From the NCBI GenBank assembly GCA_051872335.1, contig JBJEDT010000025.1, positions 51,365 to 115,364 on the forward strand: a stretch of DNA of 64,000 nucleotides, written 5' to 3'. Numbering within the stretch: the first letter of the stretch is position 1; the number at the start of each line of letters is the position of its first letter. The notes under the pieces were generated by a model. It had not been told where the DNA came from. It worked only from the letters and a program-made list of their open reading frames with translations, and did no database searches. This DNA comes from Bacilli bacterium (GTDB lineage: Bacteria; Bacillota_I; Bacilli_A; RFN20; CAG-826). Below are positions 1 to 64,000 of the stretch, piece by piece. A program made the position numbers and the translations under genes.

Positions 1-471
1 GAAAATGTTATTAATGAAGCCATTGAAAAAGGAATAGCTGAAGATGATGCTCAACTATTATCATTTTTTTATACTGATGCTTCATTAATTGATAAATATG
101 TTGATGAGGGTGATTATCTATATGGTAAAGAATATGCTCTTTCAACAATTGAATCACTTTTAAAAAGTGATAGAGAAGCCGCTTTTTATATTCAAAGTGT
201 TGTCTCTAATAAATTAAAAACAAAAGAACAAGTTAGATTTTATTTAGATATACTTCAAGTACTATTTAGTGAAATGCTTAAAATCAAATCTAATGCTTCT
301 ACCATTATCACAAGTTATGATAAAATATTTAAAGAGTTATCTTCAAAAGTATCAAACATTGAAGATATACTTTCAGAGATTATGCTTACAAGAGGTCGTA
401 TTGACTTAAATCTATCTTTAAGTTCATTACTTGATCATATTGCTTTTACATTTATTAAAGGAGATGAATAA
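1..471 (+). CDS. holB: DNA polymerase III delta' subunit (HolB), C-terminal part; 5' end lies outside the window
   Basis: Frame 1 is open from position 1 with no stop until 469-471. Synteny holB-yaaT-rsmI is typical of Bacillota. The C-terminal helical domain is not diagnostic by itself. Confidence 0.4.
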   Translation, partial: ENVINEAIEKGIAEDDAQLLSFFYTDASLIDKYVDEGDYLYGKEYALSTIESLLKSDREAAFYIQSVVSNKLKTKEQVRFYLDILQVLFSEMLKIKSNASTIITSYDKIFKELSSKVSNIEDILSEIMLTRGRIDLNLSLSSLLDHIAFTFIKGDE

Positions 472-472
472 A

Positions 473-1306
473 ATGGCAGAAACAGTTTTAGATAATAACA
501 ATAATGAAAATCAATATTTTGTTGGTGTTAGATTTAATGAATCTGGTAAATCTTATTTTTTCTCAACAAATGAAAAACTTTTAAAGATTGCTGATAAAGT
601 TGTAGTCGAAACAGCTCGTGGTTTAGAAATTGGAATTGTTTCTATTTTACCTCAAGATATTTCAACCTATAATTTTAAATTAGAATTAAAACCTGTCTTA
701 CGTATTGCTACTGAAGAAGATATAGCAAAATTTGAAGAAAACATAAAACTTGCAAAAGAAAGTTTTATTACATGTTATAAAGAAGTAAATAATCTTGGAT
801 TAGATATGAATTTAACAAGTTGTGAATATACTCTTGATCGTACTAAAGTTATATTTTCATATCTTGCAAGTGAACGTGTCGATTTTAGAGAATTACTAAA
901 AGTTCTTGCTGCAAAACTTAAATGTCGTATTGAATTACGTCAAATTGGTACAAGAGATAAAGCAAAAATTATTGGAGGAATTGGAATTTGTGGCCTTCAA
1001 TTATGCTGCACTACTTTCCTAAATGAATTTGATGGTATCTCTATTAATCGTGCTAAAAATCAAATGTTATCACTTAATATTCCTAAACTATCAGGGCACT
1101 GTGGTAAATTAATTTGTTGTTTAAAATATGAAGATGATACATATACCAATCTTAAAAAAGACTTCCCTAACATTGGACATAAGTTCAATTATAATGGAGC
1201 TCAATATCGTGTATCATCAATGAATGTTATTACTCGTATTGTAAAGATTGAAACTCCTGATGATGTTCAATTTATTCCTTTAGATGAATTAAAGAAATAT
1301 CTCTAA
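473..1306 (+). CDS. yaaT: PSP1 C-terminal domain protein (YaaT/RicT family)
   Basis: Cys-rich PSP1-type sequence (…GICGLQLCCTTFL…GHCGKLICCLKYE…). RBS AAGGAG lies 9 nt upstream of the ATG at 473. The track start at 431 overlaps holB and is less likely. Confidence 0.7.
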   Translation: MAETVLDNNNNENQYFVGVRFNESGKSYFFSTNEKLLKIADKVVVETARGLEIGIVSILPQDISTYNFKLELKPVLRIATEEDIAKFEENIKLAKESFITCYKEVNNLGLDMNLTSCEYTLDRTKVIFSYLASERVDFRELLKVLAAKLKCRIELRQIGTRDKAKIIGGIGICGLQLCCTTFLNEFDGISINRAKNQMLSLNIPKLSGHCGKLICCLKYEDDTYTNLKKDFPNIGHKFNYNGAQYRVSSMNVITRIVKIETPDDVQFIPLDELKKYL

Positions 1307-1323
1307 AAGAAGGTAATTACAAT

Positions 1324-2175
1324 ATGAAACGCACACAAAATTTTGTAAATAATAAACCAACTTTATATTTGATAGCTACTCCTATTGGTAACTTAAGTGA
1401 GTTTACTCCTCGAGCAATTGAAGTATTAAAACAGGCTGATTATGTTGGTTGTGAAGATACTCGTAATAGTAAATCATTATTTGATCACTTTGGTATATCT
1501 TCCACATTAATTTCTTGTCATGAACATAATGAAAATGAAGCTAGTGAGCAATTAATATCTTATTTGTTAAATGGAAAAAACGTTTGCTATGTTTCCGATG
1601 CTGGTTATCCAGGAATTTCTGATCCAGGATCAAGACTAGTAAAAAAAGCTCTAGATAACGATATTAATGTTTCAGTTATTAATGGAAGTAGTGCTTTTTT
1701 AACTGCATTAGTTGCTTCAGGACTAGAAACAGATCATTTCTATTTTCATGGCTTTTTAGCGTCAAAAGAATCTCAAAGAGAAAATGAATTAAAAGAAATG
1801 ATACATAGAAAAGAAACATTAATCTTTTATGAATCTCCTCATCGAATTATGAAAACTTTAGTATCTATGCAAAAAATATTTGGTAATAGAAAAATATGTT
1901 TGTGTCGAGAATTAACTAAAAAATTTGAAGAATATATTAGAGGTACTCTTGATGAACTAGTTACCATTGATGAAAATACTTTAAAAGGTGAGATGGTAAT
2001 AATTGTTGAGGGCAATAAAGATGAAACTTCTTCTTTTGTAAGTGATGAAGATATTATGGCATATGTTAATTCATTAACGGAAGTTGGATTATCAACTAAA
2101 GATGCTATTAAAAATGCTGCTTCTACATTAAAAGTTAATAAGAACTATATTTATAAATTATTCCATACAAATTAA
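1324..2175 (+). CDS. rsmI: 16S rRNA (cytidine1402-2'-O)-methyltransferase RsmI
   Basis: N-terminus LYLIATPIGNLSEFTPRAIEVLKQADYVGCEDTR and the tetrapyrrole-methylase fold motifs match the RsmI family. Position after yaaT is conserved. Confidence 0.85.
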   Translation: MKRTQNFVNNKPTLYLIATPIGNLSEFTPRAIEVLKQADYVGCEDTRNSKSLFDHFGISSTLISCHEHNENEASEQLISYLLNGKNVCYVSDAGYPGISDPGSRLVKKALDNDINVSVINGSSAFLTALVASGLETDHFYFHGFLASKESQRENELKEMIHRKETLIFYESPHRIMKTLVSMQKIFGNRKICLCRELTKKFEEYIRGTLDELVTIDENTLKGEMVIIVEGNKDETSSFVSDEDIMAYVNSLTEVGLSTKDAIKNAASTLKVNKNYIYKLFHTN

Positions 2176-2182
2176 AAACTAT

Positions 2183-2224
2183 AGCAAAGAGTGTAAAATT
2201 TGATTTTCATTCTTTGCTTTTTTA
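2183..2224 (+). terminator. Hairpin (agcaaaga…tctttgct) followed by T6; putative rho-independent terminator of rsmI
   Basis: Inverted repeat with a long loop, followed by a T-tract, immediately after the rsmI stop. Confidence 0.35.
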
Positions 2225-2395
2225 AATTATACTTATTCAAGCAAAATTAATATTTTTAACATTATTACAATATTTATAAATTTTTCTATATTTTTAAATT
2301 ATTTAATTCCACATTTTATAGCAAGTCATCATTTTGCAAAATTAAATATTGTTTAAAAATGCGAAGTATATATAAAAAACTAAAGATAGAAAATA

Positions 2396-2620
2396 TGAAG
2401 ATTATATATAGAGAAAAGTATTTAAATCAATTAATAAATGTTAAAGATATTTCGGATAATAAAGTAATTACTGGAGTAAAAGAGCTGGAAAATCAAGGCT
2501 AATGGAAATGCACTATAATCATCTAACTTGTGAAAATAATAATATTATTAATATTAAACTGAATTTAAAAAAGTCTTCTAGTTTAACGGATGCTCAAAAG
2601 CTTATTATTTTATTATAAGT
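2396..2620 (+). pseudogene. Decayed N-terminal remnant of an AAA/DUF4143-type ATPase gene
   Basis: Short ORFs MKIIYREKYLNQLINVKDISDNKVITGV… and …IINIKLNLKKSSSLTDAQKLI… resemble the N-termini of the intact paralogs at 2684-4039 and 43035-44366 (…LIKVIIGIRRCGKS…, …IIKIKLDELSNS…). They are interrupted by stops before the Walker A motif. Confidence 0.3.
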
Positions 2621-2683
2621 TTTGTCTACACTCTTGCATGATACAAATGCCATTACTTTATGATTGATATATCTATTAAAAAA

Positions 2684-4039
2684 TTACTCATCCAATAAGA
2701 AAGCCATATAATATGGAAGTGTAGTTATTAAGCCATTTTGTCCTATATTATATTCACCAAATTTAATACATTTTTTAACATTATATTTATCTTTATTCGA
2801 TAATACTTCCATAGCAGATTTTGTATAACCAGTTGTAGATTTAACTTCAATAAGAGTAACTTCTCCATTATATTTAGTTATAAAATCTATCTCTAAACCT
2901 GAATCTTTATGGAAATAATATAATTTTTTTCCTTTTTTAGAAAAAGCATCAGCTATAATATTTTCAAATATTGCTCCTTTATAAACACCAAGATTTCCAG
3001 AAAGTATTTCTCCGGCCGTCCCTTTTTCAAGCATTGAAATGAATAATCCGCTATCTCTCATATATAATTTAAAAACGTTATCCATTTTATTGCCTTCCAA
3101 TGGTGTTTCTAAATTATGAAGATTAAAACATTGTGAAACAATTCCAGCATCTACTAGCCATTGAATAGCTTCTCTATATTCTGAGCTTCTGCCTTTTGTT
3201 TTAATTTTAGAATATTGGAATTTCTTATTTTCTTTTGCTAATTGGCTAGGAATCGAATCAAATACTTCCTCAATTCTTGCAAGAAGTAAATAATCAATTT
3301 CTTCATTTTCATTAGAGTCAAGATGCTTTCCAAAATCATCTTTATATTCTTCTAATATATCTCTTTGCTCTTCATAGACTCTATTCATATCACCTGTATT
3401 TAAGAAAGTGTTTACTGCTTCAGGTAATCCACCAACACAAATATATTCTTTAAAATATCTTATGATTGATTCATGAATTGCTTTTGAAATTGGGGTCATA
3501 TTATGTAAACTATCTTTTAAATATTGAATAATATCATTAGAAATTCCTTTTGCCCATAAAAATTCTTCAAAATCTAAAGGTTGCATATATATAATATGTT
3601 CTGATCCGGTAGGAACTCCCTTTCCCTTTTTTTTATTATATCCTTTAATACCAAGTAAAGAACCAGTTGCTATAACATCATATCTACCATCTTCAACAAA
3701 AGATTTTAGTGAAGCTCTAGCATTAGCACACTCTTGAATTTCGTCAAATATAATTAGAGTTTTATATGGATCTAATTTTATGTTTGGCATTTTAGCAGAA
3801 AGATCCATTAAAATTCTATCTACATTAAGATTTTCTTCAAACACAGATTTTAAATCATCACTATTTTTAAAATTAATATATATATAGTTACAGTAGTATT
3901 CCTTTGCAAATTGTTTAACAATATATGTTTTACCTATTTGTCTGAGTCCTTTAATAACAAGTGCTTTCTTTTTTGTTGTATTATTATTCTTCCACTCAAT
4001 CAATGTATTCATAATTTTACGCTTTAACATTTTAATCAC
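2684..4039 (-). CDS. AAA-family ATPase with DUF4143-like C-terminal domain
   Basis: Walker A GLRQIGKTY, Walker B IIFDEIQE, and the typical length and architecture of the widespread AAA+DUF4143 family. It is a paralog of 43035-44366. Confidence 0.7.
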   Translation of the reverse strand: MIKMLKRKIMNTLIEWKNNNTTKKKALVIKGLRQIGKTYIVKQFAKEYYCNYIYINFKNSDDLKSVFEENLNVDRILMDLSAKMPNIKLDPYKTLIIFDEIQECANARASLKSFVEDGRYDVIATGSLLGIKGYNKKKGKGVPTGSEHIIYMQPLDFEEFLWAKGISNDIIQYLKDSLHNMTPISKAIHESIIRYFKEYICVGGLPEAVNTFLNTGDMNRVYEEQRDILEEYKDDFGKHLDSNENEEIDYLLLARIEEVFDSIPSQLAKENKKFQYSKIKTKGRSSEYREAIQWLVDAGIVSQCFNLHNLETPLEGNKMDNVFKLYMRDSGLFISMLEKGTAGEILSGNLGVYKGAIFENIIADAFSKKGKKLYYFHKDSGLEIDFITKYNGEVTLIEVKSTTGYTKSAMEVLSNKDKYNVKKCIKFGEYNIGQNGLITTLPYYMAFLLDE

Positions 4040-4052
4040 CTAATTATAAAAT

Positions 4053-4138
4053 ACACTTTTTCAAGGGAAATTTCAATATTATTTTACACTTTTTCAAGGG
4101 AAATATTATCAACTTGTTACACTTTTTTCAAGGGAAAT
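4053..4138. repeat. Three direct copies of acac(t)5-6caagggaaat spaced 33 bp apart, in the leader/promoter region of the ATPase gene
   Basis: Copies at 4053-4071, 4086-4104 and 4119-4138, seen directly in the sequence. Confidence 0.7.
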
Positions 4139-4143
4139 ACCGT

Positions 4144-4530
4144 TTAAACACTACTACTTATAACATTAAATATATAAGTTAGAATATCTTTAAGTGATAA
4201 AAGATAACTATAAACGCATTCTTCATTATAATCATTTGCGTCCATAAATGAATTAAAAAGAGAAATACACTCATTAAGATGAAATAAAAATCTTTTTAAA
4301 TAACTTAATATTTCATTATTAATATATAAATAATTAATCTTATTAGAATAAAGAATTCTTATATTATTAAATAATCGAGTTGAAATATTAAGGTGTTTAA
4401 TAAAATCAACATAATTAACATGCGTTATTTGACATTTATTTAAAGTAACTCTTATATAGCGAAAATAATCACTAGCTGTTTTAATATACCAGCTCAGTTG
4501 TCTATCATCCTTTAAAGATAATCTAATCAT
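4144..4530 (-). CDS. Hypothetical protein (128 aa)
   Basis: ORF only; no recognisable motif. Confidence 0.35.
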   Translation of the reverse strand: MIRLSLKDDRQLSWYIKTASDYFRYIRVTLNKCQITHVNYVDFIKHLNISTRLFNNIRILYSNKINYLYINNEILSYLKRFLFHLNECISLFNSFMDANDYNEECVYSYLLSLKDILTYIFNVISSSV

Positions 4531-4553
4531 ACTATATCTTATGATTTAAAAAG

Positions 4554-5171
4554 TTATATATATGCTTTTAGCATATTAATAACTTCATTAACAGATTTAT
4601 TAATAAGACTAATATATGAAACATCATTTTCATTACATATATCACTTAATAATGAATCATAAGTATTTGATATATATGATTTAAATAATAATTCTTCAGG
4701 TCTTTCATATTCTTCACTATATAAAGGGCCTAATACTTTAATATTCTTATTATATTCTTCTTTTAAAACATAAATAATATGAGTTAAATTGTAATCAATT
4801 AACTCATATTGCTTTTTAATTCCTTCTTCATCTACATAGTTAACATTTGTAAAATCAATATAAGGTAATAATTCTTTATATGTGAAAAACAATAAAACAG
4901 GGTTTTTACTACGTTTTATTGTTTTTTTAATTTCTATCTTTTCATCATTATAATAAATAGAAGTATCATTCTCTATCATCTTATAAATATAATTAGAATG
5001 CATTGAAGATGATGTAAATAAATAATTTATATTATCTAAATTATTATTATCTAATTCAACCTTTAAAAAAGTAGGTATTTCTCCTAAAAGCAACAAATAA
5101 TTTCTAGAAGAACATCCACTACATAATAATAATATAAATATTAATATTAAACGAAAAGAATTATTCTTCAT
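4554..5171 (-). CDS. Putative lipoprotein
   Basis: N-terminal signal peptide ending LLLCSGCSS (lipobox-like Cys). Overlaps the murA stop by 11 bp. Confidence 0.5.
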   Translation of the reverse strand: MKNNSFRLILIFILLLCSGCSSRNYLLLLGEIPTFLKVELDNNNLDNINYLFTSSSMHSNYIYKMIENDTSIYYNDEKIEIKKTIKRSKNPVLLFFTYKELLPYIDFTNVNYVDEEGIKKQYELIDYNLTHIIYVLKEEYNKNIKVLGPLYSEEYERPEELLFKSYISNTYDSLLSDICNENDVSYISLINKSVNEVINMLKAYI

Positions 5172-6516
5172 AATAGATATCTGCTCCTATATTTTTTAGT
5201 TTATATAATATATTTTCATAACCTCTAAAAATATAATCAAAATCTTCAATTATAAACATACCTTTTTTAGATAGACATTTCATTAATAAACTAGCTGTAC
5301 ACCTTAAATCTTTACCTTGAACTTTAATAGCTACATTATCAAATTTTGATAATGTTCTCTCTTTTTCTTCTTTACTACTCACATTATCAATTTTTGATAA
5401 TGTTATATCTTCTATACCACTAGTGACATTATCAAATTTTGATAATGTGCTAGAGTTATTAATAATTAATAAATTACCATATTGAACAATATTAGTACCT
5501 ATTTTATTTAATCCTTCTACATGAGAAAATCGAGAAGCATAAATACGATCTTCAATTATAAACACATTATCAAAATCTGATAATGTGGCTGTTAATTGAG
5601 GCTGTAAATCTGTAGGAAAATAAGGGTATCTATCTGCAATCACATAAAGATTGTTCACATTATCAAATTTTGATAATGTGATACTATTCTTATAATATTT
5701 ATAATTTACTTTAAGTAAATTATATATAGTATGAAGTGATGATAAATATTTTAAAGGATAATGATTAATTTTTAAGTGATTATGATTCATTAGTGAAAGT
5801 AAAGAATAAGTTCCAGCTTCGATACGATCATAGATGTTATTGAATACTATTTCTTTATTAAATTCTCCTTTAATTACTGAATAAGATGTAGTATTTAATT
5901 TATTAATATTAACTCCTAGAACTTTTAAAAATTTAATAAAAACTGTAACTTCTGGTTCTAAAGCAATATTTTCTATAATAGTTGTTTTAGATAATGTTGA
6001 AGCATATAGTAAAACATTAATAGATGCTCCAAAAGAATGATGAACATCAACTCGTGATGATTTAACAATATTACTAGTGAAAGTTAAAATATTATTTTCT
6101 TCTTTAATATCTACACCCATTTCTTTAAAAGCATCAATATGATAATTAATAGGTCTTTTTTCAAAGTTACAACCACCTGGATAAGTAATTACACATTTCT
6201 TAAATAAACCTAAAAACAACCCAATAAAATAATAAGATGCTCTAAAAGTAGATATCTTTGACATTATCAAATTTTGATAATGTGGTATAGATGAATTGAT
6301 AATTATTGTATCTTTGTTTTTGATATATCTAACACCCACATTATCATAAATTGATAATGTGGTATTAATATCTTTAATATCTGGTATGTTTTTTAAAGTG
6401 ACTTTTTGATTATTTAATAATGCTCCAAATAAAAGACATAAAGCTAAATTTTTACTACCAGAAACATTTATATTACCATGTAAAGTTTTTCCACCATTTA
6501 TATATAATTGACCCAT
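5161..6516 (-). CDS. murA: UDP-N-acetylglucosamine 1-carboxyvinyltransferase (MurA) carrying in-frame palindromic insertions
   Basis: Collinear with E. coli MurA: the N-terminus (NGGK…SGSKN), the catalytic-Cys loop PGGCNFEKRP, FPTDLQPQ, RF.HV and the C-terminal RGYE are all present. The protein is 451 aa against about 420 aa typical, and contains five TLSKFDNV-type octapeptides plus HYQNLIM and TTLSIYDNV inserts. Confidence 0.8.
   Translation of the reverse strand: MGQLYINGGKTLHGNINVSGSKNLALCLLFGALLNNQKVTLKNIPDIKDINTTLSIYDNVGVRYIKNKDTIIINSSIPHYQNLIMSKISTFRASYYFIGLFLGLFKKCVITYPGGCNFEKRPINYHIDAFKEMGVDIKEENNILTFTSNIVKSSRVDVHHSFGASINVLLYASTLSKTTIIENIALEPEVTVFIKFLKVLGVNINKLNTTSYSVIKGEFNKEIVFNNIYDRIEAGTYSLLSLMNHNHLKINHYPLKYLSSLHTIYNLLKVNYKYYKNSITLSKFDNVNNLYVIADRYPYFPTDLQPQLTATLSDFDNVFIIEDRIYASRFSHVEGLNKIGTNIVQYGNLLIINNSSTLSKFDNVTSGIEDITLSKIDNVSSKEEKERTLSKFDNVAIKVQGKDLRCTASLLMKCLSKKGMFIIEDFDYIFRGYENILYKLKNIGADIYYEE
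5334..5679. repeat. Five copies of the 23-bp palindromic element acattatcaaa(a/t)tttgataatgt inside murA
   Basis: Copies at 5334-5356, 5381-5403, 5426-5448, 5564-5586 and 5657-5679. Each is read in-frame; four are translated as TLSKFDNV and the copy at 5564-5586 as TLSDFDNV. Confidence 0.85.
6261..6360. repeat. Two further copies of the same palindromic element inside murA, read in other frames or variant
   Basis: 6261-6283 encodes PHYQNLIMSK (a different frame). 6338-6360 (variant acattatcataaattgataatgt) encodes TTLSIYDNV. Confidence 0.8.
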
Positions 6517-6656
6517 TATTTATGTCCTTACTAAATATATGAATATTGTTAAATTTTTATTAAAATTTAAAAAAATTAAAAAATAACCTTAAATTTATAA
6601 AATAAATTTAATAAATATTGAGAATTTTTCGTATAAATATTGTAAACAACTTTAAT

Positions 6657-6684
6657 TTGACAACTTTTTAGTATAGAATATACT
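6657..6684 (+). promoter_or_regulatory. Sigma-A-like promoter TTGACA-16-TATACT for the plus-strand TasA-like gene pair
   Basis: Exact -35 hexamer and a near-consensus -10, about 45 bp upstream of the RBS/ATG at 6727. Confidence 0.45.
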
Positions 6685-6726
6685 AAAGTAGTGTCGAATT
6701 TGATAGTTACTTAGAAAGGATTAATT

Positions 6727-7701
6727 ATGGAAGAAAAAGGCTCAAAGAAAAAAAGCGCAATATTCTCAATGCTATTTTCTTTACTATGTGTCTTTTTAGT
6801 AACTATACCTACTTTAACATTTGCATGGTTTAAACAATATATGGATGTAACTAGTCAAACAATTACCATTACTTCTGGTGAATCTGTTGCTTACATTGAA
6901 ATTGAGATTTATACCTATCAAAATGATACAATTAATGGTCCATTAGCATATCATACATCTTTAGATTATGATTTAGATGTTAATTGTACTTCTAACCCTG
7001 ATGAAACTGGTACTGTAAATGTTACTTTTGGTAGTATTGCTGTAAACGAAGCTGATTTAACTAAAGGATATGGTGGTCTAGATAATCCTGACTTCTTTAA
7101 TCCAGATTGTTTACCAGAATTTATGATTGAATTTAGAATTATTAAGGAGTTATTCTCTTCATATGTAAAAAGTTCTGTAACTGTTATAACTAATACAGGC
7201 ACTAATTCTTTCTACGATACAAGTGGTAATGAATCTTCTTCTACATTAACAACACCATTTTTATTTAGACAAAAAATATTTACAAATAACGCTACAGAAG
7301 TTATTGGTTCATGTATTCAAAATAATACAAGTTCTAATACTGATGGTGACAATACAAACGTAGAAAGCATGCGTAACGTTTTGCCAACTGCAATGCCAGC
7401 AATTAGCAGTGAAACAAATTTATTTAATGACCTAGATTCACTTTATAATCAAGGTGCACCCGTTGAAGATGGAGTAAGTTATCCTAAACAACTATATGTT
7501 CCTCAATTTAATAAAAAGAAACCTGGTAGTGCAGACGATGTTGCTTATAGTAAAGCTATTATATATGATGTCTGTCTTGATCCAGCATTAATATTATTTA
7601 CAATGCAAGAGACAAATAAAGGCTCAATCTCAAAAATTATGTCATTTAATTTATCATTACAATTTTCATTTGAATTATCTAACGACCCATTTAGGTCATA
7701 A
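6727..7701 (+). CDS. TasA/camelysin-family secreted protein (SipW-cognate signal peptide)
   Basis: N-terminus …VTIPTLTFAWFKQ… parallels B. subtilis TasA …LVGGGTWAAFND…. The C-terminal LSLQFSFELSN resembles the TasA C-terminal QFSFEATQWNG. Confidence 0.65.
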   Translation: MEEKGSKKKSAIFSMLFSLLCVFLVTIPTLTFAWFKQYMDVTSQTITITSGESVAYIEIEIYTYQNDTINGPLAYHTSLDYDLDVNCTSNPDETGTVNVTFGSIAVNEADLTKGYGGLDNPDFFNPDCLPEFMIEFRIIKELFSSYVKSSVTVITNTGTNSFYDTSGNESSSTLTTPFLFRQKIFTNNATEVIGSCIQNNTSSNTDGDNTNVESMRNVLPTAMPAISSETNLFNDLDSLYNQGAPVEDGVSYPKQLYVPQFNKKKPGSADDVAYSKAIIYDVCLDPALILFTMQETNKGSISKIMSFNLSLQFSFELSNDPFRS

Positions 7702-7745
7702 AATGTTTATATAAAAATCATTAACTAAGAAAGGAGGTTTAATAA

Positions 7746-10181
7746 ATGAAAAAAAATACAAATTCAAAAATCTTATTTGCTTTATCATTAATGTTTGCTA
7801 CTTCAGCTTTAGGATTAATTTCTTTTGGGACAATGTGTGCTTTCCAAAATAAAGAACAACAATCTTTTGAATATCAAACAGATATTAAACCTTTAACTTC
7901 TTATTTTGATGGTGGAATAGGAACATTATCTAACCCATACATAATTAGTAGCGAAGAAACTTTTATAAACTTTCAAAAGCTAGTACAACTTGGATGTTTT
8001 ACATATAATACATACTTTAATTTAGGTGCAGATATTACTTTTAGTGATGATACTATTCTAGAACCTATCGGAACCGAAAACTGCCCATTCAATTCTCAAT
8101 TTGATGGTATGGGATATAAATTATCAAACATTAAAGTATCTTCTGTTAACCATGAGGATGTAGGTGTATTTGGGTATGTTGGTTCAGGTTCATATATTAA
8201 AAATTTAATTCTAGATACACCTTCAATTACTTCAACAGGTCCCTCAACAAAGGTTGATAACCCACTTGAAGGAATTGTACCTTCTAGTTCTATTACTACA
8301 CCAACATATACAACTACAAGTGTAACGATGTCTAGTCGTGTTGTTGAAGGGACAGATTCAAATAATTACACAGTATACTTCCGTTCTGCTAATAAAGGTA
8401 TATTAACTGATGATGGTGTTTTACAAACTGCTAATATTACAAATAATAAAAAGTTTGCAATTCATGTAGATGCTATTATTACAACCTCTATTCTAGTTAA
8501 TAATGAACCTATGGTTGTTACTTATGTAGCTGATAGATTCGCTGTGTATATAGAAAATAAAGCTATACTTGAAACTGAAGGCGTTGTAAGCTTATTTGAT
8601 AGGTCCGATGATGGTGATGGAACTTATACAACAAAAGATCCTCATTATTATGAGGATCAAAATGGTGCAAGAGTCTTAGATGATGTTGTATATTTAGGAC
8701 TATTTGTTGGGCATATTGATGGAGAAGCTTCTTATATTGGTGTATATAATGGCACTTTAACAGCTAATACCAGAGAAACTATATCACATTCATCAATAAT
8801 TGGAAAACATAAAGATGATACCTTACTTAATTCTCTTGATAATGATTACTACTATCAAGACATAAATTTTTCAGAAATGATTACTGCCGTCCCTTCATTG
8901 GGTGATACAGGATACGTAAATACTCAAAATTTTAGTGCTTCTACCGGGGTTGGTCATGACACTGATTTTACAACGATTTTTAATAACACAAACACGAATC
9001 TTGAAGATATTGGAATTGAAATTCCAAATGCTTTTAGAATCTACAATTCTTTTGGGGTTTCCCCATTAGATTCAATTAATACACGTCAATTAGATGAAGA
9101 AACAGGCGAAATCTCTACAGAAATAGAGCCTATGGAAGGTATATATCTAAAAGAGGATATTGAAGAATCCATTACATGGAAAACAGTTCAATATAGATTT
9201 TATATTGGTAATTATAGCACAATGCACACAGTTAAAAATTATGTCCTAAATAATACACTTTGGTTATGGGCAATGCAGGAATATTTAGCAAATGGAGATT
9301 CTACAATAAGCGATATTTTAGGTAATTTATTTGATGGAGAAACAACTGTCTACTTAACTTTAAAGATTTCTTATTCAGTTTCAAATTGTGAAGCGGCTAA
9401 AGATACCATATTTAAATTATATTCTGCTGGTTTCTCAACAAAGAGTGTTCCAAACGACACTTATAACAACAAATTGAGCGCAGATAGCATCGACCAATTT
9501 GGACATGCTAATAATTCTAATATTACAAAAAAAACTATTGTAACAGGAACTGATGAATCTGGTAATGATATTACAACGGAAGAATGGCACTTTACAGATA
9601 TGGAAAGTAGTATTGCTCCTGTTGAATATATTGATAGTGATGGCAATATACAAACAAAAGATTTTGATCCATTAATATGTAGTCAAAACACGAGTTATAG
9701 TAATGTTATTCAGTCAAAAACAATATCTGTTGTAGCTAATACAAGTTCATCTAGTAGTTTCTTTAATAGATCAACTTACGCTCCTCTTTTTGGATTAGGT
9801 CTAGAAGGAATTAATGGGACAAATGCACAACTTGATATTTATCGTATAGAAATTCTTATTTCTCACGATCAAGGTAATTTTTCATATTCATTAGATAAAG
9901 TTGATTTCTTATACGATTTAAATGCTACATATGATAGCAGTGCTGCTACTTGGACAGGATGGGCAAAAAAAGAGTCTGGTGTTAAAATTTACTTTATCCT
10001 ACAAGATCTTGAAGATGGAGATACAAATACTAACTTAAATACAGGTGTTGTAATTACATATACACGTTCTAGTGGATATGGTTATAGAGTAACTGCTACA
10101 TATACTGTATTAGGTGATGCATCATATGCCCCTACAAATACAAGTGGTGCTCAAACAGCAACAATTACTGATGGAACATAA
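7746..10181 (+). CDS. Large secreted protein (811 aa), possible beta-helix/GLUG-like adhesin or fibre-associated protein
   Basis: Signal peptide …ISFGTMCAFQN (possibly SipW-type). N-terminal pattern SNPYIIS…YFNLGADITF…PIG…FDGMGYKLSNIKV…GVFGYVGSGSYIKNLIL is typical of parallel beta-helix surface proteins. S/T/N-rich throughout. Confidence 0.45.
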   Translation: MKKNTNSKILFALSLMFATSALGLISFGTMCAFQNKEQQSFEYQTDIKPLTSYFDGGIGTLSNPYIISSEETFINFQKLVQLGCFTYNTYFNLGADITFSDDTILEPIGTENCPFNSQFDGMGYKLSNIKVSSVNHEDVGVFGYVGSGSYIKNLILDTPSITSTGPSTKVDNPLEGIVPSSSITTPTYTTTSVTMSSRVVEGTDSNNYTVYFRSANKGILTDDGVLQTANITNNKKFAIHVDAIITTSILVNNEPMVVTYVADRFAVYIENKAILETEGVVSLFDRSDDGDGTYTTKDPHYYEDQNGARVLDDVVYLGLFVGHIDGEASYIGVYNGTLTANTRETISHSSIIGKHKDDTLLNSLDNDYYYQDINFSEMITAVPSLGDTGYVNTQNFSASTGVGHDTDFTTIFNNTNTNLEDIGIEIPNAFRIYNSFGVSPLDSINTRQLDEETGEISTEIEPMEGIYLKEDIEESITWKTVQYRFYIGNYSTMHTVKNYVLNNTLWLWAMQEYLANGDSTISDILGNLFDGETTVYLTLKISYSVSNCEAAKDTIFKLYSAGFSTKSVPNDTYNNKLSADSIDQFGHANNSNITKKTIVTGTDESGNDITTEEWHFTDMESSIAPVEYIDSDGNIQTKDFDPLICSQNTSYSNVIQSKTISVVANTSSSSSFFNRSTYAPLFGLGLEGINGTNAQLDIYRIEILISHDQGNFSYSLDKVDFLYDLNATYDSSAATWTGWAKKESGVKIYFILQDLEDGDTNTNLNTGVVITYTRSSGYGYRVTATYTVLGDASYAPTNTSGAQTATITDGT

Positions 10182-10207
10182 AAATAGATTAATTTTATAA
10201 ACATATT

Positions 10208-10275
10208 AAAAGAGCCTTACCTAAATAATTCTTAATAAAAATAAGAATAATTTAGGTAAGGCTCTTTTTATTTAT
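10208..10275. terminator. Bidirectional rho-independent terminator between convergent genes (about 23-bp stem)
   Basis: aaagagccttacctaaataattc / gaataatttaggtaaggctcttt inverted repeat. It is followed by TTATTTAT on the + strand and by a T-rich run on the - strand. Confidence 0.7.
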
Positions 10276-10278
10276 ATA

Positions 10279-11187
10279 TTAACTAGCAAACAATGATAAT
10301 GCAGTAACTGAAAATGATAATAATTGATAACAGTTAGATGAACCATTTTCTTTATCTTTATAATAATATATATCATTACCAGAACGTCGAGAATAAGTAT
10401 AATATGTATCACTAGCATTTGAGAATTCTATTGTAAAGAATACAACAATTGTTTTTCCACTTAATGACGTTCCGGAAACATAAGATAAGTCAACTCCATC
10501 AAAGTTACTTCCATCTCCTGATTCATTAAATACGTCAGTTAATGAAGTATCTCTATCACTTAATTCATAACCATTTAAGAAATTTAATGCTGAAGTATTC
10601 ATAGTTGCATTATCTTCTTTTAGCATAGCTCCTGAATAAATATTAATAGCTTCTGATAAATATATACCACCTAATACTTCGTCAGTATCTTTATCTACTT
10701 TATACATAGTAAGGACATCTTCCTCAACTAGAGTAGCAGTATAATTTGTTGAAGTATATTTTGTAATAGAAAGACCTGCACGAGATATTTGAGAAGATGA
10801 ACTTATAGTTAATTCAAAAGCATAAGTATATCGTGTATCAGGGAATATATCAGTAATATTCCACAATTCAGATGCAGACTCACTCATTTCAATAAAATCA
10901 GATGAATATGTACAAGTACTTATCTCAGCATAATCTTGATAACCAGTATATTTAGTTATTCCGTCATCATCTGTAGTATAGTTTCCTGAATAATACATTA
11001 ATTTATAGTTTTCAACCGATTCATCAATAGTAATATTAGAATTTCCTAAATCTGCATTTCGATTAACAGTAAACCAAGCGAATGTTGCTGTTGCAGCTGC
11101 TCCAAAAGAAATGAGTAAAACAAAAGCACTAAGTAAAACTTGTTTTAATTTAAACTTATTTAGTTCAAGTTTCATACTTTTGTCCAT
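10279..11187 (-). CDS. TasA/camelysin-family secreted protein (SipW-cognate signal peptide)
   Basis: N-terminus …GAAATATFAWFTVNRN…. The C-terminal region is S/T-rich. Confidence 0.6.
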   Translation of the reverse strand: MDKSMKLELNKFKLKQVLLSAFVLLISFGAAATATFAWFTVNRNADLGNSNITIDESVENYKLMYYSGNYTTDDDGITKYTGYQDYAEISTCTYSSDFIEMSESASELWNITDIFPDTRYTYAFELTISSSSQISRAGLSITKYTSTNYTATLVEEDVLTMYKVDKDTDEVLGGIYLSEAINIYSGAMLKEDNATMNTSALNFLNGYELSDRDTSLTDVFNESGDGSNFDGVDLSYVSGTSLSGKTIVVFFTIEFSNASDTYYTYSRRSGNDIYYYKDKENGSSNCYQLLSFSVTALSLFAS

Positions 11188-11222
11188 CTCCTTTCTTTAT
11201 GTTGCTACAAATTAACTTAATT

Positions 11223-11948
11223 TTATTCAAATGGTTTATTAAAGTCTTGGAATAATAAGTTCAATAATTGTCCGATTTCAGGAGCTTGTTCAACCCCAAC
11301 ACGAACTCTTGATAATAATTGGTGATTGTTACCTACTTCATATGAACAAGCCTTAAAAACAACTAAAGGTATATCATATAAATAACATGCTGCAGCAAAG
11401 CCAGCAGCTTCGGTATCAACTGCAAGAACATTATTAATTTTACTAAAATGTTCTTGAATAGTAACTTTAACATCATCTAAATTAGAATGGAATTTATTTG
11501 ATGAAAGCAAAACACCTTGAACGATACGTTTGTTCTTATTCATACCATTTAAAGCATGAATAGTTTGAACAGTATCAAAATCTGAAGTATAGAACATTGG
11601 AAGTTCAGGTATTTGACCATAACGATATTTACCTAAAGCAAGTAGATCAACATCCATTGCATAAACTCTATCTGCAATAAATAAATCACCTTGGTCAAGG
11701 TTTGGTGAAATTGAAGAAACTGTTCCAATATTTACTACTAAATATGGTTTATATTTTTCAATTAATAATGCTGTAATCATAGCAGCCATTTCTTGTCCAT
11801 ATCCAGTCATGGCACATGCAATTTCTTTACCACCGAAAATTCCAATATAAACATCATAACGATTAGCTATGACTTCTACACGAGGGTCAATAATTCTTTT
11901 TTGAATATACTCGACATCATCTAAACGAGCACCAACAATTAAAATCAT
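11223..11948 (-). CDS. mtnN: MTA/SAH nucleosidase (MtnN/Pfs) family protein, possibly catalytically divergent
   Basis: Collinear with E. coli MtnN (ILIVGARLDDV vs IGIIGAMEEEV; AVDTEAAGFAAACYLYDIPLVVF vs [23 protein letters not shown]). The residue aligned by eye to the catalytic Asp197 (SD) is SY here. Confidence 0.6.
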   Translation of the reverse strand: MILIVGARLDDVEYIQKRIIDPRVEVIANRYDVYIGIFGGKEIACAMTGYGQEMAAMITALLIEKYKPYLVVNIGTVSSISPNLDQGDLFIADRVYAMDVDLLALGKYRYGQIPELPMFYTSDFDTVQTIHALNGMNKNKRIVQGVLLSSNKFHSNLDDVKVTIQEHFSKINNVLAVDTEAAGFAAACYLYDIPLVVFKACSYEVGNNHQLLSRVRVGVEQAPEIGQLLNLLFQDFNKPFE

Positions 11949-11960
11949 TAGTCATCCCTC

Positions 11961-13505
11961 CTATTTCTTACGTTCGAATTCATTATTCTTTAAGAATAAT
12001 TCGAACTCTTCTCTACTTAAAGGTTTTGAATAATAATAACCTTGAATGAAGTCACATTCTGAAGCCTTACAAATAGCAACTTGTTTAGCAGTTTGAATAC
12101 CTTCAGCAACAACTTTCATATCGAGAGCCTTTGCCATCGCAATAGTAGTTTTTGCAATATCACGTGACTTCTTATCAACTTCGACAGAATCAAAGAAAGA
12201 TTTATCAATCTTTAAAGTATCCATCGGTAATTTACGTAAGTTAGATAATGATGAATATCCAGTACCAAAATCATCAACAGCTAACTTAATGTGTAAAGCT
12301 TTTAATTGTTTAATAATAGATAATAAATATAGCATATCTCTACGAGCACTTGATTCAGTTAATTCAAGTTCAAGTTGTAAAGGAGATACCCCAAATTTTT
12401 CCATCGTTTCAGTTAAGAATTGAATAAGGTCAGTACGATAAATACCATTTCTTGAAAGGTTAACTGAAACATTAACTAAACGAGAACCTCTTTTTTTCCA
12501 GTATGCTAAGTCTTGGCAAACATGTTCAAACATATATCTATCAATTTCAATAATTTGATCATTACGTTCAGCAAATGGAATAAATGTTGCTGGGTTAACA
12601 ATACCTTTTGTTGGGTGTCTCCAACGAATAAGAGCTTCAGCACCAGTAAATTTTTCAGCTTTTAAATCAAATTTAGGTTGATAGAAAACTTCAAACTCAT
12701 GATTCTTAATTGCGTTTTCAATATCGTGAGCAAGTTCAAGTTCATCAATACTCTTTTGAATCATTGATTCTTCAAAAATAACAATGTTACCTTCTAGAGG
12801 CATATACATAGAGTTACGAGCAACTTCACAACGAGTAACAATATCATCAATAGATAATTTTTTATCATCTTCACATAAACATGTTTTATATGTTAATGTT
12901 GTAGGAACTCCTTTTTTATGAACATTAGAGTTAATAGCTTGATATAAAGCATCCATTTCTTTAATAATGGTTTTAGCATCATCAGCTTCCATATAAATTA
13001 AGAAAGCACCAGATGATCTTAAACCATATAATACGTTGTTAGCATTAACTTTGTAACGACCAACAATCGTTTCAGCAGCACAACGTGTCATTGCACGTGA
13101 AACATCTAAAGATGCTGTTGTAACACCACTACCGACAACATCAGAAGGCTTATCTAAATCAAGAGTTCCAATATAAGTAAATCTTCTATTTTTAATATTT
13201 CTTCTTTTTTCAACACCTAAATGAAAGTAGTTTTCATTATAAATATTATAATTACGATCGTAATAAGCAAGGTGATATTCACGAGATTCAGCAGCCCTTA
13301 CACGAACAGAACGTGCTGTGATTAACAAACCTAAAGCAATTAATATGCCAAGGAAAGAGCCACCTATATAGTAGTAATATGTTTGATCTAGTGGATGTCT
13401 TAAGAAAAACCATACTAATACACCAACACCAGCTGCAAAGAATAAATATCCAAAAATATTAAGTAAAATAATTTTTGTTTTAGCTTTTTTCATATTACTT
13501 ATCAC
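11961..13505 (-). CDS. Membrane-anchored degenerate-GGDEF/EAL c-di-GMP phosphodiesterase
   Basis: Two N-terminal TM helices. EAL-domain motifs EVFYQPK…GAEALIRW…, a DDFGTGYSS-type stretch and QG.Y are present. No intact GGDEF motif. The start overlaps the upstream sipW-like stop by 11 bp. Confidence 0.7.
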   Translation of the reverse strand: MISNMKKAKTKIILLNIFGYLFFAAGVGVLVWFFLRHPLDQTYYYYIGGSFLGILIALGLLITARSVRVRAAESREYHLAYYDRNYNIYNENYFHLGVEKRRNIKNRRFTYIGTLDLDKPSDVVGSGVTTASLDVSRAMTRCAAETIVGRYKVNANNVLYGLRSSGAFLIYMEADDAKTIIKEMDALYQAINSNVHKKGVPTTLTYKTCLCEDDKKLSIDDIVTRCEVARNSMYMPLEGNIVIFEESMIQKSIDELELAHDIENAIKNHEFEVFYQPKFDLKAEKFTGAEALIRWRHPTKGIVNPATFIPFAERNDQIIEIDRYMFEHVCQDLAYWKKRGSRLVNVSVNLSRNGIYRTDLIQFLTETMEKFGVSPLQLELELTESSARRDMLYLLSIIKQLKALHIKLAVDDFGTGYSSLSNLRKLPMDTLKIDKSFFDSVEVDKKSRDIAKTTIAMAKALDMKVVAEGIQTAKQVAICKASECDFIQGYYYSKPLSREEFELFLKNNEFERKK

Positions 13506-14262
13506 CTTCCCTTTCTTCTTTATCTTTTAAGTTTTCGTCTTTATTTTCTTTTTTTAATTCATCAAGAATTTGATTCTTCATTTCTTGTTTTAGTCTTTCC
13601 ATTTCTTCTTCGTGAGTCTCAAGACCTTCTTGTTTTCTTTTCTTTTCCATCTCATTTTCAACATGTACTAAACGTGCTTGTTTAATAAAATCAATAATGG
13701 AAACAATAAGAACATATCCTCCAGGAATCATTATTAGTAAAAATGAGACCAATGGTTTAGAAATAAATGAATAAACTACACCAAGTGAATAGGAATTTTT
13801 AACAACTTTACCAATAAGATAGTTACTATTAATAAAGTCATGTGGTTTTCCTTCACAACCACTTGTTCCACAAGATGAAGCTTCCATATTATCACCAAAA
13901 CATTCTAGTGTATATGTACCATCCTCATTTGCAGATATACCAACTAATCGATGAGTTACAATTTTATCATCGGATGTTCGATAAAATGTAATAATATCAC
14001 CTTCAACAATTATATTACCTTCTTCATCTACTTGTTTGGCAACTAATGTCGAAGGATCTACTTCTTTAACAATTACCATAGAATCAACTTTTAAAGTTGG
14101 CTCCATAGAATCAGTATAGACAATCAAAAATGATGTTTTACCAATTTGTGGTACTCCATAATTTCCTTGTCTTGATGTAAGTGAAATAATATTAATACCA
14201 AAGAAAAGGACTACAAAAACTGATAATAAAATTGATGCAATAATTTTAAGTTTCTTTTTCAT
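13495..14262 (-). CDS. sipW: SipW-type (archaeal/ER-type) signal peptidase I with C-terminal TM anchor and K/E-rich tail
   Basis: N-terminal TM, then catalytic-Ser motif YTDSMEPTLKVDSMVIV (SMEP, as in SipW). A second TM lies near residue 170, followed by a 60-aa K/E/D-rich tail. Confidence 0.7.
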   Translation of the reverse strand: MKKKLKIIASILLSVFVVLFFGINIISLTSRQGNYGVPQIGKTSFLIVYTDSMEPTLKVDSMVIVKEVDPSTLVAKQVDEEGNIIVEGDIITFYRTSDDKIVTHRLVGISANEDGTYTLECFGDNMEASSCGTSGCEGKPHDFINSNYLIGKVVKNSYSLGVVYSFISKPLVSFLLIMIPGGYVLIVSIIDFIKQARLVHVENEMEKKRKQEGLETHEEEMERLKQEMKNQILDELKKENKDENLKDKEEREGDK

Positions 14263-14282
14263 CAGTTTCTCCTTTCCTCATT

Positions 14283-16412
14283 TTATGCGTTATTGTTGTT
14301 ATCGTCAGAATATTCAAAGTCGAAGTCATCATCATCAAAAGATTCTTCATCTTCCTCTTCTTCAAATTGTTGATCAACAATTTTCTTAGCTTCTTCTTCG
14401 TTTTCAATGTAATCGCTGTTATCTTCTATTTCTTCTTCATTAGAATTATCATCTTCATTATTTTCTTCATTAATTTCTTCTTGTTCTAATAATGTAGATT
14501 CGTTGTCTTCTTCTAAAGAAGTAGAAGTTTCTAAAGTTTCAGATGATTCTTCTTGATTATCGATATTATTATCAATATCCTCTGCATAAGTAAAATCATC
14601 GTCTTCTTCATCAAATTCATCAAGTCCAGCGTTACGACGATATGCTTCTTGAGCCATACGCAATGCTTCTAGTTTTGCTTGAGCTTTAGCAATTAATTCA
14701 TTACGTAAAGATTGTTGACGACGTCTTTCTTCTTCAAGTAACATTTCACGTTGTCTTTGTTCACGTTCAAGTTTTGCTTGTTCACGTGCAGCAATCTTAT
14801 CCTCAATAGCTTTTTTACGAGCTTCTTCCTTAGCCTTAATTTCTTCCATTCGTGCTCTACGACTTTCTTCCTCGATTTTAAACATTTCTTCAGCTTCCTC
14901 AAGGAGTCGCTTTTCTTCTTCCTCTTCTTCAGTTAAGCCAGAAGGACGAAGAACTTTTAATTCGGCTAAACGATCTTGCTCAGCTTGACGTTTTGCATTT
15001 TCACGTGCACGATTTAATGCATCTCTTTCTGCATCAAGAATTGCCTTTTCACGAGCTTTCTCTCGAGCAATTCTTTCTTCTTCAAGACGTTTTGCTTCTG
15101 CTTTTTCAAAAGCAATACGTGCTCTTTCTTCTGCAGCTTTTTGTTCTGCACGCATTTTTGCAATACGCTCTTCTTCTTTTTGCTTTGCAAGAGCTCTTTG
15201 TTTTTCTCTTTCTAAACGTTTTTGTTCAAGCACTTTGAGTTTTGCTAATCGTGCTTGTTCTTGTTTCTTTCTTAGATTTCTCATTTTAGGAGTTAAGTTT
15301 CTAGAAATTTCACTGCTTCCAGTTCCACCAACATAACGACCCTCAATATCAAATTTAGAATCCAAGAAATCTTTATCAATTACTCTATTACCAATCTTTG
15401 GTTGAATACGATAAGCCTTAACTTTTGCAAGGTCTATCATACGAGTCTTGTTTGTTTGTAAGGATATAATTCCTCCAAACATATTTTTTTGTAATTCATC
15501 AACATAAGGTTCATCAAATTTAGCTGATGTTTCCTTAACATGAATTGAAATACCTAACTTATCGTATGACTCCATAAATTTCCATAAAATATGAGCTTTT
15601 TTATAGTTAGGGTTTTTAACAATAATGTTTGTTAACATAATAGGTGAGTTAACAGGTTTACAATCTTTTAATTGTTCCATAAACCAGCTTTGTGAAAGGT
15701 AAGCTAATCTACGACGAAGTAATGCAATCTTTTTTAAAAGCAATTCATTAGCTTCCCTATTACCTTCATCAGCTGAAGGAACAGAAATTTTAACTTTAGT
15801 TTCATATTCATATAAAACTTCACCAACTTGAACTTTGTTTTTAACGACAACTGCATCTGAGTCACGTGTATCAGCGTGTTTTGTAATATAATCATATCTT
15901 TTATTAATGAAGTTTAAAGCACGTTCAATACATGTTTTAATAAAACGGTTTTCATAAATTCCGTATTCATCTTCTGCAGTAACAGTAAGAATTTTATTAG
16001 GAATAATATTGCCATCTTTATCAATATCTTTAATATATTGAGTATGAGATGCTAAGTGAATAACTGATTCATTTGTAATTTTACGAGCTAATTCAATTGG
16101 TGTAATATAACGTTCAAGACGAATATGCTTTTTTGGATCTTTAGAAATGTTTTCTAAAGCAGGAATAGCATTTTCAAAGTGTTGAATCCAAAGTAGATCA
16201 TATTTTTTTGTCTCTGTACGAGATAATTGTGAAATTTCTTGATCTGGAGAATTTCTAATAGCAACTAAGAATTCACGTGAAGTTGGGTCACTATCAACAA
16301 CTTCATTAACTGCTTCAATATAGCGTTTATGAACATCATCAAATGGAGAAGGTCCTAGATTACTTAAATCAACAGGAGATTCTACTTGTTTGTTCTTTTC
16401 TTCATCTGCCAT
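14283..16412 (-). CDS. McrB-partner protein: unknown N-domain (about 370 aa) + roughly 230-aa K/E/R/A coiled coil + poly-acidic C-terminal tail
   Basis: Located 86 bp downstream of the McrB-like gene (the McrC position). N-domain contains DEYGIYENRFIK. Residues about 380-600 are REKAREKA…/AKRQAEQDRLAELK-type heptads. The C-terminus is …EEEEDEESFDDDDFDFEYSDDNNNNA. No PD-(D/E)xK nuclease motif was recognised. Confidence 0.6.
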   Translation of the reverse strand: MADEEKNKQVESPVDLSNLGPSPFDDVHKRYIEAVNEVVDSDPTSREFLVAIRNSPDQEISQLSRTETKKYDLLWIQHFENAIPALENISKDPKKHIRLERYITPIELARKITNESVIHLASHTQYIKDIDKDGNIIPNKILTVTAEDEYGIYENRFIKTCIERALNFINKRYDYITKHADTRDSDAVVVKNKVQVGEVLYEYETKVKISVPSADEGNREANELLLKKIALLRRRLAYLSQSWFMEQLKDCKPVNSPIMLTNIIVKNPNYKKAHILWKFMESYDKLGISIHVKETSAKFDEPYVDELQKNMFGGIISLQTNKTRMIDLAKVKAYRIQPKIGNRVIDKDFLDSKFDIEGRYVGGTGSSEISRNLTPKMRNLRKKQEQARLAKLKVLEQKRLEREKQRALAKQKEEERIAKMRAEQKAAEERARIAFEKAEAKRLEEERIAREKAREKAILDAERDALNRARENAKRQAEQDRLAELKVLRPSGLTEEEEEEKRLLEEAEEMFKIEEESRRARMEEIKAKEEARKKAIEDKIAAREQAKLEREQRQREMLLEEERRRQQSLRNELIAKAQAKLEALRMAQEAYRRNAGLDEFDEEDDDFTYAEDIDNNIDNQEESSETLETSTSLEEDNESTLLEQEEINEENNEDDNSNEEEIEDNSDYIENEEEAKKIVDQQFEEEEDEESFDDDDFDFEYSDDNNNNA

Positions 16413-16435
16413 TTTATAATCCTCCTTTCTTGAAA

Positions 16436-16498
16436 TTCATAATATATATAATAATGAAAATATAAATATATATAATATAAATAATATATATATAATAA
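16436..16498. repeat. (TA)n / ATA-rich simple-sequence tract in the McrB-like/partner intergenic region
   Basis: aatatatataataatgaaaatataaatatatataatataaataatatatatataataatt, seen directly. Confidence 0.7.
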
Positions 16499-18034
16499 TT
16501 AGCTTCCCACTTTCATTAAGTTTTCAATAAACTTCTTAGATTCAGGGAATGTGTTTTTACCAAATAAATGGTCAAGTTGTTCTATTAATTGACGTAATTC
16601 GTCTTTTAAGAAACCAATATTTAAGGATTCAAATTTCTTCAAAATCTTTGTTGAGAAGATATAGTCAAATCCATCAATTTCAGTACCACCACATGCAACG
16701 TACATTGGGACGAATAACTTTAATTGTTTCATAATACGGTTACCGAAAGCCAACTTGAAGTTTTTAATAACGAAGTCATCAAGTTTAGCAAATTTTTCAA
16801 TAATTTTATTTGAAACAGGATAGTTAGTTAATGCTTCTTGATATAGCTTATGTAAATATTCATAAGAAATATTTACTGGATCAGTAAAGTCTGCTTCAAA
16901 AGCAACACCTTTATTATTTAAGAAAATACAGATAGCACGGTCGTAAACCTTATCTGAAATAGTAAATGTAGAGTCATCGTTGTTAGCTGTTCCAATAAAC
17001 CATAGGTTTTGTGGAATTAATAATTTACCATCAGTAACATGTGCAGGGTCAGTTTTTGGATCTGGTGAAGAAATAAGTTCAACAATCCATTCATTAACGT
17101 TAGGCATTTCCATAATGGACAAGAATTCTGCAAAATAATACTCAATACGAGCTAAGTTCATTTCGTCGAGGACGATAACGTTACAGTCTTCACGATATGT
17201 ACATTCATAAATAATCTTTAAGAATTCAGTTTCATTAAATTTCTTTGTAAATTCGTTGTAATATCCGATAAGTTCTGAACGGTCACGCCAAGATGGTTGA
17301 ACAGGACAAATCTTTGTATCATTTTGGAAGAATTTTCCTAGTGCATATGGTAAGGAGGTTTTACCAGTACCAGAAATACCTTCTAGAATTAATAGTTTAG
17401 ATGCACCTAAACCAGCAAAGAAAGCACGAATAACTTTTAGTTCATAATATAGACCAAGTTGAGATGCAGCAAAGTTTCTAAAACGTTCACATAATTGTTC
17501 TAGAGATAGTTTATCAGCATCGTCCATTCGAACTGTCATATCAAGAGATTTATATTTAGCATCAACAAGAGCTAATTTTGTAAAACGACATTCAGTATTT
17601 GGACCTTTATCTTCTTCTTCCTCTTCTTCCTCTTCTTCAGGTAACTTACCACCTAAAGCATTAACTTTTAAGTTGAGAATTTTATTTCTTTCTTCTATAG
17701 CTTTATATAGTTCATAATTCAAACGTTCAACTTGTTGCATAAGTTCTTGTTGCTCTTGAACTTTTTTGCTAAAGCGGAATAATTTTCTAAATAGTAAAAA
17801 GAATAAGAAAATAATACCACCTATTAAAGCAGCAATAATGAGATAATAAATAACAAATAAAATCCATCCACCAGCACCGAATCCTGGTTTATATAGAATT
17901 AATAAATCGTTATAATCTCTAAAATTTTGACCGACTTCAGACCATGGATCTACAAATGTTAATTTGAGGAATCTTACAAGGTCTTGTATAAATAGTTGCC
18001 ACATGGCAGCTACATATTGGAAAAAGTCATTCAT
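16499..18034 (-). CDS. Membrane-anchored McrB-like AAA+ (AAA_5) GTPase
   Basis: One TM helix (GWILFVIYYLIIAALIGGIIFLFFLLF), a coiled coil and an E9 tract, then a McrB-type NTPase. Motifs are Walker A LEGISGTGKTSL, VIVLDEMNLARIEYYFAEFLSIME (compare McrB IFIIDEINRANLSKVFGEVMMLME) and WFIGTANNDDSTF (compare McrB IIGLMNTADRS). Confidence 0.7.
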   Translation of the reverse strand: MNDFFQYVAAMWQLFIQDLVRFLKLTFVDPWSEVGQNFRDYNDLLILYKPGFGAGGWILFVIYYLIIAALIGGIIFLFFLLFRKLFRFSKKVQEQQELMQQVERLNYELYKAIEERNKILNLKVNALGGKLPEEEEEEEEEDKGPNTECRFTKLALVDAKYKSLDMTVRMDDADKLSLEQLCERFRNFAASQLGLYYELKVIRAFFAGLGASKLLILEGISGTGKTSLPYALGKFFQNDTKICPVQPSWRDRSELIGYYNEFTKKFNETEFLKIIYECTYREDCNVIVLDEMNLARIEYYFAEFLSIMEMPNVNEWIVELISSPDPKTDPAHVTDGKLLIPQNLWFIGTANNDDSTFTISDKVYDRAICIFLNNKGVAFEADFTDPVNISYEYLHKLYQEALTNYPVSNKIIEKFAKLDDFVIKNFKLAFGNRIMKQLKLFVPMYVACGGTEIDGFDYIFSTKILKKFESLNIGFLKDELRQLIEQLDHLFGKNTFPESKKFIENLMKVGS

Positions 18035-18081
18035 ATTTAACCCTCCTAAATTTCAAGTACTCAAATTAGAAAAAATGATAA

Positions 18082-18864
18082 TTACTTTGTGCTAGATTGA
18101 TTATCCTCAATTCCTAACTCTTTTAATATTTCAGCTCTCATAGCTTCTTTTTCTTTTGCTCTTTCTTCTTCAGAAATAGCTGTTTTTTCTTTAGCTAACT
18201 CCTTAGCGTTTTCTTCTTTTGTTTCTATGATTGTAACTATTAACTTATATCCTTTATATAAGAATAGACAAAACATAGGAACTAAAACACATAATGCAAA
18301 TCCCCATGCATAAGGAGTATCTAATAAAAAGCCATAGACAGCTCCAATACCAGGTACTCGTGTTCCGTTATATACCCCTATAACGGATGAATAAGTGACT
18401 GTTTGTGTTGCTAGTACATCCCCATCTTCGACATAAGTACCTTTTGTGACGAAGAGAGCCCCCTTGTTTTGAATTTCAATAACTTGGTGGGTAACAATTT
18501 CACTTTGTCCATCACCATCAATATCATAAAAGAATGATATAATAGTTTCATTTTCAATAATTTCAATACTTGGTTTCAAATATTGAGTTGCATCATCGTA
18601 TCTAAATGATACTTTTTCAACAACAATCAAATCCCCTTTATTGATTGTGCCTTTCATTGAGCTCGTTTGAACTCTTAAATAAGACTTATTATTTATAGTA
18701 GGAACCCCATAATTATTCTTTGAAGTAAGAGAAACCGCAACAAGAAACACTGATAGTAATACCATTACTACCGTGAAAACATTAATGACAATATTTATAA
18801 TTTTAGAAAACAAAGATTCTTTTTCATCTTTAACATTTTCATTTTGTACTTTTTGTTTTTTCAT
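18082..18864 (-). CDS. sipW: SipW-type signal peptidase I, paralog 2, with C-terminal TM and K/E-rich tail
   Basis: TM, then QTSSMKGTINKGDLIVVEKV (S-M motif), a C-terminal TM (WGFALCVLVPMFCLFLY) and a tail KEENAKELAKEKTAISEEERAKEKEAMRAEILKEL. Confidence 0.65.
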   Translation of the reverse strand: MKKQKVQNENVKDEKESLFSKIINIVINVFTVVMVLLSVFLVAVSLTSKNNYGVPTINNKSYLRVQTSSMKGTINKGDLIVVEKVSFRYDDATQYLKPSIEIIENETIISFFYDIDGDGQSEIVTHQVIEIQNKGALFVTKGTYVEDGDVLATQTVTYSSVIGVYNGTRVPGIGAVYGFLLDTPYAWGFALCVLVPMFCLFLYKGYKLIVTIIETKEENAKELAKEKTAISEEERAKEKEAMRAEILKELGIEDNQSSTK

Positions 18865-18901
18865 TTACTTCCTCGTTCAAATAATAGTTAAGTTTTGTTT
18901 T

Positions 18902-20197
18902 TTAGTGTCCCCATTCATCTTGGCTGTTTACATCTCTACCATTCAAAATAATATTTGCAATAAAACTCGAATCAGACGAATCACTGCTGCAATCTAAATC
19001 CCATCCTTCTGCCCACATAGTGACAATTAATTTTTTAGCTTCTCTACGTGTAACATAAGTTAAAGCATTATCTATTCGTTTATATGCGTTAGTAGATGAA
19101 GATGTTGTTCTTTTTTTATCTAAAGCATCTTCTTCATAAAGAATTAGATTTTCCCCATTAACAACTTTAGATTGTTCAACATCTATAGGATTTGCATTTC
19201 CCCATGAATTTGCAAAGAAACCACCTACAAGTTCATGCTTTTCAAGTCCTGATGCACGAGCATTTTCTGAATATACTAGATTTGCACCATTTAGCAAACT
19301 ATATCTACCATAAAGAATTTCATTCTTTCTATATTCAGTTGCCCCATCATCAATAGAAGGATATACATCATAATATCCATCCTGAGGATCAGCATCTAAA
19401 CGACCATAATATTTTGTTTTTTGAAGAATAGAATTTTCATATGTTGGATTTCCATCAAATATATTATAAGTAAATCTATTGGTTCTATTTCCATCATCAT
19501 CTGTGTAATCTAATTCACTAAAAAACCCAATTCTAATATAGTTACTAACTTTATTTAATCGTTCTTCAGTATAACTAGAAACTGCTGCTTTTTCAGCGTT
19601 TTTTTCAGTATCTGGAAGAATAGATATATTTGAAGATAAAAAGACAAATACAGGAACATTTGTTGCTCTAACATAGAACTCAAATTCATAGTAATAATCT
19701 TTTACTTCGTTTCGTGTAACAGTAGTTCTACCACCAATATCAGTTAATGTTGGCATTTTAGTATAAACAGGCCTTGTTGATTCTAAACTAGTGGCATTAT
19801 TAAGCCATTCATCATAATAAGCATTTGAAATTGGTTGAAGTTTTGTACCTTCATCATATTGACCAAAATCAGTTAATACATCTGTATTAATATGAAATTC
19901 AGTATCAGTAAAATAATATATATCATCAACCCACTCACCAGTATCATCACTATATTTTTCTTTTAGTGAAGATAAGGATTCAGCAGGTGCTTTTAAACCA
20001 AGTTGCAAAACTCCCTCATCATCATAAATGGTATAAGATAAGTTATCAACCTGCAAAGCATTTGAAAATTCATACCACGCAACTGTAACAGTTACAAGAG
20101 ATGCTACAGCAAGAACAAACGAAGAGAAAGCTGCCATTACTTTATAATTTATTTTCTTATTCATATTGGTAGCTTCCTCCTTTCGTTTAATTTTCAA
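18902..20197 (-). CDS. TasA/camelysin-family secreted protein (SipW-cognate signal peptide)
   Basis: N-terminus …VASLVTVTVAWYEFSN…. C-terminal motif VTMWAEGWDLDCSSD. Confidence 0.6.
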   Translation of the reverse strand: MKIKRKEEATNMNKKINYKVMAAFSSFVLAVASLVTVTVAWYEFSNALQVDNLSYTIYDDEGVLQLGLKAPAESLSSLKEKYSDDTGEWVDDIYYFTDTEFHINTDVLTDFGQYDEGTKLQPISNAYYDEWLNNATSLESTRPVYTKMPTLTDIGGRTTVTRNEVKDYYYEFEFYVRATNVPVFVFLSSNISILPDTEKNAEKAAVSSYTEERLNKVSNYIRIGFFSELDYTDDDGNRTNRFTYNIFDGNPTYENSILQKTKYYGRLDADPQDGYYDVYPSIDDGATEYRKNEILYGRYSLLNGANLVYSENARASGLEKHELVGGFFANSWGNANPIDVEQSKVVNGENLILYEEDALDKKRTTSSSTNAYKRIDNALTYVTRREAKKLIVTMWAEGWDLDCSSDSSDSSFIANIILNGRDVNSQDEWGH

Positions 20198-20244
20198 AGT
20201 GTAGTATCGTTAAAATATTATCTACCTAATAAATGAATTTTTTA

Positions 20245-21840
20245 TTAATTACCTAGACCTGGAGCATGGAAACAAATACTACCTGTGAATGGTGCTTTGT
20301 TGTCATTTACAGAATTTGTATCCCAACCTTCTGTCCAAATCTTAATTGTTACTTCAGCATAACCTCTAGAATCAGTAATTGCTAAAGGATGATTTTTTGA
20401 TGCATCTTCGTGATATACGAAGTAATCAATACCATGTGCATCTTGTGTTTTAGCTTTGACTTTTTCACTGTATTTGAATGAAATTGATTCATATGCAGTT
20501 CCATCAGTCTTAACAAATTTACCAACGAATGCATTTTTATTAGCACCAATAACTGGTGTAGTAATATCAGATCCACCATTATCAACTACAACACTATATG
20601 TGTCATCATATAATGTATCGCCAGGTAATTCTAAATCTTCATGTTCACCATACCATTTATGGTCAAATCTCTTATAAGTTCCATCTGTTAAGTTATCAAC
20701 AACAGAACTATCAATTGATACGAAATCATCATTTTCTGTATCCCATGCAAATGCATGTCTTGTTGTAACATCATCAACAGTTGTATCGTAGTAATATACT
20801 TTTCTTGTATCTACTGTACCTTTTGCAGCTTCTAATCCATCTGCATCAGTAACATTAACAAAGTAAGTTGATTTATCTGAATCAGAAATGTTTGTAGTGT
20901 TGTAATCCCAAACACCATCAGCATCTAAATCTAGATATCCACCAACATTAGTTGAAACTTTATCATAACTAAAGTTAGATGGTGAATAAATATAATTGTT
21001 ATAATCAGATTCAAATGAAACACGTAAAGTTTTAACAACGTTATGTGTTACAGTTTGATTACCTTGTGTACCACCAATAAAATATGTACTTGCGTTATCT
21101 AAATAAATTGGTTGGTTAGCTACACCATTTGTATTAAATACTAAAGTGAAAGACATATACTTTTCTTTAATTGCTTTAATACCATCATTATAAGCTGTTA
21201 AATCAAGTGCATATTGAGCTAATTCAGCTTCTGAAGCATCATCACCAGGATATACAGGAGCAGTGTAAATTGCTGTATTACTATCATAATTTCCAGTAGC
21301 ACCTGCCAAAGCATTTCTATCTGGAATATCATAAAGTAATACATCATCATTTTTATCTAAACCAGTTCCTAATGCTAAAGATTGATCATTAAAATGACGT
21401 GAAGTAACTGGAGCTATAAAGTTCTCAGATTCTCTATCGGTATAACCATCATTGTAGTAAACAGCACGTAAATGACTTGCTTTGATTTGGTTACCTTTTT
21501 CAGTAAAGTTACTACCTTCTTGATAGTTCCAATAAATGTCGTTAATTTCAACTTCAGTATTTCCACCATCATAAGTAGGAATATCTTCATCACCAACTGC
21601 TTCAACTTTGAATTCATCTCCATTGGTATCACCAAATTGAGCAATTAATGCTTTAGCACCTTCAATAGTGTGTGGTTTAATACCAATAGTCAATGAACCA
21701 TCAATTTTAGCTGTTGTACCTGAGATTGTTGCTGTACCAGTATTTGATACAACGTACCAAGCAAATGTACCACCAACTAAGCAAAGTGTTGCTGCGCCAA
21801 ATGATGCAACCGATAATCCTAATTTCTTAGTATTCTTCAC
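20245..21840 (-). CDS. TasA/camelysin-family secreted protein (SipW-cognate signal peptide), 531 aa
   Basis: N-terminus MKNTKKLGLSVASFGAATLCLVGGTFAWYVVSN is nearly superimposable on TasA MKKKLSLGVASAALGLALVGGGTWAAFND. C-terminal TIKIWTEGWDTNSVND. Confidence 0.7.
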   Translation of the reverse strand: MKNTKKLGLSVASFGAATLCLVGGTFAWYVVSNTGTATISGTTAKIDGSLTIGIKPHTIEGAKALIAQFGDTNGDEFKVEAVGDEDIPTYDGGNTEVEINDIYWNYQEGSNFTEKGNQIKASHLRAVYYNDGYTDRESENFIAPVTSRHFNDQSLALGTGLDKNDDVLLYDIPDRNALAGATGNYDSNTAIYTAPVYPGDDASEAELAQYALDLTAYNDGIKAIKEKYMSFTLVFNTNGVANQPIYLDNASTYFIGGTQGNQTVTHNVVKTLRVSFESDYNNYIYSPSNFSYDKVSTNVGGYLDLDADGVWDYNTTNISDSDKSTYFVNVTDADGLEAAKGTVDTRKVYYYDTTVDDVTTRHAFAWDTENDDFVSIDSSVVDNLTDGTYKRFDHKWYGEHEDLELPGDTLYDDTYSVVVDNGGSDITTPVIGANKNAFVGKFVKTDGTAYESISFKYSEKVKAKTQDAHGIDYFVYHEDASKNHPLAITDSRGYAEVTIKIWTEGWDTNSVNDNKAPFTGSICFHAPGLGN

Positions 21841-23011
21841 TATCGTTTACCTCCTTTTTAAAATTTTTATTCATATTAGTTAAATTTTTCATATCAATAT
21901 TTGTAAAGTTTTTATTTTCGTTAAGTACTATCATTCCTGATTCTTCGTTCATTAAACCGGCTGTTTCTTCTTCCGTATCGAATTCATCACGAAGTGCAAT
22001 ATACATTGAAAGTTGTATACCAGCACCACTAGGAACATTCCCTGTAGCTTCTAAATCATATCCATCAATCCATACAATAATTGTGAAACGAATTGTTTCT
22101 TGCCCTTCGATGTAATCTTCATTTGATTTTAAAATATAATCACTATCATAGAATGGTTCAGCAAATCCTTTATTGATTTCCTTTTCACCAGTACATATTA
22201 GAAGACCATCATCAGTTTTTACGTATCTAGAAATACATTCTCTAGATTCATTATCACTAGTTTCAGTTTTTACAGGTTCAGATCTAACTTTTGCATATGT
22301 TACCATATCATGAGTTTGATCTTCTTCATGAATCAATCCATCACTTCCATATATAACAGAGTTCTTGTAGAATCGTAATCTAATAACATTATCAATTGTG
22401 ATATTAGATTCAGTTGAAACAGTCATATCGTCAATTTTGATATGAAAGTCATAACCTGCTCTTCTACTACCAACATTGCGAATATAGAAAGTATATGCTA
22501 AGAAAGAGCCACCATAAATTTCAGAAGTTCCATTATGTGATCCACCTTGAATTGGATCAATAATATCTTCGTCAGGAAGTTCATCAGCAGCCATTGCATA
22601 AGTTGATCTAGATGACTCAGCTCTTAAACGAGTTGTCTTGTTTTCAAAATAGCCATCTTCGCTCATAGTTAAAGCAAGTTGGTCACGTTCAAGTTGAACT
22701 GTTAAGTTACCAACAAGTGAACTTAAATATGCAATAGTAATGATAATACAAAGTATAACTACAGAAAGAGATAAGAAAAAGTTTACAAACATCTTTTTTC
22801 TGTAACGTGAAGCTACAGGATCTTTGTAATTTTTGAACTTCTCATAAGGGTTATCAATTTCAACGAGTCTTTTCGACTTCTTTTTAGGTTGTTCTTCAGC
22901 CTTGTCTTTATCGTCAGTTTTAGATGAAGGATCAATGTTTTCACTTTCCTCATCCAAAATAGATTTTAGTTCATCTGAAGATAACTCTTCTAATTGATCC
23001 TTTTTAGCCAT
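21827..23011 (-). CDS. Membrane-tethered TasA-like protein: charged N-terminal cytoplasmic tail + single TM + TasA-like ectodomain
   Basis: Residues 1-75 are K/D/E-rich, then a TM FFLSLSVVILCIIITIAYLSS (a degenerate T.AY motif). C-terminal RFTIIVWIDGYDLEATG matches the family IW.EGWD motif. Confidence 0.55.
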   Translation of the reverse strand: MAKKDQLEELSSDELKSILDEESENIDPSSKTDDKDKAEEQPKKKSKRLVEIDNPYEKFKNYKDPVASRYRKKMFVNFFLSLSVVILCIIITIAYLSSLVGNLTVQLERDQLALTMSEDGYFENKTTRLRAESSRSTYAMAADELPDEDIIDPIQGGSHNGTSEIYGGSFLAYTFYIRNVGSRRAGYDFHIKIDDMTVSTESNITIDNVIRLRFYKNSVIYGSDGLIHEEDQTHDMVTYAKVRSEPVKTETSDNESRECISRYVKTDDGLLICTGEKEINKGFAEPFYDSDYILKSNEDYIEGQETIRFTIIVWIDGYDLEATGNVPSGAGIQLSMYIALRDEFDTEEETAGLMNEESGMIVLNENKNFTNIDMKNLTNMNKNFKKEVNDSEEY

Positions 23012-23326
23012 AGTTATCTCCTTGTTTTTTTAATAACGAAAAAAAGTGTAAATGTTCTCCTATTTTTTAATTTTTTACATCAACGACTTCGTATTGATCT
23101 CTCAATACACCATTAGAAGTGAAATCATTAACGTAACAATTAAGAAACAATTGATACATCAACATAGTATTTGGAATAAATCCTATTCAGTTGTAACACA
23201 ATATTAATGCCCTAAATCAATATCATGCTAGATTGATAGATTATTATAAATAATCTTTCAACCTATAAATAATATAACATAATAATTTTATAAGAGTATT
23301 ATTTTTACACAATTTTTTTAAGAAAA

Positions 23327-23359
23327 CATTAAAAAAAGGTACCAAAATCGGTACCTTTT
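23327..23359 (-). terminator. Rho-independent terminator after the sipW paralog 3
   Basis: aaaaggtacc-aaaatc-ggtacctttt hairpin with U7 on the minus-strand transcript, 17 bp past the stop at 23376. Confidence 0.7.
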
Positions 23360-23375
23360 AATAACATTTTAGTGT

Positions 23376-24191
23376 TTATTCGGATTTTTTATCCTTTTCT
23401 TTCTCTTTTTCTTTCATCTCTTTCTTGAGTTCCTCTAAAGCTAAACGCTTAGCTTCCTCAAGAATTTGAGCTTTTTCTTCTTCATGTTGCATAGTTATTT
23501 CTTCAATAGCAGCATCTTTCTTTTGAACAAAGATTAGTCTAATGAATGAATAACCATTCCAGATGAATAATGCAATAAGAGGAAGAACAATTACACAAAA
23601 CATTAATGTAGTATTTGATTGTAATCCATAGACAATAGTGCCCATACCATTTACATGGCCTTTATATTTAGCAATGATTTTATCAGTGGAAATATTAATT
23701 ACATTTGTAGAAATATCTTCTTCAGCATCACCACGTGTGTAAATACCATAAGTTACACTTCCACTTTCTGTAATAATTTCACGAACTTCACGGATTCGGT
23801 GGGTAACAACAGCTTCTTGACCATTAACATATGACCAATACATAATGATGTCACCTTTGTTTTCTCCTAAACTATCATCACCTTTTAAACTCTCAATTTG
23901 TTCTCTTCTTTCAGTAGGATCATTTGAGAATTGTTTACCATAAACTAAATCGCCTTTTTTAAAGGTAGGTGCCATAGAATCAGATAAAACAGGGAATAAT
24001 GAATTACCTGTAATAGGATTACTAGCAACTGAAGATGTATTACTACTTGTTGTTCCCATTGTTAATATAGAAACGATCAATAAGAATACAACTAACAAAC
24101 ACTCAGCGACAGTCAAAGATGTATTAACAATCTTTTTTACTTTTGCTTTTTTATTTTTAGCAACTTCAACATTTTCGACTTGTTGTTCCAT
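23376..24191 (-). CDS. sipW: SipW-type signal peptidase I, paralog 3, with C-terminal TM and K/E-rich tail
   Basis: TM, then FPVLSDSMAPTFKKGDLVYG, a C-terminal TM (LMFCVIVLPLIALFIW) and a tail …EEKAQILEEAKRLALEELKKEMKEKEKEKDKKSE. Confidence 0.65.
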   Translation of the reverse strand: MEQQVENVEVAKNKKAKVKKIVNTSLTVAECLLVVFLLIVSILTMGTTSSNTSSVASNPITGNSLFPVLSDSMAPTFKKGDLVYGKQFSNDPTERREQIESLKGDDSLGENKGDIIMYWSYVNGQEAVVTHRIREVREIITESGSVTYGIYTRGDAEEDISTNVINISTDKIIAKYKGHVNGMGTIVYGLQSNTTLMFCVIVLPLIALFIWNGYSFIRLIFVQKKDAAIEEITMQHEEEKAQILEEAKRLALEELKKEMKEKEKEKDKKSE

Positions 24192-24251
24192 GCTAGCACC
24201 TCACTTTCATTTATTTTATAACAATAAATGTAGAATTCAATTTGTTATAAA

Positions 24252-25247
24252 TTAAGCAGCAGGCATGAATGAAGAGAATTGTAAAGTAGTATTAAATGAA
24301 CCATTTCTAACATCACCTGAGCAATCTTCATCTGTACCTTCAACCCAAATTCTAACACCAATATAGCCTAAATAAGCATCTTGTTCTACACCATTAGCGT
24401 TTGTAAACTTAATGTTATTGCCATCTTCGTCTTGAGCAGTTGCTAAAGTACAAACTTTTAATGAATTAACGGCAGAAGATGTAACTTTATCAGCAATAGG
24501 TGAAAGAATTGGAGTAATTTCACATAAAGAAGTAAAATCATTATATCCAGTATTAAATGAAGTTCCTGTCTTTACACTTGTACTAGTTGCTGAAGTACTT
24601 GTTATGAAATTATAGCCTTTGTCACCCTCTGAATCAGTACCAACAAAAACTCCTGTTAATGTCTTATTTTCACCATTTGATACAAAACCACCACTTTGAT
24701 TAGACTTTAAATCAAAGAAAGCAACTCTAGCACATTGGCTTAGACCCCAAGATTGAGCTACTTCATCTTCAGCAGCGCCAGGTTTTTTAACAGCGTTCTC
24801 TGTTAATTGTGTTTGAGATCCTAACCAAACTTCATAAGCTTTATCAGAACGGAAGCCAAGTACTATTTCATGTACATAAGTATACATTTTATCGCTTGAA
24901 CTAGTTGCCCCAGAAACATCAGCTACATTTGTAAAATTAGTACCATCAGAAGCAATATTTGGTTTAAAGAAAGAGACACCATCTCCTGAAACATCTTGAA
25001 CAGCTTTACCAGTTAAAGCTAAATCAGAGTAAATGCCCCAATCTTTAGCTGCCAATGTATAAGCAGTACCATTGTAAGAAACAACTCTCATTTCTAAGTT
25101 TGAATCTTGTTGAATAGTGACGTTATTTAAAGAAATTTGTGATTGACGTGTTGTTGTAAACCATGCATATGTAGCTGTTGACATTGCAACAGTTGACATT
25201 GCGAGTAATAAACCAGATGTGATTAATAATCTGTGATTTAATTTCAT
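24252..25247 (-). CDS. TasA/camelysin-family secreted protein (SipW-cognate signal peptide)
   Basis: N-terminus …AMSTVAMSTATYAWFTTTRQ…. C-terminal GVRIWVEGTDEDCSGD. Confidence 0.65.
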   Translation of the reverse strand: MKLNHRLLITSGLLLAMSTVAMSTATYAWFTTTRQSQISLNNVTIQQDSNLEMRVVSYNGTAYTLAAKDWGIYSDLALTGKAVQDVSGDGVSFFKPNIASDGTNFTNVADVSGATSSSDKMYTYVHEIVLGFRSDKAYEVWLGSQTQLTENAVKKPGAAEDEVAQSWGLSQCARVAFFDLKSNQSGGFVSNGENKTLTGVFVGTDSEGDKGYNFITSTSATSTSVKTGTSFNTGYNDFTSLCEITPILSPIADKVTSSAVNSLKVCTLATAQDEDGNNIKFTNANGVEQDAYLGYIGVRIWVEGTDEDCSGDVRNGSFNTTLQFSSFMPAA

Positions 25248-25552
25248 AATTTTTTTCTCCTTTATAAATTTTAATTTTTAATTTTAAATTTCTAATGGAT
25301 TTTTTTCGTTTATTAGGTCTAACGAAAACTACACTTAAATAATGAAAAGTTAGGGCCAATTCAATATTCTAATATAGCAACTTTATTATATATCTTTAAC
25401 TACGTTAAAACAATAAAATTTAGTAATTTTTTAGTAATTTAAACTAAAAATAAAGAATTTTTGTTAAATATATAATATATATTTAAGTATTTTTTTACAT
25501 TTAGTAATCAAATTTCACAAAAATTAATATTTATTATTCAATTTTTTAAAAC

Positions 25553-25584
25553 AAAAAAAAGAAACTATACGTTAATATAGTTTC
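25553..25584 (-). terminator. Rho-independent terminator downstream of the 1008-aa EAL gene
   Basis: gaaactata-cgttaa-tatagtttc hairpin followed by U8 on the minus strand. Confidence 0.65.
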
Positions 25585-25626
25585 TTAATTTTAAGTAATA
25601 TTGTTGAATCTTATTACTTAGATTTA

Positions 25627-25700
25627 TTTCACCTCTAAACCTAAATGGTAGACCGTTAGTACGCAATCATTAAAAGTAACTAACGGTCTAAGAGGTGAAA
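25627..25700. repeat. Long imperfect inverted repeat (tttcacctct…gaccgttagt / actaacggtc…agaggtgaaa) with a 14-nt bulge and an 18-nt loop
   Basis: Seen directly. It lies between the EAL gene stop (25719) and the terminator. Confidence 0.6.
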
Positions 25701-25718
25701 AACTAGCGTGAAGTTAAA

Positions 25719-28700
25719 CTAGTTTTTCGCATTGAAATTCAAGTATTTTAAGTATTCTCTAATAGGAATAGGTTTAGAGAATAAGTAACCTTGTGCTTCG
25801 TCAAAGTTCATATCTTTTAAAATACTGAATTGCCCTTCGGTTTCAACACCTTCGGCAACAAGTCCAAATTTTGACTCTTTAGCAAAGTCAACAATATAGG
25901 ACAAAGCAACTTTAGAACGTTGAGAACGTTCAATATCCATAATACATGTACGGTCAACCTTAATTTGATCAACAGCTAGGTCTTGGAAGACCTTGTTAGA
26001 TTGAACAGACATACCATAGTTATCTATAGCCCATGATACTCCTTTTTCTTTTAAAATCAACATAACATTTCGAACTGTTTGCAAATTATCAACAACAACA
26101 CCTTCATTTACCTCGAATTTTAAGAATCCTGAAGGGAAACGGTGCTTATTCAATAAAGCAGAAACACGAGCGATAAAATCAGGGTTTGTAATTGAGTTTG
26201 AAGAAATGTTAATTGAAATATTTGTAACACCAATTTGTTGGAAAATTTCATAACCATGTGCTTTCCATAATTCACCAATAGAATCAATAATATATTGCTC
26301 AATTTCAAACATCATATTATTTTTAACAGCGATAGGAACAAATTCTGAAGGTGGAATATATCCACGAGCTGGATCGTTTAAACGTAATAAAGCTTCAGCA
26401 CCAATTGGTTTACGATCAGATATTCTTAAAACAGGTTGTAAGAAAACTTCAAATTTGTCTTTAGCAATAGCATCCTTAATGATATCAAGAATGTAGTCTT
26501 CACGATTAAGTTTACGGACATCTTTTTCACCGTAAATATACAAGTTATTCAAACCAATATTTTTTGCATCTTCTAAAGTTGTATTAACAGCACTATCAAA
26601 TTGTTCAATATCCAAAATATCACCAGGATATGGAATTAAAGAAGCATGGAATTCAATTCTAAATGTATCTTTATCACCAGTCATTGGTTCAATCATTTTA
26701 TTAAAGATATTTTCGACAAGTGTTAATACTTCTTTACGAGTATAACGTTTTAAAATAAGAGCAAGTGTTGTTTTATTATATCGATATACTTCATCTTGGA
26801 AATCAAGAATTTCAAATCTTCGTAACAATTCTTGTAAAATTTTTCTTTCACCTTCAACTTCAAACATTGGGATCCAATGTTCAAATTCGTGAATATCAAT
26901 GAAGAAAATATAACCCATTCCTTTAGTTTGTAGTTCACGTTCATAGTCACTTTTAAGTTTGACATCGTTGTAAATATGTAATAATGGGTCGTAGAAGTTA
27001 GCATCAAGTCTTTTTCTAGCTTCGTTATTTTCTAGTAAAATCAAAACTTCGTTTTCTTCAGTTGGTAAAGCAGCTAAAGTTGAAACCATAATTTCTTCAC
27101 CAAGTTTTGGTAAGAAAGCAAGACCATTACCAACTTTTAAAGGACAATAGTCACAAACTCTATTTCCTTGAGTATTAAAAATGTTATAACACTTAACACC
27201 ACGTCTAGCATTTGGATATATCTTAGCTAAACCTGTGGAAACATATGTTAATTCATTTGTCTTATTGTTAATACCATAAACATATTTTTCATCACGTTTT
27301 AACAATGTAGAAAGAATTAATTCTTGTCTTTCAACATCTTTTGCTGACATATACATATCTACCATTGCAAATATAATATCGGCAGCACATAACATAATTT
27401 CTCTATCGATAATAGTAAAAGGTGGTTGTTCATTTACGTTGTTAAAATAAATAATACCTTTTAATGTAGGACCTTTAGTCATCTTAAAGTGATAGTAACG
27501 TTCAATTGATAAATTGTAAAAAACAGATCTAACTGAGAATGGTAAGTTTTCTACTGTATTACCAAATAAAGATGAAGAACTATCAAATAAGTTCAAATAT
27601 TCATTTAAACGAGAAATTTGTAAAGAATCATAAGTAATAAAACCACTAGTATCTGGTGAAGAAGAGTGCTCAAACCAAGGAACAAGTCGACGTCCTGAGT
27701 CTTGAACTAACATAATGCCACCATTATCAAAGCCCATCATATTACAATAAAGTTTAACAGAGTTTTGAATTTCACGATTCAAGTCTTTAAAAGTAACACA
27801 ACGTACTAAATTTTTATTAATAGCTTCTAGATATAAAATTGATCTTCTATATCTTTCTTGAGAATCAAGAACAGCATCATTATTTGGTTCGAATAATCCA
27901 TAGTCTTGAACACCAACATTTTTAGTAGAGTCAAGAGCTTCAACAGCATCATTTATAATTCTTTCACTACTTGAGAAAGGATATATAGCGACACCAGCTT
28001 TACATGAATATAGAATTTGAGAACCATCACGTAAAATTTCTGTAATGTGATATTCAGATAATAAAGTTCTTAATTCAGAAATTAAGATTGATGTATTAGT
28101 AACTGATGATATATATAACAAAATCGTTTCGTGATCAAATTCACCAATCATTGTTGGTTTTAAAACTTCTTTAGCACGATTTACAAGTTCATATAAATAT
28201 TCAGGTTTTTCACTACCAATCATCTGTACTGCTATAACAGCTGAGTGATATAAATATTGCTTTGCAATAAGTTTATTCAAATTTGCTTGGAAACTATTAA
28301 ACGTTAATATATCATCACGAACAAAATCGGCTTCTTCTAAGTTAAGTGTTGTTTCAACAGCTGAGTAGCTTCGGTGTTCGAAAGCTTTAATTGTTTCATT
28401 AACGTAGTTTCTTAATGATTCAATTTCATTAATAGATAATTTTGTATTAATAGGTTTAAATTCAGTTTTAGATAATTGTTCAATAGAATCATTAACAATT
28501 TCAAGTTCATTTGTTACATGATTTGTAACTTTTTTAATTCCTTTACGATAAACTAAAATAAATATGAATTCGAAAATACCTGTTAGTGTCAATGCTCCTG
28601 CAATCACATAAGCGCTTCTATAAACGAAGAAGTAAACAAGTACTCCAATTAATATAAAAAGCGTCGATAGAACAGTTAATACTACCGGTTTAGTTAGATT

Positions 28701-28745
28701 CTTTTTAAGATAATTAGGAAACTTCATAGCATTCCTCCCTCGCAA
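25719..28745 (-). CDS. Large membrane-anchored signalling protein with C-terminal EAL c-di-GMP phosphodiesterase domain (1008 aa)
   Basis: Two N-terminal TMs and a long central region of unknown sensor type. EAL motifs EVFLQPVLRISDRKPIGAEALLRL…, DNYGMSVQS and QGYLF are present. No intact GGDEF. Confidence 0.7.
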   Translation of the reverse strand: MRGRNAMKFPNYLKKNLTKPVVLTVLSTLFILIGVLVYFFVYRSAYVIAGALTLTGIFEFIFILVYRKGIKKVTNHVTNELEIVNDSIEQLSKTEFKPINTKLSINEIESLRNYVNETIKAFEHRSYSAVETTLNLEEADFVRDDILTFNSFQANLNKLIAKQYLYHSAVIAVQMIGSEKPEYLYELVNRAKEVLKPTMIGEFDHETILLYISSVTNTSILISELRTLLSEYHITEILRDGSQILYSCKAGVAIYPFSSSERIINDAVEALDSTKNVGVQDYGLFEPNNDAVLDSQERYRRSILYLEAINKNLVRCVTFKDLNREIQNSVKLYCNMMGFDNGGIMLVQDSGRRLVPWFEHSSSPDTSGFITYDSLQISRLNEYLNLFDSSSSLFGNTVENLPFSVRSVFYNLSIERYYHFKMTKGPTLKGIIYFNNVNEQPPFTIIDREIMLCAADIIFAMVDMYMSAKDVERQELILSTLLKRDEKYVYGINNKTNELTYVSTGLAKIYPNARRGVKCYNIFNTQGNRVCDYCPLKVGNGLAFLPKLGEEIMVSTLAALPTEENEVLILLENNEARKRLDANFYDPLLHIYNDVKLKSDYERELQTKGMGYIFFIDIHEFEHWIPMFEVEGERKILQELLRRFEILDFQDEVYRYNKTTLALILKRYTRKEVLTLVENIFNKMIEPMTGDKDTFRIEFHASLIPYPGDILDIEQFDSAVNTTLEDAKNIGLNNLYIYGEKDVRKLNREDYILDIIKDAIAKDKFEVFLQPVLRISDRKPIGAEALLRLNDPARGYIPPSEFVPIAVKNNMMFEIEQYIIDSIGELWKAHGYEIFQQIGVTNISINISSNSITNPDFIARVSALLNKHRFPSGFLKFEVNEGVVVDNLQTVRNVMLILKEKGVSWAIDNYGMSVQSNKVFQDLAVDQIKVDRTCIMDIERSQRSKVALSYIVDFAKESKFGLVAEGVETEGQFSILKDMNFDEAQGYLFSKPIPIREYLKYLNFNAKN

Positions 28746-29475
28746 AATATAGGTAAAAATTTATCAATATTTTTGTACATAAAAAAACAGTTAGGCCTCT
28801 AACCTATATTTAGAATAACATAAAAATTTTTAAAAATGAATAAAAGCAAACGATTTATTTTTAGTTATTGCATAAATTTTTCAATAATTATTGTTATTTT
28901 CTTTAAACTATAGTTTAAATAATGCCCTAATCTATTTAAAAAGATAAATGCGATTATTTTGTGTATCAATAGGAATTGTTTTGATAAATAAAGAAATTGT
29001 TTTATAAAATCAAATATTGTGCCAAAAAAATCACTATGATTAAATAGTTAAATAAAAAAGTATAAGATAAAAATTCTAAAGACCTACTAATAATATTTAT
29101 CAATTACAAGCGAAGATTTCATTGATTATTTATCAATGATTTTATTCTCGAATATTTTTGAAATAATAAAGGCTGCGAATATTTTTTAATTAAATTATAT
29201 AAATCAATATATGCACGAAAAATGAATGTGATATTGTTCGTACAAATGATAAAGCCAAACGTGACTGTAATTATATCCGAAGGATATTGTTATAAGTAGT
29301 GATTATATATATTTTCCATATTATAAATAAATTTTTATATAAATATCTTCTAATATTAACAGCTGGATTGATTCTAGTTACTTCATAAGATTATGCATCT
29401 TACTTTTTTGTTGACTTAATAAATCCATTTGACCGTATAAAGCAAAAAGAAATCTTAAGTTTTAGCTGAAATACT

Positions 29476-30124
29476 TTAATTGAATTCTTTGCTGTTTATC
29501 ATTTTAAGATAATTCTTCTTTAAATGTCTCGAATCAATAAACTTCAATTCAGACTTTGAAAGTTCATTATTCTTTTGCTTTAATTCTAACAATCGCACAG
29601 TAGATATAAAATCAGCAACTTGAAATAATCTATAGTTATAAGGATGAACTTCTTTCTTAAAATCGTAATCTAATCCTGTAATAGCTAATGAATTATTTAA
29701 AACTCTAGTTATATGATGTTGACCATTATCATAGTACAAAATAATTTTATAATTTTTAAACTCATCATAATTATCAGTAAAAAAAGTATATAATTCTCTG
29801 ATCATACATCTTTCCAATTTTAATATATCATTATTAAACTCATTTTTATAAAAGTAAAAGTTTTGCATTTTATTGGTAACCCCATTGTAAAAACAGACTG
29901 AAATATTTTTTTCTATTTTCTATTGATTCATCTTCAAATGGATATTCTCTCCTAATAATTGGTCCGGCATGAAACACAGGTTTATCCTTAATTTTTTCAA
30001 TATTAGGATTTATATCAATACTTTGGTTATGAAATACTAATGTTATTAAATAATATTTAGATGCATCTTTAATGAATCCAAAATCCCCTGATTCATCTAT
30101 AAATACGCTAAGAATTTTCTTCAT
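29476..30124 (-). pseudogene. DUF3800-family gene split by a +1/-1 frameshift (ORFs 29870-30124 and 29476-29868)
   Basis: N-terminal half has the DUF3800 signature SVFIDESGDFG. C-terminal half has the RLFQVADFI (QLADL-type) motif. The two frames overlap between 29870 and 29913, near an A7/T7 homopolymer at 29904-29912. Confidence 0.5.
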
Positions 30125-30140
30125 TAAAACATCTCCTTCA

Positions 30141-30168
30141 TAAAATAAAAACGGGACTATTTCCCGTT
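30141..30168 (-). terminator. Hairpin aacggga-ctattt-tcccgtt plus U-rich tract, placed immediately upstream of the DUF3800 RBS
   Basis: Stem-loop followed by UUUUAUUUU on the minus-strand RNA. Acts as a terminator or leader hairpin. Confidence 0.4.
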
Positions 30169-30734
30169 GTTGGTGGACCTAGGCAAAAGCCAGCCCAGTG
30201 TCATATGACACTATATTGTATGTTCTTTTTGCAAAAACATACCTCACATTTGTATTTTACCATATATATTGTTATTTTCAACAACAATTTTCAAAAAATC
30301 ACATTTTAATTATATTAACTTTACATTGATATTGCTCTTTATTTTCATTGCATACTACTTATATTAAAGAATTAATCTTTCGATAAAAGTTCTATCTTAT
30401 TAGTAGTAATAAACTTATCATTATTAGTGAATAGTAAAAGAAATAAAAGATTTTCTTAATGTTATCAGTAATTCAACAAATTGAATACTTATTAGAAAAA
30501 TAAAGAAATCTATTCATGTTATATAAGAAATAACGCCATCTTTTTTCAACTATACATTGCTATAAAAATAAAGAAATTCTCTTTCCAAATCTCTTTTTTC
30601 ATAGAATTCTATGGTTTTGTCGATTAGAAAAGAAAAATTAAATCATTATAAACTTAAAATTATGAGCATCATACAAATTAATAAATAAAATATTTAATAA
30701 AATATAAAATTTAACTTTAAATATTTTTACCAAT

Positions 30735-31736
30735 TTATTTTCTTTTTTTCTTATTTTTTGAAGCATTTTTATTTTTCTCATGTGGATTATATTCAACAAA
30801 ATTTTCTTTAAAAATATCATTAAACTTTTCTGGAATTGGTGCTTTAAAATTGTATTTTTTCTTATTTACAGGATGAATAAATTCAAGTTCATAAGCATGT
30901 AAACCCAACCTATTAATTGGATTTTTAGTTGATCCATATTTATCATCACCAACAACATTATGACCGATATCTTTCATATGAACTCTAATTTGATTTTTTC
31001 TACCAGAATGTAGATTTATATCTAATAAAGAATATCCATTTTTTTCTTTTAAAACACTATAATCAGTAATGCTTTCTTGTCCATCACCAGGTTTAAAAGA
31101 TGAATACATAATATTAGTCTTAGTTTGACGAAGCCACGATTTGATGGTTCCTTTTTTATCCTTTAAAGTTCCTTCAACAATAGCATAATAGCCTCTTTTT
31201 GATACGATATCATTCCATACATTTTGAAGTTTATCACGTATTTCTTCATTTTTGGCAACCATTAAAACTCCAGATGTGTCTTTATCTAAACGATGAACTA
31301 CATAAATACGATTATGTGGGTTTTCACGTCGATAATAATCCATCAAAAGTCGATAAGCTGTCATTCCTTTTTCATTATCAGATGCTATCGATAATAATCC
31401 TGAAGGTTTATTAATAACAATAAATTCATCATCCTCATATATAATATCTAATGCTTTTCTTTTTTGAAGAGGAATTTTAAAAGAATTTTTGCCAATCATA
31501 ACAACATCATCTTTAGTAAGCATAAAATCAAATTGTGAAACAGCAGCACCATTAACTGCTACTTGTTTTCGTGTTAATAAAGATTTGATATTATTCCTCG
31601 ATAAAGATGTTAAATTTTCCATCAAAAAATCCATTAACAAGCAAGGCTTTTTAACAACGAATTCTTTTAAAATATTTGTATCTTTTTTTGAATAAGCACT
31701 ACTTTTTGTAGTTTCTTTTTTTACATTCTTTTTCAT
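30735..31736 (-). CDS. RluA-family 23S rRNA/tRNA pseudouridine synthase (RluD-like, S4 + catalytic domain)
   Basis: Catalytic motif HRLDKDTSGVLMVAKN and an N-terminal S4-like segment. Confidence 0.8.
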   Translation of the reverse strand: MKKNVKKETTKSSAYSKKDTNILKEFVVKKPCLLMDFLMENLTSLSRNNIKSLLTRKQVAVNGAAVSQFDFMLTKDDVVMIGKNSFKIPLQKRKALDIIYEDDEFIVINKPSGLLSIASDNEKGMTAYRLLMDYYRRENPHNRIYVVHRLDKDTSGVLMVAKNEEIRDKLQNVWNDIVSKRGYYAIVEGTLKDKKGTIKSWLRQTKTNIMYSSFKPGDGQESITDYSVLKEKNGYSLLDINLHSGRKNQIRVHMKDIGHNVVGDDKYGSTKNPINRLGLHAYELEFIHPVNKKKYNFKAPIPEKFNDIFKENFVEYNPHEKNKNASKNKKKRK

Positions 31737-31741
31737 AATTT

Positions 31742-33145
31742 TTATAAAACACTTCTAAATAATAGCATTGCTAGACCATAATAAGAAACAATACCAACGA
31801 TATCATTTAATGTTGTAATAAGTGGTCCACTTGCTACAGCAGGGTCAATTTTAATTTTTTTGAAAATAATAGGAACAATACAACCAATAAAACTAGATAA
31901 AATGAAAGCAGGAATTAATGCTCCACTAACACATCCAGCAACTAATAAAAGATCATTAATTCTTAACACTTCTCCTAATATTGGAGTATTTCTAACATAC
32001 AAAAATAATGATACTGCACCAAAAGAAATAATAGATAAAATCAAACCATTTGTTAATCCAACTCGTACTTCTTTAAATACCATCTTTGCAATCTTTTTAC
32101 GAGATAAATCTTCGTCCATTAATCCTCTAATTGTAACAGCAAGAGATTGTGTACCAGCATTACCTGACATACCTAAAATTACAGATTGGAAAAATACAAT
32201 CATAGGTATACCATCAATAACTGTTTCAAATTGTGAAACAACAAGCGAGATAAACATACCTAATATTAAAAGACATACTAACCATACAATACGTTTTTTT
32301 ACCGATTTAAAAACAGGTTCATCAATTTCTTCAGCTTCATTTAAACCAGCAAGTTTTGCATAGTCTTCAGTAAGTTCATCTTCAACTACTTCTACTAAAT
32401 CGTCTTGAGTAATAACACCGATTAATTCATCATCTTTATTTAAAACAGGATATAAATCAAGAGATGCATCTTTTAAATCGTTAATACATTCTTCAATTAA
32501 TTCAGTTGAATATACATAAGGATATTGAGTGTGAATAATATCTTCCAAATCATCATCTTCACGAGCTCTTATTAAATCTTTTAAATCAATAGAACCATAA
32601 AATTTACCATTTTCATCTTTAACGAAAAGAGTATAAATATTATCATTTTCTTTTGAATACTTAATAAGATGCTTCATAGCACTTTTAATAGTATCGGTTT
32701 TCTTAACAATGATATAGTTGGTAGTCATTTTACTACCAATTTGATCATCTTCAAAAGAAGCTAATAAGCGAACATCTTCTAGAGCTTCTTTTTCCATTAA
32801 TGATGTAATTTGTTTTTTATCTTCTTCTTCAAGTTCTTGTAAGACATCAAGAGCATCATCAGCATCCATTAATTCAATTAAGTCAGCTGCTGCTTCATTT
32901 TCAAGTTCTGCAATATAATCTTCAACATTTTCTAGATAAGTAAAAACATTAGATACTCTTTCCTTACCTAATATACGATATAACTTTTTTCTTTCTTTCT
33001 CAGTTAAATAACAAATTACTTCTGCAATATCCGAATCATGATAATTTTCTAATTCTTCCTTAATGTAGCTCGGTTTAGATTTCGAACGAATTAGACTTAA
33101 TAATTCTTGTAATTCTTCTTGTATTTCTTCCATAATTTCACACAT
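31742..33145 (-). CDS. mgtE: Magnesium transporter MgtE
   Basis: MgtE N-domain, CBS pair, and TM domain with the GNAGTQS motif. Confidence 0.85.
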   Translation of the reverse strand: MCEIMEEIQEELQELLSLIRSKSKPSYIKEELENYHDSDIAEVICYLTEKERKKLYRILGKERVSNVFTYLENVEDYIAELENEAAADLIELMDADDALDVLQELEEEDKKQITSLMEKEALEDVRLLASFEDDQIGSKMTTNYIIVKKTDTIKSAMKHLIKYSKENDNIYTLFVKDENGKFYGSIDLKDLIRAREDDDLEDIIHTQYPYVYSTELIEECINDLKDASLDLYPVLNKDDELIGVITQDDLVEVVEDELTEDYAKLAGLNEAEEIDEPVFKSVKKRIVWLVCLLILGMFISLVVSQFETVIDGIPMIVFFQSVILGMSGNAGTQSLAVTIRGLMDEDLSRKKIAKMVFKEVRVGLTNGLILSIISFGAVSLFLYVRNTPILGEVLRINDLLLVAGCVSGALIPAFILSSFIGCIVPIIFKKIKIDPAVASGPLITTLNDIVGIVSYYGLAMLLFRSVL

Positions 33146-33281
33146 TATTCAACTCAGTTTGACTTATGATTGAATAACTTTACTCCTTTCCAAAGTACAT
33201 TTTAAATAATAAATCATCTGAAATTTATTTATATTTATTTGCTGAAATATCACAAATTAACTATTAGTTTTATAAACAAAA

Positions 33282-34715
33282 TTATTTCTCTATCTTACTA
33301 TAATATTTTTGTAATGAGCTTTTTGGTTTTTCTGGAATAGTTAATAACAATTCACCTTTTTCGACAAGAGGTTGAATAATTTGAGATATAACATGATTTC
33401 TACTCAAACCCAAATATGCAACTATTTCATCACGTGATCTAGGAATATGGCAAAAAGATATAACTTTTTCATTATAAGAATTAGAATTATCATCAAACGA
33501 TTTCTTAATTATTGTTTTAAACTGACCATTTTTAGAAATAAAAATAGGTGCAGGCATATTGTTTTCTAATAATTCTTTTCTAATTGTAGGTATTCCAGAA
33601 TATCTATTTTCTGTAATATGTAAAAGTTCTAAAATATTTGAAAGAATGATATTTCTGGTCTCAGGTCTTGCTATTCCTAATTGCTCAACAGAAATACCTC
33701 CAAATAAAACACCAGGATTAGTAATTTCAATTCTATCAGAATATATTTCTAAACTAACAGGAATGCCTTCAGTATATCTACTATAATCTCTATGTACTAA
33801 AGAGTTAAGTAAAGCCTCTCTTATAGCTTTCAAAGGATATTCATATTTGTCTTCTCTTTGTCCTAAATTATTAATGATAGTATATGATTTAATATTCTTT
33901 CTTATAAAATTCATACCTTCTTCTATCATCTCGTCTATTGGTCCTGTTATTCTTCTGTTATCAATAAATCTTTCATTACTAGTCCCAACATCACCTTTTT
34001 GAATACCTGGAATACAAACAGCAGTAATTGAATATTGTGGGAAATATGCTTGTGGGTATTTTGAAAACACCACAATAGCAGCTAAAGTTGGTTTGCCACC
34101 TTTTGATATTCCCATAAGTTCATTAATATTATTGTCTGAAAGAATTTTTGCTAAATTAGTTCTTTCTTCCTTTACAGCAGTTAAGTACTTATTATATTTA
34201 ATGTCATCAAATAATTTAATTTGGGTGTCATCAACTATTCTAAGATCATCTTTGATTCTTTGTTTATATGACTCATAAGAATATATCTCGTATTCTGTCA
34301 TTTGTTCGTCAGCTTCGCCAACACGAATATACGAGCCTTTATATTTTCCAATGCCTTTGTAATAACAAGGTCTATTATAATAATCAATACCAGGTATCTC
34401 TGCAGATACCACTTTTTTATCATTATAATTAGCAACTGTGAATAGAGCTCGAACAGGAGGTTCCATTTGTTTACATTGTTCTGATATTTTTTTTATTAAG
34501 TCATTAACATCATAGACACCACAAACGAAGTAATCCTTTTTTTCGTCGATTCCAAACACTATAGTACCACCATTATCTTGATTAGAAAAAGAAGATAATG
34601 TATCATAGAGCTTCTCAGGGCATCCTTTAAAAGCAGATTTTATTTCTAAATTATTTAATTCGGTTTTAATACTTTTAATATTATTAATTAATTTTAGTAA
34701 TTCTTCTACTTGCAT
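33282..34715 (-). CDS. Divergent-AAA (AlbA_2/Schlafen-like) + HATPase_c_4-type putative DNA-binding regulator
   Basis: N-terminal …DNGGTIVFGID… AlbA_2-like region, and a C-terminal wHTH-like segment (…IVAYLGLSRNHVISQIIQPLVEKGEL…). Confidence 0.55.
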   Translation of the reverse strand: MQVEELLKLINNIKSIKTELNNLEIKSAFKGCPEKLYDTLSSFSNQDNGGTIVFGIDEKKDYFVCGVYDVNDLIKKISEQCKQMEPPVRALFTVANYNDKKVVSAEIPGIDYYNRPCYYKGIGKYKGSYIRVGEADEQMTEYEIYSYESYKQRIKDDLRIVDDTQIKLFDDIKYNKYLTAVKEERTNLAKILSDNNINELMGISKGGKPTLAAIVVFSKYPQAYFPQYSITAVCIPGIQKGDVGTSNERFIDNRRITGPIDEMIEEGMNFIRKNIKSYTIINNLGQREDKYEYPLKAIREALLNSLVHRDYSRYTEGIPVSLEIYSDRIEITNPGVLFGGISVEQLGIARPETRNIILSNILELLHITENRYSGIPTIRKELLENNMPAPIFISKNGQFKTIIKKSFDDNSNSYNEKVISFCHIPRSRDEIVAYLGLSRNHVISQIIQPLVEKGELLLTIPEKPKSSLQKYYSKIEK

Positions 34716-34766
34716 ATTGTTTCACCCACCAATATTTTATTATTTTAGTAAGAATTAATCAATAAT

Positions 34767-34816
34767 TTTGAACGATAAAATTCAAGTTTGAACGATAAAA
34801 TTCGAGTTTGAACGAC
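34767..34816. repeat. Tandem 20-bp direct repeat tttgaacgataaaattc(a/g)ag, about 2.5 copies
   Basis: Copies at 34767-34786 and 34787-34806, with a partial copy at 34807-34816. Upstream of the AlbA_2-type gene. Confidence 0.7.
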
Positions 34817-34844
34817 TTAGCTTTATATTTCATCAATAAAAATA

Positions 34845-35360
34845 TTAAATTTTCTTATATCCTAATAATCCTTTAAACAATTCTTGAACACGATTTGTAT
34901 CTTCAATACTTTCAAAACCACTTTTTTCAATAAAGTATCCTTGTTGATTTGGTAATACTAAAACGAATAAATCTTTAGTTTCTAGAATTTGAATGAAATC
35001 ACTATATTCATTTACTAATTCATTAGATGCGCCTTCAAATGTTAAAACTGCTCTAATTTTTGTTTCTTCAATGAAAAAGTGACAATCAATTTCTTCAAAG
35101 CCTTCTACCTTATCATTAGCCGTCTTCTTTAATGTACGATAGAATAAAAAGTAAGTAACAAATGGATAAGCAATCATAATAACTCCTAGAACAATTGCAA
35201 TCCAATATTTATCAATATAAAAAGCTAACACAAGTGCTATAACAAAAGCACTTAAAAGTTCGACAATTAATAATGATTTTTTAAAACTTTTCATAAATAA
35301 AGTTTTGGAAAAATTAACTTGTATTTCTTTAGTTAATTTTGAATGGTTTCTAATTTCCAT
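34845..35360 (-). CDS. YcxB-like membrane protein
   Basis: Two central TM helices and a YcxB-like layout. Low-information call. Confidence 0.45.
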   Translation of the reverse strand: MEIRNHSKLTKEIQVNFSKTLFMKSFKKSLLIVELLSAFVIALVLAFYIDKYWIAIVLGVIMIAYPFVTYFLFYRTLKKTANDKVEGFEEIDCHFFIEETKIRAVLTFEGASNELVNEYSDFIQILETKDLFVLVLPNQQGYFIEKSGFESIEDTNRVQELFKGLLGYKKI

Positions 35361-35447
35361 AATTCATCATCTCCACTTTGTTAGTATAGCACATAATTAA
35401 AATAAAAGTCTTTATATTTTAAAACGTAAACTACCTTGTGACAAAGT

Positions 35448-36356
35448 TTATATATTTTCTTGTAAATCTTTTTTATTATTTTTTATATAAGAAAAAATTA
35501 ATAAGACTAAATTACCTAATAATACAAATCCATATATAATAAACCAATATAAAATACTATAAGATTTACTTGTTAAAGTGATTAAAGTAATTAATAAACC
35601 TAAAGACAAAGTACATAAAACAATATTAATCACAAATCCTATACTTTTCAAATTAAAACTATTAATAATGGAAGTAATAAGTGGTAAAGCCACTAGTAAA
35701 TAAAATAAATAGAAAACAGGAATACTCTTATTTAATAAAATATCAAAGATAGTTAAAGTAGTTTCTTCATCTACATATACTAAAGGAATAGTAAAGAACA
35801 TAACAGCTGATACACAAGTTAATGCATAAGATATTAATTGAAGTGAACTTAATTTTGATGGTTCACTTTTTCTAGTAGATCCTATTAATTCCATTAATGC
35901 ATTATTATTTTCTAATCCTTTAAATAAAGGATAACCGATAATAGTAACACATACAAATTCTCCAACTGCAACTTCAAGAACTGTAATAAAGAAAGGAATT
36001 TCATAAACTATGCTTAATTCTGCTCCAACAATTAAACCGACAAATAAAGTAGGCCATAATGATGCAATAAAAAGCCTTTTACTTAAACATATAAAAATAC
36101 ATGGAAGTATTGTTGATAATGTACCAAACACAATATCAACCCATCCTAAAGGTGAAAAACAGTTAGCAATTAAACATCCTAATGAAATAGAATATCCATA
36201 TTTTTTATTATAAAAACATAAAAGAATTAACGCTTCTGAAATTCTAAATTGAAGAGGACCATAACTTAAAGGTGCAATACCTACAGTTAAGGCAACATAC
36301 ATAGCACAAATAATTGCTATACTAGAAAGATCTTTAATAATATTTTTTCTAGTCAT
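35448..36356 (-). CDS. queT: Queuosine-precursor transporter QueT-like protein with about 140-aa C-terminal multi-TM extension
   Basis: Motif PLSYGPLQFRISEALILL matches the QueT (COG4708) FG..QFR.SEAL signature. The likely start is the ATG at 36356 (RBS AAGAGGTG) rather than the GTG at 36365. Confidence 0.6.
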   Translation of the reverse strand: MTRKNIIKDLSSIAIICAMYVALTVGIAPLSYGPLQFRISEALILLCFYNKKYGYSISLGCLIANCFSPLGWVDIVFGTLSTILPCIFICLSKRLFIASLWPTLFVGLIVGAELSIVYEIPFFITVLEVAVGEFVCVTIIGYPLFKGLENNNALMELIGSTRKSEPSKLSSLQLISYALTCVSAVMFFTIPLVYVDEETTLTIFDILLNKSIPVFYLFYLLVALPLITSIINSFNLKSIGFVINIVLCTLSLGLLITLITLTSKSYSILYWFIIYGFVLLGNLVLLIFSYIKNNKKDLQENI

Positions 36357-36379
36357 GGTAAACACCTCTTTTCAAGCAT

Positions 36380-36410
36380 GAAAAAAGAACAGTATTCAAT
36401 AAACCGTTCT
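36380..36410 (-). terminator. Intrinsic terminator hairpin (AGAACGG…CUGUUCU + U6) in the queT leader; riboswitch expression platform
   Basis: A 7-bp stem, 11-nt loop and U6 lie directly upstream of the RBS. Confidence 0.6.
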
Positions 36411-36443
36411 TTGTAATAAATAACATAAAATTCATAAAAATAC

Positions 36444-36492
36444 ACCCCTTGTTTTGTTATTTTAGAAGATGGTTATGCAAGGAACATCTTCT
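36444..36492 (-). promoter_or_regulatory. preQ1-I-type riboswitch aptamer
   Basis: Minus-strand RNA reads AGAAGAUG-UUCCUUGCAUAAC-CAUCUUCU-AAAAUAACAAAACAAGGGG. This is a P1 stem plus an A-rich tail (UAACAAAACAAGG), nearly identical to the T. tengcongensis preQ1-I tail UUAACAAAACAAGG. The tail CAAGG can pair with loop CCUUG (pseudoknot). It sits upstream of queT, the canonical genomic context. Confidence 0.6.
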
Positions 36493-36523
36493 TGCTAATA
36501 TTGTATATCAATTATTTAAAAAA

Positions 36524-37570
36524 TCAATTAAGAAATCCATATTTTATTGCAAGGAAAATAAAAGCAATAAAAATACCTAAGCAAATAAAGAAAACAAATA
36601 AATTGACAATTGTTGATTTTTTTCTTCTTTGAGTATTTTTTAAAAGAGTTTTATATCCATCTGAACTGATACCTTCTCTAATACATTCATCTAAGACATT
36701 TCGATATTCAGCCATATTACCAAATGGTTTACCAGCTTTTACTAAATCAGTGTCACTTACACAACCACGTTTACATAATAAAATCATCCAATAACATGTA
36801 GAACATTTATAATCATTTCTTATTAAAGATTGATAGATTGGTATTGCATCACTAAATAAAGTAGCTTCTCTAAATTTATGTGCTAATCCCATAACAATTT
36901 CAAAACGCTCTTTATATTGGGAAGGAAAGAAAGTAATGAGAGTATTAATGATATCAATAATGTTTAAATAGTCAATTATCTCTTTATAATGTTCAATAGC
37001 TTGGTAACAAGCATCAATTACAAATTCGATACTTTCATATTGTTCTTTATAAGAACCATGTAAATTAACAATAGCTTTTACTTTACTTAAATCACGTAGT
37101 TTAGAAACACGAAGATAAAATTCGTGCTTGTTATTACAAGATGCCTGACAATAAATAGCATATTTTAAGCAAACATAATCATTAGGAATGTGTTCTAAAT
37201 AAATCTTAATGTACTTTGATGCATTATCAAAATCATTATATTTAAATATAGCAAGGTTAATATGTTCAAGTAATAAACTATATAATCTTTCATCTTTATT
37301 TCTAATAAAATATTGTACTAATTCATCATAGGCTGTTTCTGTAAGAACAGTATTTAAGGAATTACATGATACTAATAATTGGTAATATGGAATATGATTA
37401 TCAAGTACTTCATATTGTGATGATAATTTTAAAATTTTATCTAGTTTATCAAATTCTCCTTTTTTAATTAATGAATTAGCAAGCAAAGAAAAATCATCAA
37501 TATACCCAATAATATCTGGTATATTTTCTTGTTCAAATAATTCAATTAATTTTGAATAAGATAACTTCAT
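36524..37570 (-). CDS. Hypothetical protein with C-terminal TM anchor (348 aa)
   Basis: ORF with a C-terminal hydrophobic helix IVNLFVFFICLGIFIAFIFLAI. Helical repeat-like N-region. Confidence 0.4.
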   Translation of the reverse strand: MKLSYSKLIELFEQENIPDIIGYIDDFSLLANSLIKKGEFDKLDKILKLSSQYEVLDNHIPYYQLLVSCNSLNTVLTETAYDELVQYFIRNKDERLYSLLLEHINLAIFKYNDFDNASKYIKIYLEHIPNDYVCLKYAIYCQASCNNKHEFYLRVSKLRDLSKVKAIVNLHGSYKEQYESIEFVIDACYQAIEHYKEIIDYLNIIDIINTLITFFPSQYKERFEIVMGLAHKFREATLFSDAIPIYQSLIRNDYKCSTCYWMILLCKRGCVSDTDLVKAGKPFGNMAEYRNVLDECIREGISSDGYKTLLKNTQRRKKSTIVNLFVFFICLGIFIAFIFLAIKYGFLN

Positions 37571-37586
37571 AAGAACTCACCACTCT

Positions 37587-38477
37587 CTAATAATCTTTGT
37601 TATATACTTTTTTACAAATATATTTTGCGTATAATAAAGCAATATTTACTCCTGTACTAGATTCAATTCCATTAAAGAAAGCATTCGAATCTACATCACA
37701 AATAATAGGTTGCCCATGATCTCCAATTAAAAGATCTACTCCACAGTAATCTAAATCTAATAATTCAGCAGCTTTTTCAGCAACTTCTTGATAAGCTTCA
37801 GGTAAAATGAAATTAACGTGACTTAGTGAACTAAATTCATTATTTGACATAAAATCATCTTTTGTTTTTCTATCAATAGATGCAACAACTTTCTTATTTA
37901 TTAAGATTGCCTTATAGTCATGTCCTCTTGATGATTCGACATATTCTTGATAATAATGCTTTTTATATATCATTCTTTCTTCGACATCTTTTAGTTCTCT
38001 ATCATTACCAATTAAAATAGTTTGTGCTGCTAAAGAAGAATAAGATTCTTTACATACAAGAGGATATTTCATATGTTTTTTTATAACTTTATAAAATTCA
38101 AATTCATTTATATTTCTAGAACAAAATGGTGCAGAAATCGTAGTAGGAGTTTCAATGCCATGTCCTGCTAAACAAATATTAGCATGCATTTTATCATCGC
38201 ATAACATCATACTAGCTACATTATTAAAAACAGGTATGCCAGTCTTTTCAATTAATTTTGCAATATAAAAATCTTTATCTAAGTACACTACAAAATCATA
38301 GTCGCCAATATTATTAACGATTTCACCATTTTTGATATAACAAGCAAGAAAATTATTTTCTCTAATGTCAACATCAATTCCTAAATTTTTAAATTCAATT
38401 CCTAGTCTTTTTGCTTGGTGCTCAACACTAGCGTATACGCAATAAGCGTTTACTATAATTAGTCCTTTATTAAACAT
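37587..38477 (-). CDS. RimK-like ATP-grasp ligase, paralog A
   Basis: Architecture and motifs of the RimK/alpha-L-glutamate-ligase-type ATP-grasp family (…YKAILINKKVVAS…DYCGVDLLIG…). 296 aa. Confidence 0.55.
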   Translation of the reverse strand: MFNKGLIIVNAYCVYASVEHQAKRLGIEFKNLGIDVDIRENNFLACYIKNGEIVNNIGDYDFVVYLDKDFYIAKLIEKTGIPVFNNVASMMLCDDKMHANICLAGHGIETPTTISAPFCSRNINEFEFYKVIKKHMKYPLVCKESYSSLAAQTILIGNDRELKDVEERMIYKKHYYQEYVESSRGHDYKAILINKKVVASIDRKTKDDFMSNNEFSSLSHVNFILPEAYQEVAEKAAELLDLDYCGVDLLIGDHGQPIICDVDSNAFFNGIESSTGVNIALLYAKYICKKVYNKDY

Positions 38478-38552
38478 AATGTACTCCTAATTAAATTATA
38501 ACAAATATTTATATTAATTGTAGATAAAATAAAATAATGGAATGTTTTTCCA

Positions 38553-38933
38553 TTATTCTTTGTCTTTACAATCCTCGCAAATACCATAAAAAGTTAATTC
38601 ATAACTAAAGATTTCATCATTACCAATCATGGAAGGATAATCAACTTTTATACTTGGATCATTTGCGTCTATATCATAGACATTGCCACATTTTTTGCAC
38701 ACAAAATGATAGTGTTCATCTTTTACTGTTTCATAATAAATTTGTCCATTAGCACTAATAATTTTAATTAATCCAGCATCAACTAATACTTCTAAATTAC
38801 GATAAATAGTTGCTACAGAAGCTTTATTTGATGTTTTTTGAATATAATCAATTATATCTGCAATAGATGAATGCTTCAATTCATGAATAGCATTATAAAT
38901 TACTGCTCTTTGACTTGTGTTTCTTTTAATCAT
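38553..38933 (-). CDS. Fur-family transcriptional regulator (Fur/PerR/Zur type)
   Basis: N-terminal wHTH (TSQRAVIYNAI…ADIIDYI…ATIYRNLEVLVDAGL) and C-terminal metal-site pattern HYHFVCKKCG…CEDC. Confidence 0.75.
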   Translation of the reverse strand: MIKRNTSQRAVIYNAIHELKHSSIADIIDYIQKTSNKASVATIYRNLEVLVDAGLIKIISANGQIYYETVKDEHYHFVCKKCGNVYDIDANDPSIKVDYPSMIGNDEIFSYELTFYGICEDCKDKE

Positions 38934-39227
38934 ACTTTATAACCTCTAAGAAAATAAAATTATCAATCATTCTATCAACTTATTGCTTATATGTTCGAGA
39001 GTAAAAATAATGTTTATTTAAATTGGAACATAAAAGAGTTGGGAATAAGAAAGGGATAGGGAATTGATTTAGTTTTTTAAACTATACTTCTATTTTAAAT
39101 GAAATTAAATATATTTCAATACTATAAAACACTTAATATTTGAATTAACAATTTTAGAAAATGTAGTTTACTACAATTTTTTAAAATAAATAATGTGCTC
39201 AATAGTAACTCTTTAATTTTTTTATAA

Positions 39228-40115
39228 TTATTTATAAATTTCTTTAATAATATATTTTACATATTCGATAGCTACATTCTTTTTTGAATACTTTTCAATT
39301 GGTTCTAAATATGCGTTAGCATTCACTTCACATAAGATTGGCTCATTATTTGGTCCATATAATAAATCAAGTCCACAATAATCAAGACCTAAAATAGAAG
39401 CAACTTTGATAGCTTCTTCAGCAAATTCTTTTTCTAAAGTAGGTTGAAGTCCTACTCCTCCAGTTTCAATATTAGATCTAAATTCATCATCATTTTGAGC
39501 AACACGTTGCATATGTGCAACAACTTTACCTCCAATTACAACAACACGCATATCTTTACCAAATGATGATGCAATATATTCTTGATAAATATGAGGTCTA
39601 TCATTAATTTTATTTTCTACTTCTTCAAGTTCTTGCTCATTATGAACTAAATATACTTGTTCACCTAAAGATCCATAAACTTCTTTTACAATAAAAGGAA
39701 AAGAAAGAATATTCATAACATTATGTAAAAATTCTTTTTTACTACCTTCAGCATATTTTAAAGGAAAAGGAATTGTAATAGGCATTTTAATGCCATTATT
39801 AGAAAGTATTAAATGTGTAAGCATTTTATCATCACAATATCTAATTGATTCAGCTTTATTAAATAAACGATAGCCAGCTTTTTCTAACATAGTAGAAATA
39901 TAATAATCTTTATCAAGAAAAATTATAAAATCGTATGGTAAATCTTTTGATTTGATATTACCTATTTTATCAATATAAACTAAAATTTCAGAATTACTTT
40001 TAACATCCATTTCAATTCCAAATGATTTGAATTCATCTTGTAAACGTTTCACCATATGAAGAACTGAATCCCATACTTTAAAAGCATTTGTAATAATTAA
40101 TCCTTTTTTAAACAT
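39228..40115 (-). CDS. RimK-like ATP-grasp ligase, paralog B
   Basis: Paralogous to 37587-38477: MFKKGLIITNAF vs MFNKGLIIVNAY, and a shared DYCG(L/V)DLL motif. Confidence 0.55.
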   Translation of the reverse strand: MFKKGLIITNAFKVWDSVLHMVKRLQDEFKSFGIEMDVKSNSEILVYIDKIGNIKSKDLPYDFIIFLDKDYYISTMLEKAGYRLFNKAESIRYCDDKMLTHLILSNNGIKMPITIPFPLKYAEGSKKEFLHNVMNILSFPFIVKEVYGSLGEQVYLVHNEQELEEVENKINDRPHIYQEYIASSFGKDMRVVVIGGKVVAHMQRVAQNDDEFRSNIETGGVGLQPTLEKEFAEEAIKVASILGLDYCGLDLLYGPNNEPILCEVNANAYLEPIEKYSKKNVAIEYVKYIIKEIYK

Positions 40116-40486
40116 AAAAACACTTCCTATCTTTTTTATTATAAATTGTTTTTATCTTTTGTGTTAAGAAGTCTTTAAATTATTTTTTTGTTTATCAAAA
40201 TATTCTTTAAGTTTATTGATAAATCTTTAACTACTTTATAATATGAAGATATGTTTAAAAGCAATCTATTTAATTTCAACATTTTCATATTTAAAATTGA
40301 TATGTTGTAAAAATATGTAAAAATCATTTATCTCAAATGCATTACAACATGCATTTTTTTAAAAAATTTTATAAAAATTAGAAAGGTGATTTTTATAGAC
40401 TTAAGAGAATTTGAATATTAAAAAAATGTGCTTTAATATGGGATATTTTCACAACAAAATATTTATATCAATTTTAAGATGGTTTT

Positions 40487-41569
40487 TTGGGAAACAATGC
40501 ATATGTGCTTTTAAATTATTGTAGATTATGGAGAAATGTTATGGAAAATAATATAATTAATGCCGATTTTAAAATATGGGTTAATGAAATAAGTAAAAAG
40601 TACAAACAAGCTCAAATTAAAGCAGCAATAAGTGTGAATAGTGAAATGCTTAAATTTTATTTTGAACTTGGAAAAGAGATTGCTAACAATTCTTTTAAAG
40701 CTACATATGGTTCGAAATTTTATGATTCATTAAGTAAGGAACTAATTGATCAACTTCCTACGGTGAAAGGATTATCTGTAATCAATTTAAGATATATGGA
40801 AAGGTTTTATCTCTTTTATAAAAATAAAATTTCAATTATTCCACAACTTGTGGAAGAATTGTTTTCAATCCCTTGGGGTCACCATCGATATATTATCGAT
40901 AAATGTAAAGATGTTGAAAAAACACTGTTTTTTGTAAGGAAAATTCATGAAAACAATTGGTCAAGAGATGTATTATTAAATTTTTTATCAACTGATTTAT
41001 ATGAAAGAGAAGGAAAAGCAATTAACAATTTTGAATCAGCTTTACCAGATGTAAATAAAGATTTAGCAAAGCAAATTACAAAAGACCCATATAATTTTGA
41101 TTTTTTATCATTAACTAATGATTATAATGAGAAAAAACTTAAGGAGGCTTTGATTGATAACATCCAAAGATTTTTATTAGAGTTAGGAGAAGGATTTGCG
41201 TTTGTTGGAAGAGAATCAAGATTATTAATTGGAGAAACGGAGTTCTTTACTGATTTATTATTTTACAATATTAAACTTCATGCTTATGTCGTTATTGAAG
41301 TAAAAATTACAAAATTTAATCCTGGTGATTTAGGCCAATTAAGTACATATGTTTCATCTGTAAATCATTTATTAAAAGGCGAAAATGATAACCCGACCAT
41401 CGGAATTCTTATTTGTAAAGATAAAGACAAAATAGTTGCTGAATACTCTCTTGAAAATTATAACATTCCATTAGGAATATCGTCCTATGAACTCAATAGA
41501 TTATTACCAAAAGAATTAAAAGACTCCTTGCCTTCAATCGAAGAACTTGAAAGTAAGTTAGTAGAATAA
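40487..41569 (+). CDS. DUF1016/YhcG-family PD-(D/E)xK nuclease-domain protein
   Basis: Conserved YhcG-like N-terminus and a C-terminal DLLFYN…AYVVIEVKI (D…E.K) motif. Confidence 0.6.
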   Translation: MGNNAYVLLNYCRLWRNVMENNIINADFKIWVNEISKKYKQAQIKAAISVNSEMLKFYFELGKEIANNSFKATYGSKFYDSLSKELIDQLPTVKGLSVINLRYMERFYLFYKNKISIIPQLVEELFSIPWGHHRYIIDKCKDVEKTLFFVRKIHENNWSRDVLLNFLSTDLYEREGKAINNFESALPDVNKDLAKQITKDPYNFDFLSLTNDYNEKKLKEALIDNIQRFLLELGEGFAFVGRESRLLIGETEFFTDLLFYNIKLHAYVVIEVKITKFNPGDLGQLSTYVSSVNHLLKGENDNPTIGILICKDKDKIVAEYSLENYNIPLGISSYELNRLLPKELKDSLPSIEELESKLVE

Positions 41570-42231
41570 TCATTATGAATTCTCAACATGAAATAATTAC
41601 TAAGATAATAAAAATTAAATATTCTATTAATATTAAATGTTTTTGCAAAGCAATTGATTTTAAATGAGGCACATATTGAATTACATTATTATAAAAAATG
41701 ATATGAACATAGAAAATCACTAATTACATATCGTAATTGCAAAATATTTTAATCAAATACATTGCGTTTTTGTGATTTTTTAGTACATAAATAAATTGCG
41801 TATTTGTATAAGAACTAATGTGGATGATTATCATACTTTTTAAAAGAAAAATATTTGGTGAATTATAAAAATGAAAAAATAACTTTAAAGGTAATTTTTT
41901 ATGCCATTAGTGAATCTAGATATGATAAAAAAAGCAAATATTACAGCACTTAAATCAGTGATTAGTTTAATTTTCGTATTATGCATTTATATATTAATAA
42001 TGTAATTATTAGTTAAATTTCACAAATGTGTTAAATAAAATAGCACAAATGTGTTAAACAAACATTCACAAATTTGTAAAGTGTGATATACTATCTTAAT
42101 TTTTCTTTTGATCTATTTATAAAAATATTTATAAAATGTATATCAAAATAAACGAATAATTATAATAAAGAATAACAATGAATAATATTTGTGCTATAAT
42201 ATTAACGCAAATTTAATTAAGGAGATTTTTT

Positions 42232-42951
42232 ATGGGAAGAGCACACGAAGTTAGAGCAGCTTCAATGGCTGCAACTGCTGCTAAAAAAACAGCTCTATAT
42301 AATAGAGCATCAAAAGAAATTTACATGGCAGCAAAATCAGGTGATCCAGATCCAAATTCAAACCTTGCTTTAAGAGCTGCAATTGAAAAATATAAAGGTC
42401 AAAACATCTCTAAAGATGTTATTAATAGAGCTATTGAAAAAGCAAAAGGTGGATCAGCTGAATCATATATTGAAGGAAGATATGAAGGCTTTGGTCAAGG
42501 TAACTGTTACATTATTATTGATACATTAACTGATAATGCAAATAGAGCATATACAAATGTTAGAACAGCAGTTAATAAAAAAGGTGGACACTTAGGTACA
42601 CCTGGATCAGTAGCATTTAACTTTGAACAATTAGGCGTTATTACTTTTGAAACATCTAAATCAGCTGAAGAATTAGAAGAATTACTCATTATGGGTGATG
42701 TTGATTTAAGAAAAGTTGAAAAAGATGATGACTATGCTGAAGTCTTAGTTGCTCCTGAAGCTTTAGATGCAGCTAAAGAAGTATTAAATGGTGAAGGAAT
42801 CAGTGAATTCCAAAAATGCGAAAAGAGTATGATTCCAAACGAATATGTTACTTTAGAAGGTGAAGATCTAGAAAAATTTCAACAATTACTAGATATCCTT
42901 GATGAAGTAGAAGATGTCCAAGCTGTATATCATAATGTAGAAAACGCATAA
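42232..42951 (+). CDS. yebC: YebC/PmpR-family probable transcriptional regulator
   Basis: MGRAHEVRAASMAATAAKKTALYNRASKEIYMAAKSGDPDP is the canonical YebC N-terminus. Confidence 0.85.
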   Translation: MGRAHEVRAASMAATAAKKTALYNRASKEIYMAAKSGDPDPNSNLALRAAIEKYKGQNISKDVINRAIEKAKGGSAESYIEGRYEGFGQGNCYIIIDTLTDNANRAYTNVRTAVNKKGGHLGTPGSVAFNFEQLGVITFETSKSAEELEELLIMGDVDLRKVEKDDDYAEVLVAPEALDAAKEVLNGEGISEFQKCEKSMIPNEYVTLEGEDLEKFQQLLDILDEVEDVQAVYHNVENA

Positions 42952-43034
42952 TTAATTTTTGTAAAAAAAAGAGATATTGTGGAAAACCATAATATCTCTT
43001 TTTCATTTTAAAATAAGAGCAAAATGTAAGTTTC

Positions 43035-44366
43035 TTATTCAATAATCTTTGGGTTCATAAGAAAATTATATAAACCAACTATAATAATGCCTTGTTCATT
43101 ATATAATGGTTTTTTATAACCTTTGACAATAATAATCTTTTTAAAATTATCATCTATTCGTAATAATGAATTTTGCTCTTGCTGCAATTTATCATTATTT
43201 GGTAGGTCAAGTGTAGATTGAATATAAATTCTTTTATTTCCATCATTTACTATGAAATCAATTTCATAATTGATTCGTTTTGTTGTTTGCGAATTTTTTT
43301 CTTTAGTAAAGGCTTCTACTAATCCAACATCTACTGAATACCCTTGTCTTAATAATTCAATATAAATTATATTTTCCATTAAATGTGATTCTTCAACTTG
43401 TCTAAAATTTAATCGAGCATTTCTTAAACCTGTATCAATAAAATAATATTTACTTTGAGTCCCTATATATTTTCTTCCTTTAACATCATAACGATTTGCT
43501 TCACGAATAAGGAATGAATTTTCTAAGTACTTAAGATATTTTGCAATAGTATTATCACAAATGTTACTAATATTATTAGATTTAAAAGTATTTTCTATTT
43601 TTCTAACATTAATAGGTGATCCAATAGAAGATGCAATAATATTAGTTATATTATCTATTGATACATCAGAATTCAAGTTATATCTTTCAACAATATCTTT
43701 ATAATATGTACCAACAAATAAGTCTTTTAAATATTTTTGTTTTTCTTGAATATTTGGCTCAAGAACAGCAAGTGGCATACCACCATAAGTAATGTACTCA
43801 TCCCATAATTCATCATATTCTTTATAATTAAATGATTCTTTAATTTCTTTAAATGATAAAGGATAAACTTCAATATTATAATTTCTATTTCTAAATTCTG
43901 TTGGAAGATCGGAAGATAATAAACGAGAATTGCTTCCAGTTACATAACAATCGACTTGATTATTATTTAATAGTTCATTAAGAACATCATGGTATGTTAT
44001 CCATTGTTCATTCTCACTAATTCCTTTAATAAGTTGATTATTATCATCTATAAAAGCTGGATTTACAATTTTGACACATTCTTGAATCTCATCTAGCAAA
44101 ACATAGTATTTACCATTATCAACAATTTTTCCTTTGATATATTCTAAAAGTTTTACCGGATTTCTTAAATAAGAATTACTTAATTCATCTAATTTAATTT
44201 TAATAATATGATTATCTTTAACCCCTATTGATAATAAATAATCAACGAATAATTTAAAAAGTAAATAAGATTTTCCACAACGTCTTATTCCTATAATTAC
44301 TTTAATTAATGGTGAACTCATTGACTCAATTAATTTATTTAGTAAATCTGTTCTTTTGATTTCCAT
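43035..44366 (-). CDS. AAA-family ATPase with DUF4143-like C-terminal domain, paralog 2
   Basis: Walker A GIRRCGKSY and Walker B LLDEIQE. The track start at 44405 would read through repeat copy 1. The ATG at 44366 has RBS AGGAGA and gives MEIKRTDLL…. Confidence 0.65.
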   Translation of the reverse strand: MEIKRTDLLNKLIESMSSPLIKVIIGIRRCGKSYLLFKLFVDYLLSIGVKDNHIIKIKLDELSNSYLRNPVKLLEYIKGKIVDNGKYYVLLDEIQECVKIVNPAFIDDNNQLIKGISENEQWITYHDVLNELLNNNQVDCYVTGSNSRLLSSDLPTEFRNRNYNIEVYPLSFKEIKESFNYKEYDELWDEYITYGGMPLAVLEPNIQEKQKYLKDLFVGTYYKDIVERYNLNSDVSIDNITNIIASSIGSPINVRKIENTFKSNNISNICDNTIAKYLKYLENSFLIREANRYDVKGRKYIGTQSKYYFIDTGLRNARLNFRQVEESHLMENIIYIELLRQGYSVDVGLVEAFTKEKNSQTTKRINYEIDFIVNDGNKRIYIQSTLDLPNNDKLQQEQNSLLRIDDNFKKIIIVKGYKKPLYNEQGIIIVGLYNFLMNPKIIE

Positions 44367-44385
44367 ATCTAAGTCTCCTGTAAAA

Positions 44386-44493
44386 ATTTTTGTGTATATA
44401 CACATTTTTGTTTACTTCATATTATTATTTTTATTCCATTTTGTCAATTATATACGATAAATTTTTTTGTGTATATACACATTTTTGTTTACT
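44386..44493. repeat. Two direct copies of a 31-bp element tttttgtgtatatacacatttttgtttact (contains the palindrome GTGTATATACAC), 77 bp apart, in the leader of the ATPase gene
   Basis: Copies at 44386-44416 and 44463-44493, seen directly. Confidence 0.75.
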
Positions 44494-44516
44494 AGCATTG
44501 TTTTCATAAATAATAT

Positions 44517-45344
44517 TTAATGTAAACAAAGAAGAATTATTGCTAAGATAATTCGATAAATTCCAAAAATGATAAGAGTATGTTTTTTAATATATTTTAA
44601 TAAAAATCTAATTACTACTAGAGAAAATAAATATGAGATAACACATCCAATTAAAAGAAGAATAATATTATTTTCAGTGAATACATCTACATTTTTTATT
44701 ATTCTTAAGAAAGATGCTCCTATCATAATAGGTAAACTCATTAAAAAAGAAAAACGAATTACATCTTCTTTTTTATATCCAAGAATTAATCCACCGATTA
44801 AAGTAATTCCACTTCTTGATGTCCCAGGAAATATCATTGCAATACATTGAAATAAACCCAAAAAGAGTGAATCTAAATAAGTCACATTATCAGATTTTTT
44901 TAATCTAACTACTTTTTCAATAAACAAAAATACGATACCTAAGACAAATAATGCAATTATTATAATAATTAAATTTTCTTGAAAAGAACTAATAATTTGA
45001 TCTAAGAGTAATCCTAATATTAAACATGGAATCATTGAAATAATTAACTTTATATAAAGTGGTAATCTAATTTTAAATTCCTCCTTATTTTTAAAAAATA
45101 ATTCTTTATTAAATATTTGAATAACTGCTAAACAAGATGCAAGTTGAATAACAACTAATAAAACATTAAAAAAATCTGTATCTAAAATATCATTAAAAAA
45201 ATAATTTACAATAATTAAATGTGCGGTACTAGAAATTGGTAACCACTCAGTAAAAGCTTGTACAATTCCTAAAATAATAACAAGTATTAATTCTATTAAT
45301 CTAATCATATTCAAGTATATGAATAAAACTAATATTATAGACAA
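44517..45344 (-). CDS. uppP: Undecaprenyl-diphosphatase (UppP/BacA)
   Basis: Motif GIVQAFTEWLPISSTAHLII is the BacA/UppP signature. Multi-TM. Confidence 0.8.
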   Translation of the reverse strand: MSIILVLFIYLNMIRLIELILVIILGIVQAFTEWLPISSTAHLIIVNYFFNDILDTDFFNVLLVVIQLASCLAVIQIFNKELFFKNKEEFKIRLPLYIKLIISMIPCLILGLLLDQIISSFQENLIIIIIALFVLGIVFLFIEKVVRLKKSDNVTYLDSLFLGLFQCIAMIFPGTSRSGITLIGGLILGYKKEDVIRFSFLMSLPIMIGASFLRIIKNVDVFTENNIILLLIGCVISYLFSLVVIRFLLKYIKKHTLIIFGIYRIILAIILLCLH

Positions 45345-45369
45345 AAAAACCAGCGATATATTTCGCTGG
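45343..45369 (-). terminator. Rho-independent terminator of adhE
   Basis: ccagcga-tatatt-tcgctgg hairpin plus U7 on the minus strand, 13 bp after the adhE stop. Confidence 0.65.
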
Positions 45370-45381
45370 CATATAGTAAAA

Positions 45382-47988
45382 TTAATACATTTTCTTTAGC
45401 ATTACTTTCATATCTTCAACCATTGGTACACGTGGGTTCGCAGGTGAACATTGGTCTTCATATGCTAATGTAGCAATGGCATCGATTTTTTCATTCCATG
45501 CATTTTCTTCAATTCCTAACTCAGAGAACTTTGTTGGTAAATTGATATTTTTAGCTAAGTCTTCACAAGCCTTTGCTAATGATTCAACTCCTTCTTCTGG
45601 AGTATCAGCTTTTAAACCTAAAAGCTTAGCAATTTCTTGATATTTTTTATCAGCACAATAGTGATTATATTTTGGCCATACTGATAATTTTGTAGGTACT
45701 TGACCATTGTATCTAATTACATAAGGTAGGCAGATTGAACATGTAACACCATGGACTGTATGGAATTCTCCACCAATTTTATGAGCTAATGAGTGAGCCA
45801 TACCTAAGAATGCATTAGCAAATGCCATACCTGCAATTGTTGCTGCGTTATGCATTTTCTCACGTGCTTCTAAATCGTTTTTACCATTGTGAACACAACG
45901 AGGCAAATATTCAAATATTAATTTAATTGCTTGTAAAGCAAGGCCATCAGTAAAGTCATTTGCTAAAACTGAAACATAAGCTTCAATAGCATGAGTTAAG
46001 ACATCCATACCTGTCATAGCAGTTGGTACACTTGGTAAATTAGTAGTAAATTCAGGATCAACAATAGCAATTGTTGGAGTTAATGAATAATCAGTTAAAG
46101 GATATTTTTTATTGTTTTGTTTATCTGAAATAACAGCAAATGGAGTAACTTCAGATCCTGTACCAGATGTTGTAGGAATACAAATTAACTTCGATTTCTT
46201 ACCAAGTTCAGGATAGCGGAATGCTCTTTTTCTAATATCCATAAATTTTTGTTTTAAATCATCAAAATTTACTTCTGGATGTTCATAGAATAACCACATA
46301 CCTTTAGCAGCATCCATAGGTGAACCTCCACCAAGAGCAATAATAGTATCAGGTTGGAATGCTTGCATTAATTTTGTACCACGTTTTACTGTTTCAATAT
46401 CTGGATCTGGTTCAACATCACAGAATAATTGAATTTGAACAGGATTTCTTCTTAAATTTAATTGTTCTGTAATTCTACTTACAAAGCCTAAATCAACCAT
46501 TGATCTATCAGTAACTACGAAGACTTTATTTATATCACGAGCAGATTGTAAATATTGAATTGAATTTCTTTCAAAATAAATTTTACTTGGAACTTTAAAC
46601 CATTGCATATTATTTCTTCTTTTACCTACTTTCTTAATGTTTAATAAATTAACGGCACTAACATTTCCACCAACTGAGTTATGTCCATATGATCCACAAC
46701 CTAAAGTAAGCGAAGGTAAGAAAGAATTGTAGACATTTCCAATTCCACCAAATGTAGAAGGTGAATTCCATATAATTCTCATTGCCTTAACTCTATCGCC
46801 AAAGTCATCTGCCATTTTTTGTGTTTTACAGTGAATAGCAGCACTATGACCTAAACCATTAAAATTAACCATTTCCTCAGATAATTTAAAGCCTTCTTCA
46901 GTTGTTTTTGCTTTTAATATTGCTAATACTGGCGAGAGTTTTTCTCTTGTTAATGGTTCTTGAGGACCTACTGATTTACAATCAACTGCAATAATACTTG
47001 TATCTTCATCAATTTTAAAACCAGCTTGTTCAGCAATCCAAGAAGCTTTTTTACCAACAATATCAGGATTTAATTTAGCAAGAGAGGTATCTTTATCTTC
47101 ACTTGTTACACCAAACATATATTTTTCTAATTTTTTCTTTTCTTCTTTAGTAGCAAAATGTACTTTGAATTTTTTAAATAGAGATACTGCTAGATCATAA
47201 ACTTTAGCATCAATAATAGCTGCTTGTTCAGAAGCACAAATCATACCATTATCAAATGATTTAGAAATAACAATATCATTAACTGCTTGTTCAACATCTG
47301 CATCTTCAGCAATAAACGCAGGCACATTACCAGCACCAACACCTAAAGCTGGTTTACCACAACTATATGCTGCTTTAACCATTGCATTGCCACCTGTAGC
47401 TAAAATTGTAGCAACATTAGGATGATTCATTAAAGCATTTGTTGCAGCCATTGAAGGATGTTCAATCCATTGAATACAGTTTTTTGGTGCACCTGCTGCA
47501 ACTGCTGCATCTAAAATAACTTTAGCAGCAGCAACACTACATTTTTGAGCATTTGGATGAAATGCAAAAATAATAGGATTTCTAGTTTTTAAACATATTA
47601 ATGCTTTGAATATTGCTGTTGAAGTTGGATTAGTAACAGGAGTTAATCCAGCAACTATTCCTACAGGTTCAGCAATTTCAGTAATTCCTGTAACTGAATC
47701 TTGTGATATAATTCCGACAGTTTTTAAGTGTCTCATATTATTAACAACGTATTCACATGCAAATAAGTTCTTAGTAGCTTTATCTTCAAAGACACCTCTT
47801 TTTGTTTCTTCAATTGCAAGTGCAGCTAATGAACCATGATTATCAAGTCCAGCAACGCTACACTTAGCAACAATGTAATCAATTTGTTCTTGTGTGAATG
47901 TTTCAAATTCTTTTAAAGCATCCATAGCTTTTTCTACTAATGCATTTACTTCATTAATAGCTTCTAGATTTAAATCTTTTTCTTCCAT
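45382..47988 (-). CDS. adhE: Bifunctional acetaldehyde-CoA/alcohol dehydrogenase AdhE
   Basis: 868 aa. N-terminal ALDH domain and C-terminal Fe-ADH domain (…[10 protein letters not shown]…). Typical AdhE length. Confidence 0.9.
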
Positions 47989-48156
47989 AGTAATTCTCCT
48001 TAGTCAGTATTTGAATACCGATATAATATTATGCATAAATAAATAGAAATGCAATACTTTATCAGTATTTTTTTATTGATAACGCTTTCAATTATATTCT
48101 CCTCATAAAAAATACGTTATCAAATCGATAACGTATTAATTAATAGAATTTTTTTA

Positions 48157-50268
48157 TTAGTCTTCCATATTTTCTTCATATAAGACAACTTTATTTTTAC
48201 CATCTCTTTTTGCTTTATACAAAGCTTTATCAGCATGGAGGTATAAATCATCGTATTTACGTAAATAATGATTAGAAATACAAATTCCTATAGAACATGT
48301 AATATTATAATTTTGGAAAGAAATCTGTTTTACTTTTTCACATATTCTATTAGCTTCCTTAAGAACACCTTCCTCATTTACAACGTTAATGAATAATGCG
48401 ACAAATTCATCTCCACCTAAACGAGCAACAATATGAGGAGGTTTAATTTCTTCTTTTAAGACATTAGCAATTTTACGTAACAAGATATCACCTTGAATAT
48501 GTCCATGAATATCATTTACATTTTTAAAGTCATCTATATCAATAATAAAGAATGCACACTTTCCCTTTTCATTTAATAAAAGATTGATGTGACTTTTAGC
48601 AAATATCTCAAATGAACTACGATTGTTAAGCTCTGTTAATGAGTCTTTATTAGCTTTCTCAAAAATCTCAATTTCTTCTTTTTTCTTTTTATCAATATCA
48701 TTAATAATTACAAAAATATGTACATGATGATCATAAGGATTAACTATTATTGATAATCTAAACAATGCATAATGATATGTTTTATGAGCAACTAATATAC
48801 GAGCTTCAATAGAACGAGTTACATCTTTTTGAATAAAATCAGAAGTTTTAAGATCATTAACAGCATTTAATATCAGTTCTTTATCATCAGGGTGAATTAA
48901 TCCACCAAAGAAATTATTTAGAGATACAAAAGAATTAATTGAAGTTTGGCAAGACTCAAATAAAGGACCAGATTTGGAAATTACTTCACGTTCATCAAGG
49001 TCAATTTCAAATGAGGCAAGTGAATTACTTGTTAAAACTTTTCTTAATTTAATTTCATTGTCAAAATATCGTTTAGCTTTAACAACTTGCGTAGCATCCT
49101 TGCCAACAAAAATAGCACAAATAGGATTCTTATATTCGTCTTTGATGATTTGATACTGTAATTCAGTCCATTTCTCAAGTTCACCTTTATATTTATAAAG
49201 TACAACACCATAGTCTTCAACTTGATTCATTGCATTATAGAAAAACTTTTTTATGTCTTTCAAGTAATCTTCATCTATTTTTTCAAAATTCAAAGTACAT
49301 TCATTTCTATCGTTTACTTGAAGTATTACAAAATTACCATTAAGAATTGATAATTTAGAATCAAAATAGTTATATTCAGCTAAATATACTTTAGCTAATT
49401 CACAACTAATTTTAAATTTATCATTGGCAAACTTAAGTTTTTGTTCAGTTTGTTTAATATTTGTTGTATCTAGAAATAAAAATTGATAAATAGTATTTCC
49501 GGAAACATCTTGTGTTTCATTAACATAACCAACAAGCCATGTTAATGTATTTTTATTATTTAAAAATGATAATTCAAAATTATCGAATGGATTATGTTCT
49601 TCTTGAGTATGAGTCTTTATAATAGATTCTTTTAAAATTTTAATTTTATCACTTGTGAAAAAATTATTTAGTGAGTTATTTTTATTATTTAAAAATTCCC
49701 TACTACTTCTAAAACCAAAAGCATGTGCAGCATATGAGTTAGCATACATTGGAATTAAATCTTCTAAATTATTAAATTGAATTAATCCACACATCAAAGA
49801 AGATGCAGCTTTAACAAAGACTTCTTGACTTTGACTAATAAGATTTTCTTGCTCATGTAACTTTAATTCTTGATTATGTTCAATTGTTTTATCGTAATAT
49901 ACAGATTGAAAATAAAGTTTTCCATTATATGCAACCACTTTACTTATATCGTGTAAATATAAGACACGTCCACTTTTGGAATTCAATTTATATTTAAGTA
50001 ATTTAATATCACCAATTTTTACTTTATTACCATCTAAACTTCTTAAGTTCTTCAAATCTTGTTCTTCATAAAAATCAGTAGCACGATATTCATGCTCTTC
50101 AAAATCTTTACGTGTAATACCTAATAAATCAAGCATTAAATCATTAACGTAAACAAAACGAGGATTTGATTCTAAAGTTGATATTGAAAAAGGTGTTTGC
50201 AAATTATCCAAAACCTCTCTTAAATTATTTATTTCTTCAAACACTGATTGTGTATTTTCATCACTCAT
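48157..50268 (-). CDS. PAS-domain sensor diguanylate cyclase (GGDEF)
   Basis: C-terminal LTELNNRSSFE…FIIDIDDFKNVND…RLGGDEFVALF (intact GGDEF). N-terminal PAS-like repeats. Confidence 0.75.
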   Translation of the reverse strand: MSDENTQSVFEEINNLREVLDNLQTPFSISTLESNPRFVYVNDLMLDLLGITRKDFEEHEYRATDFYEEQDLKNLRSLDGNKVKIGDIKLLKYKLNSKSGRVLYLHDISKVVAYNGKLYFQSVYYDKTIEHNQELKLHEQENLISQSQEVFVKAASSLMCGLIQFNNLEDLIPMYANSYAAHAFGFRSSREFLNNKNNSLNNFFTSDKIKILKESIIKTHTQEEHNPFDNFELSFLNNKNTLTWLVGYVNETQDVSGNTIYQFLFLDTTNIKQTEQKLKFANDKFKISCELAKVYLAEYNYFDSKLSILNGNFVILQVNDRNECTLNFEKIDEDYLKDIKKFFYNAMNQVEDYGVVLYKYKGELEKWTELQYQIIKDEYKNPICAIFVGKDATQVVKAKRYFDNEIKLRKVLTSNSLASFEIDLDEREVISKSGPLFESCQTSINSFVSLNNFFGGLIHPDDKELILNAVNDLKTSDFIQKDVTRSIEARILVAHKTYHYALFRLSIIVNPYDHHVHIFVIINDIDKKKKEEIEIFEKANKDSLTELNNRSSFEIFAKSHINLLLNEKGKCAFFIIDIDDFKNVNDIHGHIQGDILLRKIANVLKEEIKPPHIVARLGGDEFVALFINVVNEEGVLKEANRICEKVKQISFQNYNITCSIGICISNHYLRKYDDLYLHADKALYKAKRDGKNKVVLYEENMED

Positions 50269-50339
50269 AATATATCACCACTCAATTCAAATTCATTTTT
50301 ATTGTCTTTTCAAAACTTATAAAACCAAATATAATATTT

Positions 50340-51074
50340 TTGGTGATATACATGGATATTAAAGCTTATAAAAAACAATTTACATATTCTTATAGTCTAG
50401 GAGCTTTTCCGACAATTGAATTACTTAAATCTAATAAAGTTTGTCTTAAATATATTTTAATACATTCTAGCTTTGAAAATAAAGAGATTTTATCATTAAT
50501 AAACCAATTGGCAGCACAAAATAAAGTAGAAATTATTCATAATGATAAACTTATAAATAAACTTTCACCTAAAGAAAACTGTTTTATCATTGGTGTTTTT
50601 GAAAAATATGAAATGAAGTTAGATGAATCTACTAATCATATTTTATTAGATAATCCATCGGATATGGGAAATTTAGGAACTATAATTCGAACATCTCTAG
50701 GATTTGGAATAAAGAATATTGGTATTATTAAACCAGGAGTAGATATATTTAATCCAAAAGTTATTAGAGCATCTATGGGTGCAATTTTTAATGTCAATAT
50801 TGAATACTTTGCTAGTTACGAGGAATATAAAAATAGATTTAAAAAGCATATTCCTTATTCTTTTATGTTGCAAGCTAAAAATACTTTACAAGATATTAAG
50901 TTTACTAACAATTTATCTACATTAATATTTGGAAATGAAGCAACAGGTCTAGATCAAAAATACCTTACAGAAAATAGTATTATTATTAGCCATACAAAAA
51001 ACATCGATTCCTTGAATCTACCAACTGCTGTAGGTATTGCAATTTATGAATTAACTAAACAACAAAGTATATAA
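50340..51074 (+). CDS. TrmH/SpoU-family RNA 2'-O-methyltransferase
   Basis: SpoU methylase motifs LDNPSDMGNLGTIIRTSLGFG and FGNEATGL. An alternative start at 50352 (MDIKAY) is possible. Confidence 0.7.
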   Translation: MVIYMDIKAYKKQFTYSYSLGAFPTIELLKSNKVCLKYILIHSSFENKEILSLINQLAAQNKVEIIHNDKLINKLSPKENCFIIGVFEKYEMKLDESTNHILLDNPSDMGNLGTIIRTSLGFGIKNIGIIKPGVDIFNPKVIRASMGAIFNVNIEYFASYEEYKNRFKKHIPYSFMLQAKNTLQDIKFTNNLSTLIFGNEATGLDQKYLTENSIIISHTKNIDSLNLPTAVGIAIYELTKQQSI

Positions 51075-51081
51075 CGAAAAA

Positions 51082-52278
51082 CTACTTATTAATAGAATCG
51101 GCAATTACTTTGCTGCATGAAAAACAAAACATTAAATTATTGCCACCACATAAGCCATCTATATTTAATATTTCTCCACCAAAAAATACATTTTTTTCAT
51201 GCAATGATTCTAAACTATTTTTATTAATATTTGATATTTCTAAACCACCAACTGTAACTTGTGAATTATCAAAACTATAGAAATTTTTAAAAGTAAATGT
51301 TAATTTCGAAAGACTTTGATAAATATCTTCTATTGATAATTTTTCGATATCTTTAATTAACAATTCGAAATACTTAACTAATTGATCGTGAAATAAGCCT
51401 GATAACAAAGGCTTTTTATTTTCCATATTAAATTTTAAAACAGTTCTAAATTCATCTAGTGAAATACTATCAACACAATCTAGAACAATTTTAAAAGAAG
51501 TATTATTTTTATTATTTAATATATTTCTAGCAATGATAGAACAAATATTCATTATACAAATTCCAGATAAACCATTATCTTTAAATAAAACTTCTCCAGA
51601 TTCAATATATAAATTCTTATCATTTGAAATTAAAGTAGCTTTACACTTTAATCTTAATCCATTTACAGGAGCTGTTATTTCGTTAGTACATATAGGTGCT
51701 AATCCTGGATAAAGTTTACTTATCTTATATTGATGATTTGATAACATGTTAAAGACATAACCATCAGTTCCCATTTTTGGTGAAGACGCTCCACCTGTGG
51801 TAATTACTAATTTATCAAAAACATCATTATTTAATCGTGGAGCAGTGATTACATTTATTTTATTATCATTAATCTTATAATCAAAGAATGTTGTTTCTAA
51901 AATAAAATGAACTCCTAACTTTTTTGCATAATTAACTAATCCATTAATAAAAGAAGATGCACTTTCAGAAGATGGATAACATAAATCATTTACAATTTTT
52001 GTAGCAAATCCATTTGTTAAAAAGAAATCTCTTTGATCTACTATATTAAATCTATCAAGTAAAGATAATGCAAAATCATCATTATATATTTCATCCTTTG
52101 TTAAATAGTAAGTATTACCAATATTACATTTTCCATTACCAGTAGCGTATAATTTCTTGGCAATTTTATTATTTTTTTCAATAACAAAAACTTCATTATT
52201 ATTTTGTTTTTTATTTAGTTTTAATAATATAGATAATAAAAGTCCAGTGGCTCCAGATCCAATAATACAAATTCTCAT
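51082..52278 (-). CDS. NAD(P)/FAD-binding protein of the HI0933/YhiN (aminoacetone-oxidase-like) family
   Basis: N-terminal Rossmann ICIIGSGATGL and the family length and layout. Confidence 0.55.
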   Translation of the reverse strand: MRICIIGSGATGLLLSILLKLNKKQNNNEVFVIEKNNKIAKKLYATGNGKCNIGNTYYLTKDEIYNDDFALSLLDRFNIVDQRDFFLTNGFATKIVNDLCYPSSESASSFINGLVNYAKKLGVHFILETTFFDYKINDNKINVITAPRLNNDVFDKLVITTGGASSPKMGTDGYVFNMLSNHQYKISKLYPGLAPICTNEITAPVNGLRLKCKATLISNDKNLYIESGEVLFKDNGLSGICIMNICSIIARNILNNKNNTSFKIVLDCVDSISLDEFRTVLKFNMENKKPLLSGLFHDQLVKYFELLIKDIEKLSIEDIYQSLSKLTFTFKNFYSFDNSQVTVGGLEISNINKNSLESLHEKNVFFGGEILNIDGLCGGNNLMFCFSCSKVIADSINK

Positions 52279-52395
52279 ATTGATAACCTCACACTATAAT
52301 ATTTTAAATAATTTGTTAATTAAATGAAATAACATTTAATATGAAAAGTATTTATCTTTTGAACAAAATATAAAAATAAGGAATTGAATAATTCC

Positions 52396-54498
52396 TTATT
52401 TATTATCTTCATCAAAGAATATATGACCTTTACCTAAAGATTTAGATTTATATAATAATTTATCAGCTGTACGTAATGCCTTTTCGTGTGAACTTGATTT
52501 TTTACATCTTGCTACACCTGCTGAAAAACCAATACTAAATTCTTTACCTTGGCGATTATATTTACGAGAAACAAACTCAGTTTTAAACATTTCTAAAACT
52601 TTTTCTAATTCTTCTCTTTCTAGAGTAGAAAGAACAATAAATTCTTCTCCACCAAAGCGAGCAACATTCTCACTTCTAAAATAAACTGTTAATTCGTAAG
52701 CAAAATCTTTTAAAATTTCATCACCAGTTAAATGTCCATAATTATCATTAATAGATTTAAAATTATCAATATCAAAAACAACTAGGTCATAAGAAGAAAC
52801 TTTTTGATTTAATTCTTGAATACGTTTAGCTAAACCATGACGATTATTAACTTGTGTTAAATAATCAATAGTTGCAATATTTACAGCATTACTATATTTT
52901 TCAAGTGTAATTAACATTTTTCTAATGTGATCACATATTAAAGGTAATAATGAATCTTCATCTTCTTTATAAATTAAATCGAAGTTAGAAGTAACCCATA
53001 AAACAGCTAACAATTTATTACTATCATCATAGAATGGAATTAAAGTAGAATTAGTTCCAATCTCACCATCATAATATTTTGCTAATTCACAATTAATAGA
53101 AAGAATATTAATAATTTCATGATTTTTAATGAGGTTATCCATTAATGGTTCGTTAAATTCTTTAAAATCTAAAACAGTATTTTTTCCGTTATGATAAACA
53201 AAAAATTCATATAAATTATCATCATTGTGTGCAAAGAATAGTTCACAAGATGAAGCATCAATTACTTGCTTAATATCTGAAGAAATAATCGATGAAATAT
53301 CAATTGTAGTAGCTAAAGGATTTAACTTATTAAAAATTAAAGTAAGTTGTCTTGCTTTATTATATAAAATTTTGTAAGCTTCCTTATCAAAAGCTTCAGC
53401 TGTTGCTGATAAATCACTATATTGAGAAACAACTTTCAAATATTTAGCTAAAAAAGTTTCACTTTCTTTTTTAGCTTTAAATGCTCTTTCATAATCATTA
53501 ATCGAAGCATAGAATTCACTAATCTTAGAAAGGATTTTAGCTTTGTCACCTAAATAGTTATATATATTATCGTATATATAATCATATGTCTTTTCAGCTT
53601 CATCAATATCTTGAATATATTCATAGTATTTAGCAAAAACAATATAAACAGAAACACGATCATCAATTGAAATATTTGTTAATTGTTTTAATCCTGTTTG
53701 CATTTCATTAAATATTTTTTTAGCTTCAGACTTATCATCGTTAGAAATGTAATAATCTAATAAAAAGCGAGAATAAATACATTTTTTATTTGATTTAAAT
53801 TCTTTATCTTTTTTTAATAATTCAAATGACCATTTATATGCTTCATCATACATATGTTCATTTAAAAGACAATCAACATATAACTCTATTGTAGCTAATG
53901 CTAAATAGTTTGGTAGATAAGCAAGATTATTAATGGATTCTTGTAAATTTTTAATACATAGTTTTGGTAATCCAATAATGTTTAATAAATAAGAAAAATT
54001 ATTTGAGAACGGTGCAATATATTGATATAAATTATATTTTTTAGCAATACCTAAACCTTCACGTGCACATGCGTAAGCTTTTTCAATATCTCCAGTAGAA
54101 TTGTAAGCAATTAAGTAGTTATTTAAAACAGATAAATAACCTCTGGATTTTTCATAGTTATCAATCTTTTTAAATAATTTATCAGCTTCATTATTGTATT
54201 CTAAAGCACGATCTAAATCGTCAACATAGTAATTCCAAAAAAGCATAGCAAAAGAAAAAGCATAGTCTTCACTGTTATTCAATTTCTCAGCCTCATCTCT
54301 AAAAGTGGAAATACATTTCAAATATTCTTTACTATTTGAAATATTATTTAACATTAAAGATACAATAGGCTCACTAGAAATTTTACCAAGACTATAATCA
54401 TGAATTAATAGATCAAATTCCGCTTGAAAATTCATAATAGCACTTCTCCTTTTATTGCATATGTTATTACAATACATTAAATTTTGACAAATTTCCAC
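52396..54498 (-). CDS. TPR-like/GAF-like sensor diguanylate cyclase (GGDEF)
   Basis: C-terminal LTQVNNRHGL…VVFDIDNFKSINDNYGH…RFGGEEFIVL. Confidence 0.7.
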   Translation of the reverse strand: MEICQNLMYCNNICNKRRSAIMNFQAEFDLLIHDYSLGKISSEPIVSLMLNNISNSKEYLKCISTFRDEAEKLNNSEDYAFSFAMLFWNYYVDDLDRALEYNNEADKLFKKIDNYEKSRGYLSVLNNYLIAYNSTGDIEKAYACAREGLGIAKKYNLYQYIAPFSNNFSYLLNIIGLPKLCIKNLQESINNLAYLPNYLALATIELYVDCLLNEHMYDEAYKWSFELLKKDKEFKSNKKCIYSRFLLDYYISNDDKSEAKKIFNEMQTGLKQLTNISIDDRVSVYIVFAKYYEYIQDIDEAEKTYDYIYDNIYNYLGDKAKILSKISEFYASINDYERAFKAKKESETFLAKYLKVVSQYSDLSATAEAFDKEAYKILYNKARQLTLIFNKLNPLATTIDISSIISSDIKQVIDASSCELFFAHNDDNLYEFFVYHNGKNTVLDFKEFNEPLMDNLIKNHEIINILSINCELAKYYDGEIGTNSTLIPFYDDSNKLLAVLWVTSNFDLIYKEDEDSLLPLICDHIRKMLITLEKYSNAVNIATIDYLTQVNNRHGLAKRIQELNQKVSSYDLVVFDIDNFKSINDNYGHLTGDEILKDFAYELTVYFRSENVARFGGEEFIVLSTLEREELEKVLEMFKTEFVSRKYNRQGKEFSIGFSAGVARCKKSSSHEKALRTADKLLYKSKSLGKGHIFFDEDNK

Positions 54499-54565
54499 AA
54501 AAAAACAATTTAATACTGATAAAAATTTGCAAAAAATATACTAAAGTAGACAAAATTATTAAAAC

Positions 54566-55780
54566 TTATAGTAATGTAAACATTGTTAAAATTACTTCAA
54601 CCATCTTTTCCATATCATCTAAATCTGCAAACTCATATGGACCATGGTAGTTTCCACAACCTGTTCCTAGATTTGGACAAACAATACCATTAAAAGATAA
54701 AGTAGCACCATCTGTACCACCTCTTATTGGTTCAAACTTATGTTCAATACCTAATTTTTTTAAAGCTTCAACTGGTAAATCAAGTACTTCTTTATGCTCA
54801 TTAACGATATCTACCATATTAAAATAACTATCTTTTAATGTTGTGACAAAAGTACCTTCACCGTATTTTTTATTCAATTTATTAGTTATATTAATGAAAT
54901 CTTGTTTTTGCTCTTTAAACTTATCCATATCATGATTACGAATAATATATTTTAAAGTAGTCTTAGTAACATCACCTGACATACCATGTAAATGATTAAA
55001 TCCTTCATATCCTTCTGTATTTTCAGGTCGTGCATTTTTTGGTAAAAGTCCATTAAATTCCATAGCTAATAATTGACTATTGACCATAATATTCTTTGCA
55101 CTTCCTGGATGAATAGATACTCCATTTACGATGACTTCGGCTGAAGCAGCATTGAAGTTTTCAAAATTAATAATATTAATATCATCACCATCAAGAGTGT
55201 ATGAATAAAGACTTTTAGTATCTTTTTTAAAATATTCATAATTAAAATGTTCAGTACCTCGACCTACTTCTTCATCAGGAGTAAAAGCAATATTGATAGC
55301 AGGATGTTTAATATTTTTATCTTGATAAAGCATTTCTACAATTTCCATAATAATAGCAATACCAGCTTTATCATCTGCACCTAAAAGAGTAGTACCATCA
55401 GTATGAATAATGCGATGTCCTTTATGATTAACTAATGTTTTTTCATTAATGTACATTTTAAGTTCTTCATTAATTAAAATATTACCTTCTTTATAGTCGA
55501 CAACTTTTGCTTTAACGTCTTTTCCACTTGCATCAGGTGAAGTGTCCATATGAGCAATTAAACCAAGAGTAACATCACTATTAATGTTACTTGGTATTTT
55601 TCCATATACATAACCAAAGTTATCTAAATAAGCATTCTTAACACCATATTTTTTTAGTTCTTTTACTAAATATGCTCCAAGTAATTTTTGTTTTTTTGTA
55701 CTTGGTGAAGATATTGAATCTTCATCTGATTGCGTATCAAATGATACATACTTTAAAAATTTATCTAATATTTTACTCAT
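54566..55780 (-). CDS. pepT: Peptidase T (tripeptide aminopeptidase, M20B)
   Basis: N-terminus LDKFLKYVSFDTQSDE, GLIAHMDTSPD, and the overall PepT length. Confidence 0.8.
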   Translation of the reverse strand: MSKILDKFLKYVSFDTQSDEDSISSPSTKKQKLLGAYLVKELKKYGVKNAYLDNFGYVYGKIPSNINSDVTLGLIAHMDTSPDASGKDVKAKVVDYKEGNILINEELKMYINEKTLVNHKGHRIIHTDGTTLLGADDKAGIAIIMEIVEMLYQDKNIKHPAINIAFTPDEEVGRGTEHFNYEYFKKDTKSLYSYTLDGDDINIINFENFNAASAEVIVNGVSIHPGSAKNIMVNSQLLAMEFNGLLPKNARPENTEGYEGFNHLHGMSGDVTKTTLKYIIRNHDMDKFKEQKQDFINITNKLNKKYGEGTFVTTLKDSYFNMVDIVNEHKEVLDLPVEALKKLGIEHKFEPIRGGTDGATLSFNGIVCPNLGTGCGNYHGPYEFADLDDMEKMVEVILTMFTLL

Positions 55781-56783
55781 ATTTTTCCTCCATTAAATCT
55801 TCTACTCTTTTAATATATTCTTTTTCATCTCTATAAAAAGATTCCCCATGTGTAGCGCCATTAACAACTAACATATCTTTGTAAGTGGAACTACAATCTC
55901 TATATAATGTATCTGTTTCATGTGTACCATTTGTATCAGCTGAGCCAATAATAAATAACATTGGTACATCAGTATTTTTAATACATTCTTCAGGATTAAT
56001 TTCTTTTATACTAAATCCATAATGCTTTTTAGAATATTTATCAGCATAATATAGTGACTTCTCTAATTTCTTTGGATTATTTATACTTCCAACTAAAGAT
56101 TTAGAAATTAATTCTTCTCCACCAATAAAACCTGAATCTACTATAATTCCTTTTACTAATGAATTATTAACTTTATCAGCACACATCATTACTACACATG
56201 CACCTAGAGAAATGCCGTGTAAATAAATCTTATATTTATGTTTAAAATATTCATCAACAAAGTCAATCCAATCTAATAAATCTTTATGTTCATTTACTCC
56301 AAAAGAAATAACTTCTCCTTCACTTTTGTTATGGCCTCTTTGATCAATAATTAATACATTATATCCTTTCTTATAATAGTAATTTGTTAAACATGCAAAT
56401 TCTCTTAATGCATATGAATGACATCCATGAACTAAAATAACTGTTCCTTTAGCTTTTGTTTTTTTATAAAGATAACCAACAAGTTTTAGATTATCAAAGG
56501 AATTGATAGTAACTTCTTCACATTTAATACTTTCTAATTCTTTCAAATTTTCACGCATTTTTAAAATATTACTATACCAAGATGTTCCTATTGGAGCATC
56601 TTTATATGCACCCTCAACATCTGTTCTTTTATATAATTCTTTAATGCACATTCTTCCTTGTATCATTGGATTAATAACATAATTTAATAAACAAATTGTT
56701 CCTACAAATAATAAAACAATAAGAATATAATAAAGAACCTTAATATCAAAAATAGATACCGCTTCATCTAATATAACCATCAC
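55773..56783 (-). CDS. Alpha/beta-hydrolase fold protein (membrane-anchored)
   Basis: N-terminal TM and the nucleophile elbow HGISLGAC. Confidence 0.55.
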   Translation of the reverse strand: MMVILDEAVSIFDIKVLYYILIVLLFVGTICLLNYVINPMIQGRMCIKELYKRTDVEGAYKDAPIGTSWYSNILKMRENLKELESIKCEEVTINSFDNLKLVGYLYKKTKAKGTVILVHGCHSYALREFACLTNYYYKKGYNVLIIDQRGHNKSEGEVISFGVNEHKDLLDWIDFVDEYFKHKYKIYLHGISLGACVVMMCADKVNNSLVKGIIVDSGFIGGEELISKSLVGSINNPKKLEKSLYYADKYSKKHYGFSIKEINPEECIKNTDVPMLFIIGSADTNGTHETDTLYRDCSSTYKDMLVVNGATHGESFYRDEKEYIKRVEDLMEEKYE

Positions 56784-58489
56784 TTGCCTCCTTGTAATTT
56801 TTTCATAACTTCTGATACTTTATTTTCATCGACTTTTAAAACTTTACGATCATAAGTTAATAAACCATTGATTTCATCTTCAACATCACTAACTTGTGTG
56901 TATATTATAGCCGATAATTTATCTTTTATTGGAATAATTTCATTTTTATATAGATTTATAAAACCTTCTTCAAAATCTTCTTTAGTGTTGAAAAATTTAT
57001 ATCCGTAAGCATGGTTAGGATTAAAAATATGGTTTTTAACTTTATAAGAATATCCTCCAAATTCACTAATATAAATTGGTTTATCAATATCTTCTTTTAT
57101 ATTTATCTTCTTAAAATAAATATGTAAAGATTTAAACATGTTAGACTTTTGTTCAAACCAACCAGATGTATCATCAATTAATCTTGTATCATCATATGAT
57201 AATAATAATTCGTGCATTTTATCGGCATTATGTTGCCCCCATCCTTCGTTATAAATAGTCCATAAAACAATAGAAGGAAAAGGTTTTAAAAGTTCAACAG
57301 TTTTAATCATACCTTCTTTAAATATATCATTATATTTTTTATGCCTATGCTTATCAGATAAATGTAGATTTTTTATGACAGTTGGTAAAGCTGTATCAAT
57401 AATAAAACTATATGGAGCATTATTAACCATATCTTGGAATACAAGCATTCCATAAACATCACACATATAATAAAAATATAAAGGTTCAATTTTAATATGC
57501 TTTCTTAATGTATTAAAACCTAAATTTTTCATTGATAAAATATCAAACGCATAAGCTTTATAAGAAGCTGGTGTATAAATGCCATCAGGAAAATAACCTT
57601 GATCTAATACACCATTACAAAAATACTTTTTGTTATTTAAATAAATCTTATTATCTTTGATTTCAATTTTTCTTAAACCAAAATATGATGTAACATCATC
57701 TTCTTTAGTTTCTATATGTAAATCATATAAAAAAGGATCTTCTGGACTCCATAAATGAGGTTTATCTAGTTTTATTGTCAAATCATTGTCTTGGGTATTG
57801 ATTGAATAAATAATTTTATCTTCAATTTGAACACTAATTAATTTATTTTTTGCATTTGTATCAATGTGTAACAAAATACCATCTAAAGTTGGTAATACTT
57901 TTATATCAATATTTTTAATATATGTATTTGCTACACTTTCATACCAAACTGATTTCCAAATACCAGAACAAGGTGTATACCACATTCCACCTCTGTTTTT
58001 CTTTTGTTTACCATAGCAATATTTTTTATTAAGACTATCTTTAACTTTCACGATTAATTCATTTATACCATTAACCATAAATTTAGTTACATCATAACTT
58101 GATGGGATATAACCATTATTAGATAGTCCTACTAATACTCCATTAAGATATATTTCTGCGCATTGATCAACTCCATCAATGTGTAAAATATCTATATCTT
58201 TTCTAAAACTTTTATCGACAAAAAATTCTAATTTATAAAACAAATATTCATTGCTTTTTAATTTTCTTTGAACCCCTGATAATTCACTTTCAAGCGGATA
58301 AGGAACAGTAATTTTCCCTTCATAAGTTTTAGGAAATATACCTGTTTTATTAATAGCATAGTCCCACTGACCATTTAAATTAAGATAAGAAGCTCGACGT
58401 AAATTTGGTCGAGGATATTCTTGAAGTGGTGCGTCTTTATTAAAATCATCAGCAAAGGAAGTTCTCAAATTAACAAATTTATTCTTCAT
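56780..58489 (-). CDS. Glycoside hydrolase family 2 protein
   Basis: GH2 sugar-binding N-domain (…LNLNGQWDY…HIDGVDQCAEIYLNGVLVG) and the catalytic-acid region WTIYNEGWG. Confidence 0.6.
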   Translation of the reverse strand: MKNKFVNLRTSFADDFNKDAPLQEYPRPNLRRASYLNLNGQWDYAINKTGIFPKTYEGKITVPYPLESELSGVQRKLKSNEYLFYKLEFFVDKSFRKDIDILHIDGVDQCAEIYLNGVLVGLSNNGYIPSSYDVTKFMVNGINELIVKVKDSLNKKYCYGKQKKNRGGMWYTPCSGIWKSVWYESVANTYIKNIDIKVLPTLDGILLHIDTNAKNKLISVQIEDKIIYSINTQDNDLTIKLDKPHLWSPEDPFLYDLHIETKEDDVTSYFGLRKIEIKDNKIYLNNKKYFCNGVLDQGYFPDGIYTPASYKAYAFDILSMKNLGFNTLRKHIKIEPLYFYYMCDVYGMLVFQDMVNNAPYSFIIDTALPTVIKNLHLSDKHRHKKYNDIFKEGMIKTVELLKPFPSIVLWTIYNEGWGQHNADKMHELLLSYDDTRLIDDTSGWFEQKSNMFKSLHIYFKKINIKEDIDKPIYISEFGGYSYKVKNHIFNPNHAYGYKFFNTKEDFEEGFINLYKNEIIPIKDKLSAIIYTQVSDVEDEINGLLTYDRKVLKVDENKVSEVMKKLQGGK

Positions 58490-59810
58490 TACTTTCTTCC
58501 TCTATAACTTCTTTTTTTGATTTCAAATTTTTATTAATAAAGATAATAACAATAATACATACTAACGAAACAATTGCACCAGCTAAAAACATCATACTAG
58601 AAGGAGTGTAGTCATCACCAACTACACCAAAACCAGCATTAACACCACTTGATACTAAACTACCAATCCATGGTCCTACTAACATTGGAATTAAAACAGC
58701 AACAACAATTCTAATACCTTGAAATAAACCTACCTTTTTAGAAGGAGTATAATCACGTATCATTGCACCATGAACAGCATTTGATCCTAAAAATCCAGAA
58801 ATCATTAGTAAAGAACCAATAAAAATTACTATTGAATTAGTGAATGTTGTTAGCAGTATAAGCCCAACAACAAATAAGACTAAAGGAGTAATAATACCTT
58901 TTACAAAGCCTAACTTATCAATTAAGCGACCATATAAAACAGTAAAGACAGCAGCTAAAACAATTGCTGGAGCCATAATAAATACATAATTACTACCTAA
59001 CATAATATTTAAATAGATAACATAGTAAGGCATAAAAACTTGTTGCGCAATTGAAAAAATACAAAAAGATAAGAATACTAAATATAAAATTTTATTTTCT
59101 TTAATAACAGATGGTTTGAAACCATAAAAGATATTTTTAAAATATGGTTCTTCATTATTAGGAGATATATTAGGTTCCTCTATTAAAAAGAAACTTCCTA
59201 CTCCAACAAGTAAAACGGTTATACCTATAATAATAAATAAAACATCATATTTATAAGATAAGCCATCATCTGTAGTTAAAAACATTGCTCCACCAAAAAC
59301 AAGCAACATTGCAAGTAAAGGCATTGCACTGTTAACTCCTTCGATTTTTCCTCTATTTGTTTCATCACTAATATCAGTCATCCAAGCATTAAAACATGCA
59401 TCATTTGCTGAACTACCAAAGAATGTCATAATACAGTCAAAAATAATAACAAGAGATACACCAATTGTAGTAAATGATACACCTGTAGCAACACTCAAAT
59501 TATCGGCAAATTTTTGTAACAGTGCAAAACAAATAATTGTTACTCCCCATAAAATATAACCAGTAGCAATAAAAACTTTTCTTTTACCTAATTTATCAGA
59601 TAGAGCTCCAATAAATAAAGTTGTTAACGTTGCAGCAATAGCACTAAGAGAAACCATCAATGCAATTTGATTTAAGTTCGCACCAAAGACATCTCTTATA
59701 TATAAATTGAAAAAATTATTTTCAATAGCCCAAGCAACTTGACCAAATAAACTAATAATAACAATAACTAACCATGTTTTACCTTTTAATTTTGTTTTAA
59801 TGTTTTCCAT
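58479..59810 (-). CDS. MFS transporter (glycoside/GPH-type likely)
   Basis: 12-TM profile. Adjacent to the GH2 gene. Confidence 0.6.
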   Translation of the reverse strand: MENIKTKLKGKTWLVIVIISLFGQVAWAIENNFFNLYIRDVFGANLNQIALMVSLSAIAATLTTLFIGALSDKLGKRKVFIATGYILWGVTIICFALLQKFADNLSVATGVSFTTIGVSLVIIFDCIMTFFGSSANDACFNAWMTDISDETNRGKIEGVNSAMPLLAMLLVFGGAMFLTTDDGLSYKYDVLFIIIGITVLLVGVGSFFLIEEPNISPNNEEPYFKNIFYGFKPSVIKENKILYLVFLSFCIFSIAQQVFMPYYVIYLNIMLGSNYVFIMAPAIVLAAVFTVLYGRLIDKLGFVKGIITPLVLFVVGLILLTTFTNSIVIFIGSLLMISGFLGSNAVHGAMIRDYTPSKKVGLFQGIRIVVAVLIPMLVGPWIGSLVSSGVNAGFGVVGDDYTPSSMMFLAGAIVSLVCIIVIIFINKNLKSKKEVIEEESNEE

Positions 59811-59880
59811 AATTTTAGTCCTTTCTATTTATTTTAAAAAAGCATAAACCAATTCTATTGTATTTATGCCTAAATCTTTT

Positions 59881-60516
59881 CTATTTATCTGTTAATTTAT
59901 GTGATAAAACAGCTAACGAGCTTGCAAGGTTAACTGTTTCAATTACTACATCTTCTGGAGCACTAATATGAACATTTGCAAAATTCCAAATACCTTTAAT
60001 TCCACAATCTACCAAACGATCTACTACTCCTTGAGCTACATCACTAGGTACAGTAATAATAGCAATTTTTACATTTAATTGACTAATTAATTTTTCAAGA
60101 TTAGTCATTGAATATATTTTTTTGCCATTAATAATTTTTCCTACTTTTTTAGAAGCAATATCAAAACCGGCAAGAATTTCTAAACCATATTCAAGAAATC
60201 CTTCATACTTCATAAAAGCTTCACCTAAATGACCACAACCGATTATAACAGCACCCGTTGTATCACCATATCCTAAAAACTCATTTATATCACGAATAAG
60301 CTCATCTATTACACGACCTGCTTTAGGTTTGCCAGAAGATTTAGTAACAACTTGTAAATCTTTTCTAACTTGTTCTTCACTAAAGCCTAAAACAGCAGCT
60401 ATTTGTGGAGCAGATGTGTTAATTTTACCTTCCTTTTTTAAAGCAAGTAAATGATTTAAATATATAGGAAATCTTTCTAATTGTTTTGTTGATACAAGTC
60501 TTGTTACATCTTTCAT
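59881..60516 (-). CDS. rex: Redox-sensing transcriptional repressor Rex
   Basis: N-terminal wHTH (…RFPIYLNHLLAL…SAPQIAAVLGFSEEQVRKDL) and a Rossmann IIGCGHLG. Confidence 0.85.
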   Translation of the reverse strand: MKDVTRLVSTKQLERFPIYLNHLLALKKEGKINTSAPQIAAVLGFSEEQVRKDLQVVTKSSGKPKAGRVIDELIRDINEFLGYGDTTGAVIIGCGHLGEAFMKYEGFLEYGLEILAGFDIASKKVGKIINGKKIYSMTNLEKLISQLNVKIAIITVPSDVAQGVVDRLVDCGIKGIWNFANVHISAPEDVVIETVNLASSLAVLSHKLTDK

Positions 60517-60644
60517 TATTTATAGTCTCCTTAATTCATTAATAAAGTAATTTTTTACTTAATTTATTTTAAATCAATATAAGCCTTTTGTGAATAGTAA
60601 ATCAGTAAAAAAAAGAAAAATAAGCATTTTATCAGTAAAAATGC

Positions 60645-61721
60645 TTATTCATTATTTAGTTTATCAAATTCATTTATAAGATTATTTGCATATTCTTTAA
60701 ATCCTAAACTATTAGGGTGTAAATACCCATCAAAATACAAATCATAATTATGAGGAACTAAGTCTTTACCATTGATGATCATTACATTAGAATAATTTTT
60801 ACATATATTTTTTAAGTCTTTATGAATTAAAGAAAATTTTCCAACCTTTGTATCCTCATTTTTATCAGCTCTCCAAATTGGAGTTATTACATAGATTGGA
60901 GTGTTTTCAAACTTCGCAGTTAACTTATCAAAATATTTAGTGGCATTAATAATAAATTTTTCTTCACTTGAGCATAAGTTCCAGTCATTTGTTCCATAAG
61001 CAACAGTTATATAATCTGGTTTTATAAAAGAAGAAATATCTTTTATACTATGATGATTAAAATAATATCCTGCAACTCCTTGATTTAATATTCGAACATG
61101 TTTTTGTCTTTCAAAAAAAGTAATATAGTTTTTTGAAGGTCCAGAACTATAACAACCTTGAGTAATCGAATCTCCTAAAGCTAAAACTGTTTGATACTCA
61201 TTATCATTTTTAAAATACTTCTTATTAGTTTTTACATATTTTATACCTGTTTCTATATATAAAGGTAAGTATATTTCTACAAGTACTTTTTCTTTATTCT
61301 TATTTTTAAACTTAACGACAAATTTACTCTTGGTAAAACCTTGTTTACGTTTGACTAATTTATCATTAACTCTTATATCAAATCCATCAAAAAATTTTTC
61401 TTTACGCTTTGATTTGTTTTTAATACCATCCTTATTTTCTTTAGAAAATTCAAAAAGTGTTTTAAAACCTTCTTCTCTTAAAACACTAGAAACACCTTTA
61501 AAAATATGACGATGTTGAAACTTAATCTTTATTTTATTACCTGTTGTATAAAAAGAAATAATAACACCTGATGTTCCATGAGACATTAATTTAAAAAACG
61601 CTTTTTTATTATATTCACTAAATTGTTTTTCACTAAAACGATAAAAATAATAATAACCTTTTTTAGTTTTCTCATAAAAAACATAATTTGAAGTGAAATC
61701 AACAAGAGGAATTTTTTTCAT
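60645..61721 (-). CDS. SGNH/GDSL-type hydrolase domain protein
   Basis: LALGDSITQG (block I), AYGTNDW, and DGYLHP (block V). The start was moved to the ATG at 61721 (RBS AAAGGTGA); the track start at 61829 gives a junk-like extension that overlaps the divergent gene. Confidence 0.6.
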   Translation of the reverse strand: MKKIPLVDFTSNYVFYEKTKKGYYYFYRFSEKQFSEYNKKAFFKLMSHGTSGVIISFYTTGNKIKIKFQHRHIFKGVSSVLREEGFKTLFEFSKENKDGIKNKSKRKEKFFDGFDIRVNDKLVKRKQGFTKSKFVVKFKNKNKEKVLVEIYLPLYIETGIKYVKTNKKYFKNDNEYQTVLALGDSITQGCYSSGPSKNYITFFERQKHVRILNQGVAGYYFNHHSIKDISSFIKPDYITVAYGTNDWNLCSSEEKFIINATKYFDKLTAKFENTPIYVITPIWRADKNEDTKVGKFSLIHKDLKNICKNYSNVMIINGKDLVPHNYDLYFDGYLHPNSLGFKEYANNLINEFDKLNNE

Positions 61722-61789
61722 AATGTCACCTTTTCTTTTACTAATCTTTATCTTTATAATATAATATTTTCTATAAAGAAGGTGTAAAA

Positions 61790-62782
61790 ATGAAAAAAAA
61801 TAAACTACAAGTAAATAAAAAAGACACATCTGATCAAGAAATTAATGTAATATCTAAAGCTTCACGTCGTGCGTGGACAACCTTTGGAATTATTGCTTTT
61901 ATATTAATGACTATCTTCTTAGTAGCATGTATTATTGATATCTATCAATTTTTCTATTCTCTTAATGAAATTGCAGGTTATGTATCATTAGGAGTGATTA
62001 TCTTAGTTTTACTAATCTTTGTTGTTCGACCTATAGTTGTTGCTTTGTCTTCTCCTTGTTTTACTTTAGATGTTGTAGAAGAAGGTAACTTAAAAAAGCT
62101 TAATAAAAAGAATTATCGTAAACTTAAAAAAGTTGCTCAAAATTTACTTAATTCAAAAAATGTTTCTGATGAAAGCAAAAATTTAATAAAAAAATCATTA
62201 GGAAGTCATAAAAAATTAAATGAAACTTTAAAAAATATTTATGATAAAGAAATTACTAAAGATATTAATAAATTAATTAATCAAAAAGCAAGTGAAGTAT
62301 TACTTGCAACAGCTATTTCTCAAAATAGTAAATTTGATGCTTTATCAGTAATGTTAGTTAATATTCGTCTTATTATGCAAATAGTTGTTAGATGTGGTTA
62401 TCATCCATCTTATTCTCAACTTTCAAAACTTGTTATTAAAGTATTAAGAAATTCTTTAATTGCCTATACTGTTCAATCATTACATTTAGAAGATATTGTT
62501 GTTACAGGAATTAATAAGCTTGTTAAAGGAACTTTAACTGCAATTCCTGCTTTAAATGAAATCGCTAAAGGTTTAGTCCAAGGATCTGCAAATGCTTTAT
62601 TAACATTACGTATCGGTATTTTAACTCGTAAATATTTATATGAAGAATATAATATTCAACAATATCTACAAAACAAAGAAGAAATCAATCAAACAATTCT
62701 TGAAGATGCTCTTAATGAATCAAATAATAATATTGATTTAATCATTAATGAGTGCAAAAAAAAGAAAGTTGCTAATGCTTAA
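61790..62782 (+). CDS. Membrane protein, possibly DUF697/YcjF-like
   Basis: Two TM helices near the N-terminus and a long amphipathic helical C-domain. The family call is tentative. Confidence 0.35.
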   Translation: MKKNKLQVNKKDTSDQEINVISKASRRAWTTFGIIAFILMTIFLVACIIDIYQFFYSLNEIAGYVSLGVIILVLLIFVVRPIVVALSSPCFTLDVVEEGNLKKLNKKNYRKLKKVAQNLLNSKNVSDESKNLIKKSLGSHKKLNETLKNIYDKEITKDINKLINQKASEVLLATAISQNSKFDALSVMLVNIRLIMQIVVRCGYHPSYSQLSKLVIKVLRNSLIAYTVQSLHLEDIVVTGINKLVKGTLTAIPALNEIAKGLVQGSANALLTLRIGILTRKYLYEEYNIQQYLQNKEEINQTILEDALNESNNNIDLIINECKKKKVANA

Positions 62783-62790
62783 ACTTAAAT

Positions 62791-62843
62791 AAAAAAAATA
62801 GCCTTTTAAGTTAATTATCTTACTTAAAAGGCTATTGTTTTTT
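62791..62843. terminator. Bidirectional terminator hairpin between convergent genes
   Basis: atagccttttaagt…acttaaaaggctat stem, with T6 on the + strand and A8 (U8 on the minus transcript) on the other side. Confidence 0.65.
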
Positions 62844-62857
62844 AAAGAATTTAAATG

Positions 62858-63256
62858 TCATTTTACACGGTTTTTGCGGCACTCAATCTCATTGTTACCG
62901 AGAGCTCTAAGCATAATTTCAGCACTATTCATATTTGTTGCTAAAGGAATATTAGCAACGTCACATAATCTTAATAAAGCTGAAACATCAGGTTCATGAG
63001 GTTGTGCTGTTAATGGGTCACGTAGAAAAATAACTAAGTCGAGTTTGTTTTCTGCAATCATTGAACCAATTTGTTGGTCTCCACCAAGTGGACCCGAAAG
63101 CATACGATTGATTTTTAAGCCAGTTTCACCCATTACAAGAGTACCTGTTGTACCAGTTGCATACAAATCGTGTTGAGCTAAAATATCTTTATATTTTATA
63201 GCTAAATCAATCATTTTATTTTTCTTTTTATCGTGAGCAATAAGTGCAATCTTCAT
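62858..63256 (-). CDS. mgsA: Methylglyoxal synthase
   Basis: [12 protein letters not shown]…ATGTTG…[10 protein letters not shown]…[12 protein letters not shown] is the canonical MgsA pattern. 132 aa. Confidence 0.85.
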
Positions 63257-63347
63257 ATTCGTCCTCCTACATTTAAAGTATATCTTAATTAATAACTAAC
63301 TTCAAATTTTGTAAGCACATTCATTATCATTTATTCTTAAAACACAA

Positions 63348-63911
63348 TTAAAGTTCGTAACCACCAAAGATTAATTTATAAGCGACGCCAGAAGTTTTCT
63401 CGTTTAGTTCAATTTCTCCACGAAGTATTCTTACTGCAAAATGTAATAAAGACTCCATTGATAAATAATAGAAAATAATACATTGATCATCAGTTAATCC
63501 TGGATTTTTAACTTCTAAAGCATTTCTTACAATCTTTAAATAGAATTCTCTAAATTCATTTGGTACTCTTTCACCATATTTTGAATGAATAATATTATAG
63601 AGTAATTTTGTTAAAACTGGATTATTCACAAAATATTTGACAATCTCATCCCATTTTTCATGGAAATCTTCAGGAGTGCCTTTAATATCTAGAGTTTTAG
63701 CACTTTCATAAAGATCACTACAAATCTTTTTATAAACTTCTGCCATTAAATTATCCATTGTTTTAAAATGAACAAAAACTAATGGGTCAGTGATACCACA
63801 AATTTTTGCAATTTTACGAGATGTGATTGCATCAACACCTTCTTCACTTCCAATTTGAATTGCTGCATTAAGCATTTTTTCATCAATATTTTCCAATGTT
63901 CTTCTTGCCAT
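63348..63911 (-). CDS. TetR/AcrR-family transcriptional regulator
   Basis: N-terminal HTH …GVDAITSRKIAKICGIT…. 187 aa. Confidence 0.7.
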   Translation of the reverse strand: MARRTLENIDEKMLNAAIQIGSEEGVDAITSRKIAKICGITDPLVFVHFKTMDNLMAEVYKKICSDLYESAKTLDIKGTPEDFHEKWDEIVKYFVNNPVLTKLLYNIIHSKYGERVPNEFREFYLKIVRNALEVKNPGLTDDQCIIFYYLSMESLLHFAVRILRGEIELNEKTSGVAYKLIFGGYEL

Positions 63912-64000
63912 ATTAAAACACCTCTTTTTTTAATTATGGTAAAAATAAGAAAGTTTTTCAATAAAAATAATTAAAATTTTTATAATGCTAAATAATTAAT

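Follow-up and report, generated by a model that had tools for sequence, protein, structure and literature searches.

TasA and CalY of Bacillus and BsaA of Clostridium perfringens are SipW-dependent subunits that assemble by donor-strand exchange, and the signals of TasA and CalY end in T-x-A followed by an aromatic residue. BsaA oligomers are membrane-anchored, and in the model put forward for them it is the subunit retained by its signal peptide that accepts a strand before SipW cleavage (PMC11580942). Single-copy accessory proteins standing beside the major subunit, TapA in B. subtilis and AbpB in Pyrobaculum, have been proposed to connect the fibre with the cell. TapA, whose Ig-like fold is unlike that of TasA, is a SipW substrate and works by means of the N-terminus that cleavage frees (PMC10151520, PMC9245690), which it then donates (PMC10151520). 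In Sulfolobus, Saci_0405 is a putative cap paralog co-transcribed with the thread subunit Saci_0406, and is proposed to occupy one fibre end with one-sided strand exchange (PMC9715654).

The gene analysed here, referred to as gene T, likewise lies beside ER-type SipW peptidases, and resembles TapA and AbpB in specifying a single-copy accessory protein next to a secreted subunit-type gene whose signal ends, as in TasA and CalY, in T-x-A and an aromatic residue. It differs from TasA, CalY and BsaA in showing no detectable sequence similarity to TasA and in carrying, instead of a signal, a long and uniformly hydrophobic anchor after a 74-aa tail, which probably leaves it without a free donor strand. 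The surroundings of gene T in the window, i.e. the whole stretch of 64,000 nucleotides that was analysed, comprise the following features.

23376..25247, minus strand: upstream unit, paralog A and SipW1
24252-25247, minus strand: paralog A, secreted-type, signal ...TATYA/WF
23376-24191, minus strand: SipW1
23334..23359, minus strand: intrinsic-terminator-like hairpin, 11-bp stem and T run, between SipW1 and gene T
23240..23269, minus strand: sigma-70-like promoter match upstream of gene T, TTTATA-18-AATAAT, a consensus match only
23018..23023, minus strand: AAGGAG ribosome-binding site of gene T, read from the sequence, 6 nt upstream of the ATG
21827..23011, minus strand: gene T, whole gene, encoding a 394-aa signal-anchored TasA-like paralog (NCBI MGM9858388.1, hypothetical protein ACI311_03965)
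20245..21840, minus strand: gene B, secreted-type TasA-like paralog, signal ...GGTFA/WY
18902..20197, minus strand: gene C, second secreted-type paralog, signal ...TVTVA/WY
11961..18864, minus strand: rest of the T operon, SipW2 through the EAL gene
18082-18864, minus strand: SipW2
16499-18034, minus strand: TM-tethered McrB-like AAA+ protein (PADLOC PDC-M26A 5e-38, weak sub-threshold AAA_5 match)
14283-16412, minus strand: DUF2357-like coiled-coil protein
13495-14262, minus strand: SipW3
11961-13505, minus strand: EAL protein

The open reading frame of 394 codons was confirmed, and NCBI annotates the identical protein, from a Bacilli MAG, as hypothetical with the same start. An internal start at M74 was rejected because M1 has a strong ribosome-binding site and coincides with the NCBI start, because residues 1-22 and 44-74 are kept in a 67%-identical homolog, and because starting there would strip the protein of any basic n-region. 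The strong terminator at 23334-23359 makes gene T the first gene of its own transcription unit; its earlier description as the first gene of the minus-strand array thus holds for this unit but not for the strand as a whole, where TasA-like and SipW genes lie upstream. No c-di-GMP or other riboswitch was found in the 365-nt leader, the sole weak match being the terminator hairpin itself. Gene B begins at a GTG and shares 14 nt with the end of T; its AAGGAGG ribosome-binding site lies inside T, within the DNA for the C-terminal tail. All three SipW-like genes of the window (NF046067 / TIGR02228 matches) keep the Ser, His and Asp positions, in the contexts S-M, T-H and G-D, and SipW2 was for this reason rejected as a candidate inactive paralog.

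The protein itself is divided as follows.

22790..23011, minus strand: residues 1-74, charged tail, predicted cytoplasmic; acidic helix around residues 12-25, basic cluster next to the membrane, D64-PVASRYRKK-73
22712..22789, minus strand: residues 75-100, single TM segment or signal anchor FVNFFLSLSVVILCIIITIAYLSSLV, holding the family motif T92-I-A94-Y95-L96
21989..22711, minus strand: residues 101-341, predicted extracytoplasmic beta-sandwich, block-mean pLDDT >90 over most of its length
22040..22090, minus strand: residues 308-324, RFTIIVWIDGYDLEATG, the W-x-[ED]-G-x-D motif common to the secreted paralogs
21827..21988, minus strand: residues 342-394 and stop, acidic, Asn-rich C-terminal tail of low model confidence, present in the closest relatives only

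In the membrane, protein T would have a type II topology (N-in, C-out). The 74-residue tail contains 18 K/R and 19 D/E, with 6 K/R among the 15 residues preceding the TM segment. The hydrophobic stretch F75-V100, including ...VILCIIITIAYLSSLVG, reaches a maximum 19-residue KD value of 2.76, against 1.6-2.35 in the signal peptides of the neighbours, and the AF2 model places a helix over residues 65-99 (block-mean pLDDT about 79-97). The first strand of the ectodomain, G101-N-L-T-V-Q-L107, is near-invariant and lies no more than a few residues beyond the TM segment; from 103 to 341 the ectodomain is modelled with confidence as a beta-sandwich.

Profile comparison supports protein T as a true but distant paralog of its secreted neighbours. 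Aligned by hhalign with the 'TFAWF' family of the window (genes at 24252, 20245, 18902, 10279 and 6727), it gave a value of 95.4% (E 1.8e-8, 226 columns), and a second alignment confined to 33 C-terminal columns gave 89.8% (E 1.8e-6); pairwise BLASTP against the secreted neighbours detected the W-x-E-G-x-D-x-x-C motif alone. The best-aligned part is R308-FTIIVWIDGYDLEATG-324, for which the family consensus is RYTxVxWLEGxDPxCxG. The modelled jelly-roll or beta-sandwich is of the kind that superposes on TasA-type subunits, as expected of the donor-strand fibre superfamily to which TasA, Saci_0406, AbpA and CanX belong. The first-pass annotation had called the protein a TasA-like paralog, which both the profile alignment and the predicted fold bear out; it had also placed the family motif at the C-terminal end, and while the motif is present, a final beta-strand (331-341) and an acidic tail of 53 aa come after it. 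Neither T nor any of 76 family members matched PF12389 (Peptidase_M73, TasA/camelysin), no TasA was recovered in the PDB profile search, and the only neighbour with a PF12389 match is gene B, below threshold (E 0.0017, 18.7 bits for a cut-off of 22.5). In a greedy profile alignment, whose N-terminal end is of low confidence, the TM helix of T occupies the donor-strand position of the paralogs.

The relatives of T form a sizeable, newly defined family that currently lacks annotation, with 373 cluster representatives at E<=1e-3. For T and 76 relatives no Pfam, NCBIfam or PADLOC family was found, and the PDB, searched by sequence and with the profiles of both families, yielded nothing relevant. 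A common architecture, consisting of a basic cluster, about 23 uncharged residues, a strand G-x-[FY]-T-[VI]-x-L that follows 3-8 residues later and a domain with YTFY..N and W-L-E-G-x-D, is found in 131 of the 141 full-length representatives and in T, where G101 and N179 stand at invariant positions and T104, R211, W314, G317 and D319 at near-invariant ones. The charged N-terminal tail, thought earlier to be distinctive, does span 74 residues in T but is a minority trait of the family (median 15 aa; at least 40 aa in 25 of 131). In sub-clades, N-terminal extensions reaching 140 aa are conserved, as is a juxtamembrane motif of the form Y-x-basic; this suggests selection on the cytoplasmic side that would be unexpected for a discarded peptide. 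Divergent members lack a small residue at -1 (e.g. ...LFLYIVYDGGRFTVTL) and keep the basic cluster, the TM segment and the strand. One clear member, P0142 (hmmsearch E 2e-70), has a perfect lipobox, LTS/C, instead of the TM segment, so that the tether appears to be retained by other means; a second lipoprotein-like candidate, P0131, was not counted, its lipobox being imperfect.

In place of the T-[FYV]-A-W-[FY] of its neighbours protein T has T92-I-A94-Y-L, and the residues that follow A94, YLSSLVG, do not resemble the W-[FY]-T start of the A-type proteins (the secreted-type paralogs). Among the latter and TasA, an aromatic residue lies near the N-terminal cut (A/WF and A/AF), and F29 of TasA acts as a key knob when the strand inserts (PMC10151520). 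With a matrix built from 88 non-redundant A-type cleavage sites, T scored 2.0 bits, against 21-39 for paralogs A-D of the window and 6.6 for E; the A-type leave-one-out median was 30.7, the T family median -12, and unrelated TM proteins of the same loci had median best scores of -8 to -4 with a maximum of 13.8. The score thus does not set T apart from unrelated TM helices. In comparisons within the same loci, the combined h- and c-regions are of similar length (20 residues in T-family proteins, 22 in A-type proteins), and their last 8 residues are more hydrophobic in the T family (mean KD 2.65 versus 1.1), with fewer small or polar residues at -7 to -2 (1.2 versus 3.2) and a larger preceding basic cluster (7 versus 4 K/R). 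A run of about 20-23 uninterrupted apolar residues without a polar c-region or a neighbour-type SipW site supports the earlier view of a signal anchor, and T appears not to have a SipW-type cleavable signal with a free N-terminal donor strand. The supposed degeneracy of the SipW motif needs revision, since T-I-A-Y-L does replace the motif of the neighbours but matches the consensus of its own family, [ILV]-[IV]-[AS]-[FY]-L-G, and is thus a conserved feature and not a decayed TFAWF.

This same consensus counts against the anchor reading. In the main sub-family, [ILV]-[IV]-[AS]/[FY]-L-G obeys the -3/-1 rule, position -1 being small (A in 52 and S in 22 of 76), position -3 aliphatic and position +1 aromatic, so that a dedicated SipW paralog could cut there. 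T would then be a minor subunit or initiator, TapA-like in function: cut after A94 by one SipW paralog, with its long N-region as an unusual cleaved signal peptide, the released protein (Y-L-S-S-L-V-G-N-L-T-V...) would donate its strand to an A-type subunit and prime or cap the fibre. We consider this unlikely, even though T has the -3 threonine of canonical T-x-A, the A-type matrix gives its highest score anywhere in the protein at A94, the window encodes three SipW paralogs that look active, SipW directly precedes T in 17 loci, and an aromatic residue comes second in both TapA and TasA once they are cleaved (PMC10151520). The motif [AS][FY]LG was moreover present only in loci holding a SipW gene (8/8 against 10/20, p 0.025), in a set of 28 scorable loci that is dominated by one clade and is not phylogenetically independent. 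Against cleavage stand the matrix score, the absence of a polar or helix-breaking c-region, and a hydrophobic helix that runs 5 residues beyond A94. The first strand begins about 7 residues past A94, where A-type proteins have about 8-15 extra donor residues; entire sub-clades have lost the small -1 residue and kept the TM segment, and the conserved cytoplasmic extensions and the lipobox variant point to a retained tether.

Beyond the window, a survey of about 80 MAG loci from other genomes (search alignment of 10 sequences) found the arrangement of T as first gene followed by secreted paralogs to be recurrent, as the first-pass annotation had it for this locus. Exactly one T gene is present in 78 of 80 loci; the next gene downstream is of A-type in 50 of the 76 scorable ones (median gap 17 nt), and an A-type gene occurs within 9 kb in 49/56. 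SipW occurs within 9 kb downstream in 39/56, and the AAA+ and DUF2357 genes are linked to T in 37-38/56. The pair of T and A-type genes is often followed by a McrB-like membrane AAA+ gene, a DUF2357 gene, SipW and an EAL gene; in about 20 loci the pair is the only conserved unit. In the library searched, no paper names SipW together with DUF2357 or RF39.

The pairing of T and A-type genes, tight and often overlapping across distant lineages and including the loci where nothing else is conserved, bears on two further explanations. It makes it quite unlikely that T is a stand-alone surface protein, a membrane-tethered jelly-roll serving as adhesin, ligand or calcium binder or sensor, co-regulated with the fibre genes and remaining outside the fibre; the fold and C-terminal strand motif that T appears to share with A-type proteins argue in the same direction. 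Such a role would nonetheless suit the Big_2 domain, typical of surface adhesins, at the C-terminus of one homolog, and the locus of P0142, which has no A-type, SipW or AAA gene and suggests that the family ectodomain may function independently of fibres. The linkage to the TM-tethered AAA+ and DUF2357 genes, together with the conserved cytoplasmic juxtamembrane motif, would rather suit a membrane-bound assembly factor, a catalytically acting chaperone or platform that holds exported A-type subunits and presents them to SipW or templates donor-strand exchange, its tail perhaps coupled to the AAA+/DUF2357 pair; TapA has been described as a specific chaperone (PMC10151520). This we consider very unlikely, as many T–A-type pairs have no AAA+ or DUF2357 gene within 10 kb, the ectodomain gives no hint of catalysis, and a one-to-one structural role accounts more simply for the paralogy.

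The reading we prefer, with a probability of roughly 45%, is that T keeps its signal anchor uncleaved and serves as a strand-accepting subunit at which the fibre is anchored or terminated. The secreted paralogs, with SipW-type signals ending in T-x-A/W-[FY], would gain a free N-terminal strand by cleavage and donate it to the next subunit. In T, the charged cytoplasmic tail would be followed by an uncleaved signal-anchor helix and a TasA-like beta-sandwich right at the outer membrane face; with a TM helix at the donor-strand position, T would have no strand to donate and could only receive one, which the last secreted subunit would supply from its free N-terminus. As SipW would never release T, the protein would tie the fibre to the membrane and stop growth at the base. 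With the predicted fold of the secreted subunits but a permanent-looking anchor where they have a cleavable signal, it is a good candidate for tying fibres to the cell, and may represent a permanent version of what is proposed for the newest BsaA subunit of C. perfringens, held only transiently by its signal peptide.

A comparable logic is known from basal pilins of the SpaB type in sortase pili and from the lipidated Mfa2 and FimB of type V pili, which have the fold of the stalk pilins, escape the processing that frees an end, and so end growth and fix the fibre to the envelope. By analogy, the role of T could be that of such a basal pilin, the more so as its family includes a lipoprotein variant; there is no homology, SipW acts instead of sortase or gingipain, and the tether would be a TM helix in the cytoplasmic membrane. 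Unlike Saci_0405, which is predicted to donate without accepting and has no TM anchor, T would accept a strand without donating one and be anchored in the membrane. A TapA-like nucleator, as suggested in the first-pass annotation, is not favoured. TapA needs an N-terminus freed by SipW (PMC10151520), and T has a TM helix at this position, its N-terminus probably buried in the membrane; it has no NCBIfam match, TapA / YqxM (TIGR04087) included, and its predicted fold is that of the subunit itself. As a plausible strand acceptor only, T would more readily serve as basal anchor or terminator than as initiator.

Going further, the T family might be the transmembrane base of an undescribed, energy-coupled TasA-type fibre machine in uncultured Bacilli and Clostridia of gut and rumen, its cytoplasmic tail linked to the membrane-tethered McrB-like AAA+ and McrC-N-like (DUF2357) pair and to c-di-GMP phosphodiesterases, so that fibre anchoring, length or release would be set from inside the cell. 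We regard this extension as very unlikely. The conserved operon does unite SipW-dependent fibre genes, a McrBC-like AAA+ module and EAL proteins.

These findings bear on how TasA-type donor-strand fibres attach, which end grows and what stops growth, be it the anchoring role of TapA in Bacillus, the membrane link of the oligomers in Clostridium perfringens or the polarity of archaeal threads. A subunit paralog that would stay in the membrane, encoded in most loci immediately upstream of a secreted subunit, offers a concrete candidate for a basal anchor or terminator, and would also fix the polarity of the fibre.

The hypothetical protein T is a 394-aa product with a transmembrane (TM) helix close to its N-terminus, lying among secreted TasA-like paralogs (A-type) whose signals carry the SipW-type motif T-x-A↓W-[FY], with ↓ the cleavage site.

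Features of the window
5161-6516, minus strand: MurA-like ORF
6727-7701, plus strand: secreted-type paralog, signal ...TLTFA↓WF
7746-10181, plus strand: 811-aa secreted protein between two secreted-type paralogs
10279-11187, minus strand: secreted-type paralog, signal ...ATATFA↓WF
11961-13505, minus strand: membrane-associated EAL protein, 514 aa
13495-14262, 18082-18864 and 23376-24191, minus strand: SipW paralogs
18902-20197, minus strand: A-type gene C
20245..21840, minus strand: A-type gene B
21827..23011, minus strand: T
23334-23359: terminator with an 11-bp stem
24252-25247, minus strand: A-type gene A
25719-28745, minus strand: membrane-associated EAL protein, 1008 aa

In this low-GC MAG, the ATG of T lies 6 nt downstream of an AAGGAG ribosome-binding site, the terminator falls between T and the upstream SipW-like gene, and the GTG start of gene B overlaps the end of T by 14 nt, its AAGGAGG being located within the T ORF. 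The identical NCBI product is MGM9858388.1 (394 aa, 'hypothetical protein ACI311_03965 [Bacilli bacterium]'). Residues 1-74 form a charged tail (18 K/R and 19 D/E, with 6 K/R among the 15 residues preceding the TM), followed by the hydrophobic stretch F75-V100 (maximum KD hydropathy 2.76 versus 1.6-2.35 in the neighbours' signals), a domain of ~240 residues and a 53-aa acidic tail. In the AlphaFold2 prediction (76 homologs, mean pLDDT 81.5), residues 65-99 are helical (block-mean pLDDT about 79-97) and residues 103-341 form a sandwich, most of which has block means >90. The first-pass annotation had described this sequence correctly, save for ending it with the motif RFTIIVWIDGYDLEATG (308-324), because a further strand and the acidic tail come after residue 324. 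The tail (residues 342-394; 21827-21988, minus strand) holds a short F-T-N motif, NKNFTNIDMKNL, which recurs in the closest homologs P0002, P0005 and P0006, the remainder being variable; homolog P0007 has a Big_2 domain at this position instead. Ectodomain residues C259 and C273 (about 22193-22237; RE-C-ISRY ... LI-C-TG), kept in 7/10 and 8/10 close homologs, may form a disulfide, which would suit an extracytoplasmic location. T lacks the Cys of the family D-P-x-C motif and reads D-L-E-A.

Pairwise BLASTP between T and its neighbours returned the W-x-E-G-x-D motif as sole match, T had no match in Pfam or NCBIfam, and 76 family members were without a sequence relative in Pfam, NCBIfam or the PDB. 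Alignment of the T family (A1) with the family of gene A (A2) reached 89.8% probability (E 1.8e-6) over the C-terminal 33 columns. With a permissive alignment of 102 diverse mature A-type sequences, hhalign gave 95.4% (E 1.8e-8) over 226 columns, from first to last strand. At the level of sequence profiles, this comparison settles the proposed paralogy with the secreted TasA-like neighbours.

An exhaustive phmmer search collected 373 cluster representatives at E<=1e-3. One common architecture is found in 131 of 141 full-length representatives: a basic cluster with a median of 7 K/R in 12 residues, an uncharged stretch of median length 23 and, a few residues later, a G-x-[FY]-T-[VI]-x-L strand. 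The N-tail has a median of 15 aa, at least 40 aa in 25/131 and at least 60 aa in 12/131, so that the 74 aa of T are unusual; sub-clades keep their N-extensions and a Y-x-basic juxtamembrane motif. In the main sub-family, position 94 is A in 52/76 and S in 22/76, position 95 is F in 52/76 and Y in 19/76, and G101 is invariant. The difference between T-I-A-Y-L and T-F-A-W-F, earlier called degenerate, is real but is not decay: since the main sub-family keeps a TM ending [ILV]-[IV]-[AS]-[FY]-L-G, T-I-A-Y-L is the consensus of its own family. Divergent branches retain the TM with no small residue anywhere before the strand (e.g. LFLYIVYDGGRFTVTL), and in P0142, which clearly belongs to the family (hmmsearch E 2e-70), a perfect lipobox, L-T-S↓C, stands in place of the TM. 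A short sub-family of about 235 aa, whose TM ends ...LFLYIVYDGGRFTV with no small -1 residue, occurs mostly in MAGs labelled Tenericutes, Mollicutes or Bacilli (loci L051-L055, L058, L060, L062, L063, L067, L070-L075); there the T-A pair stands alone, SipW and AAA+ being absent from the surrounding 10 kb.

A degenerate-pattern scan (one genome per species; six-frame ORFs, HMM-labelled) yielded 80 loci, almost all of them in uncultured Bacilli (labelled Bacilli, Bacillales, Erysipelotrichaceae, Mollicutes/Tenericutes or Ca. Alloenteromonas) and some Clostridia, in gut and rumen samples. A single T gene is present in 78/80, and the next gene downstream is A-type in 50 of 76 scorable loci (median gap 17 nt). 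Within 9 kb downstream, the 56 loci with enough sequence hold A-type (49), SipW (39), AAA+ (38) and DUF2357-like (37) genes, and the recurrent order is T, one or more A-type, sometimes SipW, AAA+, DUF2357-like, SipW and EAL. The T-A pair is the core unit, because about 20 loci show it alone within 10 kb. The placing of T as first gene of the array holds for the order across loci but not strictly in the window, where an A-type gene and SipW lie upstream, beyond the terminator.

The conserved operon (window 11961-23011, minus strand; L006-L084) joins TasA-like and SipW genes to a TM-tethered McrB-like AAA+ protein, a DUF2357-like protein and an EAL protein. At its N-terminus the AAA+ protein carries a TM; it has Walker motifs GISGTGKTS / LDEMNLARIEYYF, a PADLOC PDC-M26A match (5e-38) and a weak AAA_5 match below the curated threshold; its 709-aa partner, whose homologs match DUF2357, has a long charged coiled coil and an acidic tail. 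Such a McrBC-like module (37-38/56 loci) is unexpected within a fibre operon. The three SipW paralogs within 11 kb (255-271 aa each), with a C-terminal TM and a charged Lys/Glu-rich tail, may reflect substrate specialisation. An EAL gene ends the operon in 22/56 loci and, with the two EAL genes around the window's fibre genes, suggests c-di-GMP control. Homologs of the 811-aa secreted protein adjoin A-type genes in a few other loci. Several clustered copies of the short repeat TLSKFDNV / TLSKIDNV in the C-terminal half of the MurA-like ORF look like an insertion in an otherwise ordinary enzyme.

By classical criteria, a signal anchor shows uninterrupted apolar length and no c-region. With A-type paralogs of the same loci as internal controls, total apolar length is 20 residues in the T family and 22 in A-type, mean KD of the last 8 residues 2.65 versus 1.1, and small/polar residues at -7..-2 number 1.2 versus 3.2. 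On a matrix of 88 non-redundant A-type sites (-10..+5), these sites have a leave-one-out median of 30.7 bits, against 21-39 for window paralogs A-D and 6.6 for paralog E; the T family at its own motif has a median of -12, and unrelated TM proteins of these loci (SipW, AAA+, EAL) a median best score of -8 to -4 (maximum 13.8). T is probably retained in the membrane. A real counter-argument is that the main sub-family conserves a small -1, an aliphatic -3 and an aromatic +1 residue, and the aromatic residue that immediately follows the cleavage site of TasA is central to strand insertion (PMC10151520). A94 is also the best-scoring site in T, at 2.0 bits, and all three SipW paralogs retain the Ser, His and Asp positions (S-M, T-H, G-D); a SipW-cleaved minor or initiator subunit nevertheless appears unlikely.

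The role we propose for T, with a confidence of 0.45 and inferred at every functional step, is that of a basal anchor and growth terminator. At the low-confidence end of the profile alignment, mature A-type proteins have about 8-15 residues (W-F-T...) ahead of the strand aligned to G101-L107, and the space of these donor residues is the TM helix in T. For TasA, it is the liberated N-terminal segment that serves as donor strand, and TapA acts as initiator through donation of its own liberated N-terminus (PMC10151520). Oligomers of Clostridium perfringens BsaA are membrane-anchored, and in the proposed cycle a new subunit, not yet detached from its signal peptide, takes up the growing oligomer's strand and is released by SipW afterwards (PMC11580942). 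T, if never freed, would accept a strand once, then end growth and keep the fibre attached to the membrane. Comparable are the basal pilins of sortase pili and Mfa2/FimB, the lipidated anchors of type V pili. The nucleator role, also proposed earlier, is not favoured because it would require a free donor end. That T is a stand-alone surface protein on a tether seems improbable, slightly more so than cleavage; this reading is supported by the lipoprotein P0142 (L085 10001-10795), final gene of a four-gene unit with three small polytopic/bitopic membrane proteins and no A-type, SipW or AAA gene within 10 kb. Least probable is an assembly factor bound to the membrane, perhaps linked to the AAA+ module.

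No paper mentioning SipW together with DUF2357 or RF39 came up in full-text searches, and the term 'membrane-anchored' was absent from the donor-strand fibre papers found. In the literature, the BsaA model, TapA/AbpB (PMC9245690) and the Saci_0405 cap paralog, described in a paper that calls fibre polarity unknown (PMC9715654), come closest. T makes the question of fibre anchoring and polarity testable.

Follow-up and report, generated by a model that had tools for sequence, protein, structure and literature searches.

A preQ1-I riboswitch that may control queT through a leader ORF crossing an intrinsic terminator in a Bacilli bacterium

A preQ1-I riboswitch in front of queT is a textbook arrangement. 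Type II members of this class regulate queT of Thermoanaerobacter tengcongensis (Tte) at the level of translation and queC of Bacillus subtilis (Bsu) at the level of transcription. The published aptamers read CUGGG-UCGCAGUAAC-CCCAG-UUAACAAAACAAGGG in Tte and AGAGG-UUCUAGCUACAC-CCUCU-AUAAAAAACUAAGG in Bsu (PMC10639078), and the types are distinguished by the dinucleotide preceding the 3' strand of helix P1, i.e., “UC” in type I, which binds two ligands, and “AC” in type II (PMC11625349). In the Tte riboswitch the Shine-Dalgarno (SD) sequence lies inside the pseudoknot helix P2 and serves queT itself; the Bsu riboswitch is followed by a terminator, and its L3 tail functions as the antiterminator.

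Leader ORFs provide a further layer of control in other systems. Escherichia coli pyrBI is regulated by leader peptide attenuation, where a ribosome blocks an intrinsic terminator and UTP-sensitive pausing of the polymerase is the signal. Ribosomes coupled to the polymerase are reported to prevent the formation of intrinsic terminator hairpins (PMC5021804). In Mycobacterium tuberculosis, a B12 riboswitch gates the uORF uPPE2, and PPE2 is produced by termination-reinitiation at an AUGA overlap, as shown experimentally (Kipkorir et al., NAR 2024, PMC11260477). Neither a uORF nor a leader peptide appears in a 2024 review of the strategies by which preQ1 regulates genes.

The window, i.e., the whole 64-kb stretch of DNA analysed here, carries a queT locus that shares traits with each of these systems and comprises the following elements:

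36527-36500, minus strand: sigma-70-like promoter, TTGATT-16-TACAAT
36492-36445, minus strand: very probable preQ1-I aptamer, type II-like (56.6-64.6 bits with covariance models, P1 covariation, Tte-identical tail, “AC” before the P1 3' strand)
36462-36418, minus strand: predicted apo-state helix (minimum free energy, MFE, fold), L3 segment AAAUAACA (36462-36455) with UGUUAUUU (36425-36418), the latter in uORF codons 4-6
36450-36445, minus strand: SD-like AAGGGG, within P2 when the pseudoknot forms, 9 nt 5' of the uORF AUG
36435-36349, minus strand: leader ORF (uORF) of 28 codons, MNFMLFITKNGLLNTVLFSCLKRGVYHD plus stop, with its AUG at 36435; it spans the whole terminator
36412-36381, minus strand: intrinsic terminator, hairpin 36412-36384 (10 bp, 9-nt loop, -9.2 kcal/mol, ViennaRNA) and U-tract to 36381
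36370-36363, minus strand: queT ribosome-binding site (RBS) AAGAGGUG; GGUG or GGAGG is kept there in alignment A7
36356-35448, minus strand: queT, 302 aa from ATG 36356; residues 12-149 form the QueT domain, residues ~160-302 a four-TM extension

The aptamer and its place in the preQ1-I class

Read on the minus strand, the aptamer is laid out as AGAAGAUG-UUCCUUGCAUAAC-CAUCUUCU-AAAAUAACAAAACAAGGGG. P1 is an 8-bp helix (AGAAGAUG, 36492-36485, with CAUCUUCU, 36471-36464), closed by the 13-nt loop UUCCUUGCAUAAC (36484-36472) and followed by the A-rich 3' tail AAAAUAACAAAACAAGGGG (36463-36445), of which AAAAUAACAAAA (36463-36452) is the A-rich L3. P2 joins CCUUG in the loop (36482-36478) to CAAGG in the tail (36451-36447) through five perfect pairs. 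The P1 stem, the 13-nt CCUUG loop and the tail that the original prediction had placed on this strand are all present there. Counterparts of the -35 and -10 boxes are kept in the related leaders L081, L083 and L084 (alignment A7), and the promoter is so placed that transcription would begin some 7 nt further on, where P1 starts. Directly upstream of queT lies the aptamer; the queT product belongs to PF06177 (1e-39).

With type II preQ1-I riboswitches the element shares the H-type pseudoknot, the A-rich L3 and an “AC” that abuts the P1 3' strand and contains the specificity cytosine. As in Bsu, “UUC” follows the P1 5' strand and a terminator lies downstream; as in Tte, an SD sequence is placed inside P2 and queT is the gene controlled, and the tail segment UAACAAAACAAGGG matches the crystallised Tte riboswitch at 14 of 14 nt. 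Unlike the type II examples, P1 has 8 bp instead of 5, and the five Watson-Crick pairs of P2 bury AAGG fully, a type III-like trait that occurs here in a member of the Bacillota whose P1 is AU-rich. Moreover, the SD sequence would serve the uORF and not queT, in contrast to Tte, and the terminator lacks an RNA antiterminator, in contrast to Bsu.

Searches with Rfam returned no family at the gathering score in the whole 64-kb window, and a 301-nt slice covering the leader gave no PreQ1 match even when E <= 10 was allowed. This negative outcome, which the original prediction had named as evidence against itself, would fit a chance or decayed hairpin followed by an A-rich tail, with queT expressed constitutively from its own RBS. 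However, the search does not discriminate. Twenty queT loci (92 kb) likewise yielded no PreQ1 match at the gathering score, and against the RF00522 cut-off of 39 bits the controls reached 14-23 bits (23.0 for L011, a classical Clostridium queT leader, and 14.2 for L001, a sister of the window aptamer). Since positive-control queT leaders also fall below 39 bits, the RF00522 test is uninformative. The RF00522 consensus carries “UC” and thus represents type I; its 39-bit threshold misses this whole group of type II-like queT leaders.

Related leaders were therefore collected, with GTDB genomes contributing 80 loci and metagenome assemblies another 21, and covariance models were built. Model R1, made from 16 queT leaders, gave one strong match in the window (64.6 bits) and, at E <= 0.03, 42 matches directly upstream of queT among 84 sources (83 related loci and the window). 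Model R2 was made from other queT leaders, leaving out the clade of the window; it scored the element at 56.6 bits (E 1.4e-11), the sole strong match in 64 kb. This E value, obtained independently of the window's own clade, places the aptamer far beyond chance and speaks against a fortuitous hairpin. The same holds for the 29-nt aptamer core, which is identical between loci whose QueT proteins share only 55-64% identity.

Conservation was assessed in a covariance-model-guided alignment (A6), as a MAFFT alignment of 23 aptamers (A2) had mis-registered sequences with loop insertions. Among 36 distinct leaders, P1 shows compensatory changes at 6 of 7 pairs, with 94.8% of its cells paired and the loop-proximal G-C pair invariant (36/36); this covariation, too, argues against a non-functional hairpin. 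Overall, 96.7% of cells are paired, a score that none of 500 shuffles reached and that slid registers came nowhere near. P2 is paired in 99.4% of cells across these relatives, and its changes are one-sided (G-U), apart from one doubtful double change; L002 and L004 (CUUU/AAAG versus CUCU/AGAG) and L009 (CCUG/CAGG) hint at covariation in P2 and are poorly aligned. P2 is thus conserved and not proven by covariation. The original prediction had looked to covariation for both helices: it is found for P1 and not for the pseudoknot, where the perfect complementarity of CCUUG and CAAGG and the pairing over 36 leaders nevertheless agree with the H-type fold proposed.

The loop ends in ...AUAAC, and AAC is invariant among the aligned leaders; its C, at 36472, is the specificity cytosine. 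As “AC” precedes the P1 3' strand, the aptamer is type II-like. Given P1 covariation, P2 pairing and the 14-nt identity with the Tte tail, the predicted preQ1-I-type aptamer in front of queT was upheld, and we consider it very probable, on sequence grounds, that the window aptamer belongs to this class; a chance or decayed hairpin is highly improbable. As such, the assignment is ordinary: another preQ1-I aptamer before queT.

The leader ORF, the terminator and the question of an RNA antiterminator

In about 40 related leaders of the direct type, the tail CAAGGAG is the SD sequence of queT itself, with the AUG 6-12 nt downstream, i.e., the translational design of Tte. At the window locus AAGGGG also lies in P2, and the AUG 9 nt further on opens the 28-codon uORF; the SD and AUG of queT follow only some 75-90 nt later. 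The UAG of the uORF (36351-36349) overlaps queT codons 2-3 (AUGACUAG), and the terminator corresponds to uORF codons 8-18, its 5' strand to codons 9-11 (K-N-G) and its 3' strand to codons 15-17 (T-V-L). The original prediction had overlooked this layer, namely that the tail is an SD sequence and is followed by a conserved 28-codon uORF running through the terminator into the start of queT. An alternative GUG start at 36443 (30-codon frame) is open only in the window and L081 and abuts the SD sequence, and was rejected.

The same architecture is found in the other three known members of the QueT sub-clade, L081/82, L083 and L084/85, whose QueT proteins are 84%, 55% and 64% identical to that of the window and whose uORFs comprise 28, 26 and 27 codons, respectively. 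Their stop codons UAA, UGA and UAG overlap the queT AUG (AUGACUAA, AAAUGA and AUGAAUAG), and hence a stop/start overlap occurs in all four leaders. The uORF peptides show no relationship outside the codons that the terminator stems fix, and the reading frame survives indels (alignment A7). A conserved frame with an unconserved peptide points to selection on translation itself rather than on its product. In dinucleotide-shuffled spacers, the combination of an ATG placed 4-12 nt downstream of the SD sequence and an ORF ending on the queT start arose in 1.4%, 1.8% and 2.2% of cases, depending on the lineage; the architecture occurs in only three diverged lineages of shared ancestry, and the corresponding P values (0.014-0.022) are neither independent nor multipliable. 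The uORF could also be a decaying remnant of an ancestral queT start. The next-closest QueT relatives (P0007, P0008, P0012, P0014 and P0016) all have a direct SD sequence, and the uORF type was traced in no more than four protein clusters; a protein-guided scan of metagenome contigs yielded only four distant loci, all without an aptamer.

The terminator was predicted correctly at 34 nt downstream of the tail and next to the RBS, with a 7-bp core (AGAACGG, 36410-36404, with CUGUUCU, 36392-36386) followed by U6; folding with ViennaRNA extends the stem to 10 bp. A simple terminator scan missed the hairpin solely because its loop (9-11 nt) exceeds the 8-nt limit of the tool. The block AAGAACGG...GUUCUUUUU is kept in all four related leaders and is the best-conserved part of the leader outside the aptamer.

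A transcriptional platform of the Bsu queC type combines a terminator with a mutually exclusive antiterminator in which the 3' tail of the aptamer takes part. Folding revealed the terminator at this locus and no RNA antiterminator of similar stability. The gap between the MFE structure containing the terminator and the best fold with the terminator 3' strand blocked amounts to -9.6 kcal/mol in the window, -6.5 in L083 and -7.2 in L084, all of the uORF type, versus -2.4 (L038), -4.1 (L010) and -0.1 (L023) in classical terminator switches, where the 5' strand of the terminator is an evident alternative partner of the tail (CUACGG or CUAAGG). The “terminator platform” of the original prediction did not hold up in this respect: no RNA antiterminator was found, and the terminator fold is better by 9.6 kcal/mol, compared with 0.1-4.1 kcal/mol in classical switches. 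From this comparison and the thermodynamics of a small clade, we infer that the platform is better called a leader-ORF/terminator hybrid.

The apo-state helix does not overlap the terminator. It reads AAUAACA/UGUUAUU in the window, has a covarying counterpart in L084 (AACAAUA/UAUUGUU) and is absent from L083. Its place upstream of the terminator, together with a loop that contains the SD sequence and AUG, suggests an “SD-open” helix rather than an antiterminator. Two further candidate pairings were discarded: L3 or the tail with the terminator 3' strand, which is less stable than in shuffled sequences (-2.9 to -5.0 kcal/mol), and the 5' pairing GCAAG/CUUGC of a first MFE fold, which is not kept in L081, L083 or L084 and needs an upstream transcription start.

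An OFF switch made of RNA only would nevertheless be conceivable, if in the apo state UUGCAUAACCAUCUUCU (loop plus P1 3' strand) paired as an antiterminator with the terminator 5' strand and loop (AAGAACGG...), and preQ1 locked P1 and P2 and thereby freed the terminator; the uORF would then be incidental or a relic. Terminator-type preQ1-I switches such as Bsu queC are well known, and AAGAACGG, the terminator 5' strand, is similar to AGAAGAUG on the 5' side of P1, so that both can pair with UCUUCU. The duplex between the aptamer 3' half and the terminator 5' half is sizeable in L083 (-11.2 kcal/mol, P = 0.12) and L084 (-11.0 kcal/mol, P = 0.036), the latter featuring a 7-bp CAUAACC/GGUUAUG match and adopting this pairing as its MFE before the terminator 3' strand is transcribed. 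In the window, however, the duplex reaches merely -6.8 kcal/mol, no better than shuffles (P = 0.35), and the 8-bp P1 would have to melt. The terminator state is ahead of any alternative by 6.5-9.6 kcal/mol, versus 0.1-4.1 kcal/mol in the three classical controls, the complementary segments vary by lineage, whereas the uORF is common to all, and neither the SD-to-AUG geometry nor the stop/start overlap is explained. Accordingly, we regard an RNA-only switch as rather unlikely.

Routes from preQ1 binding to queT expression

Comparative sequence data and folding lead us, with confidence about evenly balanced, to a reading in which the preQ1-I switch would turn queT off at high preQ1 via the leader ORF, rather than via an RNA antiterminator. 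At high preQ1, the P2 pseudoknot would hide AAGGGG and deprive the uORF of ribosomes, the terminator hairpin would form, and transcription would end at about 36381, 25 nt before queT. At low preQ1, L3 would pair with uORF codons 4-6 and leave the SD sequence and AUG looped out; a ribosome translating the uORF close behind RNA polymerase would cover the terminator 5' strand and permit read-through, akin to pyrBI attenuation. This ribosome would finish on AUGACUAG and then re-initiate on queT, or unmask it.

The process sets a time frame, within which initiation and about five codons have to be completed before the polymerase reaches the U-tract 55 nt further on. Such timing requires pausing or tight coupling. 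Transcription-translation coupling is weak in Bacillus subtilis. Since its own RBS is good, queT does not strictly need coupling.

An independent second case is L093: its long QueT is only 40% identical to that of the window, its aptamer is of another subtype, with a type-I-like tail (CUAGGGG), and its terminator differs as well. Here, an AUG 8 nt after the SD sequence opens a 10-codon uORF, whose UGA lies inside the terminator 3' strand, and the folding gap is -10.9 kcal/mol, again with no RNA alternative. At the level of sequence, L093 supports the proposed leader-ORF logic. L064 was considered as well and not used: it combines an SD tail with a 10-codon uORF whose stop codon, however, falls in a putative antiterminator, which implies the opposite logic.

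The stop/start overlap kept in all lineages also fits a purely translational relay, in which preQ1 would gate the uORF and queT would be expressed mainly by termination-reinitiation or by unmasking of its RBS. The hairpin and U-tract would then be a leaky or constitutive attenuator, itself unregulated, and may also stop read-through from the upstream RimK-like operon; no terminator was found between the upstream gene (end at 36524) and the aptamer. With its large 9-nt loop and AU-rich stem the hairpin may be inefficient, and in the window base-pairing between the U-tract UCUUUUUUCA and UGAAAAGAGG can cover the queT SD sequence (by inspection and MFE folding), a pairing that, however, is not kept in L083 or L084. 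Furthermore, the RBS of queT itself is strong, the conservation of AAGAACGG...GUUCUUUUU suggests that the terminator is important, and a constitutive terminator between promoter and queT would merely waste expression. We consider the relay alone unlikely.

Its precedent is M. tuberculosis ppe2, and the proposed leader-ORF attenuation has features in common with it: in both, a short leader ORF has a stop codon that overlaps the main start codon, and at this locus, too, a translational OFF aptamer would mask the SD sequence of that ORF and expression would be relayed by termination-reinitiation. The two systems differ in ligand, aptamer class and phylum; ppe2 lacks an SD sequence of its own, whereas queT has one, and uPPE2 harbours no internal intrinsic terminator, whereas the uORF of the window spans one. 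With pyrBI the locus shares a leader ORF that crosses a terminator hairpin, where a ribosome behind the polymerase would prevent hairpin formation, yet the signal here would be riboswitch-gated ribosome loading. The 2024 review contains no expression platform in which a leader ORF gated by a ligand spans an intrinsic terminator and is coupled to the start codon of the gene that follows.

The long QueT protein and implications for the family

QueT (PF06177/COG4708) is the ECF-type S component for preQ1. The ORF listing gives 305 aa from a GTG inside the RBS and 302 aa from ATG 36356, and an identical database entry is named “QueT transporter family protein”, from a metagenome-assembled genome (MAG) termed Bacilli bacterium. 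Residues 12-149 match PF06177 with 136.5 bits (cut-off 33.7; 1e-39; profile positions 3-140 of 141). Beyond the QueT profile, the protein carries a C-terminal extension of ~140 aa, for which Pfam returned no match. In an AF2 model (pLDDT 81.5) the N-terminal half superposes on the S components RibU and FolT, and the extension contributes predicted TM helices at 171-189, 215-233, 237-262 and 267-294 as well as a short beta-hairpin. Thus, the original description of a QueT of about 300 aa with an additional multi-TM C-terminal half was accurate. The internal duplication or fusion it suggested checking was rejected: the C-terminal half shows no detectable similarity to the N-terminal half (BLASTP E = 0.4, hhalign probability 0.4%), nor a Pfam match, and Foldseek against the PDB matches the N-terminal half only.

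The unusual length is real and not unique, as 25 or more homologues have lengths of 279-320 aa, mainly in Anaeroplasmataceae, Acholeplasmatales and “Bacilli” MAGs. Among these long QueTs the N-terminal half is well conserved and the C-terminal half poorly. The QueT of L084 (179 aa, 64% identical) lacks the extension, which is therefore dispensable on evolutionary timescales; the synteny RimK-345aa-QueT-YcxB is conserved at L084/85. Leaders in front of long QueTs can be of the direct type (L044, L049, L052, L062 and L094) or of the uORF type (window, L083 and L093), or can lack a riboswitch altogether (L092 and L102-104), and hence the extension is not tied to riboswitch type. The four-TM extension marks an uncharacterised subfamily of ECF S components.

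On a broader scale, we tentatively suggest that a small clade of Mollicutes-related Bacilli may have turned a translational preQ1-I switch into a transcription attenuator with the ribosome as antiterminator, an arrangement that would recur independently in L093 and may represent an unrecognised general class of expression platform. The only properties of the uORF conserved under this reading would be that it covers the terminator and ends on the queT start codon. If the reading is correct, platform searches that sort leaders only by “terminator” versus “SD” would mis-assign such cases. SD occlusion and termination, the two classical outputs of riboswitches, would then be connected through the ribosome, and functional transcription-translation coupling would be implied in this Mollicutes-related lineage of Bacillota.

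Rfam coverage and taxonomic labels

The Rfam PreQ1 model RF00522, whose consensus is of the "UC" type I kind, carries a gathering score of 39 bits. It was tried on two related queT loci (L001 2442-2487 and L011 2294-2341) and on window 36300-36600. Bona fide-looking queT leaders obtain only 14-23 bits from it, and at the curated threshold every such leader tried is missed. About 45 of the 83 related Bacillota loci searched carry a leader of the type II-like "UUCCUUGC.UAAC" group upstream of queT, a group to which RF00522 is effectively blind. An Rfam search of the whole window (1-64000) returned no family at its gathering score, not even tRNA.

Four of the related loci (L002, L003, L014 and L022) harbour AT-rich, Mollicutes-like queT genes and leaders, and have record titles that assign them to Elusimicrobiaceae, Treponema or Bacteroidales MAGs. 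Mis-binning of the four contigs is probable.

Gene neighbourhood of queT

Genes flanking queT in the window
33282-34715, minus strand: 477-aa protein with Schlafen AlbA_2, HATPase_c_4 and Fic-like C-terminal domains
36524-37570, minus strand: unannotated protein of the 348-aa type with a C-terminal TM segment
37587-38477, minus strand: RimK-like ATP-grasp protein (PF08443, 1e-23)
38553-38933, minus strand: Fur-family regulator

The RimK-like gene recurs upstream of queT (window, L084/L085 1-1325, L001, L020 and L090). Its neighbour in the window, the protein encoded at 36524-37570, has no match in Pfam; within the window's clade such proteins are 345-348 aa long, lack annotation and end in a C-terminal TM segment. 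The order RimK-348aa-QueT-YcxB is common to the window and L084/85, and no terminator lies between the RimK-like/348-aa operon (window 36524-38477, minus strand) and the aptamer. No riboswitch link was seen for the 477-aa Schlafen AlbA_2 protein or the Fur-family regulator.

In L020, an M-box (Mg2+) riboswitch (4486-4645, 109 bits) lies some 2 kb beyond queT on the downstream side, and in L084 the gene after YcxB encodes MgtE (2649-3540); therefore, magnesium transport genes recur near this queT neighbourhood.

Alternative leader arrangements

Some genes for long QueT, the form with an extra C-terminal half, lack a riboswitch (L092 801, L102 501, L103 226, L104 246) and start 8-15 nt after the preceding gene, as exemplified by the arrangement RecO-QueT-YlmH.

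L093 1-125 represents a second, independent leader-ORF/terminator design. The aptamer, incomplete since the contig end cuts its 5' end, bears a type-I-like preQ1 tail (CUAGGGG), with an AUG 8 nt further on that opens a 10-codon uORF (MSFMEVTTHK*). The terminator has a 9-bp stem, and the uORF ends within its 3' strand; downstream comes the RBS that belongs to queT itself.

In two Clostridium loci an aptamer of the window kind (56-57 bits) is positioned about 700 nt upstream of queT:

L019 1739-2500 (Clostridium tanneri): aptamer and SD-driven ORF
L063 1739-2500 (C. algifaecis): aptamer and SD-driven ORF

Here, the SD tail drives a 230-234-aa ORF that contains a CxxxxCxxC motif, matches Radical_SAM weakly (E 5e-4, under the cut-off) and has a stop codon abutting or overlapping the queT start. 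The ORF is an uncharacterised, putatively preQ1-regulated gene.
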